Shown: one piece after another, positions 1-64,000 of the stretch
Layout of the letters: the number at the start of each line of letters is the position of its first letter
Numbering within the stretch: position 1 is the first letter of the stretch
From: Minisyncoccota bacterium
GTDB taxonomy: Bacteria > Patescibacteriota > Minisyncoccia > Phycocordibacterales > PALSA-1337
Assembly (NCBI GenBank): GCA_041666915.1
Contig: JBAYFZ010000001.1
Coordinates: forward strand, 286,335-350,334
Direction: 5' to 3'
DNA length: 64,000 bases
Made by a program: the position numbers and the translations under genes
The notes under the pieces: generated by a model
The model's database searches: none
Seen by the model: the letters and a program-made list of their open reading frames with translations, nothing else
Told to the model about the DNA's origin: nothing

Positions 1-8
1 ACAAATCA

Positions 9-35
9 CCAACGTCTCTACCATGGAGACGTTTT
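9..35 (+). terminator. candidate rho-independent terminator (AACGTCTC-N7-GAGACGTT then TTTT)
   Basis: 8-bp inverted repeat followed by a T-run, read directly. Confidence 0.35.
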
Positions 36-77
36 CTATTGTACGCCAGCTATTCCATCTTAGAGGTGTTGCACCTT

Positions 78-166
78 GATAAGCACCTCAAAATCTTTCT
101 TGAGCTTACCCAGATTATTCGGGTTATAAACAGCAACGCAAGGATGATACAACACCACTATATCTC
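78..166. repeat. ~89-bp direct repeat copy 1; duplicate of the 3' coding end of the UDG gene (copy 2 at 1960-2048), one mismatch
   Basis: 81 identical bases gataagcacctcaaaatctttcttgagcttacccagattattcgggttataaacagcaacgcaaggatgatacaacaccac in both places. Confidence 0.9.
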
Positions 167-169
167 TAA

Positions 170-1873
170 TTATTTTCTCGAGACTAGATACGACCCAATC
201 GCTAATACATCAATATCAACCTCAAGAAACGCTTTTAATGCATCATCCGGCGAAAGTACAATTGGTCTACCTTTGATATTGAAAGATGTGTTTATAAACA
301 AAGGTGTACCAGACAAAGCATGATACGCTCTCAATAATTTGAAATATAAACCGTTGTCGCTTTCATTTATTGTCTGTGTTCTTACGGTACCATCAACATG
401 TTGAGCTGCTGGAACTTTTTCTCTAAGGTCTGATTTAATTGATTCAACAATAAGCATAAACGGTGATATGTAACCATGAACCAGCCAATCATTTTTGTAT
501 TCTTCAAGAATAGAGATCGCAAATGGTCTGAAAGATTCCCGTTGTTTTATCTTGTTAAGTCTTTCAACCATGCTATTTTCAACAGCTGGTGCAAGAATAC
601 TTCGTGAACCAAGTGCCCTAGGACCATACTCAAGTCTACCTTGAAAACACGCTACAATCTTTCCATTATTGAGTAATGTTGCTACTTTTTCATGGATCGC
701 ATCTTCTTTCGTAAATGAGACTTCATCTTTGTGAAGCCCTAAAGCATTTATGATTTCATCATCAGAATATTCTGGGCCAAGATAGGCATTGCGCATCTGA
801 CCTGGCTTTTTTCCAACATTAAACTCTTGCTGTAATAGATAGGCAGATCCAATAGACAAACCAGCATCATGTGAAGCGGGTTGAATAAATAAATCTTTAA
901 ATGCACTTTTCTCTAAAATCAACGCATTAACAACCGAGTTTAGACAAACACCGCCAGCCATAACTAAATTTGATTGCTGGGTGCGCTTATACACTTCTGC
1001 TAATTTTTCAAGAATAACTTTTTCTGTAAATACCTGTAGTGTTGCAGCAATATCCCTATGGATTTCTTTATCTTGTCCATGTTCGCAAGACTTTTCACCG
1101 AAAAAATCTTCAAACACTGGCGTAACATGTCCAGCTCCATCTCGATTATCAAAATACTTAGTGTCTGTAACAAACCAATTCGAGTCATTTTCTGGTTTAA
1201 ATGTAATCATTTTTTCAAACTCTTTCATATATTTTGGTCTGCCAAGTGCCGCAAAGGCCATCGTCGTGCCTGCTTTCGCCCACCCAGGTAAAAACCCGCA
1301 ATATTCACTTACGGCACCCCAAAGATTCCCTAAAGAATTAGGATGGTGAAGTGATCCAATTTGATTAACACCATTTTTATAATCAATTTTTCCCCAAATA
1401 CCAACTTCGTATTCTCCTCTACCATCAAGTGTAAAAAATGTAGCCTCATCAAATCCTGATGCATAAAATGCTGAAGCGACATGTGCGTGGTGATGTTTAT
1501 AATATCTTACAGCCACATTAGTATTGAGCTTCCCAATATATTTTTCAAAATCACTCTTGAGGAATAGTGACTTCCAGAATTTTCTCAAGCTATTTTTGAA
1601 CACTTTCCACGGTACATGATATTCAAAGATAAATTCCTTGATCATTCTCATGAACAACATCTCTCTTGGATGCCATGCTATGGCTATACCTTTTATATCC
1701 TGAGAAGTGATTCCAGCCTCTTTGAGACAATATTTGATTGAATTCACAGGAAAGGCATCCTCATGCTTTTTACTGGTAAAACGTTCCTCTTCTACCGCAG
1801 CAATAATTTTTCCGTTCTCATCTATAAGACAAGCACTACTATCATGTGAATATGTATTAAGTCCGAGATACAT
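170..1873 (-). CDS. carbamoyltransferase, NodU/CmcH family
   Basis: 567 aa; N-terminus MYLGLNTYSHDSSACLIDENGKIIAAVEEERF and overall length typical of NodU/CmcH O-carbamoyltransferases. Confidence 0.8.
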   Translation of the reverse strand: MYLGLNTYSHDSSACLIDENGKIIAAVEEERFTSKKHEDAFPVNSIKYCLKEAGITSQDIKGIAIAWHPREMLFMRMIKEFIFEYHVPWKVFKNSLRKFWKSLFLKSDFEKYIGKLNTNVAVRYYKHHHAHVASAFYASGFDEATFFTLDGRGEYEVGIWGKIDYKNGVNQIGSLHHPNSLGNLWGAVSEYCGFLPGWAKAGTTMAFAALGRPKYMKEFEKMITFKPENDSNWFVTDTKYFDNRDGAGHVTPVFEDFFGEKSCEHGQDKEIHRDIAATLQVFTEKVILEKLAEVYKRTQQSNLVMAGGVCLNSVVNALILEKSAFKDLFIQPASHDAGLSIGSAYLLQQEFNVGKKPGQMRNAYLGPEYSDDEIINALGLHKDEVSFTKEDAIHEKVATLLNNGKIVACFQGRLEYGPRALGSRSILAPAVENSMVERLNKIKQRESFRPFAISILEEYKNDWLVHGYISPFMLIVESIKSDLREKVPAAQHVDGTVRTQTINESDNGLYFKLLRAYHALSGTPLFINTSFNIKGRPIVLSPDDALKAFLEVDIDVLAIGSYLVSRK

Positions 1874-1953
1874 AGTGGTTAGTGAATTTTATTGATACTT
1901 TACTATACAATATATTTCTGTATCTTGAAATATCATACGGTCAGATAACCAAC

Positions 1954-2541
1954 CTAGCCGATAAGCACCTCAAAATCTTTCTTGAGCTTACCCAGATTAT
2001 TCGGGTTATAAACAGCAACGCAAGGATGATACAACACCACCATATCTATATCGCCATAACTCGCTTTTGCTTTATAAGACTTCCCATGAGCTTTGCCTAT
2101 CGGTTCCAATTGTGATCCTAAACCAAACTTCTCCATAACATAGCCCATAGCATAACGACCGAGTGCAACTACCACTCTTGGTTGAATGATCTCTATTTGC
2201 TTATCCAAAAATGGTCCGTAAATCTCTATTTCCTTTGGCGTTGGATCACGGTTTTCTGGAGGACGATCTTTGACTATATTAGTTATATAAATAGACTCAC
2301 GCTTAATTTTTACATGTTCCAAAAGCTTATCCAAGACTTTTCCCGCTGCTCCACAAAAAGGTTTACCTGTCTTGGCTTCATTCCTACCCGGAGCTTCTCC
2401 TATAAAAACTATTTCAGCATCATGACTTCCCTCACCTATTACAGGAAAAAAACCGTTGGTTGTACGGTATTCGTAAAGAGGAGATTCTTTGAGGTTAAGA
2501 ATTTTTTCTTCAATTTCTTTCATTCGTCCTTTCTTAGTCAT
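1954..2541 (-). CDS. uracil-DNA glycosylase, family 4 (phage SPO1 Pol-associated type)
   Basis: 195 aa; GEAPGRNEAKTGKPFCGAAG motif and C-terminal HPCVAVYNP typical of family-4 UDG. Confidence 0.8.
   Translation of the reverse strand: MTKKGRMKEIEEKILNLKESPLYEYRTTNGFFPVIGEGSHDAEIVFIGEAPGRNEAKTGKPFCGAAGKVLDKLLEHVKIKRESIYITNIVKDRPPENRDPTPKEIEIYGPFLDKQIEIIQPRVVVALGRYAMGYVMEKFGLGSQLEPIGKAHGKSYKAKASYGDIDMVVLYHPCVAVYNPNNLGKLKKDFEVLIG
1960..2048. repeat. ~89-bp direct repeat copy 2 (inside the UDG 3' coding region)
   Basis: identical to 78-166 apart from one base. Confidence 0.9.
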
Positions 2542-2623
2542 TTCTTAGAAATTAGTAATTAAAAATTAGAAATTAAGTAATTACTAGCAACAAATTCTTT
2601 AATACTTAATCATCAATCTACCC

Positions 2624-3484
2624 TTATTTCGCTTGTTCAATAACAATCTGTGCTTCAGTCAAAACTTTTTCCTGATCTTCTGCCTTTACACCTATTGAAT
2701 TCAAAACTCCCGGATTACCTACGAGATCCAGACAGACCAAAACATTTTGACCAGCCAATTCTCTCTTTTGATCGCGAGTAAGTGTAGTCAGACAAGCAAT
2801 AGGGTGTAAACTATTTTCAAAAATCAATTCGTGTAGATTGCCATGATCTGGATAGTTCCAACCAAGCAATTTCATCTTATTACATTCACCATATTGGATA
2901 GCCTTATCAGTAAACTTGGTATTGGTTATAAGCCAACGCTCAGTAAGTTTTCTTTTTACTCCACCATAGTCATATTCATTTTCTGAAATATCATCATATC
3001 TAGCTTTGACATAAAGACTAACTTTGAGATCCGACTTCAAACCAAATTCATTGTGATATTTTGCTTCAACCATAGCTAGAGAATTGTCTTTCCAAGCAAT
3101 GACATCCACCTCATGTTCCACACATTTTCCCAAGACAACCTGATCTGTAACGGCTTCATATCCCCACATTTTGAAAACTCTGGCTACAAACTTCTCAAAT
3201 GGAAAACCGTCTGGTCCAAGTTCGGTCATTGCTCTTCTTACAGAATATTTCACCGCAACTGGCATAGAATGTTTGCGAAGCAAAGCAAAAGCTCTCCTAT
3301 AAATCTCGGAGGTTGTCATGCCATCTGCAATCTCTTTACCGATCTCATCTGCAACGTCTTCAATTGCTTCCGGTGAAGCCCCAACACGTCTAAGTGAACT
3401 TACAAGCTTCTCTTCTTCGAATAATTGCTTTGTGCCATCTGACTTTGTAATAGAAATTAAGTGGTTCATGACGATATTGTACAT
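2624..3484 (-). CDS. ATP-cone domain fused to a PD-(D/E)xK restriction-endonuclease-like (Mrr-like) domain; start at Met13 or Met18 of the listed ORF is likely
   Basis: N-terminal ITKSDGTKQLFEEEKLVSSLRRVGASPEAIEDV is ATP-cone-like; central EHEVDVIAWKDNSLAMVEAKYH carries the D..E.K nuclease signature. Confidence 0.65.
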   Translation of the reverse strand: MYNIVMNHLISITKSDGTKQLFEEEKLVSSLRRVGASPEAIEDVADEIGKEIADGMTTSEIYRRAFALLRKHSMPVAVKYSVRRAMTELGPDGFPFEKFVARVFKMWGYEAVTDQVVLGKCVEHEVDVIAWKDNSLAMVEAKYHNEFGLKSDLKVSLYVKARYDDISENEYDYGGVKRKLTERWLITNTKFTDKAIQYGECNKMKLLGWNYPDHGNLHELIFENSLHPIACLTTLTRDQKRELAGQNVLVCLDLVGNPGVLNSIGVKAEDQEKVLTEAQIVIEQAK

Positions 3485-3513
3485 GAAAAAGGAAGCGGAA
3501 GCATCTTGTTGTT

Positions 3514-3614
3514 GCGTCATTCCCGCGAAGGCGGGAATCCAGGATTATTACGAACCATAAACTAGTAAATCGAGTGGTAACACACTGGATTCCCGCCTTC
3601 GCGGGAATGACGCA
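3514..3614. repeat. ~100-bp palindromic intergenic element (copy 1) with ~28-bp terminal inverted repeats GCGTCATTCCCGCGAAGGCGGGAATCCAGG; the core is ATTCCC-N8-GGGAAT
   Basis: inverted repeat read directly; second copy at 53276-53374. Confidence 0.8.
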
Positions 3615-3615
3615 A

Positions 3616-4710
3616 CTATATAATCACACCGCCACCAAGACATTTCTCACCATCATAAATAACCAAGGATTGCCCCGAGGATAGAGAATCCTGTGGTCTT
3701 TCAAATTCTATAACTGCTTCGGAAATGTTCGCGGAAATGATCTTTGCATTTTGAAGTGGTTGTCTATAACGGCCACGAACTTGTAGAGGTCTACCTATTT
3801 CAGGCATTTCTCCACTAACCCAATTCATAGAACCAATCCTTATTTGTTTATCAGTACTTGGTAATATCCCACTTTCATCTTTATTAGAAACCGTGATGGT
3901 ATTTTGTTCTGCATCTTTATCAATAATAAAATACGGCGCATCATGGGGTGTTTTTACCGTCAAAGTAAAACCTCGACGTTCACCTTTTGTAAATAACAAA
4001 GCACCAGGATGATTTCCTATAATTTCCCCTTTTTCATTCAAAACATTTCCAGAGGTGGATTTTATATAATGTGACAAAAATTCCTTTACATCCACTTTAC
4101 CAATAAAACACAAACCCTGACTATCTTTCTTTTCTGCATTTGGTAATTTGAATTTCAAAGCCAATTTTCTAACTTCTGGCTTGGTGAGATGACCGACTGG
4201 AAAAAGTATATGTTGTAAATCTTTTTGATTCAGAGTCCAAAGAAAATACGACTGGTCTTTATTTTTGTCTGTACCAGCAAGTAGTGAATAATTGGAATTA
4301 GCGTCACCACTTTGTAGTACCTGTGCGTAATGACCTGTAGCAACGAAATCTGCACCTTGTTCCAAAGCCCATTTTGAGAAAGCACCAAATTTTACGTAAC
4401 GATTACACATCACATCAGGATTTGGAGTCCTACCAACAGAATATTCTTTGACCATATAATCAATGACGTCCTTCTTGTATTCATTGACCAGATCCAAGGT
4501 AACAAAAGGAATATCAAGGTGAGCAGCTGCTCGTATTGCTTCCAAACGTTCCTCCTTCCAATTACATTCTATCCAATCTGGTTGCCAAACTTTGATGAAA
4601 ACACCCGTAACATCAAAACCTGCCCGCTTCAGTAAGCCGGCAGATACAGAACTATCAACCCCACCAGAAAGGCCAACAAAGACTTTTCCTTTTTTTACCC
4701 CTTTTTTCAT
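3616..4710 (-). CDS. mnmA: tRNA 2-thiouridine(34) synthase MnmA
   Basis: 364 aa; PP-loop VGLSGGVDSSVSA at N-terminus and overall MnmA/TrmU architecture. Confidence 0.9.
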   Translation of the reverse strand: MKKGVKKGKVFVGLSGGVDSSVSAGLLKRAGFDVTGVFIKVWQPDWIECNWKEERLEAIRAAAHLDIPFVTLDLVNEYKKDVIDYMVKEYSVGRTPNPDVMCNRYVKFGAFSKWALEQGADFVATGHYAQVLQSGDANSNYSLLAGTDKNKDQSYFLWTLNQKDLQHILFPVGHLTKPEVRKLALKFKLPNAEKKDSQGLCFIGKVDVKEFLSHYIKSTSGNVLNEKGEIIGNHPGALLFTKGERRGFTLTVKTPHDAPYFIIDKDAEQNTITVSNKDESGILPSTDKQIRIGSMNWVSGEMPEIGRPLQVRGRYRQPLQNAKIISANISEAVIEFERPQDSLSSGQSLVIYDGEKCLGGGVII

Positions 4711-4732
4711 CTTTCGAATAGTAACACAAAAT

Positions 4733-5695
4733 CTACGGAATGTACTTGTCCTTATTCACAAGATGACCATTATGATCCACAGCATAATGCATACCACCCT
4801 TACTATCAGATAAATAGAAAAGATAATTTGTCTTCGTCGGCGTCAAAACCGCTTCAATAGAATCAAGACCGGGATTAGAAATAGGCGTTGGTGGTAAACC
4901 AGTATGTTTATAAGTATTATAAGGTGAATCAATAGCGAGATCAGCCAAAGTTATGCCTTCGCCAGCTTTTTTATTGAGAACATAATAAAACGGTACATCA
5001 ACCTGTAACGGCATACCGATCTTTATCCTCTGTAACAATATTCCTGCGATAATCTTTCTATCTTTAGTACTAGAAGCTTCTTTTTCTACAATAGAAGCCA
5101 TTTTTATAACATCTTCCAAAGACTTCCCCGAAGCTTGAATAGCAAGTAACTCTGTTTTAATTTTTTGATTGAAAGTATCACGCAATTGGGCTACAACATC
5201 ATCCGGTTTAACATTTTCATAAAAATAATACGTATCTGGGAACAAATAACCTTCATAAGGCTTAGCTAGCACCAAAAAAGTTTGCAAATCAAATTTTGGA
5301 ATACTTTTTTTAATAGTCTCTCCAATACTCTTGGCAGTACTACCTTCGTAAATAGTAACTTTTATTTTAGGTAGATTTTGAATACCATTTATGAACCTGT
5401 AAGCAACCCTCAAAACTGATTGTGGTTCATCAAAGAGGTAGTCAGCCGCTTTTACACTACGATGACCAGAAAGTAATACTACAAAAATTTTGAACAGTGT
5501 AGGTGATTTTATAATATTATTTTTAGTCAAATTGTCAGCAACTTGAGATAAGTATTGTCCTGATTTTACCGTGATAATAGTTCTATCTGTAGGAAAATCT
5601 TTTGGCGCTATAGAAGCATAGATTCCAACAAAAATAATAACTGTGATTACAGCCAAAGTAGTGATGATAAGTTTTTTGGAAAAAATCTTTAACAT
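4733..5695 (-). CDS. mltG: endolytic murein transglycosylase MltG (YceG-like)
   Basis: 320 aa; N-terminal TM helix, then YceG-like motifs (PYNTYKHTGLPPTPISNPG). Confidence 0.8.
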   Translation of the reverse strand: MLKIFSKKLIITTLAVITVIIFVGIYASIAPKDFPTDRTIITVKSGQYLSQVADNLTKNNIIKSPTLFKIFVVLLSGHRSVKAADYLFDEPQSVLRVAYRFINGIQNLPKIKVTIYEGSTAKSIGETIKKSIPKFDLQTFLVLAKPYEGYLFPDTYYFYENVKPDDVVAQLRDTFNQKIKTELLAIQASGKSLEDVIKMASIVEKEASSTKDRKIIAGILLQRIKIGMPLQVDVPFYYVLNKKAGEGITLADLAIDSPYNTYKHTGLPPTPISNPGLDSIEAVLTPTKTNYLFYLSDSKGGMHYAVDHNGHLVNKDKYIP

Positions 5696-5744
5696 ATATC
5701 TTTAACATACATAAAGTCGCCTTCGCTCTGGCGAGCTTCGACGA

Positions 5745-7022
5745 CTAAATCGGCAAATTGCCTGGTGCCTGTGCTTTCTTGGAAGGAACACGATCCAAGT
5801 TTGGAGTCTGTGCAACCGATCCTGGGAAGTGATAAATCGTAGCCAACTCTTCGGTATTCATAATCAAAGGTTTTGCTTCAAAAGGTGTGTAGAAGTATGA
5901 ACGACGTTTGTAAGCCATCAAAGCCAACATTCCATACCTATTACGTCTCCAATCTTTATAATCAAGCCACGGATCACCAAGTCTAGGATGCCACTTATCT
6001 CCATTTGGTTTGAAACCGTTCAAATGCCCAGCATTAAACTGCTTCATATTTCCAATGATACCCCCAACAGCAAATTGGGTATTAAATATATCTTTTTTGG
6101 CTATATACAAAAATCTAATACCGACATCGTAAGGCAATTTGGTTATTCTTCTTTCAATAGCTGTAATAACTTCTCTTTCACCTTCAGAGATAGTTGGCAT
6201 TTTTGTAAACCCTGACGCTTCATCTTTTGTCCCAGCTATTTTCGTATCTGGATCACGTTTCATTATTTCATTAACCTCTTTTTTTGCTTCATCTTCCCAT
6301 GAATCACCGAGTTCAAAGAGCTTTCCTTTTTTAATTTTATCTTTGACGTGAGCACGAATAAGAATCTGCATCCAAACTTGTTGATTTGGACCCACACTTC
6401 CGAGGAATTCAATCAACGGTAGCATTGGATCAACTTTGAACTCCTCTTTTGGATCTTTGTCCAATCCGTAATCAACGTAAGTTTTCAGAGGATAAGATAC
6501 ATTTTTGTGAGTAAACTTAAATTCAGCACCCCAAATACGGATTTCTTTTGGATCAAAATGAACTGATCTAGTGTAATCTTCAACCTCTTTTATCTCTATC
6601 TCAGGATACTGAGAATATAAGGCCGACATCACACCTTGCTTACGAGCATCCTCAGTCCAAATAAAGAATTTAACAACACCTTCTACTGAAATAAGTTCAA
6701 GTGAATACCATGGTCTAGTTTCACCTTTCCAATATTGATTGTATTTACTACCATCTGCAGTATTGTGAAGTGAATTCAAAAAGACTTCCATAGCTTTTGG
6801 AGACTTGAAAGTGTCCTTTGGTAATTTGAGTTCCAGTAATGTCTTCTTTATTTTCAAAAAGTTTTTACCACGGATATAATCAACCCAAAGTCTCCAAAAA
6901 ATATCACCCAAAAGAAATACAAGAGCGATTGGCGCAAGAGCGATAATGAATTGGATAGACTGAGGAATGAAGGTCGTTTGGAATGACTGGAGTACAGAAG
7001 AAGCTGTTACATCTATAGGCAT
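5745..7022 (-). CDS. hypothetical protein with N-terminal transmembrane anchor
   Basis: 425 aa ORF, host-like composition, hydrophobic N-terminus; no recognisable motif. Confidence 0.55.
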   Translation of the reverse strand: MPIDVTASSVLQSFQTTFIPQSIQFIIALAPIALVFLLGDIFWRLWVDYIRGKNFLKIKKTLLELKLPKDTFKSPKAMEVFLNSLHNTADGSKYNQYWKGETRPWYSLELISVEGVVKFFIWTEDARKQGVMSALYSQYPEIEIKEVEDYTRSVHFDPKEIRIWGAEFKFTHKNVSYPLKTYVDYGLDKDPKEEFKVDPMLPLIEFLGSVGPNQQVWMQILIRAHVKDKIKKGKLFELGDSWEDEAKKEVNEIMKRDPDTKIAGTKDEASGFTKMPTISEGEREVITAIERRITKLPYDVGIRFLYIAKKDIFNTQFAVGGIIGNMKQFNAGHLNGFKPNGDKWHPRLGDPWLDYKDWRRNRYGMLALMAYKRRSYFYTPFEAKPLIMNTEELATIYHFPGSVAQTPNLDRVPSKKAQAPGNLPI

Positions 7023-7076
7023 GGGTATATTATAGCAGAGAGAGAGGGCAAGAGGCTATAAGTGCAAAGTATGGTT

Positions 7077-7190
7077 TAGTGCAAAGTGAAAAGTGCAAAA
7101 TGCAAAGTTGTAGTTATTAGTGAATAGTTAAGGAACTTAATAACTTTTCACTAAAACTTTGCATTTTGCACTTTTCACTTTTAACTAGAT
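7077..7190. repeat. large intergenic palindrome: ~27-bp arms AGTGAAAAGTGCAAAATGCAAAGTT / AACTTTGCATTTTGCACTTTTCACT separated by ~50 bp; partial copy at 53241-53266
   Basis: read directly. Confidence 0.75.
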
Positions 7191-7205
7191 GATTACGCTC
7201 ATCAT

Positions 7206-7247
7206 TTTGCACTAAAAAACATCCCGCATTGTTTCCAACACGGGATG
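7206..7247. terminator. bidirectional rho-independent terminator AAAAAACATCCCG-loop-CGGGATGTTTTTT downstream of the gene ending at 7259
   Basis: 13-bp perfect stem flanked by A-run and T-run. Confidence 0.7.
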
Positions 7248-7258
7248 TTTTTTATATG

Positions 7259-8311
7259 TTAGGCTTTTCCCTTTTCTCCTGCTGGTGAATACTTACCATC
7301 TTTATCTCTCTTGAAATACTTTGGATTTTGGAGGTTGACGATAATGGTATTTTCCTTTACGTATCTTTCTTTCATTACCTTATCAATAACTTCTTCCTTA
7401 GACATTGAACCATTTTTGACCAAGACTGAACGGATGACATCACGGACAACTCCTGGTGCATAACCCCATTCAGCTAGAGCATATAGACCACGACCGACTA
7501 GTACGAAACGAGGATCTTTGATGAGCTCATTGTGAGTAGTAGCAACGTGAGCTTTTTTATCAAACATAGTTGTAATCTGTTTTGCAACTTCACGGAAGTG
7601 AATAGGTGAACCATGCTTTCTAATAACCAAGAATGCATAATCACGCATACCCTTTGCTTTGATATTTGGAGAAGCTGAGACACCCCAATCGCCTAGTGGA
7701 TTTTTACCAATAGCTTTTGAGATCTGCAACCAGCGCTTTACAACTTCTTGATTTTTATAACGTTCAGAAACATCTTCTAAGTGACCGAGGAATTTGTTGA
7801 CCATTTCTGATTCTGGGAGTAGGTCTTGATTGTTGAGGTTGGAATACAATTTTCGGAGAGCTCCTTCAACTTCTTTGGCAAGAGCTTCATTTACATGCCA
7901 GCGATGACGGAATTCATCATCTTCCTTCATCTTACGGAAAGGTTCTCCGACTACTAGCAAAAAGAAGACATGGTTTTGTAGACTCTTGTCTTTTGAAACA
8001 TGTCCGAGGAAATCATCCTCAACGACGATACCACCTAGAGAATGAAGTAGAGTTTCAATCTCACTGAAGACTGCTTTTTCCTTTGTGTAGTCATCAGATT
8101 TGCGAATATTGGAAAGAGCGTAGTTCTCAATCTGACGAACACGTTCACGGGTAATACCGTAAATCTTGCCGATAGCATCGAGAGTCATACGCTTCACATC
8201 TTTACCCAAACCGTAACGATAAATGATAACTTCACGAGCACGGTCAGGTAGAGACGAAAGTAGTCTCTTTACGGTCTGCTTGGGCTTGAATGAAATGGTT
8301 GATGTGGCCAT
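7259..8311 (-). CDS. sigma-70 region-4-like HTH domain protein (function unknown)
   Basis: 350 aa; RAREVIIYRYGL...TLDAIGKIYGITRERVRQIENYAL resembles sigma-70 region 4. Confidence 0.5.
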   Translation of the reverse strand: MATSTISFKPKQTVKRLLSSLPDRAREVIIYRYGLGKDVKRMTLDAIGKIYGITRERVRQIENYALSNIRKSDDYTKEKAVFSEIETLLHSLGGIVVEDDFLGHVSKDKSLQNHVFFLLVVGEPFRKMKEDDEFRHRWHVNEALAKEVEGALRKLYSNLNNQDLLPESEMVNKFLGHLEDVSERYKNQEVVKRWLQISKAIGKNPLGDWGVSASPNIKAKGMRDYAFLVIRKHGSPIHFREVAKQITTMFDKKAHVATTHNELIKDPRFVLVGRGLYALAEWGYAPGVVRDVIRSVLVKNGSMSKEEVIDKVMKERYVKENTIIVNLQNPKYFKRDKDGKYSPAGEKGKA

Positions 8312-8456
8312 ATTTTTTAATTAATAAATAAGTTGAAATTACTCTTATTGTTTTATCATTCTCTTGTATTAAAGTCAATCATGTGTGGATTTACTATAAA
8401 TACAAAACTAAACTGATATGCTCACATTAACACTTTGGGGGGTATTTTGTCAATAC

Positions 8457-11450
8457 TTAGGCAACAACTATGTTTACGAGCTTATTTGGGACTACAATAA
8501 CTTTACGAATCTCCTTCCCTTCCAGCCACTTCTTAACTTCTGGAACTTCTTTGGCTAGTCTTTCTATATCTTCTTTACTTGTATCGGTCGGAGCTGTGAA
8601 TGAACCGCGAATCTTCCCACTAACCTGAACCATGATAGTAACCTCATTTTCCACCACCTTTTTGGGGTCATATACGGGCCATGGTGAGACGTGTATTGAT
8701 TTCTTGTTACCAAGTAAGGACCATAGTTCTTCAGTAAAATGTGGAGCAAATGGTGCGAGCAACTGGAGTATAGTTTCGTACTGTTTGCGACTAATAGAAA
8801 CAGATTTTTCCAATTCGTTTATGGCGATCATAAGAGCACTCACAGCTGTATTGAAACGCATTGCTTCAATATCGTCAGTGATCTTCTTTATAGTTTTATG
8901 GATAATCGCATCCACGTCTGCGCACTCTTTGGGCTGTGCCAGTTTCCCCTTCGTATCAACCTTTTCTCGAAGTTTCCAAACACGTTCAATGAATCTCCTA
9001 GTACCAACTATACTAGATGTACTCCAAGCAATCTGTTGATCAAAAGGACCCATAAACATCTCATAAAGTCTGAGGGAATCGGCTCCGTAATTTCCAACTA
9101 TTTCATCAGGATTGATAACATTTCCAAAACGTTTGGACATTTTTCTACCATCTTCCCCCATGATAAGACCGACATGTTGAAGTTTCAAAAATGGTTCTAT
9201 ATTGGAAACCACGCCGATATCATACAAAAATTTATGCCAAAAGCGAGCATAAATAAGATGTCGAGTAGCATGTTCAGCTCCACCTACATACACATCAACT
9301 GGTGACCAATACTTTTCCTTTTTTGGGTCAACGAGAACTTTGTTATTTTCTGGATCTTCATATCTCAAATAATACCAAGAGGAACCCGCCCATTGTGGCA
9401 TAGTATTGGTCTCTCTTTTGGCTGAACCTTTGCAGACTGGACACTTTACATTTACCCATTTTGAAATAGTAGCGAGTGGAGACTCTCCTGTTCCTGTAGG
9501 TTCATAAGATTTGACTCTTGGCAAAATGACAGGAAGATCTTTTTCTGGTACAGGAACAATGCCTTTTCCTTCAGGATTTATAAGAGCACAATTTTCGCAG
9601 CGAATGACTGGTATTGGTTCACCCCAATAACGTTGGCGAGAGAATACCCAATCTCGTAATTTGAATTTTGTAACCCACTGTCCACCAACCGATTCTGTTA
9701 TTTCTTTCTTAACTGATCCGGAAGATTTACCGTCAAATTTGCCGGAATTGATAAGTTTTCCATCTCCAGTAAAACAATTGGAGTTGGAGATATAAGCATT
9801 CCACATCAATTCAAAAGCAGAAAGATTCAACCAAGTCTTCATATCACTTCTTTTTATCCAAACTGTTTTATGGTTGACAACTTCTTCTTCTTTTACTATT
9901 GATTTTTCCTCATCCAATAATCTAAAAAGTACGCCTTGCCCAAAAGCATACCTATTAACATCCTTATGAGCAGCAAAGAAATGATTATGTTGTTCCATAC
10001 CTAAATCTTTTACATACTCAATATGAATGTATCCTGTTTCTTCTTTTATTTCACGAGCAGCAGCATCTTTATATGATTCACCATCATCAACTCCTCCAAT
10101 TATCCCCGAATGCCAATTAAACTTCTCCCAATCCAAACACAAAAACCTATCATTTTTCTCATCTAATAAAAGAGCGTAAATCGTTTTTCTCTTAACGGTT
10201 TCTTTATCTGGTCTAACATGATCTTTTCCTTCGCTATTAGTAGCGTAAGGTGCAATAACTTGTTTTATCTGTAACCCATACTTCTTTGCAAAAGCAAAAT
10301 CCCTCTCATCATGTGCTGGTACTGCCATGACAGCTCCTGTACCATATTCAGCCAAAACATAATCCGCTATCCAAACAGGAACCTCTTCATTGTTGACAGG
10401 ATTGACTGCTTTGACACCTTTCAACTCAACACCAGTCTTTTCTTTACCAGCATCCGTACGTTCAATATCAGTCTGTTTCTTGGTTTTATTTATATAATCC
10501 TCTACTTCTTGACGATTCTCAATATTTTTCAAAAATTCTGTCACTAACTTATGCTCTGGTGCCAAAACAACATAAGTCACACCAAATAATGTGTCTGGAC
10601 GAGTTGTATATACGTCTATTGTATCGTCATTTTTTATATTTGATTCTTGATTTTTAATTTTGAACTTTATCTCTGCTCCTTCACTTCTTCCTATCCAATT
10701 TCTCTGTAAGATCTTTATTGATTCCGGCCAATCAAGAAGTGGTATATCAAGATTTTTCTTAGCATCCAAATCATTGAGCAATCTCTCTGCGTAATCAGTA
10801 ATACGTAAAACCCACTGCCTCATAGGCTTCTTCTCCACCAACGTACCACAACGTTCACAGTGACCATCTTCTACATCTTCATTTGCCAAACCAGTTTTAC
10901 AAGAAGGACACCAATTGATAGGTTCAAACGATTCATAAGCCAAACCCTTTTTTAACAATTGCAAAAATATCCACTGAGTCCACTTATAATATTTTGGATC
11001 AGTAGTATTAACTTCACGTGACCAATCGTAATCAAAACCCATTATTTCCAATTGTTTTTTGTACCTAGCTACATTCTTTTTAACAGAATCCGCTGGATTG
11101 GTTTTTGTTTTCAAAGCATAATTCTCTGCCGGTAAACCAAAAGCATCAAATCCCATTGGATGAAGGATAGAATATCCAGCCATTCTCTTGTAACGAGAAA
11201 TGATATCGGTAGCTATATAACCTTTTGGATGACCAACATGGAGACCTTCACCAGATGGATATGGGAACATATCTAGCACATAATATTTCGGTTTCTTATT
11301 ATCTTCTTTAGATCTAAAAACCTTGGAACTCTCCCACTTCTTTTGCCACTTTTTCTCTATCTTAGCAGAATCGTAAACCGAAACTTTCGCAGTCACCTTC
11401 TTTGCAACCTTTACGGCTGTCTTTTTGGTTTTTTGGCTAGTCTTCTTCAT
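8457..11450 (-). CDS. leuS: leucyl-tRNA synthetase with an inserted Nudix-hydrolase-like domain
   Basis: 997 aa; HVGHPKG (HIGH), TTRPDTLFG editing motif, KMSKR, LRDWVFSRQRYWGEPIP; Nudix box GGVDDGESYKDAAAREIKEETGY at aa ~452-474. Confidence 0.95.
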   Translation of the reverse strand: MKKTSQKTKKTAVKVAKKVTAKVSVYDSAKIEKKWQKKWESSKVFRSKEDNKKPKYYVLDMFPYPSGEGLHVGHPKGYIATDIISRYKRMAGYSILHPMGFDAFGLPAENYALKTKTNPADSVKKNVARYKKQLEIMGFDYDWSREVNTTDPKYYKWTQWIFLQLLKKGLAYESFEPINWCPSCKTGLANEDVEDGHCERCGTLVEKKPMRQWVLRITDYAERLLNDLDAKKNLDIPLLDWPESIKILQRNWIGRSEGAEIKFKIKNQESNIKNDDTIDVYTTRPDTLFGVTYVVLAPEHKLVTEFLKNIENRQEVEDYINKTKKQTDIERTDAGKEKTGVELKGVKAVNPVNNEEVPVWIADYVLAEYGTGAVMAVPAHDERDFAFAKKYGLQIKQVIAPYATNSEGKDHVRPDKETVKRKTIYALLLDEKNDRFLCLDWEKFNWHSGIIGGVDDGESYKDAAAREIKEETGYIHIEYVKDLGMEQHNHFFAAHKDVNRYAFGQGVLFRLLDEEKSIVKEEEVVNHKTVWIKRSDMKTWLNLSAFELMWNAYISNSNCFTGDGKLINSGKFDGKSSGSVKKEITESVGGQWVTKFKLRDWVFSRQRYWGEPIPVIRCENCALINPEGKGIVPVPEKDLPVILPRVKSYEPTGTGESPLATISKWVNVKCPVCKGSAKRETNTMPQWAGSSWYYLRYEDPENNKVLVDPKKEKYWSPVDVYVGGAEHATRHLIYARFWHKFLYDIGVVSNIEPFLKLQHVGLIMGEDGRKMSKRFGNVINPDEIVGNYGADSLRLYEMFMGPFDQQIAWSTSSIVGTRRFIERVWKLREKVDTKGKLAQPKECADVDAIIHKTIKKITDDIEAMRFNTAVSALMIAINELEKSVSISRKQYETILQLLAPFAPHFTEELWSLLGNKKSIHVSPWPVYDPKKVVENEVTIMVQVSGKIRGSFTAPTDTSKEDIERLAKEVPEVKKWLEGKEIRKVIVVPNKLVNIVVA
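9816..10193 (-). other. Nudix (MutT-like) domain inserted in the CP1/editing region of LeuRS
   Basis: perfect Nudix box G-x5-E-x7-REUxEExGU plus flanking beta-strand pattern. Confidence 0.75.
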
Positions 11451-11458
11451 ATCCGAGA

Positions 11459-11487
11459 ATCATAGCTCAAAATGAAGAATGTTTCAA
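11459..11487 (-). promoter_or_regulatory. sigma70-like promoter of leuS: TTGAAA-17 nt-TATGAT, 8 nt before the ATG (near-leaderless)
   Basis: hexamers and spacing read directly; the whole 58-bp block (11449-11506) is duplicated at 12527-12584. Confidence 0.4.
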
Positions 11488-11514
11488 AAGGAAAATGTGA
11501 TTTATTTTTGTGGT

Positions 11515-12537
11515 TCAATTATTAGCCCCAATTATCTTTTTCACTTCTCTATCAAAATCAGATTCAATATTTTGGTGCTTATTAAATTCCCTGTATTCAA
11601 AAATTGCCTTTGAATCAGCATCGGCTTTAGAAACACGTCCTTTTCCATCAAGGATCTTATACTCATTAAAAGAAAGAAACTTATCTACGCTTTCAGCAAA
11701 TTTTTTCATCGTAAATGTATTGCTTCTTTCAATCAAACCTTCAATATAATCAAAAAAACCTACAACCGTTCGTTCTAACTTCTTAATTTCGTTTTCTTCT
11801 AAATAATTTTTTGCAACGATAACATCAGATTGTAAGATTCTACCTACTGGTGATTTCTTCCACGTCAAAAGACCCATATGTGGTTTTTTAGAGTCTACTT
11901 TATTATAAATTATCTCTGGAGCAGTTTTACCAGTAATTGCAAAGTGAAATTTATTCTGCACCATTGCATAAAACTCATGACTGATACTGGAATCTTTATC
12001 GTAATCAACACTACATTCAGCAAAAATATCTGTTATTTGTTGGTAGATACGACGCTCACTCGCCCTAATTGAGCGAACGCGTTCAAGTAGTTCTTGAAAA
12101 TAGTCTGCATTAAATAACTTTCTACCCTGTTTCAAACGCTCATCATCAAGCACAAACCCTTTAATAATAAATTCACGAAGCACCTGTGTTGCCCAGATAC
12201 GAAAATGTGTAGCTCTTTTAGAATTTACTCTATACCCTACTGCAATAATCGCATCTAAATTGTAATAGGTTAGACTACGCTCAATATCTCTCCCTCCTTC
12301 ATTTTGAACTTGTAAGAAATCCTTACAAGTTGAATCCTTCACTAATTCACCAATTTCATAAACATTCTTCAAATGAAGCGTGATATTTTGTGGTGTAGTA
12401 TCAAAAAGCTCAGCTATCAACTTCTGGGTTAGCCAAATCATTTCTCCTTCTATACGGACTTCGACTTTAGGATCACCATTTTCTGTTGAAAAAATGAGAA
12501 ACTGAGCAGTAGTTTGTAGAAAATTAGTCTTCTTCAT
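11515..12537 (-). CDS. RhuM-family virulence/DNA-binding protein
   Basis: 340 aa; YYNLDAIIAVGYRVNSKRATHFRIWATQVLREF is characteristic of the RhuM family. Confidence 0.8.
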   Translation of the reverse strand: MKKTNFLQTTAQFLIFSTENGDPKVEVRIEGEMIWLTQKLIAELFDTTPQNITLHLKNVYEIGELVKDSTCKDFLQVQNEGGRDIERSLTYYNLDAIIAVGYRVNSKRATHFRIWATQVLREFIIKGFVLDDERLKQGRKLFNADYFQELLERVRSIRASERRIYQQITDIFAECSVDYDKDSSISHEFYAMVQNKFHFAITGKTAPEIIYNKVDSKKPHMGLLTWKKSPVGRILQSDVIVAKNYLEENEIKKLERTVVGFFDYIEGLIERSNTFTMKKFAESVDKFLSFNEYKILDGKGRVSKADADSKAIFEYREFNKHQNIESDFDREVKKIIGANN

Positions 12538-12545
12538 ATCCGAGA

Positions 12546-12574
12546 ATCATAGCTCAAAATGAAGAATGTTTCAA
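12546..12574 (-). promoter_or_regulatory. duplicated copy of the leuS promoter, driving rhuM
   Basis: 58-bp identity (12527-12584 vs 11449-11506) including the first four codons ATGAAGAAGACT. Confidence 0.4.
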
Positions 12575-12621
12575 AAGGAAAACCCCACTGTTCGCTTTCG
12601 CTACTAAGTGGGGTTGTGACG

Positions 12622-13155
12622 CTATTTGGGACTAAAGACAAAATTTCTCCAATAGTAATCGTCGAGCGACATCCATTCTCCTTTATGGAATACATGGGTG
12701 ACTTGTTGAAAAGTGAACTTGGGAAGGTCCACTTTGTGAGTGGAGATTCCAAAAGCCTTGATGACTTTGTAACCGAGGTCAACTGCAAATTCACAAAAAT
12801 GCTTTCCTCGTGGAATTTCCAATGTCCAGTTGAGATCTGATTTTTTTATATGATGACGACGAACAGCAGCCTCATAATACATAGATTTCTCAAATTCCTC
12901 AAAAAGTAACTGGAAGATCCTGGAATTAATCCTCTCAAAAATCTCTCGTGGAATCTCTCCGTCCAATGAAATAGAAAGTTCGACCATACGACCCATCTCC
13001 GATTTTATCTGAATAGCCTTGAGCCTAATTACATGACCAGAGACATTATCTACAAGGTCAGTGAGAACTACAAGGTCAGTGCGAAAACCCTCTCTCAAAC
13101 CTTCAGTCAGATTCCAACTAAACAACGTCTGATTCCAACTTCTGATTTTTTTCAT
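12622..13155 (-). CDS. hypothetical protein
   Basis: 177 aa ORF, no recognisable motif. Confidence 0.4.
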   Translation of the reverse strand: MKKIRSWNQTLFSWNLTEGLREGFRTDLVVLTDLVDNVSGHVIRLKAIQIKSEMGRMVELSISLDGEIPREIFERINSRIFQLLFEEFEKSMYYEAAVRRHHIKKSDLNWTLEIPRGKHFCEFAVDLGYKVIKAFGISTHKVDLPKFTFQQVTHVFHKGEWMSLDDYYWRNFVFSPK

Positions 13156-13524
13156 CTATACTTTCCACTACTCATAGGACTCGAGATTTTATACCTCAAG
13201 CGATTGGATAGTCCAATTCTTTTAAAGAGCAGTTTAGTTTTAGGTTACAATGAGATTGTAGGTGGTGTCAAATTACTGATCCAGATTATTTTAATCTCGA
13301 GATCACTGACCTCTTTCCTTTTACCTAGATTTCCATAAACCTTAAACCCTATTCAGATACCCCCTAGGGGTATCAACTACAGATTTGATCCCCCTCCCCC
13401 GGGAGGGGGGTGATTTTGTGATACAATAACTCTAGAGCTCCATTGCAGATCAAGCTTTAAAAGTGTCGCTGTTAAGTCAGTATTCTGGGCCAACGCCTAC
13501 TCTTTCAAAGCTTCCTGTGTACTT

Positions 13525-13560
13525 ACACCGCCCCGATCTTTCTGGGTGGTGTATTTTTTT
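13525..13560 (+). terminator. candidate rho-independent terminator ACACCGCCC-loop-GGGTGGTGT plus T8
   Basis: stem-loop with one G-U, then an 8-T run; no annotated plus-strand gene upstream. Confidence 0.4.
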
Positions 13561-13562
13561 AT

Positions 13563-13590
13563 CCTAAACTTCGTGACACTACCATCTTCG
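13563..13590. repeat. att-like repeat copy A (tcctaaacttcgtgacactaccatcttc); reverse strand encodes DEDGSVTKFRI
   Basis: similarity to copies B, C, D and to the ychF C-terminus. Confidence 0.55.
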
Positions 13591-13610
13591 TCATATGTTA
13601 TGATACTAGT

Positions 13611-13862
13611 ATGAAATATTTCATATTCAGTATCGTAATTTTGATTAACATTGCGATCCACGCCCTATCTTCTGAAATTTCTGCCATCAGTCCTAATTTG
13701 TGGTTTATAATCCTTGTTCTGTTTTTAATCGGATATACTTACGCAGGGGTTCAATATATTCGACTTAAGAAAAGATACGCTGTCAGTATCATATTTTTTC
13801 TCTTGGCAATCTTTAACATCTTACCAATAATAGGATGGCTGGTTCTACGTTCTAATTTTTAG
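13611..13862 (+). CDS. small two-TM membrane protein (island remnant?)
   Basis: 83 aa, two hydrophobic helices; lies between att-like copies A and B. Confidence 0.3.
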   Translation: MKYFIFSIVILINIAIHALSSEISAISPNLWFIILVLFLIGYTYAGVQYIRLKKRYAVSIIFFLLAIFNILPIIGWLVLRSNF

Positions 13863-13863
13863 A

Positions 13864-13891
13864 TTTTAAACTCTATGACACTACCGTCTCC
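13864..13891. repeat. att-like repeat copy B (ttttaaactctatgacactaccgtctcc); reverse strand encodes GDGSVIEFKI*
   Basis: read directly. Confidence 0.6.
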
Positions 13892-14183
13892 ATAAAGTTG
13901 AAACCCCACCTCTGCTTTCGCTAGATGGTGGGGTTTTCCGTGTCGTTTTCGACCTACTCAGTGCTGTGTGCAATTTTTGCGCACGCAAGTGCTCCGAGAT
14001 AAGTGAACGCAACAAGGATGATTGTAAACCAGATAAACCCAGGCAAATCCGCCATTGTGGAGGACGGAACACCTTGATTCATCAGATGAACATGTATTGC
14101 TATAGGTCCAATCATAAGAACTCCTGGTTAAGGTTGAACTATATGGCACATTACCGTCTAATTTACGCTCTGTCCAGTTTCTT

Positions 14184-14216
14184 ATATCCTAAACTCTATG
14201 ACAGTACCATCTTCTC
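14184..14216. repeat. att-like repeat copy C (tatatcctaaactctatgacagtaccatcttct), candidate attL; reverse strand encodes EDGTVIEFRI*
   Basis: about 28/33 identical to copy D at 51842-51874. Confidence 0.65.
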
Positions 14217-14563
14217 AACACGAGGGCTATATTGTTAAAATAGCCCTATAAATCGGCGTAAACGCCAGTTTGCTCGTCTATTAAGCCCACAAATGCCCTT
14301 TTACGGCCTTAGTAGGCGAGCAAGCCTTTTTTGTTAAATTTTCAATTTGCTTACAACAAGGATTATACCAAGCGGTTGTTACATAGCAAGCTCCTTTGGC
14401 TTGTGTTTTCCCCACCTCACTTTTGCAGCCAAACGACCAATAGTCTGGTAGTGTTTTTTACCATACTTTTTCTTGGTCTTCTGACCGCCCTTTTTACCGA
14501 GCGCTTGTGCTGCCTTGTTCTTCACCAGGTAATTATACCAAGTGCTTCTTATTTCACAAAGGC

Positions 14564-15517
14564 CTATTTTCCTCTAAATTTACGATATCTTTGTTCAGCC
14601 TGTTTTCCATACATCATTGTGTAAACCATTGAGCTCTCAATACAGGAGTGACCGAGAATATTTGTGACGTCAGAGTTCGATCCTCCCTTTTCTATAATAT
14701 TTCTACCCATGTAATGTCTCATTGAGTGAGCATTCATATTCTTTTCAAGACCTGCTTTATTGGAATAGCCTCGAAGCATTTCACAAACACCGCTTTGTTT
14801 GAATCTGTATCCCCTAGTTTTGTTTGCACCAGAGTTATGGATTGATATAAATAATGCATTAGGATCACGCAGGACATTTCCACGCTTGAATCTTTCTCGT
14901 CTTTCAATCCATTTCTGAATCGCCTTGCTGGTTTCTTCAGTCCAGAAAATTTCTCGTAATGGTCTACGAGTTTTTGCCTTTTCAGTTTTAATAAGTGCTT
15001 TGTTGTTTACAAGATCCAAGTCATCCATATCAAGTGCCATAATTTCTCCGTTTCTAGCACCGGTATCCCAGAGCAATCTCACAATTGCTTCGTTTCTTAC
15101 ATTTCTAGGATCAGTATTCTGAGGAATGACACTGAGCAATTTTTTGTACTCCTCCTGAGTCGCAACTCGAGGTATCTTGTATTCCTTCTGAGGAATAGGT
15201 ATCAAGTTTTCGTTGAGGACCCTCCAACCTCTGAGGTTACAGAATTCGAAGAATTTCTTGTATGCCATGCATTTTGAAACGAAGCTATTATGCGACCATC
15301 CGATCTCTTTCATTAAATTCAAATATTCCATCATGTTATTTAACGTGATGTCTTCAATCTGTGGGTTACGCAAAAATAGGCAAAAAAGACGAAGGTCTTT
15401 GTCATTGCCTCTGGTAGTGGTACCGTTTATCTTAAACGTGCGCCAATTTGTAAATTCATCTATAGCATCTTTGAATAGCATATTAGTCAACCAAAAAGTC
15501 CACTCGATGCTAGTCAA
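14564..15517 (-). CDS. tyrosine-type site-specific integrase (phage integrase family)
   Basis: 317 aa; LWDTGARNGE (catalytic R), HSMRHYMG (H-x-x-R), GHSCIESSMVYT (catalytic Y). Confidence 0.9.
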   Translation of the reverse strand: MTSIEWTFWLTNMLFKDAIDEFTNWRTFKINGTTTRGNDKDLRLFCLFLRNPQIEDITLNNMMEYLNLMKEIGWSHNSFVSKCMAYKKFFEFCNLRGWRVLNENLIPIPQKEYKIPRVATQEEYKKLLSVIPQNTDPRNVRNEAIVRLLWDTGARNGEIMALDMDDLDLVNNKALIKTEKAKTRRPLREIFWTEETSKAIQKWIERRERFKRGNVLRDPNALFISIHNSGANKTRGYRFKQSGVCEMLRGYSNKAGLEKNMNAHSMRHYMGRNIIEKGGSNSDVTNILGHSCIESSMVYTMMYGKQAEQRYRKFRGK

Positions 15518-15880
15518 AGTGGACTTTTGGTGACGTCAGCTTCTTAATGAATTAATCGGCTTACGTCATTCCCAAGCTTGGGATACATACCCTTTCGGAT
15601 ATGCATTATCATCTTACTATCCCTACATGAATTAGCAAGATAAATGCTCAGGTCAAGTCCATTGCTAGCATCAGGCTGTTTCAATAGCCTAATCCCTCTC
15701 GGGACAATGGGTTCATATTCGGTTGTGCACTACATCCTAGTGTAGTGATTAGCTATTGTCAAGAAGGACTTTCTATTTTGTAGTGCTGTAAAATGAAAAT
15801 AGTCAAAATGTCAAGCAAAATAAGGGTATTTTGAACATAAAAAATAAAAGTCGCACCGTTTCTTAGGCGATGCGACAGTT

Positions 15881-16897
15881 TTATGCGATTCTTTCTCGCA
15901 TTTGTTCGAGGAAACTCACCACGCCCACATTCCGATACTGCGGAGTGGTCTTGTCACCCACATTTACAGGCATTGATACCCTAGGATACCTTCCCAGGAG
16001 CTCTCCTACCATGATTTCACGTCCCGTATCCCTTCCTATACGATCAAAGAGGCTAATCGCCATCTCTAGAAAGAAGGCGGATAACTCTCGAGCGTTGTCG
16101 GTAGGCAGACTTGTCCATTTCTCAATCATGCCGAATGGCAAGATATATGGAAATGCACAACTATGTCCTTCGACTGTCTGAATTGGTGCAAAGCTGTGAG
16201 CTTTAGGTTCACCAACTACACGTCCGCATCCTGGCATGAATGGAATAAGGTCTCGATCAGCGATCCATTCGACTAGATTCTCAAAGGCGTGAACAATTAC
16301 GAGCTCGCCTTGGAATGCTGGCTGAATGACAGTCCTTGCTCCGTTATCACAGAATCCAAGGATAACAGTTGCAATTTCAACACCTCGATTTTCAAGTTCC
16401 TTAAGAATATAAAGGCAAGTGTTACCCTTGAACACTCCTTCCTTAGCCAGAATTACTGGACGATAAGAAATCTTCCTAGCCAGCTCATCGAACTGACGAT
16501 CCAAATAATCAAATCCAGGACGGGGACCGTACCCGAGCATTTTTCCGTCCGTATCAAACAGTCGGTTAATGCTTAGGTTCAGTTTTTCATCACCGGAATT
16601 CAGGTCAGACATTTCGGAACATGTGACCAGGACTGCGTGCCGGTTGTTACCAGCAATACGACCATGAACTTGCTCCCAGATATTAATTCTGAGCTCATTC
16701 TTATCGATAGGACAAATCGTGACGTTTCCTAACGCTCTGACTACCCTTTCGAGAAGACTCTGGCGCAGTTGCTCAAACATCGGATCTTCTTGGCTTGGGA
16801 CCAGGAGACCCTTTGAGCGGAATGATTGAATACTGTTTGCTACGTCAAAGGAAACCACGCAGGTTCCCTGACCAAGTGCCGAATTGGCAGATTGCAT
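15881..16897 (-). CDS. hypothetical protein, first gene of the GC-rich block (possible degenerate PRTase-like fold)
   Basis: 338 aa; GC about 53 %; PVILAKEGVFKGNT loosely resembles a PRTase motif; no confident assignment. Confidence 0.45.
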   Translation of the reverse strand: MQSANSALGQGTCVVSFDVANSIQSFRSKGLLVPSQEDPMFEQLRQSLLERVVRALGNVTICPIDKNELRINIWEQVHGRIAGNNRHAVLVTCSEMSDLNSGDEKLNLSINRLFDTDGKMLGYGPRPGFDYLDRQFDELARKISYRPVILAKEGVFKGNTCLYILKELENRGVEIATVILGFCDNGARTVIQPAFQGELVIVHAFENLVEWIADRDLIPFMPGCGRVVGEPKAHSFAPIQTVEGHSCAFPYILPFGMIEKWTSLPTDNARELSAFFLEMAISLFDRIGRDTGREIMVGELLGRYPRVSMPVNVGDKTTPQYRNVGVVSFLEQMRERIA

Positions 16898-16985
16898 AGG
16901 AACCTCCTTTTTTATGGTTGTTTAAGTGACTACATTGAAAGAACACACCATGTCTAGTTTATATGAAATAGTAACAGAATACTAA

Positions 16986-17303
16986 TTATTTTTGCTCACC
17001 TTTCATTCTGTCGATCATCATTTTGTAGCCTCCACAACCTTCTTTCAGCCAACGATTAATTTTTGTGATCGTTACTGGAGACTCACCTGATTCTTCTTGT
17101 ATTTGAGAAAATGGAACACCTGCATCTAGTTTCTTTGCAACCTCCCAACGCATAGCAAATTCACGAAGATCTCTTTCACTCATAAGATCTCTGAAAAAAG
17201 CCTTGAGCTCGTCTTCATTCTTGAGCGACAAAAACACCTTGAGCAAGTCTGGAGACTTTTGCTCTAACTCAGACCATATTCCATTTTTTTCTTCATCTGT
17301 CAT
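16986..17303 (-). CDS. TrpR-like DNA-binding protein, YerC/YecD family
   Basis: 105 aa; LREFAMRWEVAKKLDAGVPFSQIQEESGESPVTITKINRWLK matches the YerC/YecD TrpR-like pattern. Confidence 0.6.
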   Translation of the reverse strand: MTDEEKNGIWSELEQKSPDLLKVFLSLKNEDELKAFFRDLMSERDLREFAMRWEVAKKLDAGVPFSQIQEESGESPVTITKINRWLKEGCGGYKMMIDRMKGEQK

Positions 17304-17387
17304 ATTTTTTACTATTATACCATAAAAAAGAGCGGTAACCTTGTTTCCAAAGTTACCGCCCGTGTGTCCATTCTATGGACCAAGGAA

Positions 17388-17705
17388 CTAATTACCGCGA
17401 ATCTTTGCGATCGCGAGGATCGTATCGCCGGATTCGACGATGTCATCGACACTGGCTTCCTGGCCGTTGCGTTGAATCTCGCAACGTTCCAAGTTTTTGA
17501 TGCCGATGACTGCGAAGAGTGCGCCAATCGTGATTTTCTTCGTGAGCGGGACCTCCTGGATTTCTCCAGGGATCTTGCCCACGCTCGCAATGGCGTCCTT
17601 CTGGATGACTGTGCAATCGGGGAGATTTGTCGTCTCGGGCCGATCCAACACTTCCACATGCGGCCGTTCAGCAGTCGCCGCCAACTGATTCATTCTGTTT
17701 TTCAC
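17388..17705 (-). CDS. ubiquitin-like beta-grasp protein (ThiS/MoaD-like) ending ..AKIRGN
   Basis: 105 aa; C-terminal IQRNGQEASVDDIVESGDTILAIAKIRG fits the ThiS/MoaD beta-grasp pattern; lies immediately downstream of the E1-like gene. Confidence 0.5.
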   Translation of the reverse strand: MKNRMNQLAATAERPHVEVLDRPETTNLPDCTVIQKDAIASVGKIPGEIQEVPLTKKITIGALFAVIGIKNLERCEIQRNGQEASVDDIVESGDTILAIAKIRGN

Positions 17706-17732
17706 TGTATTTTCCTTTCAAGGTTCAGAGGT

Positions 17733-18419
17733 TTAGTAGTTCTTGCTGAGAACGATCAGCGGCGAGAGCGAAACGATCGCCTCGTTCGCGAACTTTTTGT
17801 TATTCGCAAAGTTGATCATTGTGAACACCGCCATGCCAGCGAGAGTTGCCACTGTCGGAGCGATTGCTCGCCTCGTGCAGGGGCTTTCTTCCGCCTCAGC
17901 ATCAGAATACAACGTTTTTTCATACGCCGCAATCTGATTTGGCATTGCTGGTTTGATCGCATAAATGCGACCGCCTTCGGCTTCCATCCGTGTCTCAATC
18001 ATCAAGTCAACCTTGAGCTGATAGCGGACAGACGATTCCCAGATCGTCTTGCGGCTCTCCATTGTGTCGGTGAGCACGAAAACGATTCCTTTCAGCGATC
18101 CCTTTGTAAACTTCTTGGAGACCGCTTTGATCTTGATGCCGGTGCCGGCTTCGACCGCCTTAGCCAGCGCGTCGACCTTCTTTTTTCCGACATCCGCAAG
18201 TCCGAAGACCTGATTTGGCAGATTGTGATTCTCCACCTCATCGAAGTCATAGACCGTGATGTCTTTGCACCCCATCTTGGCCAAGAGCCAGACGATGTAG
18301 GAGCCGGTTGCACCGACGCCGATCACCGTGATTGGTTTCTTGAAGTTTGACGGGGCGAAGATGTCGAGCTGTCGCCAGTAGTCAGGTTCGCTTGTCGGCT
18401 TATTTTTTGCGGCCGCCAT
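17733..18419 (-). CDS. ThiF/MoeB/E1-like adenylyltransferase (Ubl-activating enzyme-like)
   Basis: 228 aa; Rossmann ITVIGVGATGSYIVWLLAKMG...DFDEVENHNLPNQ typical of E1-like enzymes. Confidence 0.85.
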   Translation of the reverse strand: MAAAKNKPTSEPDYWRQLDIFAPSNFKKPITVIGVGATGSYIVWLLAKMGCKDITVYDFDEVENHNLPNQVFGLADVGKKKVDALAKAVEAGTGIKIKAVSKKFTKGSLKGIVFVLTDTMESRKTIWESSVRYQLKVDLMIETRMEAEGGRIYAIKPAMPNQIAAYEKTLYSDAEAEESPCTRRAIAPTVATLAGMAVFTMINFANNKKFANEAIVSLSPLIVLSKNY

Positions 18420-19260
18420 ATCCCCCTCCTTTCGAATGGAATGAACCGTTCTTGACCTTGGCCTTGATCTCGTCGGCGATCGTCTTGCGACGGGTATCGT
18501 CTCCGAGGTGCATAAGCCAGGGGCAGTCGGTGATCTTCACCTTCTGCGTATAGTCGAAGAAATCGAAGACGCACTTGCCTCCTCGAGTGAAGATGCCGCG
18601 AATGAAGAACGGATTATGAGCGAAGAGCTCCATCTGTTCATCGTCCTGGCCCGACGGCTCGGTCATGTCTCCCGGGTGCAGATGCCCCCAGAAAAGCATG
18701 GAGTTGAGGACCGACTTGTTCGCGGGGTCCTGCTTCAGCATGTCCGTGTAGAACTTGCCGATGCTCCCCTGATCGAATTCGCAGTGCGCTCCGCTCACCT
18801 GTTGGTTGAAGAGGAACACTTTGCCGATGAGATACCTGTCGCCGTCCAGTTTTTGAACGGTGCCAAGCCACCCCACCTCGTCATTGCCCGCAGCTTCCAT
18901 GATGTAGTGCGTATCGGTGTACGCCTCGAGAGACAGAAGAATGGTCGGGATTTGCATCTCGGTCATCACTTCGATCTTCGCTTCCGCCTCATGCGGAACC
19001 AACGGCTTTATTGCTTCTTCGGCAAAGCCTGGACCGGTGTAGATGTCAGACTGATTTTTCACGTTTTGCTCCTTTCTTGGTTTGTTGAAGTTCGCACTCT
19101 CGGACTCCGAAGCCGCCGTTCCCTTCCAGGAACTGGATGACGTACTCCGGTTCTCCCTGTGCCCATTCTTCGGGAGGTTTGAGGCGGGTGATACGACAGC
19201 GTTTACCGTCGTTGCCGGTATACCCCGATGTGCCGCGATTCGTGTAAACACAAACCACAC
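18400..19260 (-). CDS. JAB/MPN (JAMM) metallopeptidase; true start may be internal
   Basis: 286 aa; E...HLHPGDMTEPSGQDD = E / HxH-x7-S-x2-D JAMM motif; 20-nt overlap with the E1 gene. Confidence 0.75.
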   Translation of the reverse strand: MWFVFTRIAAHRGIPATTVNAVVSPASNLPKNGHRENRSTSSSSWKGTAASESESANFNKPRKEQNVKNQSDIYTGPGFAEEAIKPLVPHEAEAKIEVMTEMQIPTILLSLEAYTDTHYIMEAAGNDEVGWLGTVQKLDGDRYLIGKVFLFNQQVSGAHCEFDQGSIGKFYTDMLKQDPANKSVLNSMLFWGHLHPGDMTEPSGQDDEQMELFAHNPFFIRGIFTRGGKCVFDFFDYTQKVKITDCPWLMHLGDDTRRKTIADEIKAKVKNGSFHSKGGGYGGRKK

Positions 19261-19271
19261 CCATCTGGTAT

Positions 19272-20177
19272 TTATGATTCGGCGTTTTCATTCCGCTTAC
19301 CTCCCTTCTTCTTTTTGGCAACTGGCCAGTTGAATATTTCCGAATACGGACGATACTGATCTGAGCACTCATAGCTCTTGAGGTACTGGATGCATACCGA
19401 TACAGCTGCAGCGTATTTGTGCTCCGCAATCATGTGAGGCAGAACCTCTTGGATATTGCCGAGACAAGGCACGCCGTACGCTTCAATATGTGGATGGTGA
19501 TAGCCATCCGGGGTGCGAGTAAGATTCATCATTCTCACCGCCCCATCCTTGCCGACAGAATCGATCGCGATCTTGAACCGGCCAATGTCATAATCAACCT
19601 GTCGGTAGTTTATGAAAATGGGACCGGTATAAGCCACGATTTTTTTGCCGACAACCTCTAGTCGCTCGATGTCTGGATGCTTCATCAGTTGCTCAAATTC
19701 GTCACCGAACCGAGCAAGTGAAGCTTCATCAGTCCCAGCAACAACTTGTAGCTGTTGCTGTTTTTCTTCCAAGCGACGAAGGAAACCTACTAGCTGTTCT
19801 TGGCATTTCTCAATACCTGCACGCAACTTCGTAGTCTCCTGCTTCAGCTCGCGCACACGCTCGGCCTTGCGGTTGTAGCCGCAGAGCTCCATGTATTTGC
19901 GCTTCAGAATGTCTTGTGAGTTCGCTTTGGGTTTCCCTTTGGCGCTCGTATGACCGTTTTGGCTGAAATGTCCCAGATAGACGCCTTGGTAATCCGTTCG
20001 AACTTTCGTGACTTGGCTTTTGGCCACGCCGAGAATCTCGCAGAGTTCACCAAGGTCTTCCATTTGAACACCGACACATGCGTCACCGTTGATACGGAGA
20101 CGAGTGGTCTTGAGTCCAGCGAGACTTTCGCCTCGTAGACTCCGTTGCGGGAACGCAACAATGGTTCCAGTCTTCAT
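19272..20177 (-). CDS. E2 (UBC)-like ubiquitin-conjugating enzyme with N-terminal HTH/coiled-coil extension
   Basis: 301 aa; HHPHIEAYGVPCLGNI resembles the E2 HPN-x-G-x-C-L active-site motif, preceded by a beta-rich segment. Confidence 0.55.
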   Translation of the reverse strand: MKTGTIVAFPQRSLRGESLAGLKTTRLRINGDACVGVQMEDLGELCEILGVAKSQVTKVRTDYQGVYLGHFSQNGHTSAKGKPKANSQDILKRKYMELCGYNRKAERVRELKQETTKLRAGIEKCQEQLVGFLRRLEEKQQQLQVVAGTDEASLARFGDEFEQLMKHPDIERLEVVGKKIVAYTGPIFINYRQVDYDIGRFKIAIDSVGKDGAVRMMNLTRTPDGYHHPHIEAYGVPCLGNIQEVLPHMIAEHKYAAAVSVCIQYLKSYECSDQYRPYSEIFNWPVAKKKKGGKRNENAES

Positions 20178-20212
20178 TATTTGACCTCTTGACTTTCTTG
20201 ACGTGGTTTTGA

Positions 20213-20455
20213 CTAGTCCTTCAGGCAGACGTCAACCGCCCGAAGCACTTTTTGACCTTGCTCTCCATCCAGAGAGCCAACAAGGAAGGTAACGTTCAGA
20301 CCCTGAGCAAGCTCAAAGTTGTTACGTGTTGAAGCGACGACAAATTTTTGTCCGTCGTGCTCGCTTTGCTGATCTTTGACCCGCACCTTCCAGACCGGCT
20401 TGTCGCGAGAAGCATTTCTGCCCACCACGAATCCTGCATGGCGTTTATGGACCAT
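20213..20455 (-). CDS. hypothetical small protein upstream of the E2-like gene
   Basis: 80 aa ORF in the same GC-rich block and strand; an alternative overlapping ORF 20296-20556 looks spurious. Confidence 0.3.
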   Translation of the reverse strand: MVHKRHAGFVVGRNASRDKPVWKVRVKDQQSEHDGQKFVVASTRNNFELAQGLNVTFLVGSLDGEQGQKVLRAVDVCLKD

Positions 20456-20590
20456 ATGACTTGCTCCTTTGCTGGATAAACCAGCGATTTCAATGACCTT
20501 GCGGCAACGCGCCGCGTGTTCCTAAGGCAATCTTTCAGCCTATGGAATCTGAGCACAACCTAACATAATTAATAGGTTGTGTCAATAATC

Positions 20591-21469
20591 TTACAATGTC
20601 GAATTATAGGATTCCTTAATTAAATCAAAAAGATAATTTACGTCAGTATCGATATCAAATTTTACCATCCCACTATATCCCCATTCATTGCTAGTTATAT
20701 CTTTGACCATCTTCTGCTCATCGCTCGGATATTTTGGATCTCTAAGTAGCACCTGAATCCAAGTCTTTCTAAACTCAAATCTCGTGAAGCTTTTTGTGGT
20801 GCGGTAAGTAATACCAGTCTTTTGTCCGAGTTTTTCCTCAACAGACGCCAATTTCAGAATCAAATCACGGATTTCGTTAAACTTTTTCTGCATTTCCGGA
20901 GTCGTGATTCCAGTGTGATAGGAAAGATTGTATTCTTCTTTTCCCGTTTCAATAGATTGAGCTTTCTTCCCATTTGTCTTCTCTGGCATAGGACTATACT
21001 GAGGTTCTACATGTAGCACGTCTCCATCGTATAAAGTATAGGTTTTCAATTCAACATTAGACATTGTCTGGACCGCAGCTTTTATATATCTATCAAATCC
21101 CTGAGCAATTAAAATCACACGCGGCTGATCCCAGCTCACATGACCTTTATCACCAAGACGATCTTTTACCAGAAGTTCAAAATGCTTCTTATTTTTAAGT
21201 AACCAGTTCAAGTAAAACAAACCCTGAGCTAGCACTTCTTCGTTCTCTTTCCATTTATATTCGATAATGACCGGAGAATCGTTTTCATCAATACCAAGTG
21301 TATCAATCCTTCCGTCAGTAGTTTGGTATTCCTTTGCAAGAAATCTTACCCCGAGAATTTCCTCCAAATTTTCAGCAAAAAAATCACGAAGTTCAAATTC
21401 ATTTCCAAAACCATCACGTTTAAGACTGAGTTGGTTCGCCTTTCTTTGATTTATCTTAAATATCGGCAT
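20591..21469 (-). CDS. PD-(D/E)xK nuclease-like N-terminal domain protein with uncharacterised C-terminal domain
   Basis: 292 aa; GRIDTLGIDENDSPVIIEYKWKEN contains the D..E.K motif. Confidence 0.45.
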   Translation of the reverse strand: MPIFKINQRKANQLSLKRDGFGNEFELRDFFAENLEEILGVRFLAKEYQTTDGRIDTLGIDENDSPVIIEYKWKENEEVLAQGLFYLNWLLKNKKHFELLVKDRLGDKGHVSWDQPRVILIAQGFDRYIKAAVQTMSNVELKTYTLYDGDVLHVEPQYSPMPEKTNGKKAQSIETGKEEYNLSYHTGITTPEMQKKFNEIRDLILKLASVEEKLGQKTGITYRTTKSFTRFEFRKTWIQVLLRDPKYPSDEQKMVKDITSNEWGYSGMVKFDIDTDVNYLFDLIKESYNSTL

Positions 21470-21517
21470 TTCCTTTAATTAAAAGATAATACTACGAAAT
21501 AGAGGCGTTGTCCAGTT

Positions 21518-23278
21518 TTATAGCTCTGAATACTCGAAGCCGAGGAAAGGCTTTGCTCTTGTAAACTCAGCCTTCTTAACTTTTTCTATATCAAATTCAA
21601 AATCTTTTTGAATGCTTTCAAATTCATCCTTATTAATAGTTAGGATGTATTGGAATTGATGTTTTTTTGAAAGGTTGAAAAGATAATTGAGAGAACGAAC
21701 CATATCATCGCGACCAGTAGATGCAAAAATATTGTCATGTATGAGAAATTTAGGGTGTCTCTCAGAAGTGATTTTATTTACCATTAGCAATGTGTCGTAT
21801 ATGAATGTTTTTATCCGATTAATACCGGAGCTTCCATCCAATTTGATTCTATAATCAAATTCAACAAAACTAGCAGAAGATTCGTTAACATTAATTTGAA
21901 ACTGACAGTGCTTGTTCCCCGCTATATAGTCATGCATTTTCTTTAAATCATCTTCGAATGCAGATACTGTAGATTGTATTTTAAAGATTGTCTGCTCGAG
22001 TTCTTCAATTAAACCTTCCTTCTTCTTTTTAAGGGACTTCTGTTGGGATATTTTAGCCTGCAATATTTCATATGTTTGGGAAAGCTTCTCAAGCTCCATG
22101 TTTTTTTCTCGCTCAAGTTTAACGGCTTCTTTAATGCCATTTATGACTTCTTTTGCTTCCGTCTTGGAGTAGATTTTTGCTATTTCATTATCAATTCTTG
22201 AAATTTGTTCATCGACTGCAGTAATCTCAACATTAAGCTCCTTAAGTTTTTCACCCATTAGCGTATTCTGGAAATCGTCGACTTGTTTTTTAAATTCAAC
22301 AACCTGATCGAATGACTTCTGAACCATATCACCAAGCCCGGTCTTAAAATGATTGTATATGATTTGAACCTGTTTTGTATTTATTTTCTCAAGCTGTGGA
22401 AGAGATTTTATCTTTTTTACTAGATATTCCTTGCTTGCTTTTGTAGTCACTAACTTTTCAAGCTGAATTTGAAGATCGTTAAGGCGATCTTTCAGTTGCA
22501 CCATCCCCTCTGATGGATGTAACTCTTCGATGGCCAAATTAAGCTTTTCTATACTGTCCTTCAGCTCATTTATGTGAGAAGCAACCTCTTTTACCTCAAT
22601 TCCAGCATTTCTAAAGTCCTGCCTCAAATCTGCAGTAGTTTTAGATACATTTTTTAGATCTTGGGAAACCTTTTTTATTTTTTCGATAATATCTAAATTG
22701 ATTTGAAAAAGATAAAAATGTGGCTTTAGTAAATCCTCAAAGGAACTGACTGAAGAGCTCCGGTGTGGCTTCAAGATATCGCTATATAGGCTGTCTTCTT
22801 CTCTTATGAGAATTGATAGCAGGCTCCTGAAGGATGGCTTATCAGGATTGGTGTCATCAAGAAGGAGGTACGACAAATATTTCTTTGCTTCTTCAAGTTT
22901 ATCAAAGGTTTTTTCATCATCGTCGACAACAATAATAATTGGATCATTCTCGACTCGATTGCGTTTGATTGTAACTTTTCTGATTCGATTTTTAGACTCA
23001 ACTTCTATATCTAAGCATATGTATATTTTTGGATTGAGACTAATATCAGGTATTTTTGTGATTCTACTTTCATCTGCCCTTTTAAGAAAACAATAATTTA
23101 TAGCCTCGATAAGCAATGATTTACCCACACCATTCATCTTTTCTCGTTCTTTTTTATTTTCTATGTTCTCAGATTTTTCTCCAACAATAAAATTCAAGCC
23201 ACGGTCAAATTCTATGGATTTAAGTTCCTTTTTGTTGAATTCTTTTGGCTCAAATGATAATCGTCGAATTGTAATCAT
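21518..23278 (-). CDS. coiled-coil ABC/SMC-like ATPase (ABC-3C-type ATPase candidate)
   Basis: 586 aa; Walker A MNGVGKSLLIEAINY at N-terminus, long coiled coil, C-terminal PKFLIHDNIFASTGRD (Walker B/D-loop). Confidence 0.75.
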   Translation of the reverse strand: MITIRRLSFEPKEFNKKELKSIEFDRGLNFIVGEKSENIENKKEREKMNGVGKSLLIEAINYCFLKRADESRITKIPDISLNPKIYICLDIEVESKNRIRKVTIKRNRVENDPIIIVVDDDEKTFDKLEEAKKYLSYLLLDDTNPDKPSFRSLLSILIREEDSLYSDILKPHRSSSVSSFEDLLKPHFYLFQINLDIIEKIKKVSQDLKNVSKTTADLRQDFRNAGIEVKEVASHINELKDSIEKLNLAIEELHPSEGMVQLKDRLNDLQIQLEKLVTTKASKEYLVKKIKSLPQLEKINTKQVQIIYNHFKTGLGDMVQKSFDQVVEFKKQVDDFQNTLMGEKLKELNVEITAVDEQISRIDNEIAKIYSKTEAKEVINGIKEAVKLEREKNMELEKLSQTYEILQAKISQQKSLKKKKEGLIEELEQTIFKIQSTVSAFEDDLKKMHDYIAGNKHCQFQINVNESSASFVEFDYRIKLDGSSGINRIKTFIYDTLLMVNKITSERHPKFLIHDNIFASTGRDDMVRSLNYLFNLSKKHQFQYILTINKDEFESIQKDFEFDIEKVKKAEFTRAKPFLGFEYSEL

Positions 23279-23517
23279 TATTTTATGCGATAAATATATG
23301 GCTCATCAAAATCAATTAGTCCGTTCATGTACAAAAAAATTAGAGCATACATTGAATTACTATAATTAAATTGTCTACCACTTTGCTTCAAAATTTCATA
23401 GAGATCGAAAATAGAAATCCTTTCCTGGTTTTTCAACTCTTTCAAAACTAAATAACCAGCATATACGCTTGAGTCTTTTATATCCTGATCTTGTGATATT
23501 AAAATATTGCTTGTCAT
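23278..23517 (-). CDS. small helical protein, candidate ABC-3C middle component
   Basis: 79 aa; stop overlaps ATPase start (ATGA); size and position fit the middle-component role. Confidence 0.45.
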   Translation of the reverse strand: MTSNILISQDQDIKDSSVYAGYLVLKELKNQERISIFDLYEILKQSGRQFNYSNSMYALIFLYMNGLIDFDEPYIYRIK

Positions 23518-23521
23518 ATAT

Positions 23522-24061
23522 TTATTCGAGTGGGTTTGGAAAAACGTTACACTCTATCAGCTGCTTATACAAAAAATACTCGACAGCCTCAGAACTAAAA
23601 CTTTTTTCTGCACTATTTTCAAACTTATCTGCAAATAATTTACATAAGGAATTCAATGCGTCTACGGGATTGTTCTTCTTCTCAGAAAGTATTTGCAAGC
23701 TTAGATTCCTTAAATAACTGCAGAGTTCTTCGTAGGCAAATTCATCTATACCCGAATTGTTCTTAGCCTCATCGTATGAGCTCCGATATAGAACATGCAA
23801 ATTTCCGAATCTAGATTTAAGCGTGTCTTTATATTCAGCAAAACGCTCCTCAATTTTTTTGAAAAAATCCTTTGGGTAATCAATCAGATCGGGTGTAACA
23901 CCTCTTTCGCGAGCAATTTCAGGAATAAGATTAATCACCTGAAGCATTGTATTCACTTCATTCGCAAGCTTTACTTTATTCCCATATTCAACCTTATTGT
24001 CATTTCCAAAAATTATTGGTGACTGGCCGCCTATGGTTTTTTGATCAATATTTGTTGCCAT
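23522..24061 (-). CDS. hypothetical protein, candidate third component of the ABC-3C-like operon
   Basis: 179 aa, 4 nt upstream of the 79-aa gene, same strand. Confidence 0.4.
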   Translation of the reverse strand: MATNIDQKTIGGQSPIIFGNDNKVEYGNKVKLANEVNTMLQVINLIPEIARERGVTPDLIDYPKDFFKKIEERFAEYKDTLKSRFGNLHVLYRSSYDEAKNNSGIDEFAYEELCSYLRNLSLQILSEKKNNPVDALNSLCKLFADKFENSAEKSFSSEAVEYFLYKQLIECNVFPNPLE

Positions 24062-24214
24062 TAATATTTTACTGAGTTTCGATCGCCCATAACGTTTGGT
24101 GACTTATCACCCTTCGTCTTTTGGATTTTCTTAACCCAGTAAAAATGCATTGCAACACCTCCCAACGTCAGACCTATAATAAAGCTAATTGTGACATTTA
24201 AAGTGATTTCCATA
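24062..24214 (-). CDS. small single-TM protein (50 aa), first ORF of the operon (below the ORF-track cutoff)
   Basis: translation MEITLNVTISFIIGLTLGGVAMHFYWVKKIQKTKGDKSPNVMGDRNSVKY; its TAA overlaps the downstream ATG (TAATG). Confidence 0.3.
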
Positions 24215-24294
24215 TAAAAATAATTATAGCACTAATGGCGTGCAATGTTAACTTTTTATTCACCGACTCCCAGACTACTCAAAAGTAGTAATTC

Positions 24295-25056
24295 TTAGAT
24301 TTTTTGAAACACAAATAGATGCTCGTGCATTATTAGCAAAAAATTTGATTCCTTTGATTTTGTAACCCAGAATCCAGTAGCTTTACAGTTGAATTGTCTC
24401 TTTATGATGTCTTCTTTGAGAAGCAATCCTGATTTCAAAAAACGATCCATCACTTTGTATGCGAGTGGCTGGTACAATTTTTTTCGCCTCGTATCTCCCA
24501 TAAGGATTGCACAAAACTTGCCGGGTTTTAGAACCCTATAAAATTCTCTTGCAACTTTTTCCATCTCATCACAAAAGACATCAATATCACTAATGTTTGA
24601 TAGGTCGTCTACTAACTTTCCTTCACTGTACTTAATGATATCTACATATGGTGGATGAGTGAGTACGAAGTCTACAGTATTATCTTTTATTTTTGATAGG
24701 TTACGTGAATCCCACTTGAATCCTCTTTGCCACGCTTTATTATCAACCTTAAAATTTAGAGATTTCTTTGTACGATCAAGTGCTACTTGATTCACGTCAG
24801 AATAAATAATATTTCTATTCAGAATCCTTGCCTCAATTGCTGTAGTACCACCACCAATCATTGAATCAAGTAAAACATCACCTTCTTTTGAGTATCGAAG
24901 AATGAGATTTCGAGCTACTTCTGGGGACCAGTTACCCCGCCAATCTGATGTATGAGTTGCCCAATTACCACGACGAGGAAAAGCCCAGACCGTTGTACAT
25001 TCTAGTTCGAATTCTTCCGGGTGCAGTTTTAATTCTGTAGCTTTCTTTATTGCCAT
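24295..25056 (-). CDS. DNA methyltransferase (N6-adenine/N4-cytosine class), second MTase of the GATC R-M system
   Basis: 253 aa; motif I DSMIGGGTTAIEA and motif IV THPPY. Confidence 0.8.
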   Translation of the reverse strand: MAIKKATELKLHPEEFELECTTVWAFPRRGNWATHTSDWRGNWSPEVARNLILRYSKEGDVLLDSMIGGGTTAIEARILNRNIIYSDVNQVALDRTKKSLNFKVDNKAWQRGFKWDSRNLSKIKDNTVDFVLTHPPYVDIIKYSEGKLVDDLSNISDIDVFCDEMEKVAREFYRVLKPGKFCAILMGDTRRKKLYQPLAYKVMDRFLKSGLLLKEDIIKRQFNCKATGFWVTKSKESNFLLIMHEHLFVFQKI

Positions 25057-25062
25057 GGGTAT

Positions 25063-25920
25063 TTACCATTCTAGTTCATTTAGCGCACCGGATTCGAGCA
25101 TGTTTAGGTTGAATACATACTCGTTATGGTTATATGTTTCTTCAAGTGGTCTCTTGGTTGTGTTCCAGCCTAATCCATCAGTTATCCAGATGAAATCAAT
25201 ATCCTGAGACTTCAGTTCATCATTTAGACTTTTAAATTCTCCACAAACAGCTTTTAATTTTGAGCCACCGCCATTGTAAAAGTTTGCTTCAAATAATTTA
25301 AGCTTTTTATTGCTTGTATTATAAATTGCAAAATCAAAGCTTCTTTCTGACTTGTCTACTTTTATATCAAAACCCCATTTAGCCTTTATCGCACTAGGAC
25401 GTGCCTGTGCAAGACATTCATATCCATTTTTATTACAAAAATCAGTGAGAAATGTTCCTATTATTTCTTCCATCAGAGTACCGCCACGATTCTTACGACC
25501 ATTACTGTCGAGACCGACTTCTACGCCCATAACATAATCAACGAGATTCTTTATACCGTCTTTTTGAAATAGTTTTGCAAGACCTGATTTGCTTAGGAAT
25601 TCAAAATATTTGTCAGCATCCTTTTCTTTACCAGAAAAATCGAAGAATTCGGAGTTCTTTGTAGCCTTATCAAATATTTCTAGTTTGTTTTCTCTAACCG
25701 CTAATAGAACAGGTAGAGCTTTTATTATGTCTGGGTTTGAGCTATATAGTTTTACAAATTCCTCTTTTAAATTTTCCTTACCGAGCAGGTAGTTAAGCTT
25801 ATTTAGAGCTATCTCTAATTCTGAACTGTTAGAAAATACCTTGTTCCAATTGACGAAATAATCCCAAGTTTTAATTGAGCTTTTGAATGTTGTTATTAAG
25901 TTATTAAAATCTTTTTTCAT
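25063..25920 (-). CDS. type II restriction endonuclease, DpnII/MboI family (GATC-specific)
   Basis: 285 aa; lies between two MTase genes in MboI-like order; family assignment from recollection of DpnII-like sequences, not from a search. Confidence 0.6.
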   Translation of the reverse strand: MKKDFNNLITTFKSSIKTWDYFVNWNKVFSNSSELEIALNKLNYLLGKENLKEEFVKLYSSNPDIIKALPVLLAVRENKLEIFDKATKNSEFFDFSGKEKDADKYFEFLSKSGLAKLFQKDGIKNLVDYVMGVEVGLDSNGRKNRGGTLMEEIIGTFLTDFCNKNGYECLAQARPSAIKAKWGFDIKVDKSERSFDFAIYNTSNKKLKLFEANFYNGGGSKLKAVCGEFKSLNDELKSQDIDFIWITDGLGWNTTKRPLEETYNHNEYVFNLNMLESGALNELEW

Positions 25921-25922
25921 GT

Positions 25923-26879
25923 TTAGTAATTTGTTATGAGAACCTCGGTGATTTTTCCTCTACCTGATCCTTTTGAGTTAATGGCTCGGCCAGCCTCAAC
26001 CTTGTTAATTCGTATACCTTTGAAACCTGAATAAATCTTATTTATGAATGGCGTGTCTGAGTTCGAGAGCATTACGTAGCAACCTCGCTTATTCAATTCT
26101 AGGAACGTATCTCTGAGTTCTATTTGTTCTTTATCAAGGAATGATTCTGCTGTGTACGATGTGAACGATGCCGTCTTGCTTACTGGATAATATGGAGGAT
26201 CAAAGTATATAAAATCACCTTTTTTTGCAGTCTTGAGTACCGCTTTGTAATCTTGGTGCTTTATATCAATGTCCTGTAGTGCCTTGGAAACCTTTCTTAA
26301 ATTATCCTGATCGCAAATCAAAGGATTAGTATGTTTGCCGTAAGGGACATTAAATCCACCTTTACTATTCACTCTGTACATTCCATTGAAACAAGTTCGA
26401 TTCAAAAAGATAAATCTAGAAGCAACATCAACATCATTAAGTGTTTTCCAATCTAGCGCACGAATCTTCAAAAAATAATCTTTATCAATATCATGCTTCT
26501 TGAGTGCAACAATTAATTTCTCAACATCGTTTTTAATGACATTATAGGTTGTAACAAGCTCTTTATTTAAATCAGATAGGTATCCTTCTGCTGGAAGAAG
26601 GTCAAAAAACACAGCACCACCACCGACAAATGGTTCATAATATTTTCCTGTCTTAATATCAAACTTTTCTGGGGGATATAAATTTAATCCACGAAATTGT
26701 GCAAGTAACTGACGCTTGCCGCCCACCCACTTTATAAAAGGCTTTGGTTTTTCTGAAATAATTCTTGCAACATCGTCAAAAAGATTTGTTTTATCGGCAA
26801 GAAGAAACGCTCTATGTGCAAAAATAGCATTTACATCAAACTTTGATTGTATTTCCTTAATAGCTTGCTGTGTAGTCAT
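25923..26879 (-). CDS. Dam-family N6-adenine DNA methyltransferase (GATC)
   Basis: 318 aa; KWVGGKRQLL, EPFVGGGAVFF, NRTCFNGMYRVNSKGGFNVPYG, DPPY. Confidence 0.9.
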   Translation of the reverse strand: MTTQQAIKEIQSKFDVNAIFAHRAFLLADKTNLFDDVARIISEKPKPFIKWVGGKRQLLAQFRGLNLYPPEKFDIKTGKYYEPFVGGGAVFFDLLPAEGYLSDLNKELVTTYNVIKNDVEKLIVALKKHDIDKDYFLKIRALDWKTLNDVDVASRFIFLNRTCFNGMYRVNSKGGFNVPYGKHTNPLICDQDNLRKVSKALQDIDIKHQDYKAVLKTAKKGDFIYFDPPYYPVSKTASFTSYTAESFLDKEQIELRDTFLELNKRGCYVMLSNSDTPFINKIYSGFKGIRINKVEAGRAINSKGSGRGKITEVLITNY

Positions 26880-27049
26880 TGGTTATATTTTATCATTTAA
26901 TTTGTTTTTACTAAAGGCCTGCAAAAACCTGCTTACATAAGCCTTATTTATAAACACACACGAACATACCGGAAGCTTTTTGGGAAGTCTAGGCAACAAC
27001 AAAAAACCTAGTACTTTGTTAAGTTATAGGTTTTGTTGATTTATCTTGA

Positions 27050-27226
27050 TTACTTTCCGGCAAAAGGTTGAGTATTGTCACCCTTATTTGAGAAGTAGAA
27101 CGATGATGCGGCTATGGCGAGGATCATGAATTGATCTACTGGTAGCTTTCCCATGACAAAGCCTGCACATGCCGTAATAGTAAGTAAAACGAAGACTAAT
27201 TTTGATGCTGATTGATATATTTGCAT
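27050..27226 (-). CDS. small hydrophobic protein (58 aa) downstream of the endolysin; possible lysis accessory
   Basis: translation MQIYQSASKLVFVLLTITACAGFVMGKLPVDQFMILAIAASSFYFSNK...; below the ORF-track cutoff. Confidence 0.25.
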   Translation of the reverse strand: MQIYQSASKLVFVLLTITACAGFVMGKLPVDQFMILAIAASSFYFSNKGDNTQPFAGK

Positions 27227-27230
27227 ACGT

Positions 27231-27836
27231 TTAAAGTTGATTAAGTAAGCTGATAATTTGAGACTTGATTCCCTCTTTACTTACCGGTGGGACTGGAAAG
27301 AGTCGCTTGAGAAGTTCTGAACGAACAATCTCAGGCTTTTCTTTGTAATAGGCAATGTCGCCGTGAATGATGATATTTTTTTCATTAAGCACGAATGCCG
27401 TATCAGGATTATTTGCAAAAGATTTTACGAGCTCGGTAAGCTGTTGGTATTGCCACTCTGTAATGTCATTCTCGTTTGGTTCGACCACACCATCTTGATC
27501 CACGTCATATCCGGCTGCGAGCTCGATTCCGATCGTGTACTGATTCGGATTTACCCACGAGCTGTCTAGATTCTTTTTCATCACTCGCTTAGCTCGATCG
27601 TTTGGGTTACTGATTACGCCTGCATGCCATGCAATGTCAGTTATTTTCACAAGTTGAGTAATTTCTCCTTCTTTTCGTCCAATCACAAAGTGAGATGACG
27701 ATCGGTTCGTCCGATTGGCGTTCATGAGCCAACTCACCGCCCCAAGATATGAGCCAAGGGTGAAATGAAGGACAATAACACCCTTCTTTGTGGGACCGGC
27801 TACATAGTTTGGAGTCTGCTGAAATGGTATGTTCAT
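27231..27836 (-). CDS. N-acetylmuramoyl-L-alanine amidase (Amidase_2/PGRP) endolysin
   Basis: 201 aa; HFTLGS, SSHFVIG, AWHAG, IGIELA motifs. Confidence 0.85.
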   Translation of the reverse strand: MNIPFQQTPNYVAGPTKKGVIVLHFTLGSYLGAVSWLMNANRTNRSSSHFVIGRKEGEITQLVKITDIAWHAGVISNPNDRAKRVMKKNLDSSWVNPNQYTIGIELAAGYDVDQDGVVEPNENDITEWQYQQLTELVKSFANNPDTAFVLNEKNIIIHGDIAYYKEKPEIVRSELLKRLFPVPPVSKEGIKSQIISLLNQL

Positions 27837-27840
27837 AAAT

Positions 27841-28029
27841 TTATTTGATCATTAGGTTAATAATTCCAGTGATCAGACCAGCGATTGATGCCGAGCTGAC
27901 GATCCAGAAGAATTTCATGATCCACTCCTGGTTTGTCTTCACAACAGCAAGATCCTCTTGAATATGGCTCAAGTGATTGTCTTTGATTTCTCTGATTTGA
28001 TCTTCGATTTTTTCGATTCTCTTTTCCAT
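27841..28029 (-). CDS. holin candidate
   Basis: 62 aa with C-terminal TM helix, immediately upstream of the endolysin. Confidence 0.45.
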   Translation of the reverse strand: MEKRIEKIEDQIREIKDNHLSHIQEDLAVVKTNQEWIMKFFWIVSSASIAGLITGIINLMIK

Positions 28030-28174
28030 GATGCTTTGGTTGAAGGATATTTGCTTTGATTCTTTTTCTATGGGTACATAGTGTTTATGTACTATGTTTT
28101 GATTTGTATTCTGCTTTTCGTTTTCATATTTATCGGCGGTGCATACCTCGGATTGGTTGGTATTGTTATAGGGG

Positions 28175-30229
28175 CTATTCTTGCGTTCCTGGTGACTGCT
28201 GGTCTAGCTGTTCTTTTGGCGTACTTAGGAATTGGTTGACCCCTTTCACACCTTGAGAGTTCAAAATCTGAACCCAGTACTTTGCAGTGTTCAAACTACC
28301 GATCTCCATCAGCTTTTCTGCCAGTTTCGCTTTCTGAACGGCCTGGAGTGTGTTGTACCAAGTGCTATTCAAAAGCGATGTAAGTCCGACTGCCACGCTT
28401 CCGCCAGTAAGTGATCCGACGACTGTGCCGACGGGACCGCCGATAAACGTTCCGGCAGTACCGCCTGCCGTTGCTCCGCTACTTCCCACGACTGTGTTGA
28501 ACCATGAAATAAGAGGGCGAGCTTCTCGACGCTTCGCAGTCTCATCGAGAATATCGAAGAGTCTTGAGTTCAGGGTGTAGGCTTTGTTGATCTTCTCGTA
28601 ATCAGGATTATTTGTGTTGAGAAGATTTCTAATTGCCCCATCGACCTTTCGTACTTGCGAGAGCATGCCGTTGTCGTCGACTGTCTTCAAGCTCTTTCGA
28701 GTCTCATAGACAACATCGCCGTAATCCTGGGCAAGTTCTCGAAGATCCTGCTGATAAGCACTCGTAGGCTGGTTATAGAGGTGCAGGGCTTCGATATCGG
28801 CACGAAGCTTCTTGAGCTGATTAATTCTCGAGGAGTTAACTGAGATTGGCTTTTGCGGTATCGCTTCAGCGACCACATGCTTAAGTGTTCGACTATATTC
28901 GTCGAGGCTGTCCATTTTGGAGAGATCGAGATTGTCGATAAGATCTCCGATATCATTTATTCCGTTGTGACGGAGCTGATCGACAATGTTTTTCTTTGAA
29001 TCGGCAATGATCGCAGAAACACCCCCGGCTTTCTTAATCTGTTTTGCCATTGCCGGATCATCGATAATCTGTGCGGCAGTTTTGAGATGGTTGTCGATGG
29101 TGGTTTGAATAGCATTTGTCTTTTCCGTGAATGCTCGACCACCTTGTGAGTAATTCCCTATCTCGTCATCAATTTTTTGTAGCAATCCATCTGTACCGAC
29201 AGTTCCTTGAAGCTCTCCGAGCTTTGCATATTCATCGTTCGAGAGTCTGATTCCACTCTCTGCTTTTTTAATAAGCTGTTTCTTTGTACCCCATGTCTTC
29301 TCATCAAGAAGATCAGGAATAATCTTGTCGGCCTGCTCTTTATATTTCTCCTTTGTGGCATTGAGGCCTCGCTTATAGCTTTCGATCGCCTCTTTTTTCA
29401 AAGTCTCAGGACTTACATTTCTCATATTTGCAAAACCTGAAAGCGTGCCACCAATTACACCAGACACGCCTGCACTTGTAAGCGATTTTTTCAAAATAGT
29501 AGGAATATCCTCATCAGCTTGCATTGATGCTGAAGCTCCATAGCCTGCGCCAATCGGGACCGCAGTCTTTGTACCCTCAAGAAAACCTTTCCCGAATGCT
29601 GCAAGTTTTGATGTAGCGGTAGGTACAGTTTTTTGGAAGACTGTTGATGCGCCTTCCGGTAATGCCTTTGCAAGAACACCGCTCATTTTTCCTGATACAA
29701 GAAGTTTGCCTGTCTTCGCTCCTTTTGCTGCGTTGCCATAAGTTCCAAAAGATGCGATGTCTGTTGCTACTCCGAGACCTTCACCGAATATCTGCTTGGC
29801 ACTTTTATTCACGCTCGCATTTGTTTCATTTATATCGATCGGTGGCTTGCTAGTATCTTTGAGATGCTGTTGAAGTGCTTCCTGCAAGCGAGTTGTATCC
29901 TCACCTCGAGCTTTCTTTTCTTTGATTGTTTTCAAGAGATTATTAGCGATATCCTCATGTTGCTTCATGAGCTCCTCATTCTGTTTATTTGTCCATGCCG
30001 CACTTCCAGGAACGAACGAGGGTAGAGCATCGGCTATGCTTTTCCCGAATTTAAGCTCGCTCGAAATAAGAGCCTTGCCTATTTTTTTAAATACTCCATC
30101 TTTCTTTGGAGACTCCACGGTCGCTGATTGCTTGGGCAAAGAATCAAGCCACTCCTGAATTTCATCGTGGCTCGCACCCTGGCTTTCAAGTGCATTTATA
30201 TTTTCCTCAATTTGTTCTTTGGTAAGCAT
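28175..30229 (-). CDS. large virion protein (tape-measure-like / internal virion protein) with Gly-rich hydrophobic C-terminus; start set at Met28 of the listed ORF
   Basis: 684 aa; Ala/Gly/Lys-rich; using Met28 avoids an 80-nt overlap with the upstream gene. Confidence 0.45.
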   Translation of the reverse strand: MLTKEQIEENINALESQGASHDEIQEWLDSLPKQSATVESPKKDGVFKKIGKALISSELKFGKSIADALPSFVPGSAAWTNKQNEELMKQHEDIANNLLKTIKEKKARGEDTTRLQEALQQHLKDTSKPPIDINETNASVNKSAKQIFGEGLGVATDIASFGTYGNAAKGAKTGKLLVSGKMSGVLAKALPEGASTVFQKTVPTATSKLAAFGKGFLEGTKTAVPIGAGYGASASMQADEDIPTILKKSLTSAGVSGVIGGTLSGFANMRNVSPETLKKEAIESYKRGLNATKEKYKEQADKIIPDLLDEKTWGTKKQLIKKAESGIRLSNDEYAKLGELQGTVGTDGLLQKIDDEIGNYSQGGRAFTEKTNAIQTTIDNHLKTAAQIIDDPAMAKQIKKAGGVSAIIADSKKNIVDQLRHNGINDIGDLIDNLDLSKMDSLDEYSRTLKHVVAEAIPQKPISVNSSRINQLKKLRADIEALHLYNQPTSAYQQDLRELAQDYGDVVYETRKSLKTVDDNGMLSQVRKVDGAIRNLLNTNNPDYEKINKAYTLNSRLFDILDETAKRREARPLISWFNTVVGSSGATAGGTAGTFIGGPVGTVVGSLTGGSVAVGLTSLLNSTWYNTLQAVQKAKLAEKLMEIGSLNTAKYWVQILNSQGVKGVNQFLSTPKEQLDQQSPGTQE

Positions 30230-30230
30230 A

Positions 30231-31847
30231 TTAATTCGGGAGGTTATATGACTGACCGCTTTTACTTGTGAAAGTCGAGGGCTGAGCTGAAGAAGTCGGA
30301 CTCGATCCATATCCCAATTCTGATTTCAATGAAGTCGCTTTGGCATTAAGACCGGTATAAATAGATTCAAATCGAGACACATCACGCTGACCAGCAGCCA
30401 TTGAGTTGAGCTGGCTTGCAAGTGATCGCGTTGCAATGTCGAGCGTCATTGCCATGACTGCCTTATTCACATCTGTCGTACTTCGAAGATTTGCGATTGT
30501 GCGCGAATAGTTCTCAATATCAGCATCTGTAAGCACACCTACTTCGCCATAGACTCCACGAGCAAGTTTTGGCACGATTGCAGTGATCGCCGCTTTCATC
30601 TGCTGCGCTTTAGTGTCGTATGGGTTATTACTCTTGATAATGCCGACGATTGGACCGGTATCGACACTATTAATGAGACTTGTGATGGTATCCGCCTGAC
30701 TTACGATTGTTTGAATATCAGTGATTGGTTTGAGTTCACCCTGAGTCATTACTCTGCCACCTTTCGATTTACGGATTGCATCAAGTGTGTAATTCGGATC
30801 ATCGTATCCTAGAGTTGTGCCAGGCGTTCCAGTTGTGCCAGGTGCGTATGTTTTTGCACGAGATGCTACGAGCTTAGCAGTGCCTGTTGCAGGATCGTAA
30901 ACATAGCGACCTTCGCCTTCGCTTAATTCAAATTGATTGACTTCATTTTTTGCTTTTTCTGCATCAGCTTTTGTTTTTTCAAGATCTGCGGCTGATTTTG
31001 CAGATTCCTGTTCGGCAGTAGCTTTTTGAGTTTTGGCATCACTATAAAGTGAGATCAGTTGATCCTTGCTGAAACCGTATTGATCCTGGAGTTTTTCAAA
31101 ATCAGAATCGCTGAGTTCTGTTGGATCAACTCCGAGTGCGAGCATGTTTTTAATGAATGCGCTGACCTGATCTCTCTTTTGTTTTCCTTGGTTGTCCAAG
31201 AATTCAAAATATTTATCCGCACCCTCTTTGATTGCCGCACGCTTTGCCTCAATTTCGCTTTGTGCATCACGAGTTGCCGCACCAAGAAGAGAGGAGATTT
31301 TTACATTCGCTTCACTTCGATACGTCTGTTCTTCCTGATTGTTGTAATTTTCAGTTGTCTGGAATTCTGACTCGCCTGTAGCACTTCCGATTCGACCGCC
31401 GGCTGCCGCAAGGGCGTAACTTTGCCCTTGGCGGTTCTTGCCTGTGGTATTCCTGAAATTGGCAATTTGATCGCTCACAGCGGCATTTATAGCGTCGATT
31501 TGCCCCTGAATACGTGATCTTGTGGCAGCCCTGATCGCTTCCTCGTCTATGCTTTGAGTGGCCTGCGATTTGTAGTTATTACCGATCTGAGTGGCAGTTT
31601 TATCTTCGACATACGTCGGGACCGTCACCTTTGCTACCTGAGCTATGGTTTGCTTAGCTGGAGTTGTGGCAGGAGCTGGTGCTGGCGTTGGAGCCACTGA
31701 AGTTCCTAACGACAAAGTACGCCCAGCATATATTTTGTTGGGATCAGTGATAGACGGATTTAGACGCATCAGCTCCTGGATGCTTTTTCCTGTCTTTGAT
31801 GCGATTCCGCTTAAGGTATCGCCGTATTGTATCGTGTAGGAATTCAT
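30231..31847 (-). CDS. LysM-domain virion protein
   Basis: 538 aa; N-terminal YTIQYGDTLSGIASKTGKSIQELMRLNPSITDPNKIYAGRTLSL is a LysM motif. Confidence 0.6.
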   Translation of the reverse strand: MNSYTIQYGDTLSGIASKTGKSIQELMRLNPSITDPNKIYAGRTLSLGTSVAPTPAPAPATTPAKQTIAQVAKVTVPTYVEDKTATQIGNNYKSQATQSIDEEAIRAATRSRIQGQIDAINAAVSDQIANFRNTTGKNRQGQSYALAAAGGRIGSATGESEFQTTENYNNQEEQTYRSEANVKISSLLGAATRDAQSEIEAKRAAIKEGADKYFEFLDNQGKQKRDQVSAFIKNMLALGVDPTELSDSDFEKLQDQYGFSKDQLISLYSDAKTQKATAEQESAKSAADLEKTKADAEKAKNEVNQFELSEGEGRYVYDPATGTAKLVASRAKTYAPGTTGTPGTTLGYDDPNYTLDAIRKSKGGRVMTQGELKPITDIQTIVSQADTITSLINSVDTGPIVGIIKSNNPYDTKAQQMKAAITAIVPKLARGVYGEVGVLTDADIENYSRTIANLRSTTDVNKAVMAMTLDIATRSLASQLNSMAAGQRDVSRFESIYTGLNAKATSLKSELGYGSSPTSSAQPSTFTSKSGQSYNLPN

Positions 31848-31854
31848 TTGTTTT

Positions 31855-33936
31855 CTAATCTACCGCTAGAAACATGTGATCGATCATTGCGACCCGAGAC
31901 ACGCTGTCGTTGCTTTTTATCTTCAGTCCGAATTCTTCTTTATTTATTGGAAGGTCGACTACAATTTTCTGTATGAAGCCTGGATCAGTCTTCGTGAAGG
32001 TTCCAACAAGATCGTCTCCGTTGTACAAATCAAAACTAAATGGCTTGTCGCTGAATACCGCAATCGACCCATTTGCATGGTTATCAGTAGTCATAAAGAA
32101 TGTGACTCCGTTGCAATTTATAGGATCGCCAATTTGCGGAAAACTTTGATATTGCTGGCGGCGATAGATCGGTGCTTCGCCGAGATTTTCATTCCATCCG
32201 ATGCCCCTACACATCATATTTGTGGTCGTGAGTATGCCGTTGATCAGAGTTACTTTTGCCCCTGAGATTCGAGTACTTTCGTAGCGATAGACATAGAAAC
32301 TGGTCGCATCGACCGGCTTGACGTACATAAGGCCGTTACCCCATTGATCAGAGGGATAATAGCTGCTGCTTGCAAGAGTCGTGTTCGTTCCCGATATGCT
32401 GAGAAGACCGAACTTCTGACGATCACGTCCTTGAAACTGCACCGTACCCCAATGAGCAAAGAATACGAATGTGTCTGTTGTGAGTTGATGCAGGAATTGA
32501 TATCGATACGAATAATTTGTGTCGAAACTAATCTGCACACCTGCTTGTACCGTAATTGTACTTCCTGAAGTCGTCACCACAGCCGAGTACCATCCACCTG
32601 AGCCGATGTAGGCAATCTGACACTTATCCGTTCCGTTTGGCGCAAGTTGAGGTTTTGATGTGGAAGCAATGCTTGCAAGTGATCCGTAAGACGGGACCGT
32701 TCCCGATACTGAAATACAGTAAAGGTTAATCGCTCCACCAGTCTCAAAGGCAATGATGGCTTTGTCGGTCCCTACTTTTACGAGCTGTTTATAACTTGGA
32801 GCAATAGCTACAATCTGGACCGGCGTATTAAGAGCTATACCGGTTCCAGAAATTGTCAGAACTGCTGTGTGAATATAATTTGACGCACCATTTGGAAGCG
32901 CCATCAAAACTTTGTCAGTGTTTATAACTACTGCATCGAAGTTATCGTTGTACCAGTCGACTGTGTACATGAGAAGTGGCGCACCCCAAGTAATCGTCCC
33001 ATTCACATTTGTATTTCCCACCACCGCATAGATTCCAGTTGTACCTGCCTGCTGACGATAAAAAGCAATGAAGCGAGATGAATCAAGTTCAAGAGTTTTG
33101 AATACGGCATTACCAGTGCTTTTTGCAAATGGAGACGACAATATTTGACTTTCAATATCACGAAGTTTTGTGTACACCGAGATAGTTTTGACAGTCCTAA
33201 TACGACGTTCAAGAAAATTTGGAGACCACATTTTTCTTGTAGCACCTGCACTAATCCAATAATCTCCATCAGGAAATTCTCGAACGATGTCTTGCTGGAT
33301 ACCGAACGCCCGATCCTCATCTCCGTCCCACGAGCTTCGGCCGATATAACATAATTCTCGGTTGGCGTACTGCTGTCCAGTAGAAGTATTGAACGCGCCT
33401 CGATAAGCTGGCATGATTACTGAATCAGCGTCACTTGCTACAGCACCTGCTCGATAGGTTCCGAGTGTCGCCGCATCAAAGGCATTCGGAGATACAAGGG
33501 TCGAAGTTGAGGTGATTGAATTGCCAGAAGTACCACCGACTTTTGCGGTGACAATAACGTCATTACCAATAATAGCAGTCGCCTCCACATCCCCATTGAG
33601 AGAGGTTGCTGATGCATATTGGCTTCCTGGAAGACCTGAGAGATTTATTGCTGCCATAACATTGGCACGAGTTGCTGCAACATTTCCACCGATTACGATC
33701 TGGCCGTCCGTGTTGGTGACAAGACTTGCAACAAAGGAGTAGGTCTTTGTACCTATCGTTATGGTTTCGCCGGCTGTCGGCTGATTTTGAAGTGTCAACT
33801 TCCCTTGTGCTTTAATTGCTGGCCACAGAAAGAGTCCGGGTTTATTCCACTCCACATATCTTGGAAGCGGAGAAATCTGTTGGCCCTTTACGGTTGTTGT
33901 TTTATCTATTCTTCGATCTACTTGTAAATTAATCAT
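31855..33936 (-). CDS. tail fibre / receptor-binding protein candidate
   Basis: 693 aa, Thr/Ser/Gly-rich beta-type composition in the tail module. Confidence 0.45.
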   Translation of the reverse strand: MINLQVDRRIDKTTTVKGQQISPLPRYVEWNKPGLFLWPAIKAQGKLTLQNQPTAGETITIGTKTYSFVASLVTNTDGQIVIGGNVAATRANVMAAINLSGLPGSQYASATSLNGDVEATAIIGNDVIVTAKVGGTSGNSITSTSTLVSPNAFDAATLGTYRAGAVASDADSVIMPAYRGAFNTSTGQQYANRELCYIGRSSWDGDEDRAFGIQQDIVREFPDGDYWISAGATRKMWSPNFLERRIRTVKTISVYTKLRDIESQILSSPFAKSTGNAVFKTLELDSSRFIAFYRQQAGTTGIYAVVGNTNVNGTITWGAPLLMYTVDWYNDNFDAVVINTDKVLMALPNGASNYIHTAVLTISGTGIALNTPVQIVAIAPSYKQLVKVGTDKAIIAFETGGAINLYCISVSGTVPSYGSLASIASTSKPQLAPNGTDKCQIAYIGSGGWYSAVVTTSGSTITVQAGVQISFDTNYSYRYQFLHQLTTDTFVFFAHWGTVQFQGRDRQKFGLLSISGTNTTLASSSYYPSDQWGNGLMYVKPVDATSFYVYRYESTRISGAKVTLINGILTTTNMMCRGIGWNENLGEAPIYRRQQYQSFPQIGDPINCNGVTFFMTTDNHANGSIAVFSDKPFSFDLYNGDDLVGTFTKTDPGFIQKIVVDLPINKEEFGLKIKSNDSVSRVAMIDHMFLAVD

Positions 33937-33950
33937 GGTAAAAAATTTAA

Positions 33951-34724
33951 TTAATGGATAATGCTTGTGATCCTTCCCTCGACATCTCTAATTGACCATT
34001 TCTTCACTCCGTCATAGATGCTTCGAAGTAGTTGATTGTCGTCATACTCGAACACGAAGGTCTTTCCGTTCACGTTGTCGTGAAGAGACCTCACGCTGCC
34101 ATCTGCATTTATCGCAACATCGACATACTCAAGTCCCGCTTGAATACCAGAAAGAGCTGCAGCCATGAGCTGAGAAAGTGTTACGGGCTGTGATGCACTC
34201 ACCGCATTTGGAACATTTGGTGAATTGATAAAATTATTGTTGCCTGAAAAAGTATTATTGCCGTTTGTCGATGCTTTTCCTGCAAGATTAGTGTCTACAT
34301 ATCCTTTCGAAACGACTTGTTTTGAATCATTAAAAGCAGGGTCTGCATCGTATTTAATTGGCTTTGTGGAATCGAGAGTATCATCACCATTTAGGATATC
34401 AACAATGATTTTGAGGTTCACGAAATCTGTCAGATAGCATTTTGATCCAGCTCTATGCCCGTTTAAGTTTTGGACTCCGGCGGTTTGGACACCTTGTCTC
34501 GAAACACTGAAAATACTAGTCATAGTTGTACCTGAGAGGTCAAACAAGAGATGCTCTTCATCACCAGTTCCTCGGTCGATAATCATGCAATATCTGCCTA
34601 CTGGCAGGTTTACGCCGTTCTTATCTGTGATGCTAGTTAGAGCTCCTGAAGTAGCACCGCTTGCAAGCTTTGTAGCAAGTGATGTTTCGAAGTTTGCGAT
34701 TACTTTTGTGAGTTTGCTCGACAT
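33951..34724 (-). CDS. tail fibre protein candidate
   Basis: 257 aa; ASQPVTLSQLMAAAL motif common in fibre proteins. Confidence 0.45.
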   Translation of the reverse strand: MSSKLTKVIANFETSLATKLASGATSGALTSITDKNGVNLPVGRYCMIIDRGTGDEEHLLFDLSGTTMTSIFSVSRQGVQTAGVQNLNGHRAGSKCYLTDFVNLKIIVDILNGDDTLDSTKPIKYDADPAFNDSKQVVSKGYVDTNLAGKASTNGNNTFSGNNNFINSPNVPNAVSASQPVTLSQLMAAALSGIQAGLEYVDVAINADGSVRSLHDNVNGKTFVFEYDDNQLLRSIYDGVKKWSIRDVEGRITSIIH

Positions 34725-34744
34725 GGTTTAATTATTTACTCTAA

Positions 34745-34770
34745 AAAATGTGAAAAAGTGTGTGCAATCA
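34745..34770 (-). promoter_or_regulatory. conserved 26-nt motif AAAATGTGAAAAAGTGTGTGCAATCA (copy 1), 20 nt upstream of the tail-fibre gene start
   Basis: identical 26-mer also at 39630-39655 and 42910-42935. Confidence 0.5.
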
Positions 34771-36669
34771 TTGATCCACATCTTTGCCATCTAGGCTCAC
34801 ATGTTCCTTTTGTCTATAGACTTTTGGTAGTTTGTCTTCATAGGTCAGGATGTCCCAATCTATCGATTCCATAATGCTCACGTACCCGATACCTTTAGCT
34901 ACAAATCGAATACTTCTTCGTCTAAATTTGGGTATTTTCATTGCTTTTATCTGAAGCTCATATGGGTATACCTGAGCTGCACCATCGCCACCGATAGCCG
35001 CTTCACCGATCATCGTCGTTCCCACACTTGATGGGCTTGATCGGTTAACGTACGTTCCATCGCCTCGAATCGTTCCAACAAGAGCGTATCCGGCGCCATC
35101 AAAGTCGGCATATACTTCTACATACTGAGCAGGATCTATTTCGCCTCGATAACGCAAGCGACGGTATTTTTTGAGTCGTCGAACACCATAAGTCTCATAT
35201 TTGCTATCCCAGTTATTTTGGATTACATAACTATCATCATCGAAGCCATTCAGGATTTTATAGACAGTTTGAGTGTGGGGACTTCCGCCATAGAGGACAC
35301 CAGAATCCTTGATGAGTGCTTTCATTCCGTAGTTTGAGATGTCCACAGTATTTTTTACTATGTCGATAACGAGAGTGCGATCGTTTACAATGCTTGATTG
35401 GGCGCGACAAGAGAGGACAATAAATTGTCCGTAGGTTTCCATCACCGCATCCGAATAATCAAATTTCTCCCATGCAAAATGTGGAATGAGTTCAGTCGCA
35501 AGAATGTCATCGCCGAGAGGATTCTTTTCGAGAACCGTGAGTTGAGGGCGATCTGGGTTTGCGGTATTTATAAAAACGACACCTCGGCCAGTTGTGACTG
35601 AGCTTTTTCGTGTAAGAACACCAATATTTCTTCGGACCACCTGGTTGTTAAATGTCTTATCATCGTCAGTGTATTTGTGCTGATACGCACTTTGCTTTTT
35701 TAGTGAGTAGTAGTTTCCATCGATACCAATCACGAGCTGTTGGATTGCATCACCACCTTCATCCTGACGGATTACGTCACCTTCACCCGCAAGACGAGAT
35801 GCGCTGTAAGTAAAATCTGCAACCCCTTTGCTTGTACTATTTTCCCAGACATAGTCTGCCTTGATATTATTCGCTGAGGCTGAAGGTATGGTTACGAAAG
35901 TGACGCTCCATGCACCTGTAATGTAATTTATAGTTCCTACGCCTCCAGCAGTTCCCTTAAGGTTTCCATTTTTATCATCAGTAAATATTTCACCTCCACC
36001 GTCAGTACACTTGATAGTTACGAGTCCGCAGTTTCGCTTCGGCTGACCTGACTTAAATAGAAGAGTGCCAGTGAATATTGTCTGTGATCCGTTTCCACTT
36101 CCGACATTCTCGTTTGATATTTGTGTAAAGCTTGTGCCGTCGCGCTGTACGTCAACATAACTTCGATAAAGTGCTGTCGCATCTTTTGCAATGCCCCAGA
36201 GATACATGCGAGCCTTGTCAATCAGAGGAAAACCGCAGAAAAAGTCAGTCGTAGTATAAAGCTGAATAAAGTTGCTGGGATTTGCGTTAGCAAATTTAAA
36301 TAATCCTCCAGGACCGCCTGCAAATGTCCATGCCCCGGTCAGTGAGCTGTAGTTTGTAAAAATGTAGATATCGTTTGGATTGAGACCAGTGACGACATCT
36401 ATCCAAGTAGTGCCATTCAGATACTGAATGGCTGTCGCTACTTTTCTCCAAAGAATGCCTGTACCATTTGCTTTGTATCCGACATGAATTGCAGGACATG
36501 AACCTGCTGCACCCTCGCTTCCGACTGTCACCTTCCCTCTGGCGAGTTCAAGCTTCCCATCAATGGTCACCCAATTGAGGGAGTCTCTAGCACTATCTTT
36601 TGGAGTATCCTCGTTATCTTCACGATTATGTACTCCCGATGCAAATTTTTTGATTTCATGATCTGCCAT
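34768..36669 (-). CDS. phage structural (tail) protein
   Basis: 633 aa, position between capsid and fibre genes. Confidence 0.4.
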   Translation of the reverse strand: MADHEIKKFASGVHNREDNEDTPKDSARDSLNWVTIDGKLELARGKVTVGSEGAAGSCPAIHVGYKANGTGILWRKVATAIQYLNGTTWIDVVTGLNPNDIYIFTNYSSLTGAWTFAGGPGGLFKFANANPSNFIQLYTTTDFFCGFPLIDKARMYLWGIAKDATALYRSYVDVQRDGTSFTQISNENVGSGNGSQTIFTGTLLFKSGQPKRNCGLVTIKCTDGGGEIFTDDKNGNLKGTAGGVGTINYITGAWSVTFVTIPSASANNIKADYVWENSTSKGVADFTYSASRLAGEGDVIRQDEGGDAIQQLVIGIDGNYYSLKKQSAYQHKYTDDDKTFNNQVVRRNIGVLTRKSSVTTGRGVVFINTANPDRPQLTVLEKNPLGDDILATELIPHFAWEKFDYSDAVMETYGQFIVLSCRAQSSIVNDRTLVIDIVKNTVDISNYGMKALIKDSGVLYGGSPHTQTVYKILNGFDDDSYVIQNNWDSKYETYGVRRLKKYRRLRYRGEIDPAQYVEVYADFDGAGYALVGTIRGDGTYVNRSSPSSVGTTMIGEAAIGGDGAAQVYPYELQIKAMKIPKFRRRSIRFVAKGIGYVSIMESIDWDILTYEDKLPKVYRQKEHVSLDGKDVDQ

Positions 36670-36672
36670 AAA

Positions 36673-37296
36673 TTAGACGAGTTTAAATCTGGCATCTCGG
36701 AGCTTCATATTCTTCATGTAACGCTGGTACTGGACCGCATTGTCCTGCATATTGCTGCGAGCCTTTTCAGACTTCTTTATAATTTCCTCATCAATAAGCA
36801 TCGAAAAGACAATCATTGGATGATATTCAGGTGGCAACTTGGGAGACGTGCCGACTGCAATGTCATCAGGACTGGTTTTGTAATCAAATTCATACGAAGC
36901 TCCTGCACCTGGGCTTTGTGCAAAGTTTATTTTTCCATCCGATGGATCTATCCAACAAACATTGCAGAATTGATTGGCATTTCTCTGTCCCATTGGCACA
37001 AAGTAATAAGGGCTTCTCTGGCTTCCTATAAAAATGACTTTGAGAATAGGTTCATTCTGATCTTCGCTGTAGTTTTCCATCAACTCGTCAAAGTCAGCTG
37101 GTACAGTAATCTTTCCATCACTTTCAACTACACCAGTCTTTTTTCTTCGTAGAAATTCCCACGGCTGTTCCATGTAAATGAGACGCAGTTTGTCATTCGC
37201 AAGAATAAGCTCCTCATCGCTCGACAGATCAGTTGTGTCGTCTGTATAAAGCTCGAAGCGTTCTATGATTTGTTGTCCTGTAAGTGGTGTTGCCAT
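36673..37296 (-). CDS. hypothetical phage structural protein (head-tail connector region)
   Basis: 207 aa, position only. Confidence 0.35.
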   Translation of the reverse strand: MATPLTGQQIIERFELYTDDTTDLSSDEELILANDKLRLIYMEQPWEFLRRKKTGVVESDGKITVPADFDELMENYSEDQNEPILKVIFIGSQRSPYYFVPMGQRNANQFCNVCWIDPSDGKINFAQSPGAGASYEFDYKTSPDDIAVGTSPKLPPEYHPMIVFSMLIDEEIIKKSEKARSNMQDNAVQYQRYMKNMKLRDARFKLV

Positions 37297-37386
37297 ATTT
37301 TTTATGCTTCCCAGTGGCAGAAGTAGTCCATTAGCAGTTCTACTTCTGCCACTGAGCCCCAGCGTGAGCTGAGGTCAGCGGAATCC

Positions 37387-38589
37387 TTAAGACTGAACTT
37401 GAACGTCTAGATATTGAGGCTTACCGTCGGCAAAGGTGAAGATTCCGTAGATAGCATCGGATCGAATGATCTTTGCTCGCTGATACGGATCGTCGACCAT
37501 TTCGACTTCGGCAGTGTCTTGAATAACCACGTCTATCGCACCCTTCTTACCGTAGTAAGAGTGGATGAGGTTCTTGGTCAGCGTGTAGGTAGCGTTTCCA
37601 CCAAATACAAGGCGACCTGAACCAGTTCCAGTAATAGTGATCTGATCAGTCGTATCGTTGTCGACAGCAGCAAGCTGAAGATCTACCCAGTTTGACTGGT
37701 CATAACCAGGATCAACGTCAGTCCATGCGACGTACTTCGTACCGGCTGTGCCAGTAGTTTGGTGAATCGCATCGATCAGGTTGTCTCGAGTGGCATCAAC
37801 GCCTGCTTCGATAAGCACGTTACCTGGCGTAGCACCAATTGCGGCCACGAATGTGTACACGAAGCCGTTGATCGAGAATGTCTCGCCAGCTGATGGATTT
37901 GCTGCCATCGTGATGATCGCTTCAGCGAGAAGGTTCTCGGAGAGATAAAGCTCCGCACCGCCCACGGGACCCGCATATCCGTTTTTGAATGCGGCAGCAG
38001 CGAGATCAATGTTTTTCGACATGACGTACTGCTCAATCACCGATCCGCCATAACTGTCGATAACAAGAGCAAGATTGGTGAGATCCTGATTCGCTCGGCG
38101 CAACTTCGCACGACCCTGAGCCAAAAGCTGAGGAATGTTTGTAGTGGAGAGAACGATCGGAGTTCCGTTCGATGTCATTGTGGTGAGGTCGCCGGTATCG
38201 AATGCTTGCTGAGCATTCTTAACCTGAGCGAACACATCGGCATCAATGTATCGAGAGAGCTTCTTAGCAACTTCTGCACCGATTGTCTCGGCAGGATTCA
38301 AGGGACCAGCCTGAATCATTTCCTTCTTCGAGACACGGAAGTCTGCACCCTTGTTCTTGTTCACGAGTAAGGTTTCGCCGGAGTCATTGAGCTGGTCAAT
38401 GGTTCGGTTTACTCCAATCGTGATGTTACGAACACGAATTGGCGCAAGAGAATACTTCACACGCTTTACGCTCGCACCGTAGTCGAGCTTTTTTTCAAGG
38501 CGCGTGTTTGCGATCTCCATCGCAACGAGTACCTTGTCGAACACAGCCTGATAGGCGTTGTCGAACTGTTCTTTAAATACTGCTAACAT
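37387..38589 (-). CDS. major capsid protein candidate
   Basis: 400 aa, directly downstream of the scaffold-like gene. Confidence 0.55.
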   Translation of the reverse strand: MLAVFKEQFDNAYQAVFDKVLVAMEIANTRLEKKLDYGASVKRVKYSLAPIRVRNITIGVNRTIDQLNDSGETLLVNKNKGADFRVSKKEMIQAGPLNPAETIGAEVAKKLSRYIDADVFAQVKNAQQAFDTGDLTTMTSNGTPIVLSTTNIPQLLAQGRAKLRRANQDLTNLALVIDSYGGSVIEQYVMSKNIDLAAAAFKNGYAGPVGGAELYLSENLLAEAIITMAANPSAGETFSINGFVYTFVAAIGATPGNVLIEAGVDATRDNLIDAIHQTTGTAGTKYVAWTDVDPGYDQSNWVDLQLAAVDNDTTDQITITGTGSGRLVFGGNATYTLTKNLIHSYYGKKGAIDVVIQDTAEVEMVDDPYQRAKIIRSDAIYGIFTFADGKPQYLDVQVQS

Positions 38590-38635
38590 AAGAGGAATAA
38601 AATTAAGTGAATAAATTTACCCTCTCAGATATCAA

Positions 38636-39502
38636 CTACTTATTCTTGTGACGTGAACGCTGGGTAAGGCGATCGATCAGGCTCTCCTGATACTTATCAA
38701 ATTCCTTACCGCCCTTTTCTCGGGATTCAGCAATGCGCTTGTGATCCTCATCCGTAGGTTTGGTGTAATCCGGTTCCTTTGGATGATTACCTCCCTGCGA
38801 GCTGTAGCCTTCCATTCCTGGTTCAGGCTTTTCTGCATCGCCATAGAGTTCCTCGAGGATGTCTTCCATCGTGCGTTTGAGGTTTTCCTCGCTCGACATG
38901 ATGTACTTCCTGACGGCTTCTTTTTTGGCGATCTTTCCTAGCTCTGGGTTTTCGGCAATTACTCGGTCAAACTCTTTCGAGATTGCTCCTGCAATCTGAG
39001 CGGCATTGATCTCCTTTGACTGGGCTTCAGTCTTGGACTTAATGTCTTTGATGTCTGAAAGGTACTCGTCCTCGAATTGCTTCTTGGACTTTGAGAGGAG
39101 TGCATTCGCAAGCTTTCGAGTAAACTCGGGATCTGCACTTCCTTCGATGAGCGCTTCGATTTCGTCTTTAGCGTCAGCTCCGCGCGAACCTCCCTTCTTG
39201 ATCTGCTCCTGCAAATCTTTGATGGTAGGAATGACCTCATCTCGGATCATTTTTTTCATCTCACGATTCTCCTTCTTGAGATCGTCAAGGAGTTCATCTT
39301 TCTCGATCTCTGCCCGATTCCTTCGTGGTTTCGAATCGCCTGGCTTTGACCCTTCTCCCTCTGCAATCTGTGCAATCGATTGACCATTTGTAGGGTTGTC
39401 TGAATCTTTCTTGCCGTTCTTATCGATTGGCTGAGATTCCCCTGCGGCTTTTCCTGACTTGTCGTCAGCGGGTGCGGCTTCCGTATGATTTTGTTTGTTC
39501 AT
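38636..39502 (-). CDS. scaffolding protein candidate
   Basis: 288 aa, highly charged (K/E/D), helical. Confidence 0.5.
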   Translation of the reverse strand: MNKQNHTEAAPADDKSGKAAGESQPIDKNGKKDSDNPTNGQSIAQIAEGEGSKPGDSKPRRNRAEIEKDELLDDLKKENREMKKMIRDEVIPTIKDLQEQIKKGGSRGADAKDEIEALIEGSADPEFTRKLANALLSKSKKQFEDEYLSDIKDIKSKTEAQSKEINAAQIAGAISKEFDRVIAENPELGKIAKKEAVRKYIMSSEENLKRTMEDILEELYGDAEKPEPGMEGYSSQGGNHPKEPDYTKPTDEDHKRIAESREKGGKEFDKYQESLIDRLTQRSRHKNK

Positions 39503-39629
39503 AATTGTTTACGTTTTTATGCAATGGTTTTCGCCCCATTGATGCTCGATTGAAACGCAGAGCATTAGCGCCGTTACCTTTTTATTAATAAGAGGTTGGC
39601 CCCTCTATGCTTATAAGTGTGTAGCACTA

Positions 39630-39655
39630 AAAATGTGAAAAAGTGTGTGCAATCA
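39630..39655 (-). promoter_or_regulatory. conserved 26-nt motif copy 2, just downstream of a bidirectional terminator and upstream of the scaffold/capsid module
   Basis: identical 26-mer. Confidence 0.5.
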
Positions 39656-39663
39656 ATTAAAGA

Positions 39664-39694
39664 AAAATCACCGGTTAACCGATGATTTTTTCTT
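39664..39694. terminator. near-palindromic terminator AAAAATCACCGGTTAACCGATGATTTTT
   Basis: read directly. Confidence 0.5.
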
Positions 39695-39726
39695 GATAAT
39701 TCCTTTACTTTTTCTTTATCTTTTCT

Positions 39727-40119
39727 TTATTTTGCCAAATCCGCCGAGGCACTAGGCCGCTTTCGTGCAAGCTCGTTGAGCAAGATATCCAAGTCTTCAT
39801 CCGCCCCTATAAAACGTCTGAGCATTTGCACAGAGGCTTCAAAGCGAGCAATGACCGATATCAACTTGCCAAGCTCGGGGCTATCGTGAAGAACCGCAAA
39901 GAGTTCATTCATTGCCTTACGAGATTCATTCTGAAGACGATCAATGGTGTCTTTGCCGGCAGGAGTTCTAGACCATGAGATTAAATCTTGCGATACATCA
40001 ATGGCTTTATTGAGTTCTTCAACTTCGGCTTCCTCTGCCTGTTGTTTTTCTTGATCTAATTCCTGTGCCGCGTCGTGCGGACCAGTGAGATCTGCTTGTG
40101 TGTCTGGTTGTTCACTCAT
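39727..40119 (-). CDS. hypothetical acidic phage protein
   Basis: 130 aa ORF. Confidence 0.4.
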   Translation of the reverse strand: MSEQPDTQADLTGPHDAAQELDQEKQQAEEAEVEELNKAIDVSQDLISWSRTPAGKDTIDRLQNESRKAMNELFAVLHDSPELGKLISVIARFEASVQMLRRFIGADEDLDILLNELARKRPSASADLAK

Positions 40120-40490
40120 AGTTTTAATTGTTTACGGACCAGCGTATTTTCCTTTTCAAGCGTTCGGAGAATACTTTTCGCCTGCAATTCCTGATCCTTG
40201 AATTGCTTAGCTTTGTTTTCCTGCATCGCAAGCATGGTGAGAGCGAATCGCTTTTTTGGCGATAGCTTCTTGATGTATGCGACAAGCTCGGGATTTGCGC
40301 GACGAATATTTTCTGCCAGGGCATTCTGAAGCTTTGCGTTCGCTTCCATTTCCCTCGCCTGCTTTTTGATCTGGTCAATATTGCGAGCCATTTCTCGCAG
40401 AGAAAATTCAGCAACTTGCCCATGTTTTGTGATTCGATAGTCGCCTTTATCCTTAGCTTTCCTCTCGATTTTATAAGTAAATGCTGGCAT
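40116..40490 (-). CDS. hypothetical coiled-coil phage protein
   Basis: 124 aa ORF, 4-nt overlap with downstream gene. Confidence 0.4.
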   Translation of the reverse strand: MPAFTYKIERKAKDKGDYRITKHGQVAEFSLREMARNIDQIKKQAREMEANAKLQNALAENIRRANPELVAYIKKLSPKKRFALTMLAMQENKAKQFKDQELQAKSILRTLEKENTLVRKQLKL

Positions 40491-40507
40491 GGTATGACAA
40501 CGAGATA

Positions 40508-40831
40508 TTAATTCGTTCCTATACCATCAGGACTTGATGCCGACCCCGCATCTAGTCCACCTTCAGGAGAGGTGTTTCCTGCATCAGCAGACTCCGGAGC
40601 TGTTGGAGCTACGGGAGCAGTTGTCTCCGTTCCTGTCGGAACAGATTCTTGAGATTCGACATCAGGTGCAGGAGCTTGTGGCTGTCCGCCATTAATATTG
40701 TAATCTTCACGAGCCTGTCGCTCTGTGTCGAATTCTGGGCTTCTAAAAATAACCGATCCTTGTTCGTCGTAACGCTTCCATAGCCACTTGCCGTTAGCTT
40801 CGACGAACTTTACATTGTTTGATTCTGACAT
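40508..40831 (-). CDS. YegP/DUF1508-like domain protein with low-complexity tail
   Basis: 107 aa; KFVEANGKWLWKRYDEQGSVIFRSPEFDTERQAREDY resembles the DUF1508 repeat. Confidence 0.45.
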   Translation of the reverse strand: MSESNNVKFVEANGKWLWKRYDEQGSVIFRSPEFDTERQAREDYNINGGQPQAPAPDVESQESVPTGTETTAPVAPTAPESADAGNTSPEGGLDAGSASSPDGIGTN

Positions 40832-40861
40832 AATTTTATTGATTAAATTAAATAATAATTG

Positions 40862-42886
40862 CTACGTTGTAAGCGCAGCCGTTTCTGCCGTCCGAGTGGC
40901 AGGATCGCCAAGCGCGACTTTTCCATTTGCTGCAAGATCAGGGTTATCGAGTGCGGCTCCATCGACCATTCCGCGCCCTGTACCACTGATCAAGCCTTCT
41001 TTGGAAACTTGCGACATCACCGAACGTGCAGCATTTCGCTCCACAATCGGAACGATCTGGTCGATGTATGCAAAGACTGCGTTATGCTGTTCGGAAGAGA
41101 GTTCGTGATCAAACTTGTCAGACTTATCGATGAGTCTTTGGAGATACGCTGTGTTGGCATCTTTGTAGAAAGGAACTTTGCGACCTGCAATGAGAAGTTG
41201 GAACACTTCTTCAGCTTTTGAAATAACCTCGGAATAAGAGTAGTCGCTCAAATCAAGCAGACTGTTCACTGTATCGTCTTCGATTCCTGCGATGACCGCT
41301 TGAGTTTTGAATAAGACTTTTTGATTTATATTCTGATCACCTTTGTAAGCGCCGAGAAATGTGAGCTTGTTTTTGCTGTCAGCAAGATTGCTCTGGGCTT
41401 CAGCGATGCTTGATTCAACGAGGATGTCATAGTCGTCTTGAAATGGTTTCAAATCTCTTGCACTCACCATTTCTATCTCAAGACCCATTGAGCCTACGAT
41501 CTTGACAGCCATTTTCTTTTTCAAATCCTGCATCACACCCTCTTTGTGCAAAACAGCGAAGCGATAGTAACCCTCTGCATAGCTTTTATTCAAAAGTCCG
41601 AAACGATCACCTGCTTGCTCAAGATTTCCCTCGTAAATTCCAAGCGTATCTTCATCGCTCGTACCTTTGACACTTGAAGTAACTCCGCTTTCAGATTCCA
41701 CGATTGTCTCGAGCTTGTCATACACCGAGAACGGACCTTGTATCGGAGGAGTCTGTCGTGTCTGAAGCACCTTGTTTACGTCGATATTGCCTTCGATTTC
41801 AATGTAGCCGTCTTTTCGATAGCGTACCTGTGCAAGGTTGCGAACATAATCAACGTTCACGGCAGTCTGAGGTCGGTTGATCTGTTCGGAGTTGTCGAGC
41901 GACTGGTTGATGCTCTTTTCCTGCGCCATGAATATACCTCGGGCATAATCGCAGTAAGATGGTGTCCAAAATTCACGAGGATCTGGGAATGCCGCCCATG
42001 TCCATATCGGATACTTCTCGCTCTTTCGGATATCTTTCCAAGGCTCACATCGAATGCATTCGCCGGATGGAGTTAGTACCAAATAATAACGGTCATCATT
42101 CTCGTCTGTCGTTATCCATGTGTAAAAAACAAATTGATTCTCGTTTTTGAAACGCTCTCGGGGAGCTCCATTGATCTTTCGATTGTCTTTATCAAGATCC
42201 TGTTGAGTCTTTGCTGTGTTATTGCCTCCACCATCAAGCAAACCCTCCACGACTTTCTTGTAGTAGATTCCATCTTTGACACCTTGTGTGAGCTGAGCTC
42301 GTGTGAGTTTCGTATTCCACCATCCAAGGTATGAAGCTTTCTCGACTCCGCTTCCATCTTCTTCTTCAGTACATAAACCGCCAACATCAGGATCAATGAG
42401 AAAGTCTTTCGGATCTATCAAATTCAAAAGGCTTTTATAAATTCCTTTGTCGTTTCTGGTGAGATATAAATAAATGGTGCGACCATAAATCGCCGCATCG
42501 CGCTTTCCCATCAGGTCTTTGAAATTCCAACGTCCGACTTTTGAGTCCTTGTCTCTGATCGCATTCATCAAATCTGCCTTCTTCATGTCTCCAGATTCAC
42601 CTTTGACGTATTTAAATGTGAGAGGGCTGTCTATTTTTGAGAGGATCGTATGCACAAAGCCATGCATCTTGAAAAGTGGAACTTGGGCTCTCGTATCGCC
42701 TGCCTGCTGATAAGTACTACCGCCATATGGAGAAGTCACACTCGGATTGGCACGATCGGGATTCATCATGTCTTCGTTTTTATTCCACGAAGACATTCGT
42801 GCTTTCTTATAGCGATATGAATAATCAATCTCCTTGAGGGATTGTGATGCGAGTGTGTCTCGGGTTTTATAGTGCGCTAACGACAT
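40862..42886 (-). CDS. portal protein candidate
   Basis: 674 aa directly downstream of TerL. Confidence 0.55.
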   Translation of the reverse strand: MSLAHYKTRDTLASQSLKEIDYSYRYKKARMSSWNKNEDMMNPDRANPSVTSPYGGSTYQQAGDTRAQVPLFKMHGFVHTILSKIDSPLTFKYVKGESGDMKKADLMNAIRDKDSKVGRWNFKDLMGKRDAAIYGRTIYLYLTRNDKGIYKSLLNLIDPKDFLIDPDVGGLCTEEEDGSGVEKASYLGWWNTKLTRAQLTQGVKDGIYYKKVVEGLLDGGGNNTAKTQQDLDKDNRKINGAPRERFKNENQFVFYTWITTDENDDRYYLVLTPSGECIRCEPWKDIRKSEKYPIWTWAAFPDPREFWTPSYCDYARGIFMAQEKSINQSLDNSEQINRPQTAVNVDYVRNLAQVRYRKDGYIEIEGNIDVNKVLQTRQTPPIQGPFSVYDKLETIVESESGVTSSVKGTSDEDTLGIYEGNLEQAGDRFGLLNKSYAEGYYRFAVLHKEGVMQDLKKKMAVKIVGSMGLEIEMVSARDLKPFQDDYDILVESSIAEAQSNLADSKNKLTFLGAYKGDQNINQKVLFKTQAVIAGIEDDTVNSLLDLSDYSYSEVISKAEEVFQLLIAGRKVPFYKDANTAYLQRLIDKSDKFDHELSSEQHNAVFAYIDQIVPIVERNAARSVMSQVSKEGLISGTGRGMVDGAALDNPDLAANGKVALGDPATRTAETAALTT

Positions 42887-42909
42887 GATTATTTAAGTGT
42901 AGATACAAA

Positions 42910-42935
42910 AAAATGTGAAAAAGTGTGTGCAATCA
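42910..42935 (-). promoter_or_regulatory. conserved 26-nt motif copy 3, overlapping the TerL stop codon and 23 nt upstream of the portal start
   Basis: identical 26-mer. Confidence 0.5.
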
Positions 42936-44621
42936 AATGCCGATGTCTGGATATTGCGGACCTTCATCCACCAGTTCGTCTTCATATGCAGGTTTCACTT
43001 TTCCATATGGAGTGTCGATCAAGCGTTCAGGTCGGGCATCTCGGGGCTTTTCCGTTCCGGCAGGTCGTGCGATATCGCTTTGATACGCTGTCGCATCGCT
43101 TATGTCGTCATGATCGGCATCGGGAAAACGCACGAGCTCGTTTTCAAGGTCTTTGCATTCGCCTTGCAGGTGATACACGCTCCTGGTCTCGTAGCGGTAC
43201 AAGAGTCCGGTGCGAATGCGATCTTGTTTTGATCGACCCTCATGCTTGAGCCACGTCAAAGGTAGGAAAGTTTGCCGCACTCTCTGTTCGTGTCGAAGCA
43301 TCGGCTCAAGCCCACGAGTGAATGCAGTATCTTCCCATCCCATCTTCAAAGGAGGCGTGCCTGATTGTATAAGAAAATTATAAATGCCGAACATTTTCTC
43401 AATGATTCCAGTGGGACCGAGTTTCTCTCTCCAAGCTTTCAGATGCCACTTTCCCTCTCGGTCGATCCAATTGATGCAGAAGCCGACAAAGTCTCCGCCT
43501 GCGGTTACTACGCCATCTTCTTTTCTGCTCGGTGTGTCGATCGTGACGTATGCCGCAAGTTTCTTTTCAAGTAGAGCTTCCCATGAGATCGGCATAAACC
43601 ACTCTCGCTTAAAGAGGGCTTTCATTTCATCTATCGGCTGACAAAGCATTTCCGCTTGGAAGTCCATGTCGCCTTCTTCTGGTGTCCACATAGATCTTCT
43701 TTTCGCATCAATGCTTGTTTTGTTTGTAGCTTCCGCTTCGGCATCGGTCATCACCCATCTTTGCGGCCACGATGGTGTATGCAATCCGGACATGAGCGTT
43801 CCTTGGCAAATCGGGACGATGCGAACCTTGAGTTCAGGATCATGCTTGGCACGCTCTATCGTACTTTGTACATTTCCGTATTCGCTCAGGATATTTCCAA
43901 GATACATAACCCTGCGACGTTTTGAGTCGAGACCTCGCTTGAATTCTTGGATGTGCATGCGTACCTGACTTGTTGCCGCTTCGCTTCTTAGTGTCTTCTT
44001 TGTTTCAAAATCATCGAGCAAGACGAAGCCTGGGCGCATCGCTCCATGCACTCGACCTCGCACGCTTTCTTGTGTGCTGTGTGCTTCAACACGGATGCCT
44101 GCTTTTATGATCCTTCCGTATTCATCTTTCTTGGGATTGGTGACGAAATCTTTTACGCGCTTTTGAGTTATCTGATCCTTTGAACGCTTCACGTTGTACA
44201 GCTCACCAAAATCATTGATGAAGCGACTGTTGGTTTGAAGCTCCCAGACAACGTCAAAAAGGATACGTTCGGAGTTGGTGCTATCAAAAGCATCGACGTT
44301 TATGTACGGCTCTATCTCATAGGCGATCATGTAAAGAATAAGCGCCTTAGCAAAACTCGTCTTTGCACTTTCGCCGAACATAAACCATGCGACTTCTCTC
44401 ACTTTGAAATCAAGGAGGTCATGCACATCCCTCATCATGTCGTAATGGAACGACGCAAACTCGCTCCAGATATAATGCTGGAGATAATAAGTGACAAAGT
44501 AGCCGAAGTGCCTACGCAGTGCCTTCGTACGCGCCGCTATGTTGCTCCCCTTGAGGAATTGGATTCCCTGTTGGTTGATCGGAGATGCTACTTCCAGTAG
44601 TTGGTCGTTTATCGTTTCCAT
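42933..44621 (-). CDS. terminase large subunit
   Basis: 562 aa; ATPase Walker B VLLDDFET and terminase nuclease-type C-terminus; start uncertain (110-nt overlap with upstream ORF). Confidence 0.8.
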   Translation of the reverse strand: METINDQLLEVASPINQQGIQFLKGSNIAARTKALRRHFGYFVTYYLQHYIWSEFASFHYDMMRDVHDLLDFKVREVAWFMFGESAKTSFAKALILYMIAYEIEPYINVDAFDSTNSERILFDVVWELQTNSRFINDFGELYNVKRSKDQITQKRVKDFVTNPKKDEYGRIIKAGIRVEAHSTQESVRGRVHGAMRPGFVLLDDFETKKTLRSEAATSQVRMHIQEFKRGLDSKRRRVMYLGNILSEYGNVQSTIERAKHDPELKVRIVPICQGTLMSGLHTPSWPQRWVMTDAEAEATNKTSIDAKRRSMWTPEEGDMDFQAEMLCQPIDEMKALFKREWFMPISWEALLEKKLAAYVTIDTPSRKEDGVVTAGGDFVGFCINWIDREGKWHLKAWREKLGPTGIIEKMFGIYNFLIQSGTPPLKMGWEDTAFTRGLEPMLRHEQRVRQTFLPLTWLKHEGRSKQDRIRTGLLYRYETRSVYHLQGECKDLENELVRFPDADHDDISDATAYQSDIARPAGTEKPRDARPERLIDTPYGKVKPAYEDELVDEGPQYPDIGI

Positions 44622-45120
44622 TTTCTTGTGATGTTGTTTTTGACGGCAGTAATTTTCTGAATCCGAACAATTCTTCTATACGAAGATCGTCTTCATCGGT
44701 GACGAGCATTGTGCCGGCAAGTCTCTCGCCCTTGCTTGTTAGATCAATGTGCTGTGGTGGTCTTCCATCGAGATATGCCCATACGAGCTGAATCATTTTC
44801 GGATCGCCTTCAATCGCCAGTTTTACAATCTTCTGCGCAAGAGCTTCTTCAAGCGGTAGTGGATTGCCAAACTCATCTTTTGCTTCAAGGGCGAGAAGCC
44901 TTTCTCGTACCCTGTGCGTGAGCTGTTTTATTCCTGACGGGCGACCTGTGGGATTTCCTGAAAAGCCTGGCTTGAAGCGACCAGAATCATCCCTTACCTG
45001 ATCTTTTCCTGATGTATCAGGTGGAACGACATCGGACTTGATGTCCTGCTTCACCTGTTCTTGCCCTGTTACAGGCGGTATCAGGAGCGGTTTATCGTTA
45101 TTATTTTCTTGATTATTCAT
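44512..45120 (-). CDS. terminase small subunit-like protein (DUF5681-like)
   Basis: 202 aa; RFKPGFSGNPTGRPSG motif; position immediately upstream of TerL. Confidence 0.45.
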   Translation of the reverse strand: MNNQENNNDKPLLIPPVTGQEQVKQDIKSDVVPPDTSGKDQVRDDSGRFKPGFSGNPTGRPSGIKQLTHRVRERLLALEAKDEFGNPLPLEEALAQKIVKLAIEGDPKMIQLVWAYLDGRPPQHIDLTSKGERLAGTMLVTDEDDLRIEELFGFRKLLPSKTTSQENGNDKRPTTGSSISDQPTGNPIPQGEQHSGAYEGTA

Positions 45121-46420
45121 GTGTCGTTTTTAGCCAGTTTTCCGGCTGACCGTTTTTAATGATCGATTCGATTCCGGTGTAGTCGACCCATCGCTGAACC
45201 ACTACATCCACAAACTTCGGATCAAGCTCAATGCCTGCACACGCTCGGCTCGTTTTGTGGCAGGCAATGAGAGTACTTCCGCTTCCAAGAAACGGATCGG
45301 CAATCAGGTCATCGACCTTTGAGCTATTGAATAGTGCATAAGTGATGAGTTCCACTGGCTTTTGAGTCGGATGCTTGTATTCGCTCACTCGATCACGCTT
45401 CATCGTCCATATCGTGAGCTTTCCCTCTGTCTCGAGCTTACGCTGTCGCTTCGCCCAGTTGAGAATCTTCTGATCGCTGTCATGAAAGTTCAGGACCGTA
45501 TGATTTCTTCGATCCCCGTAGAAGACAGCTTTCACTCCTTCCTTTGAAACGTAGAAGAACGGCTCATGCTTCCATCGGTAATCTCCCCAGCCCATAGATG
45601 CCGTTGGCTTATTCCATATGAGTTGGTTATGGACCGACATTCCCTGCTTCTTCAGAGCTGATTCAAACTGCGCCTGCGTTGAGGTTGAGTGGAAGACGTA
45701 CCATCCGGCTCCGCCTTTTGCAGACTCGGCTATCCGAGCGAACACGGCTTCGAGGAATGTATCGAATGCCACATCTGCCATATTGTCGTTGAGAATTTTC
45801 TGGCTGGTATTCTCGCCACGCCCCGAATAATTGACGTTGTATGGCGGATCAGTAAAAACGCAATCAGCTTTTCTGCCCTGCATTATTTTCTTCCATGATT
45901 CTTCCTCGGTTGAGTCTCCGCATGCGATCGTGTGCGGACCGAGCTGATACACGTCGCCTATCTTGCTCTTAGGCTCTACAGGAGTTTCAGGCACGACATC
46001 ATCTTTCTCATCGTCTTCAACAAGCAGGTCTTTGGTGAAGCCGGTGATTGTTATGTCGAAGCCTGCAATTTGCAGTAACTTTAGGTCAGTGATGACTAGT
46101 CCCATGATCCAGTCGCTCTCATTGAGCTTGTTGTCCGCTAATCTGTAGGCAGTCTCTTGTGCTTCAGTGAGAGGAGCTGTCTCGGGACCGCCAAACACAT
46201 TTTTTCCGATGTCGTCCATGATCCATATCGGCTTCAGCTCGTCTTTGTATTTTTCCCATGTCGCAAATCTTCCGTGACCTACAACGATCACACCTTGCTG
46301 ATTCACAATTACAGGCTGTCTCCAGCCTACCTCCTTCACGATTGCGGCGAGCTTGGTGAGCTGTTCGACAGGATGCTCTTTGGCATTATTTTTGTATGGT
46401 TTTATGTCAGTGATTTGCAT
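45113..46420 (-). CDS. ParB-like nuclease domain fused to DNA methyltransferase (N6A/N4C)
   Basis: 435 aa; N-terminal ParB-like region, FTDPPYN (motif IV), DPFLGSGST (motif I). Confidence 0.85.
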   Translation of the reverse strand: MQITDIKPYKNNAKEHPVEQLTKLAAIVKEVGWRQPVIVNQQGVIVVGHGRFATWEKYKDELKPIWIMDDIGKNVFGGPETAPLTEAQETAYRLADNKLNESDWIMGLVITDLKLLQIAGFDITITGFTKDLLVEDDEKDDVVPETPVEPKSKIGDVYQLGPHTIACGDSTEEESWKKIMQGRKADCVFTDPPYNVNYSGRGENTSQKILNDNMADVAFDTFLEAVFARIAESAKGGAGWYVFHSTSTQAQFESALKKQGMSVHNQLIWNKPTASMGWGDYRWKHEPFFYVSKEGVKAVFYGDRRNHTVLNFHDSDQKILNWAKRQRKLETEGKLTIWTMKRDRVSEYKHPTQKPVELITYALFNSSKVDDLIADPFLGSGSTLIACHKTSRACAGIELDPKFVDVVVQRWVDYTGIESIIKNGQPENWLKTTHE

Positions 46421-46424
46421 ATAT

Positions 46425-46832
46425 TTATATTTTTTCCATCCAACTGATCATGCTCGACTCATTGCATGCTCCGCCTTTTCCGTTGTCGTCGATGTATTCG
46501 TATGCAGGCTTGCCACTCTTTTGTGCGAGTATTCCGATGACAAGCCTCTCATCGCCTTTTCGATTTCTGCATATTGTGCCGAATGTGTAGGTCATGCGCT
46601 GATCAACATTCCTTTTTTCCCAGTGATGCCGGAGGGCTGCGAAGAATTCGCCCTGGACCGTTTCAAGGTATGCAGTGATAGCTTCTTTATGTTCGGATTT
46701 GAAAATAGGAAGCAGGCTATGAGCTCCAATGATCCACGCTCCGACAAAGTCGGGACGTGCTGAAAGAAACCGAGCCGACAAGCTCAATGGATTCGGTTCT
46801 TGTTTTTTTATTTTATTTTTATCTTTAGTCAT
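46425..46832 (-). CDS. hypothetical phage protein
   Basis: 135 aa ORF. Confidence 0.4.
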   Translation of the reverse strand: MTKDKNKIKKQEPNPLSLSARFLSARPDFVGAWIIGAHSLLPIFKSEHKEAITAYLETVQGEFFAALRHHWEKRNVDQRMTYTFGTICRNRKGDERLVIGILAQKSGKPAYEYIDDNGKGGACNESSMISWMEKI

Positions 46833-46837
46833 GTTTA

Positions 46838-47257
46838 TTAAATTTGTTGATGATTAATCGAATCTGATTCAAGGATCTTTCCGCAAAAGCTACATCTTTT
46901 TATCCATCGAATATGCTGACAATTTTTGTGACGTTGTTGCTCTGCTAAGTTGCGAATGTACTCGTACGAACCCTCGACCAACTTTTTCTTTGTTTGTTTT
47001 GTATCTCTGTAAGTAATATGGAGATACTTTGTCTTCTTTGCCTTGCTGTAAACCTTTGCAACTTTGTCAGGCAGAACAGTTTTAACTTTTACTTTTCTCA
47101 CCCATCCTTTCGATCTGACGTGGTAGTGAATCGTACTGTGGTATATCCGATAGAACACCGATATCCATTTAATTTTCCACCCATAATCTTCAAAAGATTT
47201 ACGGATCTCTTTTAACTTTTGGGGAGATAGTTTGTAGCATCGATGTTTTGCTTTCAT
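46838..47257 (-). CDS. hypothetical Cys/His-rich (zinc-ribbon-like) protein
   Basis: 139 aa; C-terminal CQHIRWIKRCSFCGK. Confidence 0.35.
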   Translation of the reverse strand: MKAKHRCYKLSPQKLKEIRKSFEDYGWKIKWISVFYRIYHSTIHYHVRSKGWVRKVKVKTVLPDKVAKVYSKAKKTKYLHITYRDTKQTKKKLVEGSYEYIRNLAEQQRHKNCQHIRWIKRCSFCGKILESDSINHQQI

Positions 47258-48393
47258 AGGAGTTTTTGGACAATCGCTTGGACCGTATTAACGGTCACAG
47301 CATTGCCGAGACACTTGTACCTTTGCGTGTCGCTTATTCCCTCAGTCCATCCGTCAGGAAATCCTTGGAGGCGTTCACATTCCGTTGGTGTGAGTCTGCG
47401 GATCTTTATCTTCTTGGACCAGACTATCGGTGTCTGACCTCCGCCCATTCCTGCCGCCTGTGTGACTGTCGGAGAAATGCCATCTTTTCGTGGTTTCTGG
47501 TGGGCTTGCAGTCCGCCCACTGCGTACAAGCCTGTCTTTGCCCCGAGTCCTCCTGCCTGGCTTGCGATCGTGGTTGAAATTCCTTTCGGATCGTAGACTC
47601 GGTTTCCCTGGCTACCGCCTATGATTTGACGTGGCGATCTTTTACCAACATAAGTTCCGTTCGAGTCTGCGGTAACACGTGTCGTGATGGTTGGTAGGAC
47701 AATATCCTCGCTGTTGTTTTCGGTGAAAGGAAATACTTTCGGTCGGGTCGTGCCTCTAAGATGTCCAACAATGAACACGCGCTCCCGATTCTGAGGGACT
47801 CCGAAATTCTTAGAGTTAAGCACCTGCCACTGAACGTCGTACCCCAGTTTAGTAAGCGTGGCGATGATGATCTTGAAAGTACTGCCATTGTCATGAGATA
47901 GCAGTCCTTTGACGTTTTCCAGAAGGAATAGTCTTGGCTTTTTACTTCGGAGAATGCGTGCAATGTCAAAAAACAGCGTTCCTCGTGTATCTTTAAAGCC
48001 CTTCCTTTTTCCAGCAATTGAGAAAGCTTGGCACGGAAATCCTCCGACCAGTAGATCGAAGTCGGGTAGCTTATTTGGTTTGATTTTTGTGATGTCGTCA
48101 TAATTTTTATGTTCTGGGAAATGCCTCTGGTAGATTTCGACTGCGTACTTGTCGATTTCCGAGTAACCCGCACAAGTAAGCGGTTCTTGTCGTGAGCTGC
48201 TGCGGTGATCGTGTTTGCCAGATCGTCCTCTCTCGGGACCAATGCTTTGAGATTTCTTGTATCCTTTACCACACCCAGTCTTCTCAAGCGCTTGGCTTCT
48301 TCTGTTCTTCTTTCCGTTAGCTGTTTCCACATATGCGTTGTGTATTCCGAGCTCGAATCCGCCAATGCCGGAGAATAAGCTTAGATACTTCAT
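47254..48393 (-). CDS. DNA (cytosine-5)-methyltransferase
   Basis: 379 aa; FSGIGG (motif I), GGFPCQAFS (PCQ), ENVKGL (ENV). Confidence 0.85.
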   Translation of the reverse strand: MKYLSLFSGIGGFELGIHNAYVETANGKKNRRSQALEKTGCGKGYKKSQSIGPERGRSGKHDHRSSSRQEPLTCAGYSEIDKYAVEIYQRHFPEHKNYDDITKIKPNKLPDFDLLVGGFPCQAFSIAGKRKGFKDTRGTLFFDIARILRSKKPRLFLLENVKGLLSHDNGSTFKIIIATLTKLGYDVQWQVLNSKNFGVPQNRERVFIVGHLRGTTRPKVFPFTENNSEDIVLPTITTRVTADSNGTYVGKRSPRQIIGGSQGNRVYDPKGISTTIASQAGGLGAKTGLYAVGGLQAHQKPRKDGISPTVTQAAGMGGGQTPIVWSKKIKIRRLTPTECERLQGFPDGWTEGISDTQRYKCLGNAVTVNTVQAIVQKLL

Positions 48394-48809
48394 CAGGCAT
48401 TAATGTTGATACTTATTTCTACTCGACCTTTTGAATCTGGCGCATAATCAGACTCGAAACTACCATCTAGAAATTTATCGTTTTTGAATAGAGCGTCAGC
48501 GATACCCTTGAAGACATTGTCAGGGTCGGCGTGCAGTCCATTCATCCAGTAAATCTTTATATCCATTCGTGCTTTTTCTGATGCAGTAGTTGTTAGTGGT
48601 TGATCGTCTAGGAGAATTTGTTTACCATCGCACATTACAAATTCTGGGTAGTCTTTATAGAAACATCTACGGACATAACTTTTCCATGCGTGGTATTTCT
48701 TTGCTCCTGGAAGCCACAAAGCTCTACCAACTACACGAACGTAAGGGACCGGATTACCATAAATATCTTCTGGATTCCCTTTTATAGTGAATTGAATTGT
48801 TTTCTTCAT
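48393..48809 (-). CDS. RusA-like Holliday junction resolvase
   Basis: 138 aa; HADPDNVFKGIADAL resembles the RusA D-x-D-N catalytic motif. Confidence 0.55.
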   Translation of the reverse strand: MKKTIQFTIKGNPEDIYGNPVPYVRVVGRALWLPGAKKYHAWKSYVRRCFYKDYPEFVMCDGKQILLDDQPLTTTASEKARMDIKIYWMNGLHADPDNVFKGIADALFKNDKFLDGSFESDYAPDSKGRVEISININA

Positions 48810-48813
48810 TTTT

Positions 48814-49374
48814 TTAATAGTTATTTTTATTAATGCTCATGTGTCTTGTGATTTCCCCTATGCGTTCCTTGAAGTTATCCACAGGATGCCTAATACTAGG
48901 TTTCTCTTTTTTCTCTAGGTTTTGTGTGTTAAATCTTTTAACCAGTTTTGGTAAAGAGCGTTTACCACTTTTGGTTAACTCTCTTAACTGGTTAATTTCG
49001 TTTACTACTTTATCCACATCCATATGCAGGTTTAATTTGTAGCGATTTCCTTTGGACCGTTGCTGTACAGAAATAACTCCAACCTTGATAAGATTTTGAA
49101 GAGCGGAGTTTACTGAGGGTCTAGATAATCCAGTACCAAAATCTAGGCGTTTACCTTGGCTAGTCTTGATACCATTTTCAAACTGAGAAAAACTTATATT
49201 GTCTTCGTCTTTATGGAATCCGAAAGTGCGCCTGCATATGTAAAGTAAACATCGAGCTTCCGCCTCAGAGATTCGAGGAAGAACGAGATCCAAAATAATA
49301 TTTGGAATCTGCGAACTGTTTGGTATTAAATTTTGTTTTTGGTCGTCCATAGTTTTTTGAAGAGAGAGAAGCAT
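48814..49374 (-). CDS. replication initiator / replisome-organiser-like winged-helix protein
   Basis: 186 aa, position upstream of RusA and downstream of the ATPase. Confidence 0.4.
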   Translation of the reverse strand: MLLSLQKTMDDQKQNLIPNSSQIPNIILDLVLPRISEAEARCLLYICRRTFGFHKDEDNISFSQFENGIKTSQGKRLDFGTGLSRPSVNSALQNLIKVGVISVQQRSKGNRYKLNLHMDVDKVVNEINQLRELTKSGKRSLPKLVKRFNTQNLEKKEKPSIRHPVDNFKERIGEITRHMSINKNNY

Positions 49375-49478
49375 CGATTGCTCGATGTTTCTTCTCTGGT
49401 TATTGAGGGCTTAGCCCCCGATCTCAGCCCTCATACCACTGCGATCAGGGCTGAGTCAGTGGCCAAGCTACTTAGTTT

Positions 49479-50666
49479 TTACTTGCCACTCTTTTCTCCA
49501 GCCTTTGCTGTTGATTTCTTTGGCTTCTCGACCTTTGAATCTCTGAGCTCCTTATCAAACTTCTGGTCAGGCGTTAGTTCAGGCGGAAGTTCGTTTTTTG
49601 TTTCGGCAATCTTCTTTTGAACAAATTCCTGAACCCTTGCATATCCATCTTCTAGAACATCTGGTCGCATTGCTTCAATCGCTGACCAGCTTCTTGTCTG
49701 GAAGGCATACTCAAGTGCATCAGTTTTGTTTTTCTTTTCCTGAGCACCACTACTTGGCCAGACTGATACTAGATATCCCTCTATCTCCTCAAGCCATCGT
49801 TTTCTCTCAAGGACCCATTTACGCTTGTCTTCCTCGGTTCGGATCAGCTCTCCGGCATCCCTCTCCGTGGGGCTAAAACGGGCTATTACGGGGTTTTTGA
49901 TGACTGCCTCGATTGCTGGTGCGAAGTCCTCGTAGGTTGGGTTTTTGAAGACCTTTCCATCAAGGAGATTTCCTCGCCCTTTGAGGACCGTTGCTTGTCG
50001 CCAAACCTCACGCTTTTTGCTTTGAATGAGTTCGTGTCGTTCCATAAGTACCAAGACATCGAATTCGTATGCTGCATTCTTTTCCGCTTGCATCTTTACT
50101 CCTGTCTTAGTAAATTCTTTGCGACCATCCTCATCTACTTCCTGCTCCATTCGGTCCGACACGCGCCCTGTGGCGATGATGTGGATCGGCGACTGGACCA
50201 TTGGGATCGAGAAGTTTCTATTCCAGTCGGACTTGATTGCCATCCAGTCCTGGATCTGAAATGTTTGGCGGTTGAGCTTGCGCTTGTACGCCTCTTGGAA
50301 ATCCATCCAGATGTGAGTGATACTGTCGATTACCATCACATCGGAATAACCTTCCGTGCAGAGCTTCATTGCTGTTACCAAATCAGCTAGTGAATGTGTC
50401 TCTCTGACCATTGCAGTAATCCCATGTTCCTCAAAAAGAGGCACAAGAAATTTTGCAGCTTTCTCGGTATCAATGAGCACTACTGGTTTCTTACTTCCGA
50501 TCTTCTTGTGAAGACCGATTGCTACTAATGCGGCAGACCAACTTTTACCTGTACCTGGCTCTCCTTCAAATGCCGCCTTGAAGTAGGGCTTTGTGTTTCC
50601 GATGGCCGTGAAGAAGTTTTCTTCTTTTGTTGCGATCGGAACGTGACTTCGTTCTTGTGTTTGCAT
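49479..50666 (-). CDS. RecA-fold P-loop ATPase (replicative helicase/recombinase-like)
   Basis: 395 aa; Walker A GEPGTGKS, Walker B VMVIDS. Confidence 0.65.
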   Translation of the reverse strand: MQTQERSHVPIATKEENFFTAIGNTKPYFKAAFEGEPGTGKSWSAALVAIGLHKKIGSKKPVVLIDTEKAAKFLVPLFEEHGITAMVRETHSLADLVTAMKLCTEGYSDVMVIDSITHIWMDFQEAYKRKLNRQTFQIQDWMAIKSDWNRNFSIPMVQSPIHIIATGRVSDRMEQEVDEDGRKEFTKTGVKMQAEKNAAYEFDVLVLMERHELIQSKKREVWRQATVLKGRGNLLDGKVFKNPTYEDFAPAIEAVIKNPVIARFSPTERDAGELIRTEEDKRKWVLERKRWLEEIEGYLVSVWPSSGAQEKKNKTDALEYAFQTRSWSAIEAMRPDVLEDGYARVQEFVQKKIAETKNELPPELTPDQKFDKELRDSKVEKPKKSTAKAGEKSGK

Positions 50667-50740
50667 AATTTTTGCTTGACTCGACGAAGGGTTTCTTGAT
50701 ACTATGTATCTGTCATAAGGACTCCCTCGTCGGGGGTCTT

Positions 50741-51037
50741 TTATTTTTTAAATAACTTAGTAATTCTTTTGTCAGCCTCTGCTAACATCGTTTTGTTAAT
50801 CTGACTCATGATTTCTGTGAACAATCCGTCACGAATAATTCCGTGTGCCATTACGATTGCTTTCTCGTTTTCGGCATCGAGATTGGTCAGCTTTCCCATG
50901 ATGTCTCCGGTGAATTCCGCTACTTCGTCGAGCATGTGAGCGAGGATTTGTTCATCAACAATTGCTGGTGCTTTATCCTTCACTAACTTCACCGCCTCCC
51001 TCGACAAAGTTTTCATTTTTTCTTGTGATGGTGTCAT
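50741..51037 (-). CDS. hypothetical phage early protein
   Basis: 98 aa ORF; 65-nt overlap with the upstream ORF, start uncertain. Confidence 0.35.
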   Translation of the reverse strand: MTPSQEKMKTLSREAVKLVKDKAPAIVDEQILAHMLDEVAEFTGDIMGKLTNLDAENEKAIVMAHGIIRDGLFTEIMSQINKTMLAEADKRITKLFKK

Positions 51038-51287
51038 TTAATGATTCTTGGATTCGTTGCTTTCTGAGTTCCTCTTTTTCCTTGAGCTGTATTTGTCTCT
51101 CTCGGCTAAAGGGCACATTCTTCTTCAATCGAATCTCTTTAGGTTGATAATCGATATCGACTAGATCACCTATGATCAATCGATATTTTTCTGTGAGCCA
51201 TTTACCTTCGAGTATTAAGGCTGGTATGCCATATCTTCGATAAGTAACGACTCGAGTGGTTCTTAGTTTTTGTTTCATTGCTAGCAT
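50973..51287 (-). CDS. hypothetical small DNA-binding-like protein (possible AbrB/MazE-like fold)
   Basis: 104 aa; YRRYGIPALILEGKWL...GDLVDIDY pattern. Confidence 0.35.
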   Translation of the reverse strand: MLAMKQKLRTTRVVTYRRYGIPALILEGKWLTEKYRLIIGDLVDIDYQPKEIRLKKNVPFSRERQIQLKEKEELRKQRIQESLNDTITRKNENFVEGGGEVSEG

Positions 51288-51331
51288 CTGCCATGTACCT
51301 TGGCTGATCCCTTTTGGGACAATGATTTTGA

Positions 51332-51694
51332 TTACCTACACTTCTTTCGAATATCGAGGGATTGAGGATAGAGTCCTTTTTCCTTAAACAAGAGATCTAC
51401 CAAGTGAGCGTCACCTTTTATCCCGACATGCCACTGGTTTACCTCGTGGATCGGACGATATTCTTTGTAGTCGTATATGGTTAGAACCATTGGGCGTTTC
51501 TTGTTTGTCGACTTGAAAGCCCATTCAACCCGAGTCTTTTCATCAGAGGACTGCCATTCTCCCTCTTGAGTACGGTCATGAGGCATCCCCAACTTATCCA
51601 CAAGCTCGGGATACGAGATGTGCAAGTATCCATGAAAGCTTGAGTGGATCGTGTCTCTGTTTGTGGCTGGTTTGAACTTCGATGTAGATTTCAT
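51332..51694 (-). CDS. hypothetical phage protein (first gene inside the right prophage end)
   Basis: 120 aa ORF. Confidence 0.4.
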   Translation of the reverse strand: MKSTSKFKPATNRDTIHSSFHGYLHISYPELVDKLGMPHDRTQEGEWQSSDEKTRVEWAFKSTNKKRPMVLTIYDYKEYRPIHEVNQWHVGIKGDAHLVDLLFKEKGLYPQSLDIRKKCR

Positions 51695-51841
51695 AATCGT
51701 TTAATTTTGCTAATAAATTTTCGACCTTTTTAGACGAGTTACTGATATGCAAAAAGCACACAGTTTTTCTGTGCGCTTACGTTCGATTTATTTGTTTTTA
51801 GCCTAGTTTTTCCTCACTTTGGCCTTAGAAGATGGTGGTGT

Positions 51842-51874
51842 TATATCTTAAACTCTATGAGACCTCCATCTTCT
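51842..51874. repeat. att-like repeat copy D (tatatcttaaactctatgagacctccatcttct), candidate attR; reverse strand encodes EDGGLIEFKI*
   Basis: about 28/33 identical to copy C. Confidence 0.65.
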
Positions 51875-51930
51875 AAACTTGACTATCTAGCATATTAATG
51901 CTACTATTTCAGGTAGAAAGGAGGTGTGAC

Positions 51931-52041
51931 ATGCAACTTACCTACAAACATGGTGCGAAGTTTTGTCTCGTGATGATAGTCCTGCTTGGTATAGCAGCAA
52001 TCGTCATCATGGCAACACCTTGGGTCAAACTCATTTGGTGA
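51931..52041 (+). CDS. 36-aa hydrophobic peptide with strong RBS (AAGGAGGTGTGAC-ATG)
   Basis: translation MQLTYKHGAKFCLVMIVLLGIAAIVIMATPWVKLIW; GGAGG 7 nt upstream; sits between att-like copy D and ychF. Confidence 0.35.
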   Translation: MQLTYKHGAKFCLVMIVLLGIAAIVIMATPWVKLIW

Positions 52042-52099
52042 AGCCAGTCAGATCCTAAAACCGTATGGTTCGCCCAGCGGTTTTCGTTTTAGAAAAAGT

Positions 52100-53248
52100 C
52101 TAGATCTTAAACTCCACAACATCCCCGTCCTTGACCACATACTCCTTCCCTTCAGTTCTGAGTAAACCTCTCTCTCTAGCTATAGCGTATGAACCCGCAT
52201 TGAGTAATGTATCCCATTCAATAACCTCAGCACGAACAAACTTATCTTTGAAATCAGTATGAATAGCCGTACCAGCTAGAGGCGCAGTCCAACCTTTTTT
52301 GATTGTCCAAGCCCTACTCTCATCTTCTCCAGTCGTGAAATAGGTTATAAGTCCAAGGATTTTATAACCATTGGTAATGAGTGCGTCTATACCATCCTCC
52401 TTCGCTAAGTCTTCTGTGGATGAATTCCCCTTACCAGTCAATGCTTGTCGCATCTCTTTTTTCTCTTTATCATCAAAATCTTTTAATTCATGTTCAATAC
52501 CAGCGTCAACGATAACAAAACCAGAATCATTATCTTTCAAAAACTTCATCAACCTATTCCACCTCTCATCTTTTAATTCATCCAAATTCTTTGAACCCGC
52601 TTTTTTATTTAATACATACAAGAAAGGCTTTGCTGTAATCAAACAAAGTTGTTTCAAAAATGGTTCTTCGTACTCATCAGGTTTGATGGTTGAAGCCAAA
52701 TTCCCCGCTTCCAGAGCTGGAAGTAATTTCTCAATAAGTCCCATTTCAATAATAGCTTCCTTTTTGCCAGCCTTTACTTCTTTACCAAGAGTATTTTTGC
52801 GTTTAGTTACAGTCTGAATATCAGCTAAAACCAATTCCAGATTTATAACTTCAATATCTTTGAGTGGATCAATCTTCCCGTCAACATGAATGACATTATC
52901 ATCTTCAAAAATCCTGACGACTTGTGCGATGGCGTCCGTCTCACGGATATGCGACAAAAATTGATTGCCTAATCCTTCACCTTCTGAAGCACCTTTGACA
53001 AGACCTGCAATATCCACGAATTCAACCGCTGCAGGTACAGTCTTTGCTGACTTAGAGAAAGCTGAGAGTTTCCAAAGACGTTCATCTGGCACTGCCACGA
53101 CGCCCACCGAAGGATCTATTGTACAGAATGGGTAATTCTCTGCTGGCACACTCTTCTTTGTAAGCGCATTGAAAAGCGTTGATTTGCCAACGTTTGGGAG
53201 ACCTACGATGCCGATGGATAAGGACATGGGATTTAGTTTACAGTGCAA
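52100..53248 (-). CDS. ychF: ribosome-binding ATPase YchF (Obg-family GTPase with C-terminal TGS domain)
   Basis: 382 aa; G1 [16 protein letters not shown]-terminal ..[15 protein letters not shown]. Confidence 0.9.
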
Positions 53249-53275
53249 AGTGCAAAATGCAAAGTTTTATTACGT

Positions 53276-53374
53276 TGCGTCATTCCCGCGAAGGCGGGAA
53301 TCCAGGATTATTACGAACAAACAGTTACTTTACTTTGTGGTAACCATGGATTCCCGCCTTCGCGGGAATGACAC
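53276..53374. repeat. palindromic intergenic element copy 2 (GCGTCATTCCCGCGAAGGCGGGAATCCAGGATTATTACGAAC ... GGATTCCCGCCTTCGCGGGAATGAC)
   Basis: 44 bp identical to 3511-3556 plus the matching inverted arm. Confidence 0.8.
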
Positions 53375-53395
53375 ACACGCAAGAATGACGCGACT

Positions 53396-54847
53396 TTATA
53401 TAACCTCCTTCGCTCCTTTCTCATAAACCTTCAACGGTAACTTCCCCCAATTCTCCAAAATAGGCGTTACAAATTCCCATGAAGCCATGATTTCTGCTGT
53501 GGAAGCAAAGAGTGTCTGGTCACCAATGAAAGCATCGTGGAGAAGACGTTCGTAATCATTACGAATAACATTGAAACTAGGAACATCAGAATATTTGAAT
53601 TTCAAAGTCTTGGCTTCAGTAGCAAAATTGTAACCAGGTGTCTTTACGAAGAATTTTATCTTGATACATTCATCAGGTTGAATACGAAAAGTCAGAATAT
53701 TCTGATCTTCCAGACAAGTCTTCCTTTCACCTTCTGGAGTGATGATGGAACATTTCTTGCCATTTTTGAAATAGACATCAATCTCGGTCTTGGCTTCCTG
53801 CAAAGCTTTGCCATTTTCCAAGAAAAAAGGAACTCCCTTCCAACGAGGATTGTTTATAGAAGTAGCGATGCGGAAATATGTCTCTGTAGTTGATGTAGGA
53901 GAAACACCTGCCTCATTTTTGTAACCTTCATACTGACCACGCAAGACATTTGTAGAGACCTGTCTTGGTGTCATCTTATTCAAGGCTTTGAGAACAGCTA
54001 CTCTTTCTTTGCGAATATCGTTGGCCTTGAGCGAACGTGGTTCATCCATAGTGATGAGTGCCAACATCTGAAGCATATGATTTTGACCGACATCTTTGAG
54101 AGCACCGATAGGGTCATAGAAAGGACCGCGACCTTCCATGCCCATCTTTTCATAAAGTTTGATGTGAACCTTGTCTATATATTTGTTATTCCACATTGGC
54201 AAGAAAATCGGATTGGTAAAACGAAAAGCAATAATATTTTGCAAAGCCTCTTTTGCCAAATAATGATCTATACGAAAGATCTGTTCCTCTTTGAAAAGTT
54301 TTCCTAGAAGTTTATCCAATGAACGTGCAGTGGCAATATCATTACCAAAAGGTTTTTCTATGAGAATCCTCGTCCAACCACTTTTATCATCACAAGGTAG
54401 AGTTAATTTAGAATTGGCCAAATCTTTCAAAATACCTTCATAGAGGTTTGGTGGAACTGAAAGATGAAAAAGTTTATTGGAACATTGACCCCAGTTGTCA
54501 TCTATAGATTTCAATTTCTCAGCCAACCTGCTATATGCAACTGCTGAATCAAAAAAACCTTGCTCATACGACATGTGATCCAGAAAGTGTTTGACATCTT
54601 CTTCATTGAACTGACCGGGATGAATATTCATCTTACTTCTAATGAGCTCACGGAATTCTTCACGACTGAAAGATCTTCTAGAAAATCCGACAATAGCAAA
54701 GCGTGGTGGTAAAAGCTTTTTTACGAATAGGGCCAAAAGAGCTGGTAAAAGTTTTCTAGCTGCAAGGTCACCAGTGATACCAAAAATTACAAAGATAGTT
54801 GGATGCAAAGCGAGAGGAGCTATAGTTTTATTGGGTGTTATTTCCAT
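53396..54847 (-). CDS. zwf: glucose-6-phosphate 1-dehydrogenase
   Basis: 483 aa; IFGITGDLAARKLLPAL NADP-binding motif, RIDHYLAKE active-site motif. Confidence 0.9.
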   Translation of the reverse strand: MEITPNKTIAPLALHPTIFVIFGITGDLAARKLLPALLALFVKKLLPPRFAIVGFSRRSFSREEFRELIRSKMNIHPGQFNEEDVKHFLDHMSYEQGFFDSAVAYSRLAEKLKSIDDNWGQCSNKLFHLSVPPNLYEGILKDLANSKLTLPCDDKSGWTRILIEKPFGNDIATARSLDKLLGKLFKEEQIFRIDHYLAKEALQNIIAFRFTNPIFLPMWNNKYIDKVHIKLYEKMGMEGRGPFYDPIGALKDVGQNHMLQMLALITMDEPRSLKANDIRKERVAVLKALNKMTPRQVSTNVLRGQYEGYKNEAGVSPTSTTETYFRIATSINNPRWKGVPFFLENGKALQEAKTEIDVYFKNGKKCSIITPEGERKTCLEDQNILTFRIQPDECIKIKFFVKTPGYNFATEAKTLKFKYSDVPSFNVIRNDYERLLHDAFIGDQTLFASTAEIMASWEFVTPILENWGKLPLKVYEKGAKEVI

Positions 54848-55161
54848 ATTGGAATTATAATCGTTAATATCATTTTCAGCTAATCGTGCGAGGTCGTCCG
54901 CCAGCTGGTGGAGCGGATCGCTAATTTCTACAATTTCTCACCCCATTCAGTCCATTTTGGATACAAACTACCAGCGACAAAGACACATGGCAATATGATG
55001 ATTCCACAAAAAATCCAGAGTATGAAAAAAAATGCCCTTGGCAACCATTCCTTGAGGATCTTAAACATTTCCTTCCAAACCTCCCATAAGGCCGAAAATA
55101 ACTCTGTAACTGTTTCCATAGCACGATATACTAATCTATTTTTGGCAATAGTGCAATCTTG

Positions 55162-55234
55162 TGGACCATGCCGGACTCGAACCGGCCACCTCACCCATGC
55201 CATGGGTGCGCTCTACCAGATGAGCTAATGGCCC
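55162..55234 (-). tRNA. tRNA-Ala (anticodon GGC)
   Basis: cloverleaf GGGCCATTAGCTCATCTGGTAGAGCGCACCCATGGCATGGGTG..GGTTCGAGTCCGGCATGGTCCA with G3:U70. Confidence 0.85.
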
Positions 55235-55288
55235 AAAATTACTTACCAGAAAATCCTATCATAAATAGTACCCCCTGTGTATAACCAG

Positions 55289-55319
55289 TTGACATTTGAT
55301 TTCCTAATCCTGCTATAAT
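55289..55319 (+). promoter_or_regulatory. sigma70-like promoter TTGACA-19 nt-TATAAT upstream of the DUF378 gene
   Basis: hexamers read directly; spacer is 19 nt, slightly long. Confidence 0.4.
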
Positions 55320-55357
55320 TGTAGAGGTATTATCAATTACAAGTAATAACAAATAAC

Positions 55358-55600
55358 ATGAAAGCATTACATGGCGTTTCATTTGTGCTCTTAGTAATCG
55401 GAGGTTTGAACTGGCTCCTAGTCGGAGTTGGTTCATGGTTCGGCGGTAACTGGAACATTGTTACCCTTATCCTAGGAAGTATCTCTTGGTTGGAAAACCT
55501 CGTATACGTTCTAGTCGGTTTGGCAACAATTGTCATCCTTCTTTCTCACAAGAAGTCATGCAAAGAGTGTGACAAGGTTGCTCCAGCTCCACAAATGTAA
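55358..55600 (+). CDS. DUF378-family small membrane protein
   Basis: 80 aa; GGLNWLLVGVGSWFGGNW motif typical of DUF378. Confidence 0.65.
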   Translation: MKALHGVSFVLLVIGGLNWLLVGVGSWFGGNWNIVTLILGSISWLENLVYVLVGLATIVILLSHKKSCKECDKVAPAPQM

Positions 55601-55739
55601 TCTATCGTAATCACGAACAAAAAATCTCGAGTATTCCTCGGGATTTTTTGTTATATAAATTGAACCAATTAAATAAGTTCAAATAATCGTATAAATTTAC
55701 TTTTTTTCTATTTTAAGCTACTATATTGGTTCAGTACGA

Positions 55740-55812
55740 GGGCCTGTAGCTCATCTGGTAGAGCGCCGCTTTTGCAAAGCGGAGGCAAGCGGTTCGAGCC
55801 CGCTCAGGTCCA
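55740..55812 (+). tRNA. tRNA-Ala (anticodon UGC)
   Basis: GGGCCTGTAGCTCATCTGGTAGAGCGCCGCTTTTGCAAAGCGGAGGCAAGCGGTTCGAGCCCGCTCAGGTCCA; G3:U70 identity pair; T-arm GGTTCGAGCC. Confidence 0.9.
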
Positions 55813-56030
55813 CTGATGTAAATCCTACGCTGAGACTATTACATGTTAAGTGGCGTGTGCCGTCACCGAAGCATAGGTAATCTTGAAAAGCCCTGAGGGG
55901 CTTTTCTGCTTTATGAGTACATCAAATTTTCCAATCTAGGAAAAATATTGACACATTATATATAAGTATTATAGAATAAAAAAAGACAAAAACCGCTAGT
56001 CAACTAGCACAACAAAAAGGAAAGTTAATT

Positions 56031-56906
56031 ATGAACATTAACAATTCAGTCAAGGTAGCGCTGGCATGCTTTATGGGTGCCTTCATTGGCGCTTTGGTAG
56101 CACTTCAATTCCACTATGTTTGGTGGATCGGTGTTCTCATCGGTGGTATGGTTGGTTATATCAGTTACAATCTGGATGAAATCCCCTGCGCAGTAAAAAA
56201 GGTATGGGTAAATCTATCCGAGATAAAGACTGCTACAAAGGCATTCTTTGAAGACAGAGAATCTATAGTTGAAATTATAGGTCTAACGACCTTTTTATCT
56301 ATAGGATCTTTCTTACTGATATCATTACTTGCCTCAGCTATTCAGTCCATAGAATCAACATTTATTCTATGGAACAACTTGTTACAAAATAACCAATTAA
56401 ATTATCTTAATCCTCGTTCTCTTGAAGGAAAAGAACTAAATGGTTTAATTTTCTTAAACATTAATATTATTGTGATAGGGCTAATATTCTTGTTAATATC
56501 TCTCCTCTGGAGATTGAAAGCTCGTAATAATAGGACTAAATCTCGCAACGATCTTATTAAAAATTCTAATTCATTTCTCATCTCTGGACTTGTTTATATT
56601 TGCTTAGCCCCAATAGTGGCACCAGTAGTTATAGTCTTGGTATCGTTAATATTTTCTGCGGTAGTTATTTATGTCTCCGCAAAAATCTCATTGAAAGTTG
56701 TGTGGGGTACATTCAAGCTCATTCACTCTGATATTCGTATCTTGTGCATGACAGACGCGATGATCGGAGCAACAATCGGATACTATTCTGGTAATGCTCT
56801 ATTCGGAGGTATCGTCGGTGCAATATTCGGTGTTCTAAATTACGAAATCATATCAAAACGCTGGTTCAAACTCGTGACAGTCTCAAAAGAAATCTCACAA
56901 GCCTAA
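56031..56906 (+). CDS. hypothetical polytopic membrane protein
   Basis: 291 aa, multiple hydrophobic helices, AT-rich. Confidence 0.5.
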   Translation: MNINNSVKVALACFMGAFIGALVALQFHYVWWIGVLIGGMVGYISYNLDEIPCAVKKVWVNLSEIKTATKAFFEDRESIVEIIGLTTFLSIGSFLLISLLASAIQSIESTFILWNNLLQNNQLNYLNPRSLEGKELNGLIFLNINIIVIGLIFLLISLLWRLKARNNRTKSRNDLIKNSNSFLISGLVYICLAPIVAPVVIVLVSLIFSAVVIYVSAKISLKVVWGTFKLIHSDIRILCMTDAMIGATIGYYSGNALFGGIVGAIFGVLNYEIISKRWFKLVTVSKEISQA

Positions 56907-56963
56907 TCTAAAAATCTCAAAAAGCCGTTCACTATAAGGTGGACGGTTTTCTTCATATAGATA

Positions 56964-57950
56964 CTAGTGCTTCCTCACCAACCCCAAAAGATGATCCACC
57001 AATTCATGTAAATCACTACCTATAGCACGAAGGGCTTTTGGTACAAGAGATTCTTTTGTAAGACCTGGGAGAGTGTTGACCTCCAGAGCATAAATTCCTC
57101 TCTTTGGATGAATGATAAAATCTGATCTAGAATAATGTCTCAAACCAAAAGCCTGATGAATCTTGCGAGCCAGCTCTTCAACTTCCCTTTTCGTTTCATT
57201 AGAAAAAGTGGCTGGCACTATCTCATGAGATTTATTTGCATACTTTGCGTCATAATCAAAAAAATCTGTAAAAGGACGGATTTCAACTGGTGGCAAAGCG
57301 TATAATTCTTGTGAACGAAAACCTTGGATGACACCACAGGTTGTCTCTATTCCAGAAATATATTCCTCCAAAATAACTGATGGACTATAGTGAGAAGCTC
57401 TCTCCAAAGCTGAGGCCAATTCATCGTAACTACGAATAATAGAAACTCCCACAGATGAGCCACCAGAAGTTGGTTTGACCACTCCAGGTAAGACGAATGA
57501 CTTGAAAAGATGCTTTACCAAACCCTCAGAATTGTTTTTTATTTCTTTTGAAGGAATCTCAATCCAGTGAGGACTCTTGATACCATGATCTTTGAAAACC
57601 TTTTTTGAAATAGCCTTATTCATACCCATAGCTGAACCAACCGAACCAGAACCAGTAAAAGGTATGCCATGAGCTTCTAGTAAATGTTGGACTTTACCAT
57701 CCTCACCATATGTACCATGCAGAGCGTTGAAAGCTATATCTATCCTATGATGAAGTCCGTTTATTGAAACAGGTACACCGTCTATATGCCAAGCACCATT
57801 ACGATCTATGAAAATATCATGAACTTGATATTTGTGTCCGAGATTATCTTGAATAACTTTAATGACAGCAAGACCAGAGTTCATGGAGACTTCGTATTCC
57901 GAACTAGGTCCACCTCGGAGAACACCTACACGTGTGAGAATATTTGGCAT
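56964..57950 (-). CDS. ddl: D-alanine--D-alanine ligase (start at internal MPNILTRVGVLRGG; upstream part of the listed ORF looks like an artefactual extension)
   Basis: VGVLRGGPSSEYEVS N-terminus, ATP-grasp body, EVNTLPGLT C-terminal motif. Confidence 0.85.
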   Translation of the reverse strand: MPNILTRVGVLRGGPSSEYEVSMNSGLAVIKVIQDNLGHKYQVHDIFIDRNGAWHIDGVPVSINGLHHRIDIAFNALHGTYGEDGKVQHLLEAHGIPFTGSGSVGSAMGMNKAISKKVFKDHGIKSPHWIEIPSKEIKNNSEGLVKHLFKSFVLPGVVKPTSGGSSVGVSIIRSYDELASALERASHYSPSVILEEYISGIETTCGVIQGFRSQELYALPPVEIRPFTDFFDYDAKYANKSHEIVPATFSNETKREVEELARKIHQAFGLRHYSRSDFIIHPKRGIYALEVNTLPGLTKESLVPKALRAIGSDLHELVDHLLGLVRKH

Positions 57951-58212
57951 ACCTACATTGTATCGTAAAAGAAGAGACCCCACCAACTTCGCGCGAAGAA
58001 GTAGTGGGGTCAAGGGTCGACATCCAGTTGGAGGTACAAAGGATGTCTTATGGACCGGGAGGAAAGTTCTTTGACGCAAGTCTCGAGCGGTTCCGGTAGT
58101 ATACTAGCATAACCATAGATAAAAGTAAAGAGGGGTTAGAAATAACCAAACACCAATAATCAATAACCAACCACCCATCGTGGCATTTTGGTTATTGGTG
58201 TTTGATTATTGG

Positions 58213-59463
58213 TTATTTCCTAATAATTACTCTCAACCTTCTTAGTCTGTGGTATCTGATAGCAAAACGATGTGCTTCAGCATTCAAAGCAATAATGTCT
58301 TTTTCGTACTTATCAATTAGATCCTGATTCCCTATCAACTTGTCTGCTTTATGATGTTCGTCTTTTGTAACAGCAATTACAGGAATATTTATCCTCCTTA
58401 CTTTCAAAAGATTTTCAGCTGTCCGCATTTGAACTTCATTTCCATCAACAACGATAATATCTGGATAAGTCCATTCCGAATGATTCAATCTTCTTTCCAA
58501 AATTTCAGCCAGACCGGCATTATCATTATTCGCTTCCTTTGATATTTTAAATTTGCGATATTCACTATTTGCCAATTGTCCATTTACAGAGACCGTCATA
58601 GCACCAACAACGTTGGTACCAGAAATATGAGCCACATCATAAGCTTCAATACGAAATTCTTTTCCATTTGTATTCAAAGAATTATCGCTATTTGATTCAT
58701 TTCTCTTTTTTATAAGAGCAATGTCGTTTATATGATCCAGAGCATAGAGCAATCTTTTGGAATGACCAGCCTCCTCAAAACGAAGTTCTTTGATTTCAAT
58801 TTCCATATTCTTTTCAATACTTCTACGCAACTTTTTTGTATTACCTTCAAAAAATAAGACGAGATATCTGATCGTTTGCAAATAGACTTTCCTTGCGCCA
58901 TCACTATCTCTTTCTGGTGAACGGCCAATAGCTTGATAAAAAGCTTCATGTCTAGGATCGTGAGATTTTTTATCTCTAAAAGGAAACATTTTGCGTAAGA
59001 TTTTCAAAGCTTCTTTTATAAGACCAGAATCAGTAAAAGGACCGAATGATTTTAATATTTTAAATTCAATAGTTCCATCAAAAATTGATTTTTCCAAATC
59101 CCTAGCTCTAACCAAAAAAACTCTTGGCCACGACTCATCGGTGATGACTATATATTGGTCACTCTTATCATCTCTTTCATCAACATTGTATATAGGTTGA
59201 TAACGCTTGATGAGAGCACTTTCCAAAATGATTGCTTCCAAGACTGAACCAGTCACCTCACATGTCAAAGATTTGGCTTTTGTGACCATATCTACAATAC
59301 GTGGCCCACGGGTTTCAATAAGATCATTACTAAAATAACTCTTTGTACGATCTTTCAAAGAGGTGGCACGACCTATATATAGAGGACGTTTACGATAATC
59401 CCTGAATATATAGATACCGGGAGATTCCGGCAGTTTGAGTTTTTCTAGGTATTGACGTTTCAT
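58213..59463 (-). CDS. uvrC: excinuclease ABC subunit C, short form lacking C-terminal HhH (start at MKRQYLEKLKLPESPGIYIF)
   Basis: GIY-YIG PGIYIFRDYRKRPLYIGRATSLKDR, UvrBC-interaction region, RNaseH-like endonuclease domain; the first 73 codons of the listed ORF are low-complexity and likely not coding. Confidence 0.8.
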   Translation of the reverse strand: MKRQYLEKLKLPESPGIYIFRDYRKRPLYIGRATSLKDRTKSYFSNDLIETRGPRIVDMVTKAKSLTCEVTGSVLEAIILESALIKRYQPIYNVDERDDKSDQYIVITDESWPRVFLVRARDLEKSIFDGTIEFKILKSFGPFTDSGLIKEALKILRKMFPFRDKKSHDPRHEAFYQAIGRSPERDSDGARKVYLQTIRYLVLFFEGNTKKLRRSIEKNMEIEIKELRFEEAGHSKRLLYALDHINDIALIKKRNESNSDNSLNTNGKEFRIEAYDVAHISGTNVVGAMTVSVNGQLANSEYRKFKISKEANNDNAGLAEILERRLNHSEWTYPDIIVVDGNEVQMRTAENLLKVRRINIPVIAVTKDEHHKADKLIGNQDLIDKYEKDIIALNAEAHRFAIRYHRLRRLRVIIRK

Positions 59464-59518
59464 AATATATAAGATATCATTTGATACAGATAGTTTCAAC
59501 CTCAACAACAAAGGAAAA

Positions 59519-59881
59519 ATGAAGATTATAATGATACATAGAATGGGTGAAATGCGACAAAGTATAGGAAAAATCATCAAACCAGAACATGAATTCCTAC
59601 ATTTTGAAGATGCGAGCGCCAATATTCTAGCCTTTTTAGTATTAACCAAGCCAGATCTGGTAATAATACAACTAAGTATCATTCAGGCAATGGCGACGAC
59701 GGATTTCATAACCACATTAAAAAATATGACATCAGCCGAAGTTTGGATTGTAAGTGGTGCCCTGGATGATGTCGCTATTCAAAACATGAATCTACCCTGG
59801 GTGGATAAAGCTTTGAACACAACGGATATCATTAATGCCCTAAGAGAAAAAGAGCTATTAAGGGCACAGATAACGCAATAG
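59519..59881 (+). CDS. hypothetical protein with degenerate receiver (REC)-like pattern
   Basis: 120 aa; DLVIIQLSI.. pattern without a clear phospho-acceptor Asp. Confidence 0.3.
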   Translation: MKIIMIHRMGEMRQSIGKIIKPEHEFLHFEDASANILAFLVLTKPDLVIIQLSIIQAMATTDFITTLKNMTSAEVWIVSGALDDVAIQNMNLPWVDKALNTTDIINALREKELLRAQITQ

Positions 59882-59945
59882 AACTACCCGCACATTGATA
59901 AAAATTGATGTGCGGTTTTATTTTATCTTAGTTAACAATGATCCT

Positions 59946-62576
59946 TTATTTTATTTTAAGCACCTTCTTCAAATATTTTCCAGTATAACTCTTCTCATTA
60001 TTAGCAATATCCTCAGGAGTACCGCGAGCCACGATGTTACCTCCCTTTTCTCCACCTTCAGGACCAATATCTATGACATAGTCAGCATTCTTGATGAGAT
60101 CAAGGTTATGTTCAATGACTACAACAGTATTACCTTTATCTACAAGCTTCGTAAGTATTTCTATAAGTTTTTTCACATCTTCATAATGCAAACCAACTGT
60201 TGGTTCATCCAAAAGATAAATAGTCTTTTGCATATGGGCACGATAGAGTTCAGAAGAAATTTTGACACGTTGAGCTTCTCCGCCAGAAAGAGTCGTAGCG
60301 GATTGACCAAGTTTGACATAACCCAAACCTACATCAAGCAAAGTCTGGAGACGATCTTCTACAGCTGGAATATCTTTGAAGAATTCCAAAGCTTCTTCTA
60401 TGGTCAATTCCAAAACTTCATGAATATTTTTCTTACGATATTTTATATCCAAAGTCTCCTTCATAAAACGTTTACCATTACAGACGTCGCAAGTAACATA
60501 AACGGTTGGCAAGAAATGCATTTCTACAGCAATTTCACCGTTACCTTCACAAGCCTCACAACGACCACCAGCTCTATTGAATGAGAATCTACTAGCACTC
60601 CAACCACGAGCACGTGCCTCTGGTTCAGATGCAAAAAGCTCACGAATATGTGTCCATGATCCGGTATATGTAGCAGGATTGGATCTAGGAGTCCTTCCTA
60701 TCGGCGATTGGTCAATGAGAATCACGCGACCAATATATTCTGAACCAGAAAAACTCTTGCAGTTGATAAGTTCATTTGAACGAAGACGAGCCTCATAACG
60801 AGCTTGGAGGTTGCGATATAAAATCTCATACATGAGTGATGATTTACCAGAACCAGAAACACCGGTTATGACATTCAAACAAGAAAGTGGTATATCAACA
60901 TCCATATTTTTTATATTGAAAACATGACCACCACGTATCATGATCTTACCTTTTGGTTCACGGCGAGATGTAGAAAAAGGAATAACTTTTTCACCACGAA
61001 GATATGCCAAGGTTGCTGAATTAGAAGTATTTTTCTTGGCAGTCAAAAGTTCATCAAGATATCCAGAAACGACGACTTTACCACCATGAACGCCAGCTCC
61101 AGGACCGATGTCTATCATATAATCAGAAGCGAACATTGTATCTTCGTCATGCTCAACAACGATAATAGTATTACCGAGGTCGCGAAGACGGACGAGTGTA
61201 TTGATGAGTCTGTCGTTATCACGTTGATGCAGACCGATAGTTGGTTCGTCTAGTACATATAAAGCACCGACGAGACCAGAACCGAGCTGTGAAGCTAGAC
61301 GAATACGTTGAGCTTCTCCACCAGAGAGAGTATGGGCACGGCGATCTAGTGTCAGATATTCAATACCAACATTTACCATAAATGAAAGACGATCGGATAT
61401 CTCACGTAAAACGACTTTGGCAATTTCTTTTTCTGATTCAGAAAGTTTAATAGCTTTGAAATATACTACGGCTTTTTCTATGGACATTCCCGTAATTTCA
61501 ACGATATTTTTTCCGTCTACGATGACATGCAGAGCTTCATCACGAAGACGAGCACCTTTACAAGTCAGACAAGGTTTGTCACTAAAAATACTTTCTGTTC
61601 CGAGACCATTACAAGCAGAACAAGCACCGTAAGGTGAATTGAATGAGAATAATCTAGGCTCTATCTCTGGGTATGAAAAACCATCGTAAGGACACATGAA
61701 TTTTACGGACATGAGGACTTCATTTGCGCCAGGATACTCAACTCTGATCAAACCATCAGCTTCTTGAATAGCCCTCTCCAAAGCTTCAGACAATCTCTCA
61801 CGAGCATTATCAGCTTGTTTGGTATCTTTTGTTTGTCCTGAGCTTGTCGAACGGGTTTGTTTGAATTCACTAACGAAAATTTCATCAACCAAAACGTCAA
61901 TGTCATGTTTCTTATTTTTATCAAGAATAATCTGATCGCGAAGTTTATGGACAACACCATCAATACGAACACGTTCATAACCTTTACTGAGCATATCGTA
62001 AAGCATTTGATAATATTCTCCTTTGCGACCAAGAACGACCGGAGCATAAATACGAATCTTTGCATCAGAAATATCTACACCATAAACTTTTTTTGCTTTA
62101 GAAACACGAGTAGTAACAGTATTCAAAATAGTTTCCATGATTTCTTCTTTGGAAACACGGTTGATGGGACGATCACAAACGAGACAATGAGGCTTGCCAA
62201 CACGAGCAAAAAGAACGCGTAAGTAATCATAAATCTCGGTTATGGTAGCAACGGTAGAACGAGGATTATTGGAACGAGACTTTTGGTCAATGGAAATGGC
62301 TGGGGAAAGTCCGGTGATCTCATCAACGTCAGGCTTCTGCATTTTATGTAAAAATTGGCGGGCATAAGCAGAAAGTGACTCCACATAACGACGTTGTCCC
62401 TCTGCAAATATGGTATCAAAAGCTAAAGAAGATTTTCCTGAACCAGAAAGACCAGTGATAGCGATCATTGTGTTTCTAGGCATCTCAACCGTGATATTCT
62501 TGAGATTATGAGTCCTTGCTCCTTTGACTATGATCTTGTCTTCACCGACTATTTTTGGTCTTTTTGATGCGGGCAT
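59946..62576 (-). CDS. uvrA: excinuclease ABC subunit A
   Basis: 876 aa; two ABC ATPase modules (GLSGSGKSSLAFDT, GVSGSGKSSLMYE), zinc fingers CxxC. Confidence 0.95.
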   Translation of the reverse strand: MPASKRPKIVGEDKIIVKGARTHNLKNITVEMPRNTMIAITGLSGSGKSSLAFDTIFAEGQRRYVESLSAYARQFLHKMQKPDVDEITGLSPAISIDQKSRSNNPRSTVATITEIYDYLRVLFARVGKPHCLVCDRPINRVSKEEIMETILNTVTTRVSKAKKVYGVDISDAKIRIYAPVVLGRKGEYYQMLYDMLSKGYERVRIDGVVHKLRDQIILDKNKKHDIDVLVDEIFVSEFKQTRSTSSGQTKDTKQADNARERLSEALERAIQEADGLIRVEYPGANEVLMSVKFMCPYDGFSYPEIEPRLFSFNSPYGACSACNGLGTESIFSDKPCLTCKGARLRDEALHVIVDGKNIVEITGMSIEKAVVYFKAIKLSESEKEIAKVVLREISDRLSFMVNVGIEYLTLDRRAHTLSGGEAQRIRLASQLGSGLVGALYVLDEPTIGLHQRDNDRLINTLVRLRDLGNTIIVVEHDEDTMFASDYMIDIGPGAGVHGGKVVVSGYLDELLTAKKNTSNSATLAYLRGEKVIPFSTSRREPKGKIMIRGGHVFNIKNMDVDIPLSCLNVITGVSGSGKSSLMYEILYRNLQARYEARLRSNELINCKSFSGSEYIGRVILIDQSPIGRTPRSNPATYTGSWTHIRELFASEPEARARGWSASRFSFNRAGGRCEACEGNGEIAVEMHFLPTVYVTCDVCNGKRFMKETLDIKYRKKNIHEVLELTIEEALEFFKDIPAVEDRLQTLLDVGLGYVKLGQSATTLSGGEAQRVKISSELYRAHMQKTIYLLDEPTVGLHYEDVKKLIEILTKLVDKGNTVVVIEHNLDLIKNADYVIDIGPEGGEKGGNIVARGTPEDIANNEKSYTGKYLKKVLKIK

Positions 62577-62663
62577 AGTGGGTGGATATTAACATGAAAA
62601 TGAGCAAAATAAAAGCCCCACATTGCTGTGAGGCCGAGATTACATTCAATCTCGAAAGTTGGG

Positions 62664-63056
62664 TTAATTCTTGATTTTCTTTTGAGCAACACGCACCGTC
62701 TGATAAGTACCCAATTCCTCTTTATACGTGAATCTTGCCACCTGAACAGTATCACCCACAGCAAGTTTTTCACCAACAGAAGAGATGGCGACATATTTAC
62801 CAAAACCACCAATTGAATCACCGTCGAGAACCTTCACTATCTGGGTAATAAAATTGGTTCCTGTAGGAGTCAGCACTTCTACGACAGTTGCTCCATAAAC
62901 TTCTTCTGCCCAGTACATCGTATTACCAGCACGTGTTTCAGTGACCTTTGGCGATTTACATTTATCAACATACACCGCAAATGTCATAATCATGACCATC
63001 GACGCAAACGCAAATACCATCACCGCACTTAAAAGAAAAGTTCTAAACCATCTCAT
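62664..63056 (-). CDS. hypothetical membrane-anchored/secreted protein
   Basis: 130 aa with N-terminal hydrophobic segment. Confidence 0.4.
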   Translation of the reverse strand: MRWFRTFLLSAVMVFAFASMVMIMTFAVYVDKCKSPKVTETRAGNTMYWAEEVYGATVVEVLTPTGTNFITQIVKVLDGDSIGGFGKYVAISSVGEKLAVGDTVQVARFTYKEELGTYQTVRVAQKKIKN

Positions 63057-63553
63057 ACAATAATCTTTCTACATTGTTTTCTGTGGCTCCGTTATTGGCC
63101 ACATCTTTCAAGACTCAGTAAGCCCTAAAAGATGTGGTCAATTCAAAAGAAAATGTCAAAAAACTATACTAACACAATGATAGCACTATATATGCAAAAT
63201 GTCAAGCAATCCACAAACAAAAAACCGCTAGCATCCACACAACCTGTGTGAACACTAACGGTTAGTTATCTGCTAAACCATCTGGCACTTAGCTGGCCGG
63301 ACGATCTTCGCCGATGCCGACGGAGACGTTGAGGTTGAGGTTGAAATTAATTCCGGACTGGCACGTTGCGTTTTTCGGAGGTCCATTCATATGAGGCCTT
63401 TTATTTGGTTGTTTTTCAGAATAATCAGTTTAACTCCACGTTATTACGTGATACAAGTTAAACTTTCTAAATCATTCTGAGACAAAGCTTAGCACACTAT
63501 GATTTTAATGTCAAGTACCTAAAAATACCGTAAAAAACACCCTGAAATCATTA

Positions 63554-64000
63554 TTATTTCCCCTGTCCTACCATTTCTTGCATAACCATATGATTTGAAC
63601 CCTTTTGTTTCTTCTTAACTTCAAAACTAAACTTATCAGCTTTGTAATCAACAGTAATGCGACCACCCTTCGTCACTTCCTCGGCAATGAGCAGGTTGGC
63701 GACTGGAGTCAATATCTTATTTTGAATGAGACGCTTCAAAGGACGAGCACCGTACTGAGGGTTGTAACCTTCTTTTGCCAAATAATCATAAACAGCTGGA
63801 GTGAGGATGAGATCAATATTTTTATCAACAAGACGTTTAACGACTTCGCCAACCTGTATCTCCACAATCTTCTTTATAGATTCACGAGACAAAATATCAA
63901 AAATCATTATGTCATCTACACGATTCAAGAATTCTGGTCTGAAGAAATCTTTCAAAGCTGAATTGATCTTATTTTTGGCTTCTTCATAATTGTCACGATC
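63554..64000 (-). CDS. Clp/Hsp100-family ATPase (ClpB/ClpC-like), C-terminal part only; gene continues beyond the window end
   Basis: FRPEFLNRVDDIMIFD and GARPLKRLIQ are the D2-small domain motifs; the listed Met is really a TTG Leu codon in a frame that stays open to position 64000. Confidence 0.7.
   Translation of the reverse strand, partial: DRDNYEEAKNKINSALKDFFRPEFLNRVDDIMIFDILSRESIKKIVEIQVGEVVKRLVDKNIDLILTPAVYDYLAKEGYNPQYGARPLKRLIQNKILTPVANLLIAEEVTKGGRITVDYKADKFSFEVKKKQKGSNHMVMQEMVGQGK

What the first reader, a model, noticed from the sequence alone, without database searches (positions are those of the whole stretch)
34745..42935. Identical 26-nt motif repeated three times at the heads of phage structural modules
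AAAATGTGAAAAAGTGTGTGCAATCA (minus-strand sense TGATTGCACACACTTTTTCACATTTT) occurs at 34745-34770, 39630-39655 and 42910-42935. The copies lie upstream of the tail-fibre gene, the scaffold/capsid module and the portal gene. Copy 2 directly follows a palindromic terminator, and copy 3 overlaps the TerL stop codon. Perfect conservation of 26 nt with divergent flanks argues for a protein-recognition site, for example a phage late promoter or activator site for a phage-encoded factor, or an RNA-level element. It is not a simple sigma70 -35/-10 pair.
Basis: seen in the sequence. Interest (0 to 1): 0.55.

Follow-up and report, generated by a model that had tools for sequence, protein, structure and literature searches.

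The report
Late-gene promoters of a CPR prophage
The thrice-repeated 26-base motif is most likely the upstream half of three late-gene promoters in a prophage of an ultrasmall (Patescibacteria/CPR) bacterium, and it appears to be read by a small, undescribed DNA-binding protein that the phage itself encodes.

Summary
The 26-mer occurs exactly three times, and nothing else in the 64 kb comes within 8 mismatches of it. A sigma70-type -10 hexamer (AATAAT, CACACT, TACACT) starts exactly 8 nt after each copy. About 30 related prophages were fetched, and all 17 genome-derived ones sit in Patescibacteria/CPR MAGs. They carry the same element at the same three syntenic sites: before the portal gene, before the scaffold/capsid operon (just after a terminator) and before a distal tail module. 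The shared layout is two direct-repeat half-sites 12 bp apart (about -41..-35 and -29..-23), a T-tract, nATAyT at -12..-7, and the ATG 6-9 nt later, which implies leaderless or near-leaderless mRNAs. There is no -35 box. The half-site sequence is the same at all sites within one phage but differs between lineages (at least 12 types). It co-varies best with one phage gene, a 139-aa helix-turn-helix plus CHCC-zinc protein (46838-47257) that matches no Pfam, NCBIfam or PDB family. My best reading is activator-dependent late promoters that are functionally like PhoB- or MotA-dependent promoters. This is a new variant of a known kind and rests on computation only. Neither the transcription start sites nor protein binding have been tested.

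The parts
34731..34770 (-). Late promoter P(tail). It comprises the 26-mer (34745-34770; half-site A CACAC and half-site B CACAT 12 nt apart, plus a T-tract), an 8-nt spacer and the -10 hexamer AATAAT (34731-34736). The ATG of the 257-aa gene at 34724 lies 6 nt after the hexamer, so the predicted TSS is the A of that ATG (leaderless). The first 3 nt of the motif (TGA) are the stop codon of ORF 34768-36669.
39616..39655 (-). Late promoter P(scaffold/capsid). It comprises the 26-mer (39630-39655), an 8-nt spacer and the -10 hexamer CACACT (39616-39621). The predicted TSS is near 39608-39611.
42896..42935 (-). Late promoter P(portal). It comprises the 26-mer (42910-42935; its TGA is the TerL stop codon), an 8-nt spacer and the -10 hexamer TACACT (42896-42901). 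The portal ATG at 42886 lies 9 nt after the hexamer, so the predicted leader is about 3-4 nt.
39663..39690 (-). Intrinsic terminator (12-pair stem, T-tail) that closes the portal operon, 7 nt upstream of promoter copy 2.
   Evidence: T-rich tails occur at the same place in relatives
39503..39615 (-). Conserved structured 5' leader of the scaffold/capsid transcript. It has three hairpins, two of them with compensatory base changes, and matches no Rfam family.
46838..47257 (-). 139-aa protein with a homeodomain-like helix-turn-helix and a C-terminal CHCC zinc motif. It is the candidate factor that reads the half-sites. Its predicted recognition helix (residues 40-50) is the variable part of the family.

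Best explanation
The 26-mer is the upstream, factor-binding half of three phage late promoters in a Patescibacteria (CPR) prophage.

Each promoter is about 40 bp and has these parts:
- Two direct-repeat half-sites 12 bp apart. In this phage they are CACAC at about -40..-36 and CACAT at about -28..-24.
- A T-tract at about -23..-19.
- A sigma70-type -10 hexamer (nATAyT) at -12..-7.
- No -35 box.

The phage's own 139-aa HTH-zinc protein (46838-47257) is made from the early/middle operon. I infer that it binds the two half-sites, probably as two protomers on one face of the helix. I further infer that it recruits or stabilises host RNA polymerase carrying the primary sigma factor, taking the place of the missing -35 contact. 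This switches on three transcription units: portal plus three small genes; scaffold-capsid-adaptor-633 aa; and the distal tail genes.

Transcription is predicted to start at, or 2-4 nt before, the ATG at two of the sites, giving leaderless mRNAs. At the third site it is predicted to start about 108 nt upstream of the scaffold gene, giving a structured leader.

Shown by computation: the motif, the architecture, the synteny, the conservation and the co-variation.
Inferred: binding by this protein, positive (not negative) control, the start sites and late timing.
For: 1. The motif is exact three times and unique in the 64 kb. A -10-like hexamer starts exactly 8 nt after each copy.
2. A UViG that is 80-86% identical in DNA keeps all three 26-mers at 100%.
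3. About 30 relatives (portal 76-87% identical) have the same element at the same three sites.
4. At the tail-module site, 21 distinct sequences align without gaps. A-11, A-9, T-7 and T-21 are invariant, and the hexamer is always 6 nt before the ATG.
5. The host uses canonical promoters, for example TTGACA...TGcTATAAT at 55290-55321. Several host genes have TATAAT or TACAAT 6-7 nt before the ATG, and no gene shows a Shine-Dalgarno sequence. Leaderless starts therefore fit this host.
6. No -35/-10 pair is detected at the three sites.
7. Half-site self-similarity peaks sharply at an offset of 12 nt. Identity is 0.52 within a phage and 0.40 between phages, with permutation p = 2e-4.
8. The box is identical within a phage and differs between lineages. 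The blocks shared by all sites of one phage are 10-29 nt long.
9. Among 23 phage ORFs, the 139-aa ORF tracks box divergence best (rho 0.55-0.66). The TerS-like ORF gives -0.03 and the adjacent 135-aa ORF gives -0.18. In an enlarged set of 24 phages the Mantel p is 2e-4.
10. Paired cases point the same way. L040 is 67% identical overall, keeps STIHY..RSKGW and keeps box ATTGCACACAC. L035 is 64% identical, is nearly identical to the window in the early genes, has DSVVFH.RKRGW and has a different box, TGAATCCGTGGTC. L026 is 44% identical, shares IHxHVxSKGW and shares ACACAC.
12. The gene overlaps the upstream C5-methylase gene by 4 nt and lies just before the packaging and structural genes. That is the usual place for a late regulator.
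Against: - No transcript 5' ends, expression timing or protein-DNA binding data exist.
- The co-variation is moderate. Rho is 0.34-0.66 depending on the region and the set used.
- A nearest-neighbour test did not separate the HTH protein from the portal (16 of 24 for both), because close relatives share everything.
- The sign of regulation is not determined by the sequence.
- The late -10 hexamer departs systematically from the host's TATAAT. It has C at -8 in 15 of 21 sequences and rarely has T at -12. This could mean recognition by something other than the host primary sigma.
- No copy precedes the terminase genes, so those 'late' functions would have to be transcribed from upstream.
Confidence: 0.6

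Rival explanations
1. The same sites act as operators. The HTH-zinc protein would be a repressor that sits over the -35 region of three structural-gene promoters and keeps them silent in the lysogen, in a stoperator- or operator-like manner.
For: The sites overlap the -40 to -24 region of promoters that carry a good -10 hexamer. A prophage must silence its late genes. No CI-like repressor or integrase was recognised in 27-52 kb.
Against: The promoters have no -35 or extended -10 element and should be weak without help. The gene is co-directional inside the early/middle operon rather than in a divergent immunity module. There is no copy near any early promoter or the gene's own promoter, and only three copies exist in 64 kb.
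Confidence: 0.15
2. The promoters are read by a phage-encoded sigma-like specificity system rather than by the host sigma plus an activator. In this reading the variable HTH-zinc protein plays the role of sigma region 4, and a conserved partner, for example the adjacent 135-aa protein, handles the conserved CATACT element or binds RNA polymerase.
Confidence: 0.1
3. The sites are promoters read by host RNA polymerase alone or with an unidentified factor, and the link to the 139-aa protein is a by-product of shared ancestry.
For: The co-variation is moderate, and capsid and portal distances also correlate with box distance (rho 0.37-0.40). The nearest-neighbour test is not discriminating.
Against: Host RNA polymerase alone cannot explain lineage-specific boxes that are identical at three sites within a phage and repeated at a 12-nt offset. 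The 139-aa protein is the only predicted DNA-binding protein present in all relatives, and it is the most divergent core protein while its neighbours stay 65-90% identical.
Confidence: 0.1
4. The motif is a DNA-level site for packaging or recombination (a pac-like or module-exchange site), or it is an RNA element.
For: HTH folds of this type also occur in small terminases, transposases and resolvases. Repeats at module borders could promote exchange between phages.
Against: The TerS-like protein does not co-vary with the box (rho -0.03). The fixed -10 hexamer and the fixed distance to start codons are unexplained by packaging or recombination. The motif has no RNA fold and no Rfam match.
Confidence: 0.05

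Closest known systems
PhoB-dependent promoters (pho box) of Enterobacteria
   Same: Both have two direct-repeat half-sites about one helical turn apart that occupy the place of the missing -35 element, just upstream of a normal -10 hexamer. The activator substitutes for the sigma region 4 to -35 contact. The pho-box side of this comparison rests on established knowledge. The layout here is shown.
   Different: The factor here is a phage-encoded homeodomain-like HTH plus zinc motif, not a winged-helix response regulator. The repeat period is 12 nt rather than 11. The sites are phage late promoters that give leaderless mRNAs.
T4 MotA/AsiA-dependent middle promoters (sigma appropriation)
   Same: Both are phage promoters with a host-type -10 and no -35. 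A phage protein's box near -30 redirects host RNA polymerase to the next temporal class. The T4 side rests on established knowledge.
   Different: No MotA or AsiA homologue was found. The element here is a tandem repeat spanning -41 to -23, and its sequence differs between sister phages.
Late promoters of Salmonella phage 7-11 / phiEco32-like phages (GTAAtg-(16)-aCTA; tAATGTAtA)
   Same: Both have several copies of a bipartite, phage-specific element in front of late genes, and starts lie 6-9 bp after the downstream element (PMC8948821). The upstream element begins with GTAAT(G) in most relatives here, and the downstream element ends in ACT. The structural genes here are of the SU10 type (portal and adaptor Pfam families). 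Linking those families to phiEco32-like phages relies on PMC4281155, of which only the title and abstract were seen.
   Different: The spacing is 29 nt against 16 nt. An extra half-site and a T-tract are present. No sigma homologue was found. The window's own box is TGATTGCAC, not GTAATG. The resemblance may be coincidental.
Mu Mor/C and P2 Ogr/P4 Delta late activators
   Same: All are small phage-encoded DNA-binding proteins, and Ogr is zinc-binding. Each turns on a handful of late promoters that lack good -35 elements. This rests on established knowledge.
   Different: Those sites are dyad-symmetric and lie further upstream (about -43 or -55). No Mor (PF08765) or Ogr_Delta hit was found. The sites here are direct repeats.
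GcrA (Caulobacter) and phage GcrA-like proteins

Membership tests
Canonical sigma70 promoter | -35 hexamer (TTGACA-like) 16-18 nt upstream of the -10 | tested here: not met
   The scan of 33900-45200 finds no -35/-10 pair at any of the three sites. Positions -35..-30 are lineage-specific.
Canonical sigma70 promoter | -10 hexamer TAnnnT with A-11 and T-7 | tested here: met
   A-11, A-9 and T-7 are invariant in 21 of 21 tail-site sequences. The window hexamers are AATAAT, CACACT and TACACT, each 8 nt after the 26-mer.
Activator-dependent (class II-like) phage late promoter | Located at the heads of late or structural operons, conserved in position among related phages | tested here: met
   The same three syntenic sites are found in about 30 relatives.
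Activator-dependent (class II-like) phage late promoter | Phage-encoded DNA-binding factor whose specificity matches the site | tested here: inconclusive
   There is co-variation with the 139-aa HTH-zinc ORF: rho 0.34-0.66, Mantel p 2e-4 to 2e-3, and top rank among 23 ORFs. Paired cases agree. No binding assay exists.
Activator-dependent (class II-like) phage late promoter | Transcripts start just downstream and depend on the factor | not testable with these tools
   This needs 5'-end mapping and in vitro or in vivo transcription assays.
phiEco32 / 7-11 phage-sigma late promoters | Phage-encoded ECF-like sigma factor | tested here: not met
   No sigma domain was found in any prophage ORF. hhalign of the 139-aa and 135-aa families against 7-11 gp47 gives probability below 1%.
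phiEco32 / 7-11 phage-sigma late promoters | Consensus GTAAtg-(16)-aCTA or tAATGTAtA | tested here: not met
   Relatives have GTAAT(G) and ..ACT, but the two are 29 nt apart. The window has TGATTG.
P2 Ogr/Delta or Mu Mor/C late activators | Ogr_Delta or Mor domain; dyad-symmetric site at about -55 or -43 | tested here: not met
   A Pfam scan at E up to 1 gives no such hit. The sites are direct repeats, not dyads.
T4 MotA middle promoters | MotA/AsiA proteins; MotA box TGCTTtA at -30 | tested here: not met
   No MotA or AsiA family hit was found in Pfam or PHROGs. The box sequence is different.
Cluster A mycobacteriophage stoperators | Dozens of oriented repressor sites spread through the genome, including inside operons | tested here: not met
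   Only 3 copies are present, and each is paired with a -10 hexamer at an operon head.
Known RNA families (Rfam 15) | Covariance-model match at or above the gathering score | tested here: not met
   Only two tRNAs are found in the window. Sub-threshold hits near copy 2 are to the terminator hairpin. The motif itself does not fold.

The most novel reading that the evidence does not exclude
CPR podophages carry a previously undescribed promoter-specificity system. It would consist of a variable HTH-zinc protein that reads a tandem 12-bp-spaced box, possibly working with the conserved neighbouring 135-aa Tudor-like protein as an RNA-polymerase adaptor (a sigma-appropriation-like or split-sigma arrangement). 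Nature would then have produced at least 12 mutually orthogonal protein/promoter pairs with a readable recognition-helix-to-box code, all driving leaderless transcripts.
Probability: 0.2. Interest if true: 0.65.

Novelty: new variant of a known kind. Interest (0 to 1): 0.5.

Why it matters
Almost nothing is known about gene regulation in Patescibacteria/CPR or in their phages. The papers found describe CPR phages only from metagenomes and say nothing about promoters.

If this reading is confirmed, it would be the first regulatory circuit described for a CPR phage. It would have:
- a defined 40-bp promoter;
- a candidate cognate factor;
- evidence that both host and phage use leaderless mRNAs.

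The factor and its box have diversified together into many specificities. They could therefore supply orthogonal, switchable promoters for the Saccharibacteria genetic systems that now exist (PMC10633639, title and abstract only). For phage biology in general it is a further, non-homologous solution to the familiar problem of a late promoter without a -35 box.

Tried and rejected
- Megablast of 34-44 kb against 50,697 phage genomes gave no match. tblastn of the portal also gave none. tblastn of the 139-aa protein gave only HTH-level hits with E of about 0.2.
- The exact 26-mer was found in one contig in IMG/VR, with 3 syntenic copies. It was found 0 times in the JGI metagenome contigs. It is therefore not an abundant, context-free repeat.
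- RNA-element reading: no fold beyond shuffles and no Rfam family.
- Pac-site or TerS reading: the TerS-like ORF does not co-vary with the box.
- Sigma reading: there is no sigma domain anywhere in the prophage, and hhalign against the phage 7-11 sigma is negative.
- The 139-aa protein has no family in Pfam, NCBIfam or PHROGs beyond a weak HTH hit (phrog_517, E 0.005). BFVD fold search gave no hit at E of 1e-3 or better.
- The 633-aa and 257-aa proteins have no PDB sequence match.
- The nearest-neighbour test of helix against box was not discriminating.
- Distant homologues of the factor (27-32% identity, L076-L081) sit in other phages. The repeats found upstream of the factor gene there are ordinary TTTACA-N17-TATAAT promoters. 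The regions downstream of the factor gene in those phages were not examined.
Full report
**1. Observation**

The 26-mer occurs exactly three times, at 34745-34770, 39630-39655 and 42910-42935. There is no other match at up to 3 mismatches, and shuffled sequence gives none. There is none at up to 8 mismatches either.

All surrounding genes run on the minus strand. In gene sense the motif reads TGATTGCACACACTTTTTCACATTTT.

The repeat does not stop at 26 nt. The three copies remain 80-84% alike for 18 more nt downstream (D1). A -10-like hexamer starts exactly 8 nt after each copy:
- AATAAT at 34731-34736
- CACACT at 39616-39621
- TACACT at 42896-42901

The first TGA of the motif is the stop codon of TerL at copy 3. 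At copy 1 it is also the stop codon of the 633-aa ORF. Copy 2 lies 7 nt after a 12-pair intrinsic terminator.

**2. Setting**

Roughly 27-52 kb of the window has 45% G+C, against about 37% for the flanks. This region encodes phage functions:
- TerL (phrog_38) and the major capsid protein (phrog_544)
- an SU10-type portal and adaptor (PF23899, PF24175)
- DUF5681, a ParB-methylase, a C5-methylase, RepO, a Sak4-like ATPase and RusA
- an amidase endolysin

Host ychF, G6PD and two tRNA-Ala genes flank it.

No cultured phage is similar at the DNA or protein level. Searching with the portal returned 16 IMG/VR loci and 17 GTDB genome loci. Every genome locus comes from a Patescibacteria/CPR MAG (Saccharibacteria, Parcubacteria/Paceibacteria, UBA5187), and several sit inside contigs of 130-690 kb. 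I therefore infer that the window is a CPR chromosome carrying a podovirus-like prophage. The host gene G6PD is found on a 450-kb metagenomic contig.

**3. Comparative anatomy of the element**

One UViG is 80-86% identical to the window in DNA, yet it keeps all three 26-mers unchanged.

The other relatives (portal 76-87% identical) do not contain the 26-mer. They do carry an equivalent element at the same three places:
- between the TerL stop and the portal ATG
- after a T-rich terminator tail, ahead of a conserved leader of the scaffold gene
- between the 633-aa gene and the 257-aa gene

At the third site, 21 distinct sequences align without gaps relative to the ATG. A-11, A-9 and T-7 are invariant, T-10 is present in 18 of 21 and C-8 in 15 of 21. 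A T-tract spans -23..-19, with T-21 invariant. The hexamer is always 6 nt from the ATG.

With the usual 7-nt distance between the hexamer and the start, transcription would begin on the A of the ATG. At the portal site the spacing is 9 nt, which gives a 2-4 nt leader.

This fits the host. Host genes in the window show no Shine-Dalgarno sequences. Several have TATAAT or TACAAT 6-7 nt before the ATG. A textbook TTGACA...TGcTATAAT promoter lies at 55290-55321.

None of the three phage sites has a -35 hexamer.

**4. The variable part**

Upstream of the T-tract the sequence is identical at all sites of one phage but differs between lineages. Examples are GTAATGCACGCAATTTTGCA, GTAATTCCTACAG, GTAATACACCCT, TGAATACCTACCG, TGAATCCGTGGTC, GTAATTGACACA and, here, TGATTGCACACAC. 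There are at least 12 types.

The longest block shared by all sites of a phage ranges from about 10 to 29 nt. The window's 26-27 nt is at the high end but is not unique: L007 has 29, L028 has 25 and L020 has 24.

The segment at -41..-35 resembles the segment 12 nt downstream of it far more than at any other offset. It does so more within a phage (0.52) than between phages (0.40), with permutation p = 2e-4. The element is therefore a tandem direct repeat of a phage-specific half-site. In the window these are CACAC and CACAT.

This explains why 26 nt are frozen. The stretch holds two half-sites, a T-rich spacer and the start of the T-tract, leaving almost no free positions.

**5. Who reads it**

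I compared every prophage ORF with its homologues in the relatives. One ORF stands out, the 139-aa product of 46838-47257. It is 95% identical in the UViG that shares the box. It is only 35-45% identical in phages with other boxes, while its neighbours stay 65-90% identical.

Across 18 phages its divergence tracks box divergence best of 23 ORFs (rho 0.55-0.66). The TerS-like protein gives -0.03 and the adjacent 135-aa protein gives -0.18. The Mantel p is 0.002, and the partial Mantel p controlling for the neighbour is 0.003.

After adding metagenome loci found with the protein family itself, 24 distinct phages give rho 0.34-0.46 and Mantel p = 2e-4. The portal gives 0.17, TerL 0.08 and the neighbour -0.18. 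A nearest-neighbour test was not discriminating, so this evidence is suggestive rather than conclusive.

Paired cases are more telling:
- L040 is 67% identical overall. It keeps STIHY..RSKGW and keeps box ATTGCACACAC.
- L035 is 64% identical overall and has early genes 92-99% identical to the window. It has DSVVFH.RKRGW and a different box.
- L026 is only 44% identical overall. It shares IHxHVxSKGW and shares the ACACAC core.
- L015 and L051 share HKSIRFH..TNGW and AATACCyAC.
- All the TTCCTACAG phages have DPRAIRFHAGNNGW.

**6. What the protein is**

The family is small: 63 clusters at 90% identity, and 126 representatives with E up to 1e-3 among 1.84 billion proteins. It is unannotated and has no Pfam, NCBIfam or informative PHROG hit.

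Invariant residues include G26, W27, G51 and W52, plus a C113-x-H115...C122-x2-C125 motif.

The AF2 model has pLDDT above 90 for residues 10-80. It shows a three-helix HTH with helices at 12-23, 29-36 and 40-50. The third helix is exactly the variable segment. Two more helices and a short beta hairpin carrying the CHCC ligands follow.

The gene overlaps the preceding C5-methylase gene by 4 nt. It sits just upstream of the packaging and structural genes.

**7. Mechanism proposed**

The early/middle operon produces the HTH-zinc protein. Two protomers bind the tandem half-sites at about -41..-23. RNA polymerase holoenzyme, which sees a usable -10 but no -35, is then recruited. Three late units fire.

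I favour activation over repression for three reasons:
- The promoters lack any -35 or extended -10 element.
- There is no copy at an early or autoregulatory position.
- The gene's position is typical of a late activator.

The late hexamer (CATACT) differs systematically from host TATAAT. This fits promoters kept deliberately weak, but it also leaves room for a phage sigma-like component.

**8. Comparison with known systems**

In function and architecture the closest known systems are PhoB pho boxes (tandem direct repeats replacing the -35) and T4 MotA middle promoters (a phage box replacing the -35).

In sequence appearance the closest are the experimentally mapped late promoters of phage 7-11, GTAAtg-(16)-aCTA, which are read by that phage's own sigma (PMC8948821). 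However, the spacing here is 29 nt, no sigma homologue exists, and profile comparisons are negative.

The Mor/C, Ogr/Delta, MotA and GcrA families were each tested by domain search and were not met. The element is therefore a new variant of a known kind: activator-dependent phage late promoters.

**9. Side findings**

- The transcript from copy 2 begins with a leader of about 108 nt that is conserved in all relatives. It has three hairpins, two of them with compensatory changes (7 of 16 predicted pairs), and matches no Rfam family.

**10. Verdict**

The finding is of moderate interest. The mechanism is a familiar kind, but the host group is unexplored, the factor family is undescribed, and the factor and its box show a visible specificity code.

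Noticed in passing
window 39503-39615 (-): The 5' leader of the scaffold/capsid operon, about 108 nt, is conserved in all roughly 25 relatives. It has three hairpins. P1 (AGAGG/CCUCU) is invariant. P2 and P3 show compensatory base changes. It matches no Rfam family. It could be a translational operator, by analogy with P22 scaffold autoregulation, or a 5' stabiliser.
   Followed up: partly
[not shown]
   Followed up: partly
window, host genes, e.g. upstream of 54847, 7022 and 57950 (all on the minus strand): No gene in the window has a recognisable Shine-Dalgarno sequence. Several host genes have TATAAT or TACAAT exactly 6-7 nt before the ATG. TAnnnT is enriched at -15..-12 (14 of 50 ORFs). 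This suggests that leaderless mRNAs are common in this CPR host.
   Followed up: partly
window 51842-51870 and 52101-52129: The 3' end of ychF is imperfectly duplicated about 260 bp apart at the right prophage border. A small plus-strand membrane-like ORF lies between the copies. This looks like an att-site remnant. No integrase or CI-like repressor was recognised anywhere in 27-52 kb.
   Followed up: no
window 24295-26879 (-): A DpnII-type restriction-modification cassette lies immediately beside the prophage endolysin (27231-27836). It consists of a D12 Dam-like methylase, the DpnII endonuclease and a second N6/N4 methylase. The prophage itself also carries a ParB-fused N6/N4 methylase and a C5 methylase.
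   Followed up: no
window 34768-34770 and 42933-42935; site 1 of all relatives: The 5' end of the box doubles as the stop codon of the upstream gene (TGA here; TAA within GTAAT or TGA within TGAAT in relatives). The same bases are kept at the non-coding scaffold site, so they belong to the recognised element.
   Followed up: yes
L035 (GTDB CAIMDG010000001.1) compared with window 46838-51694: The early genes of L035 are 92-99% identical in protein to those of the window. In contrast, the HTH-zinc protein is 64% identical, the late proteins are about 82-88% identical and the promoter boxes differ. This points to a recent mosaic junction near the regulator gene, with the regulator travelling together with the late module.
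   Followed up: partly
L076, L077, L080 (metagenome loci with 27-32% relatives of the factor): These more distant phages carry three copies of a canonical TTTACA-N17-(TG)GTATAAT promoter in the region upstream of the factor gene. Whether their late genes carry factor-specific boxes was not examined.
   Followed up: no
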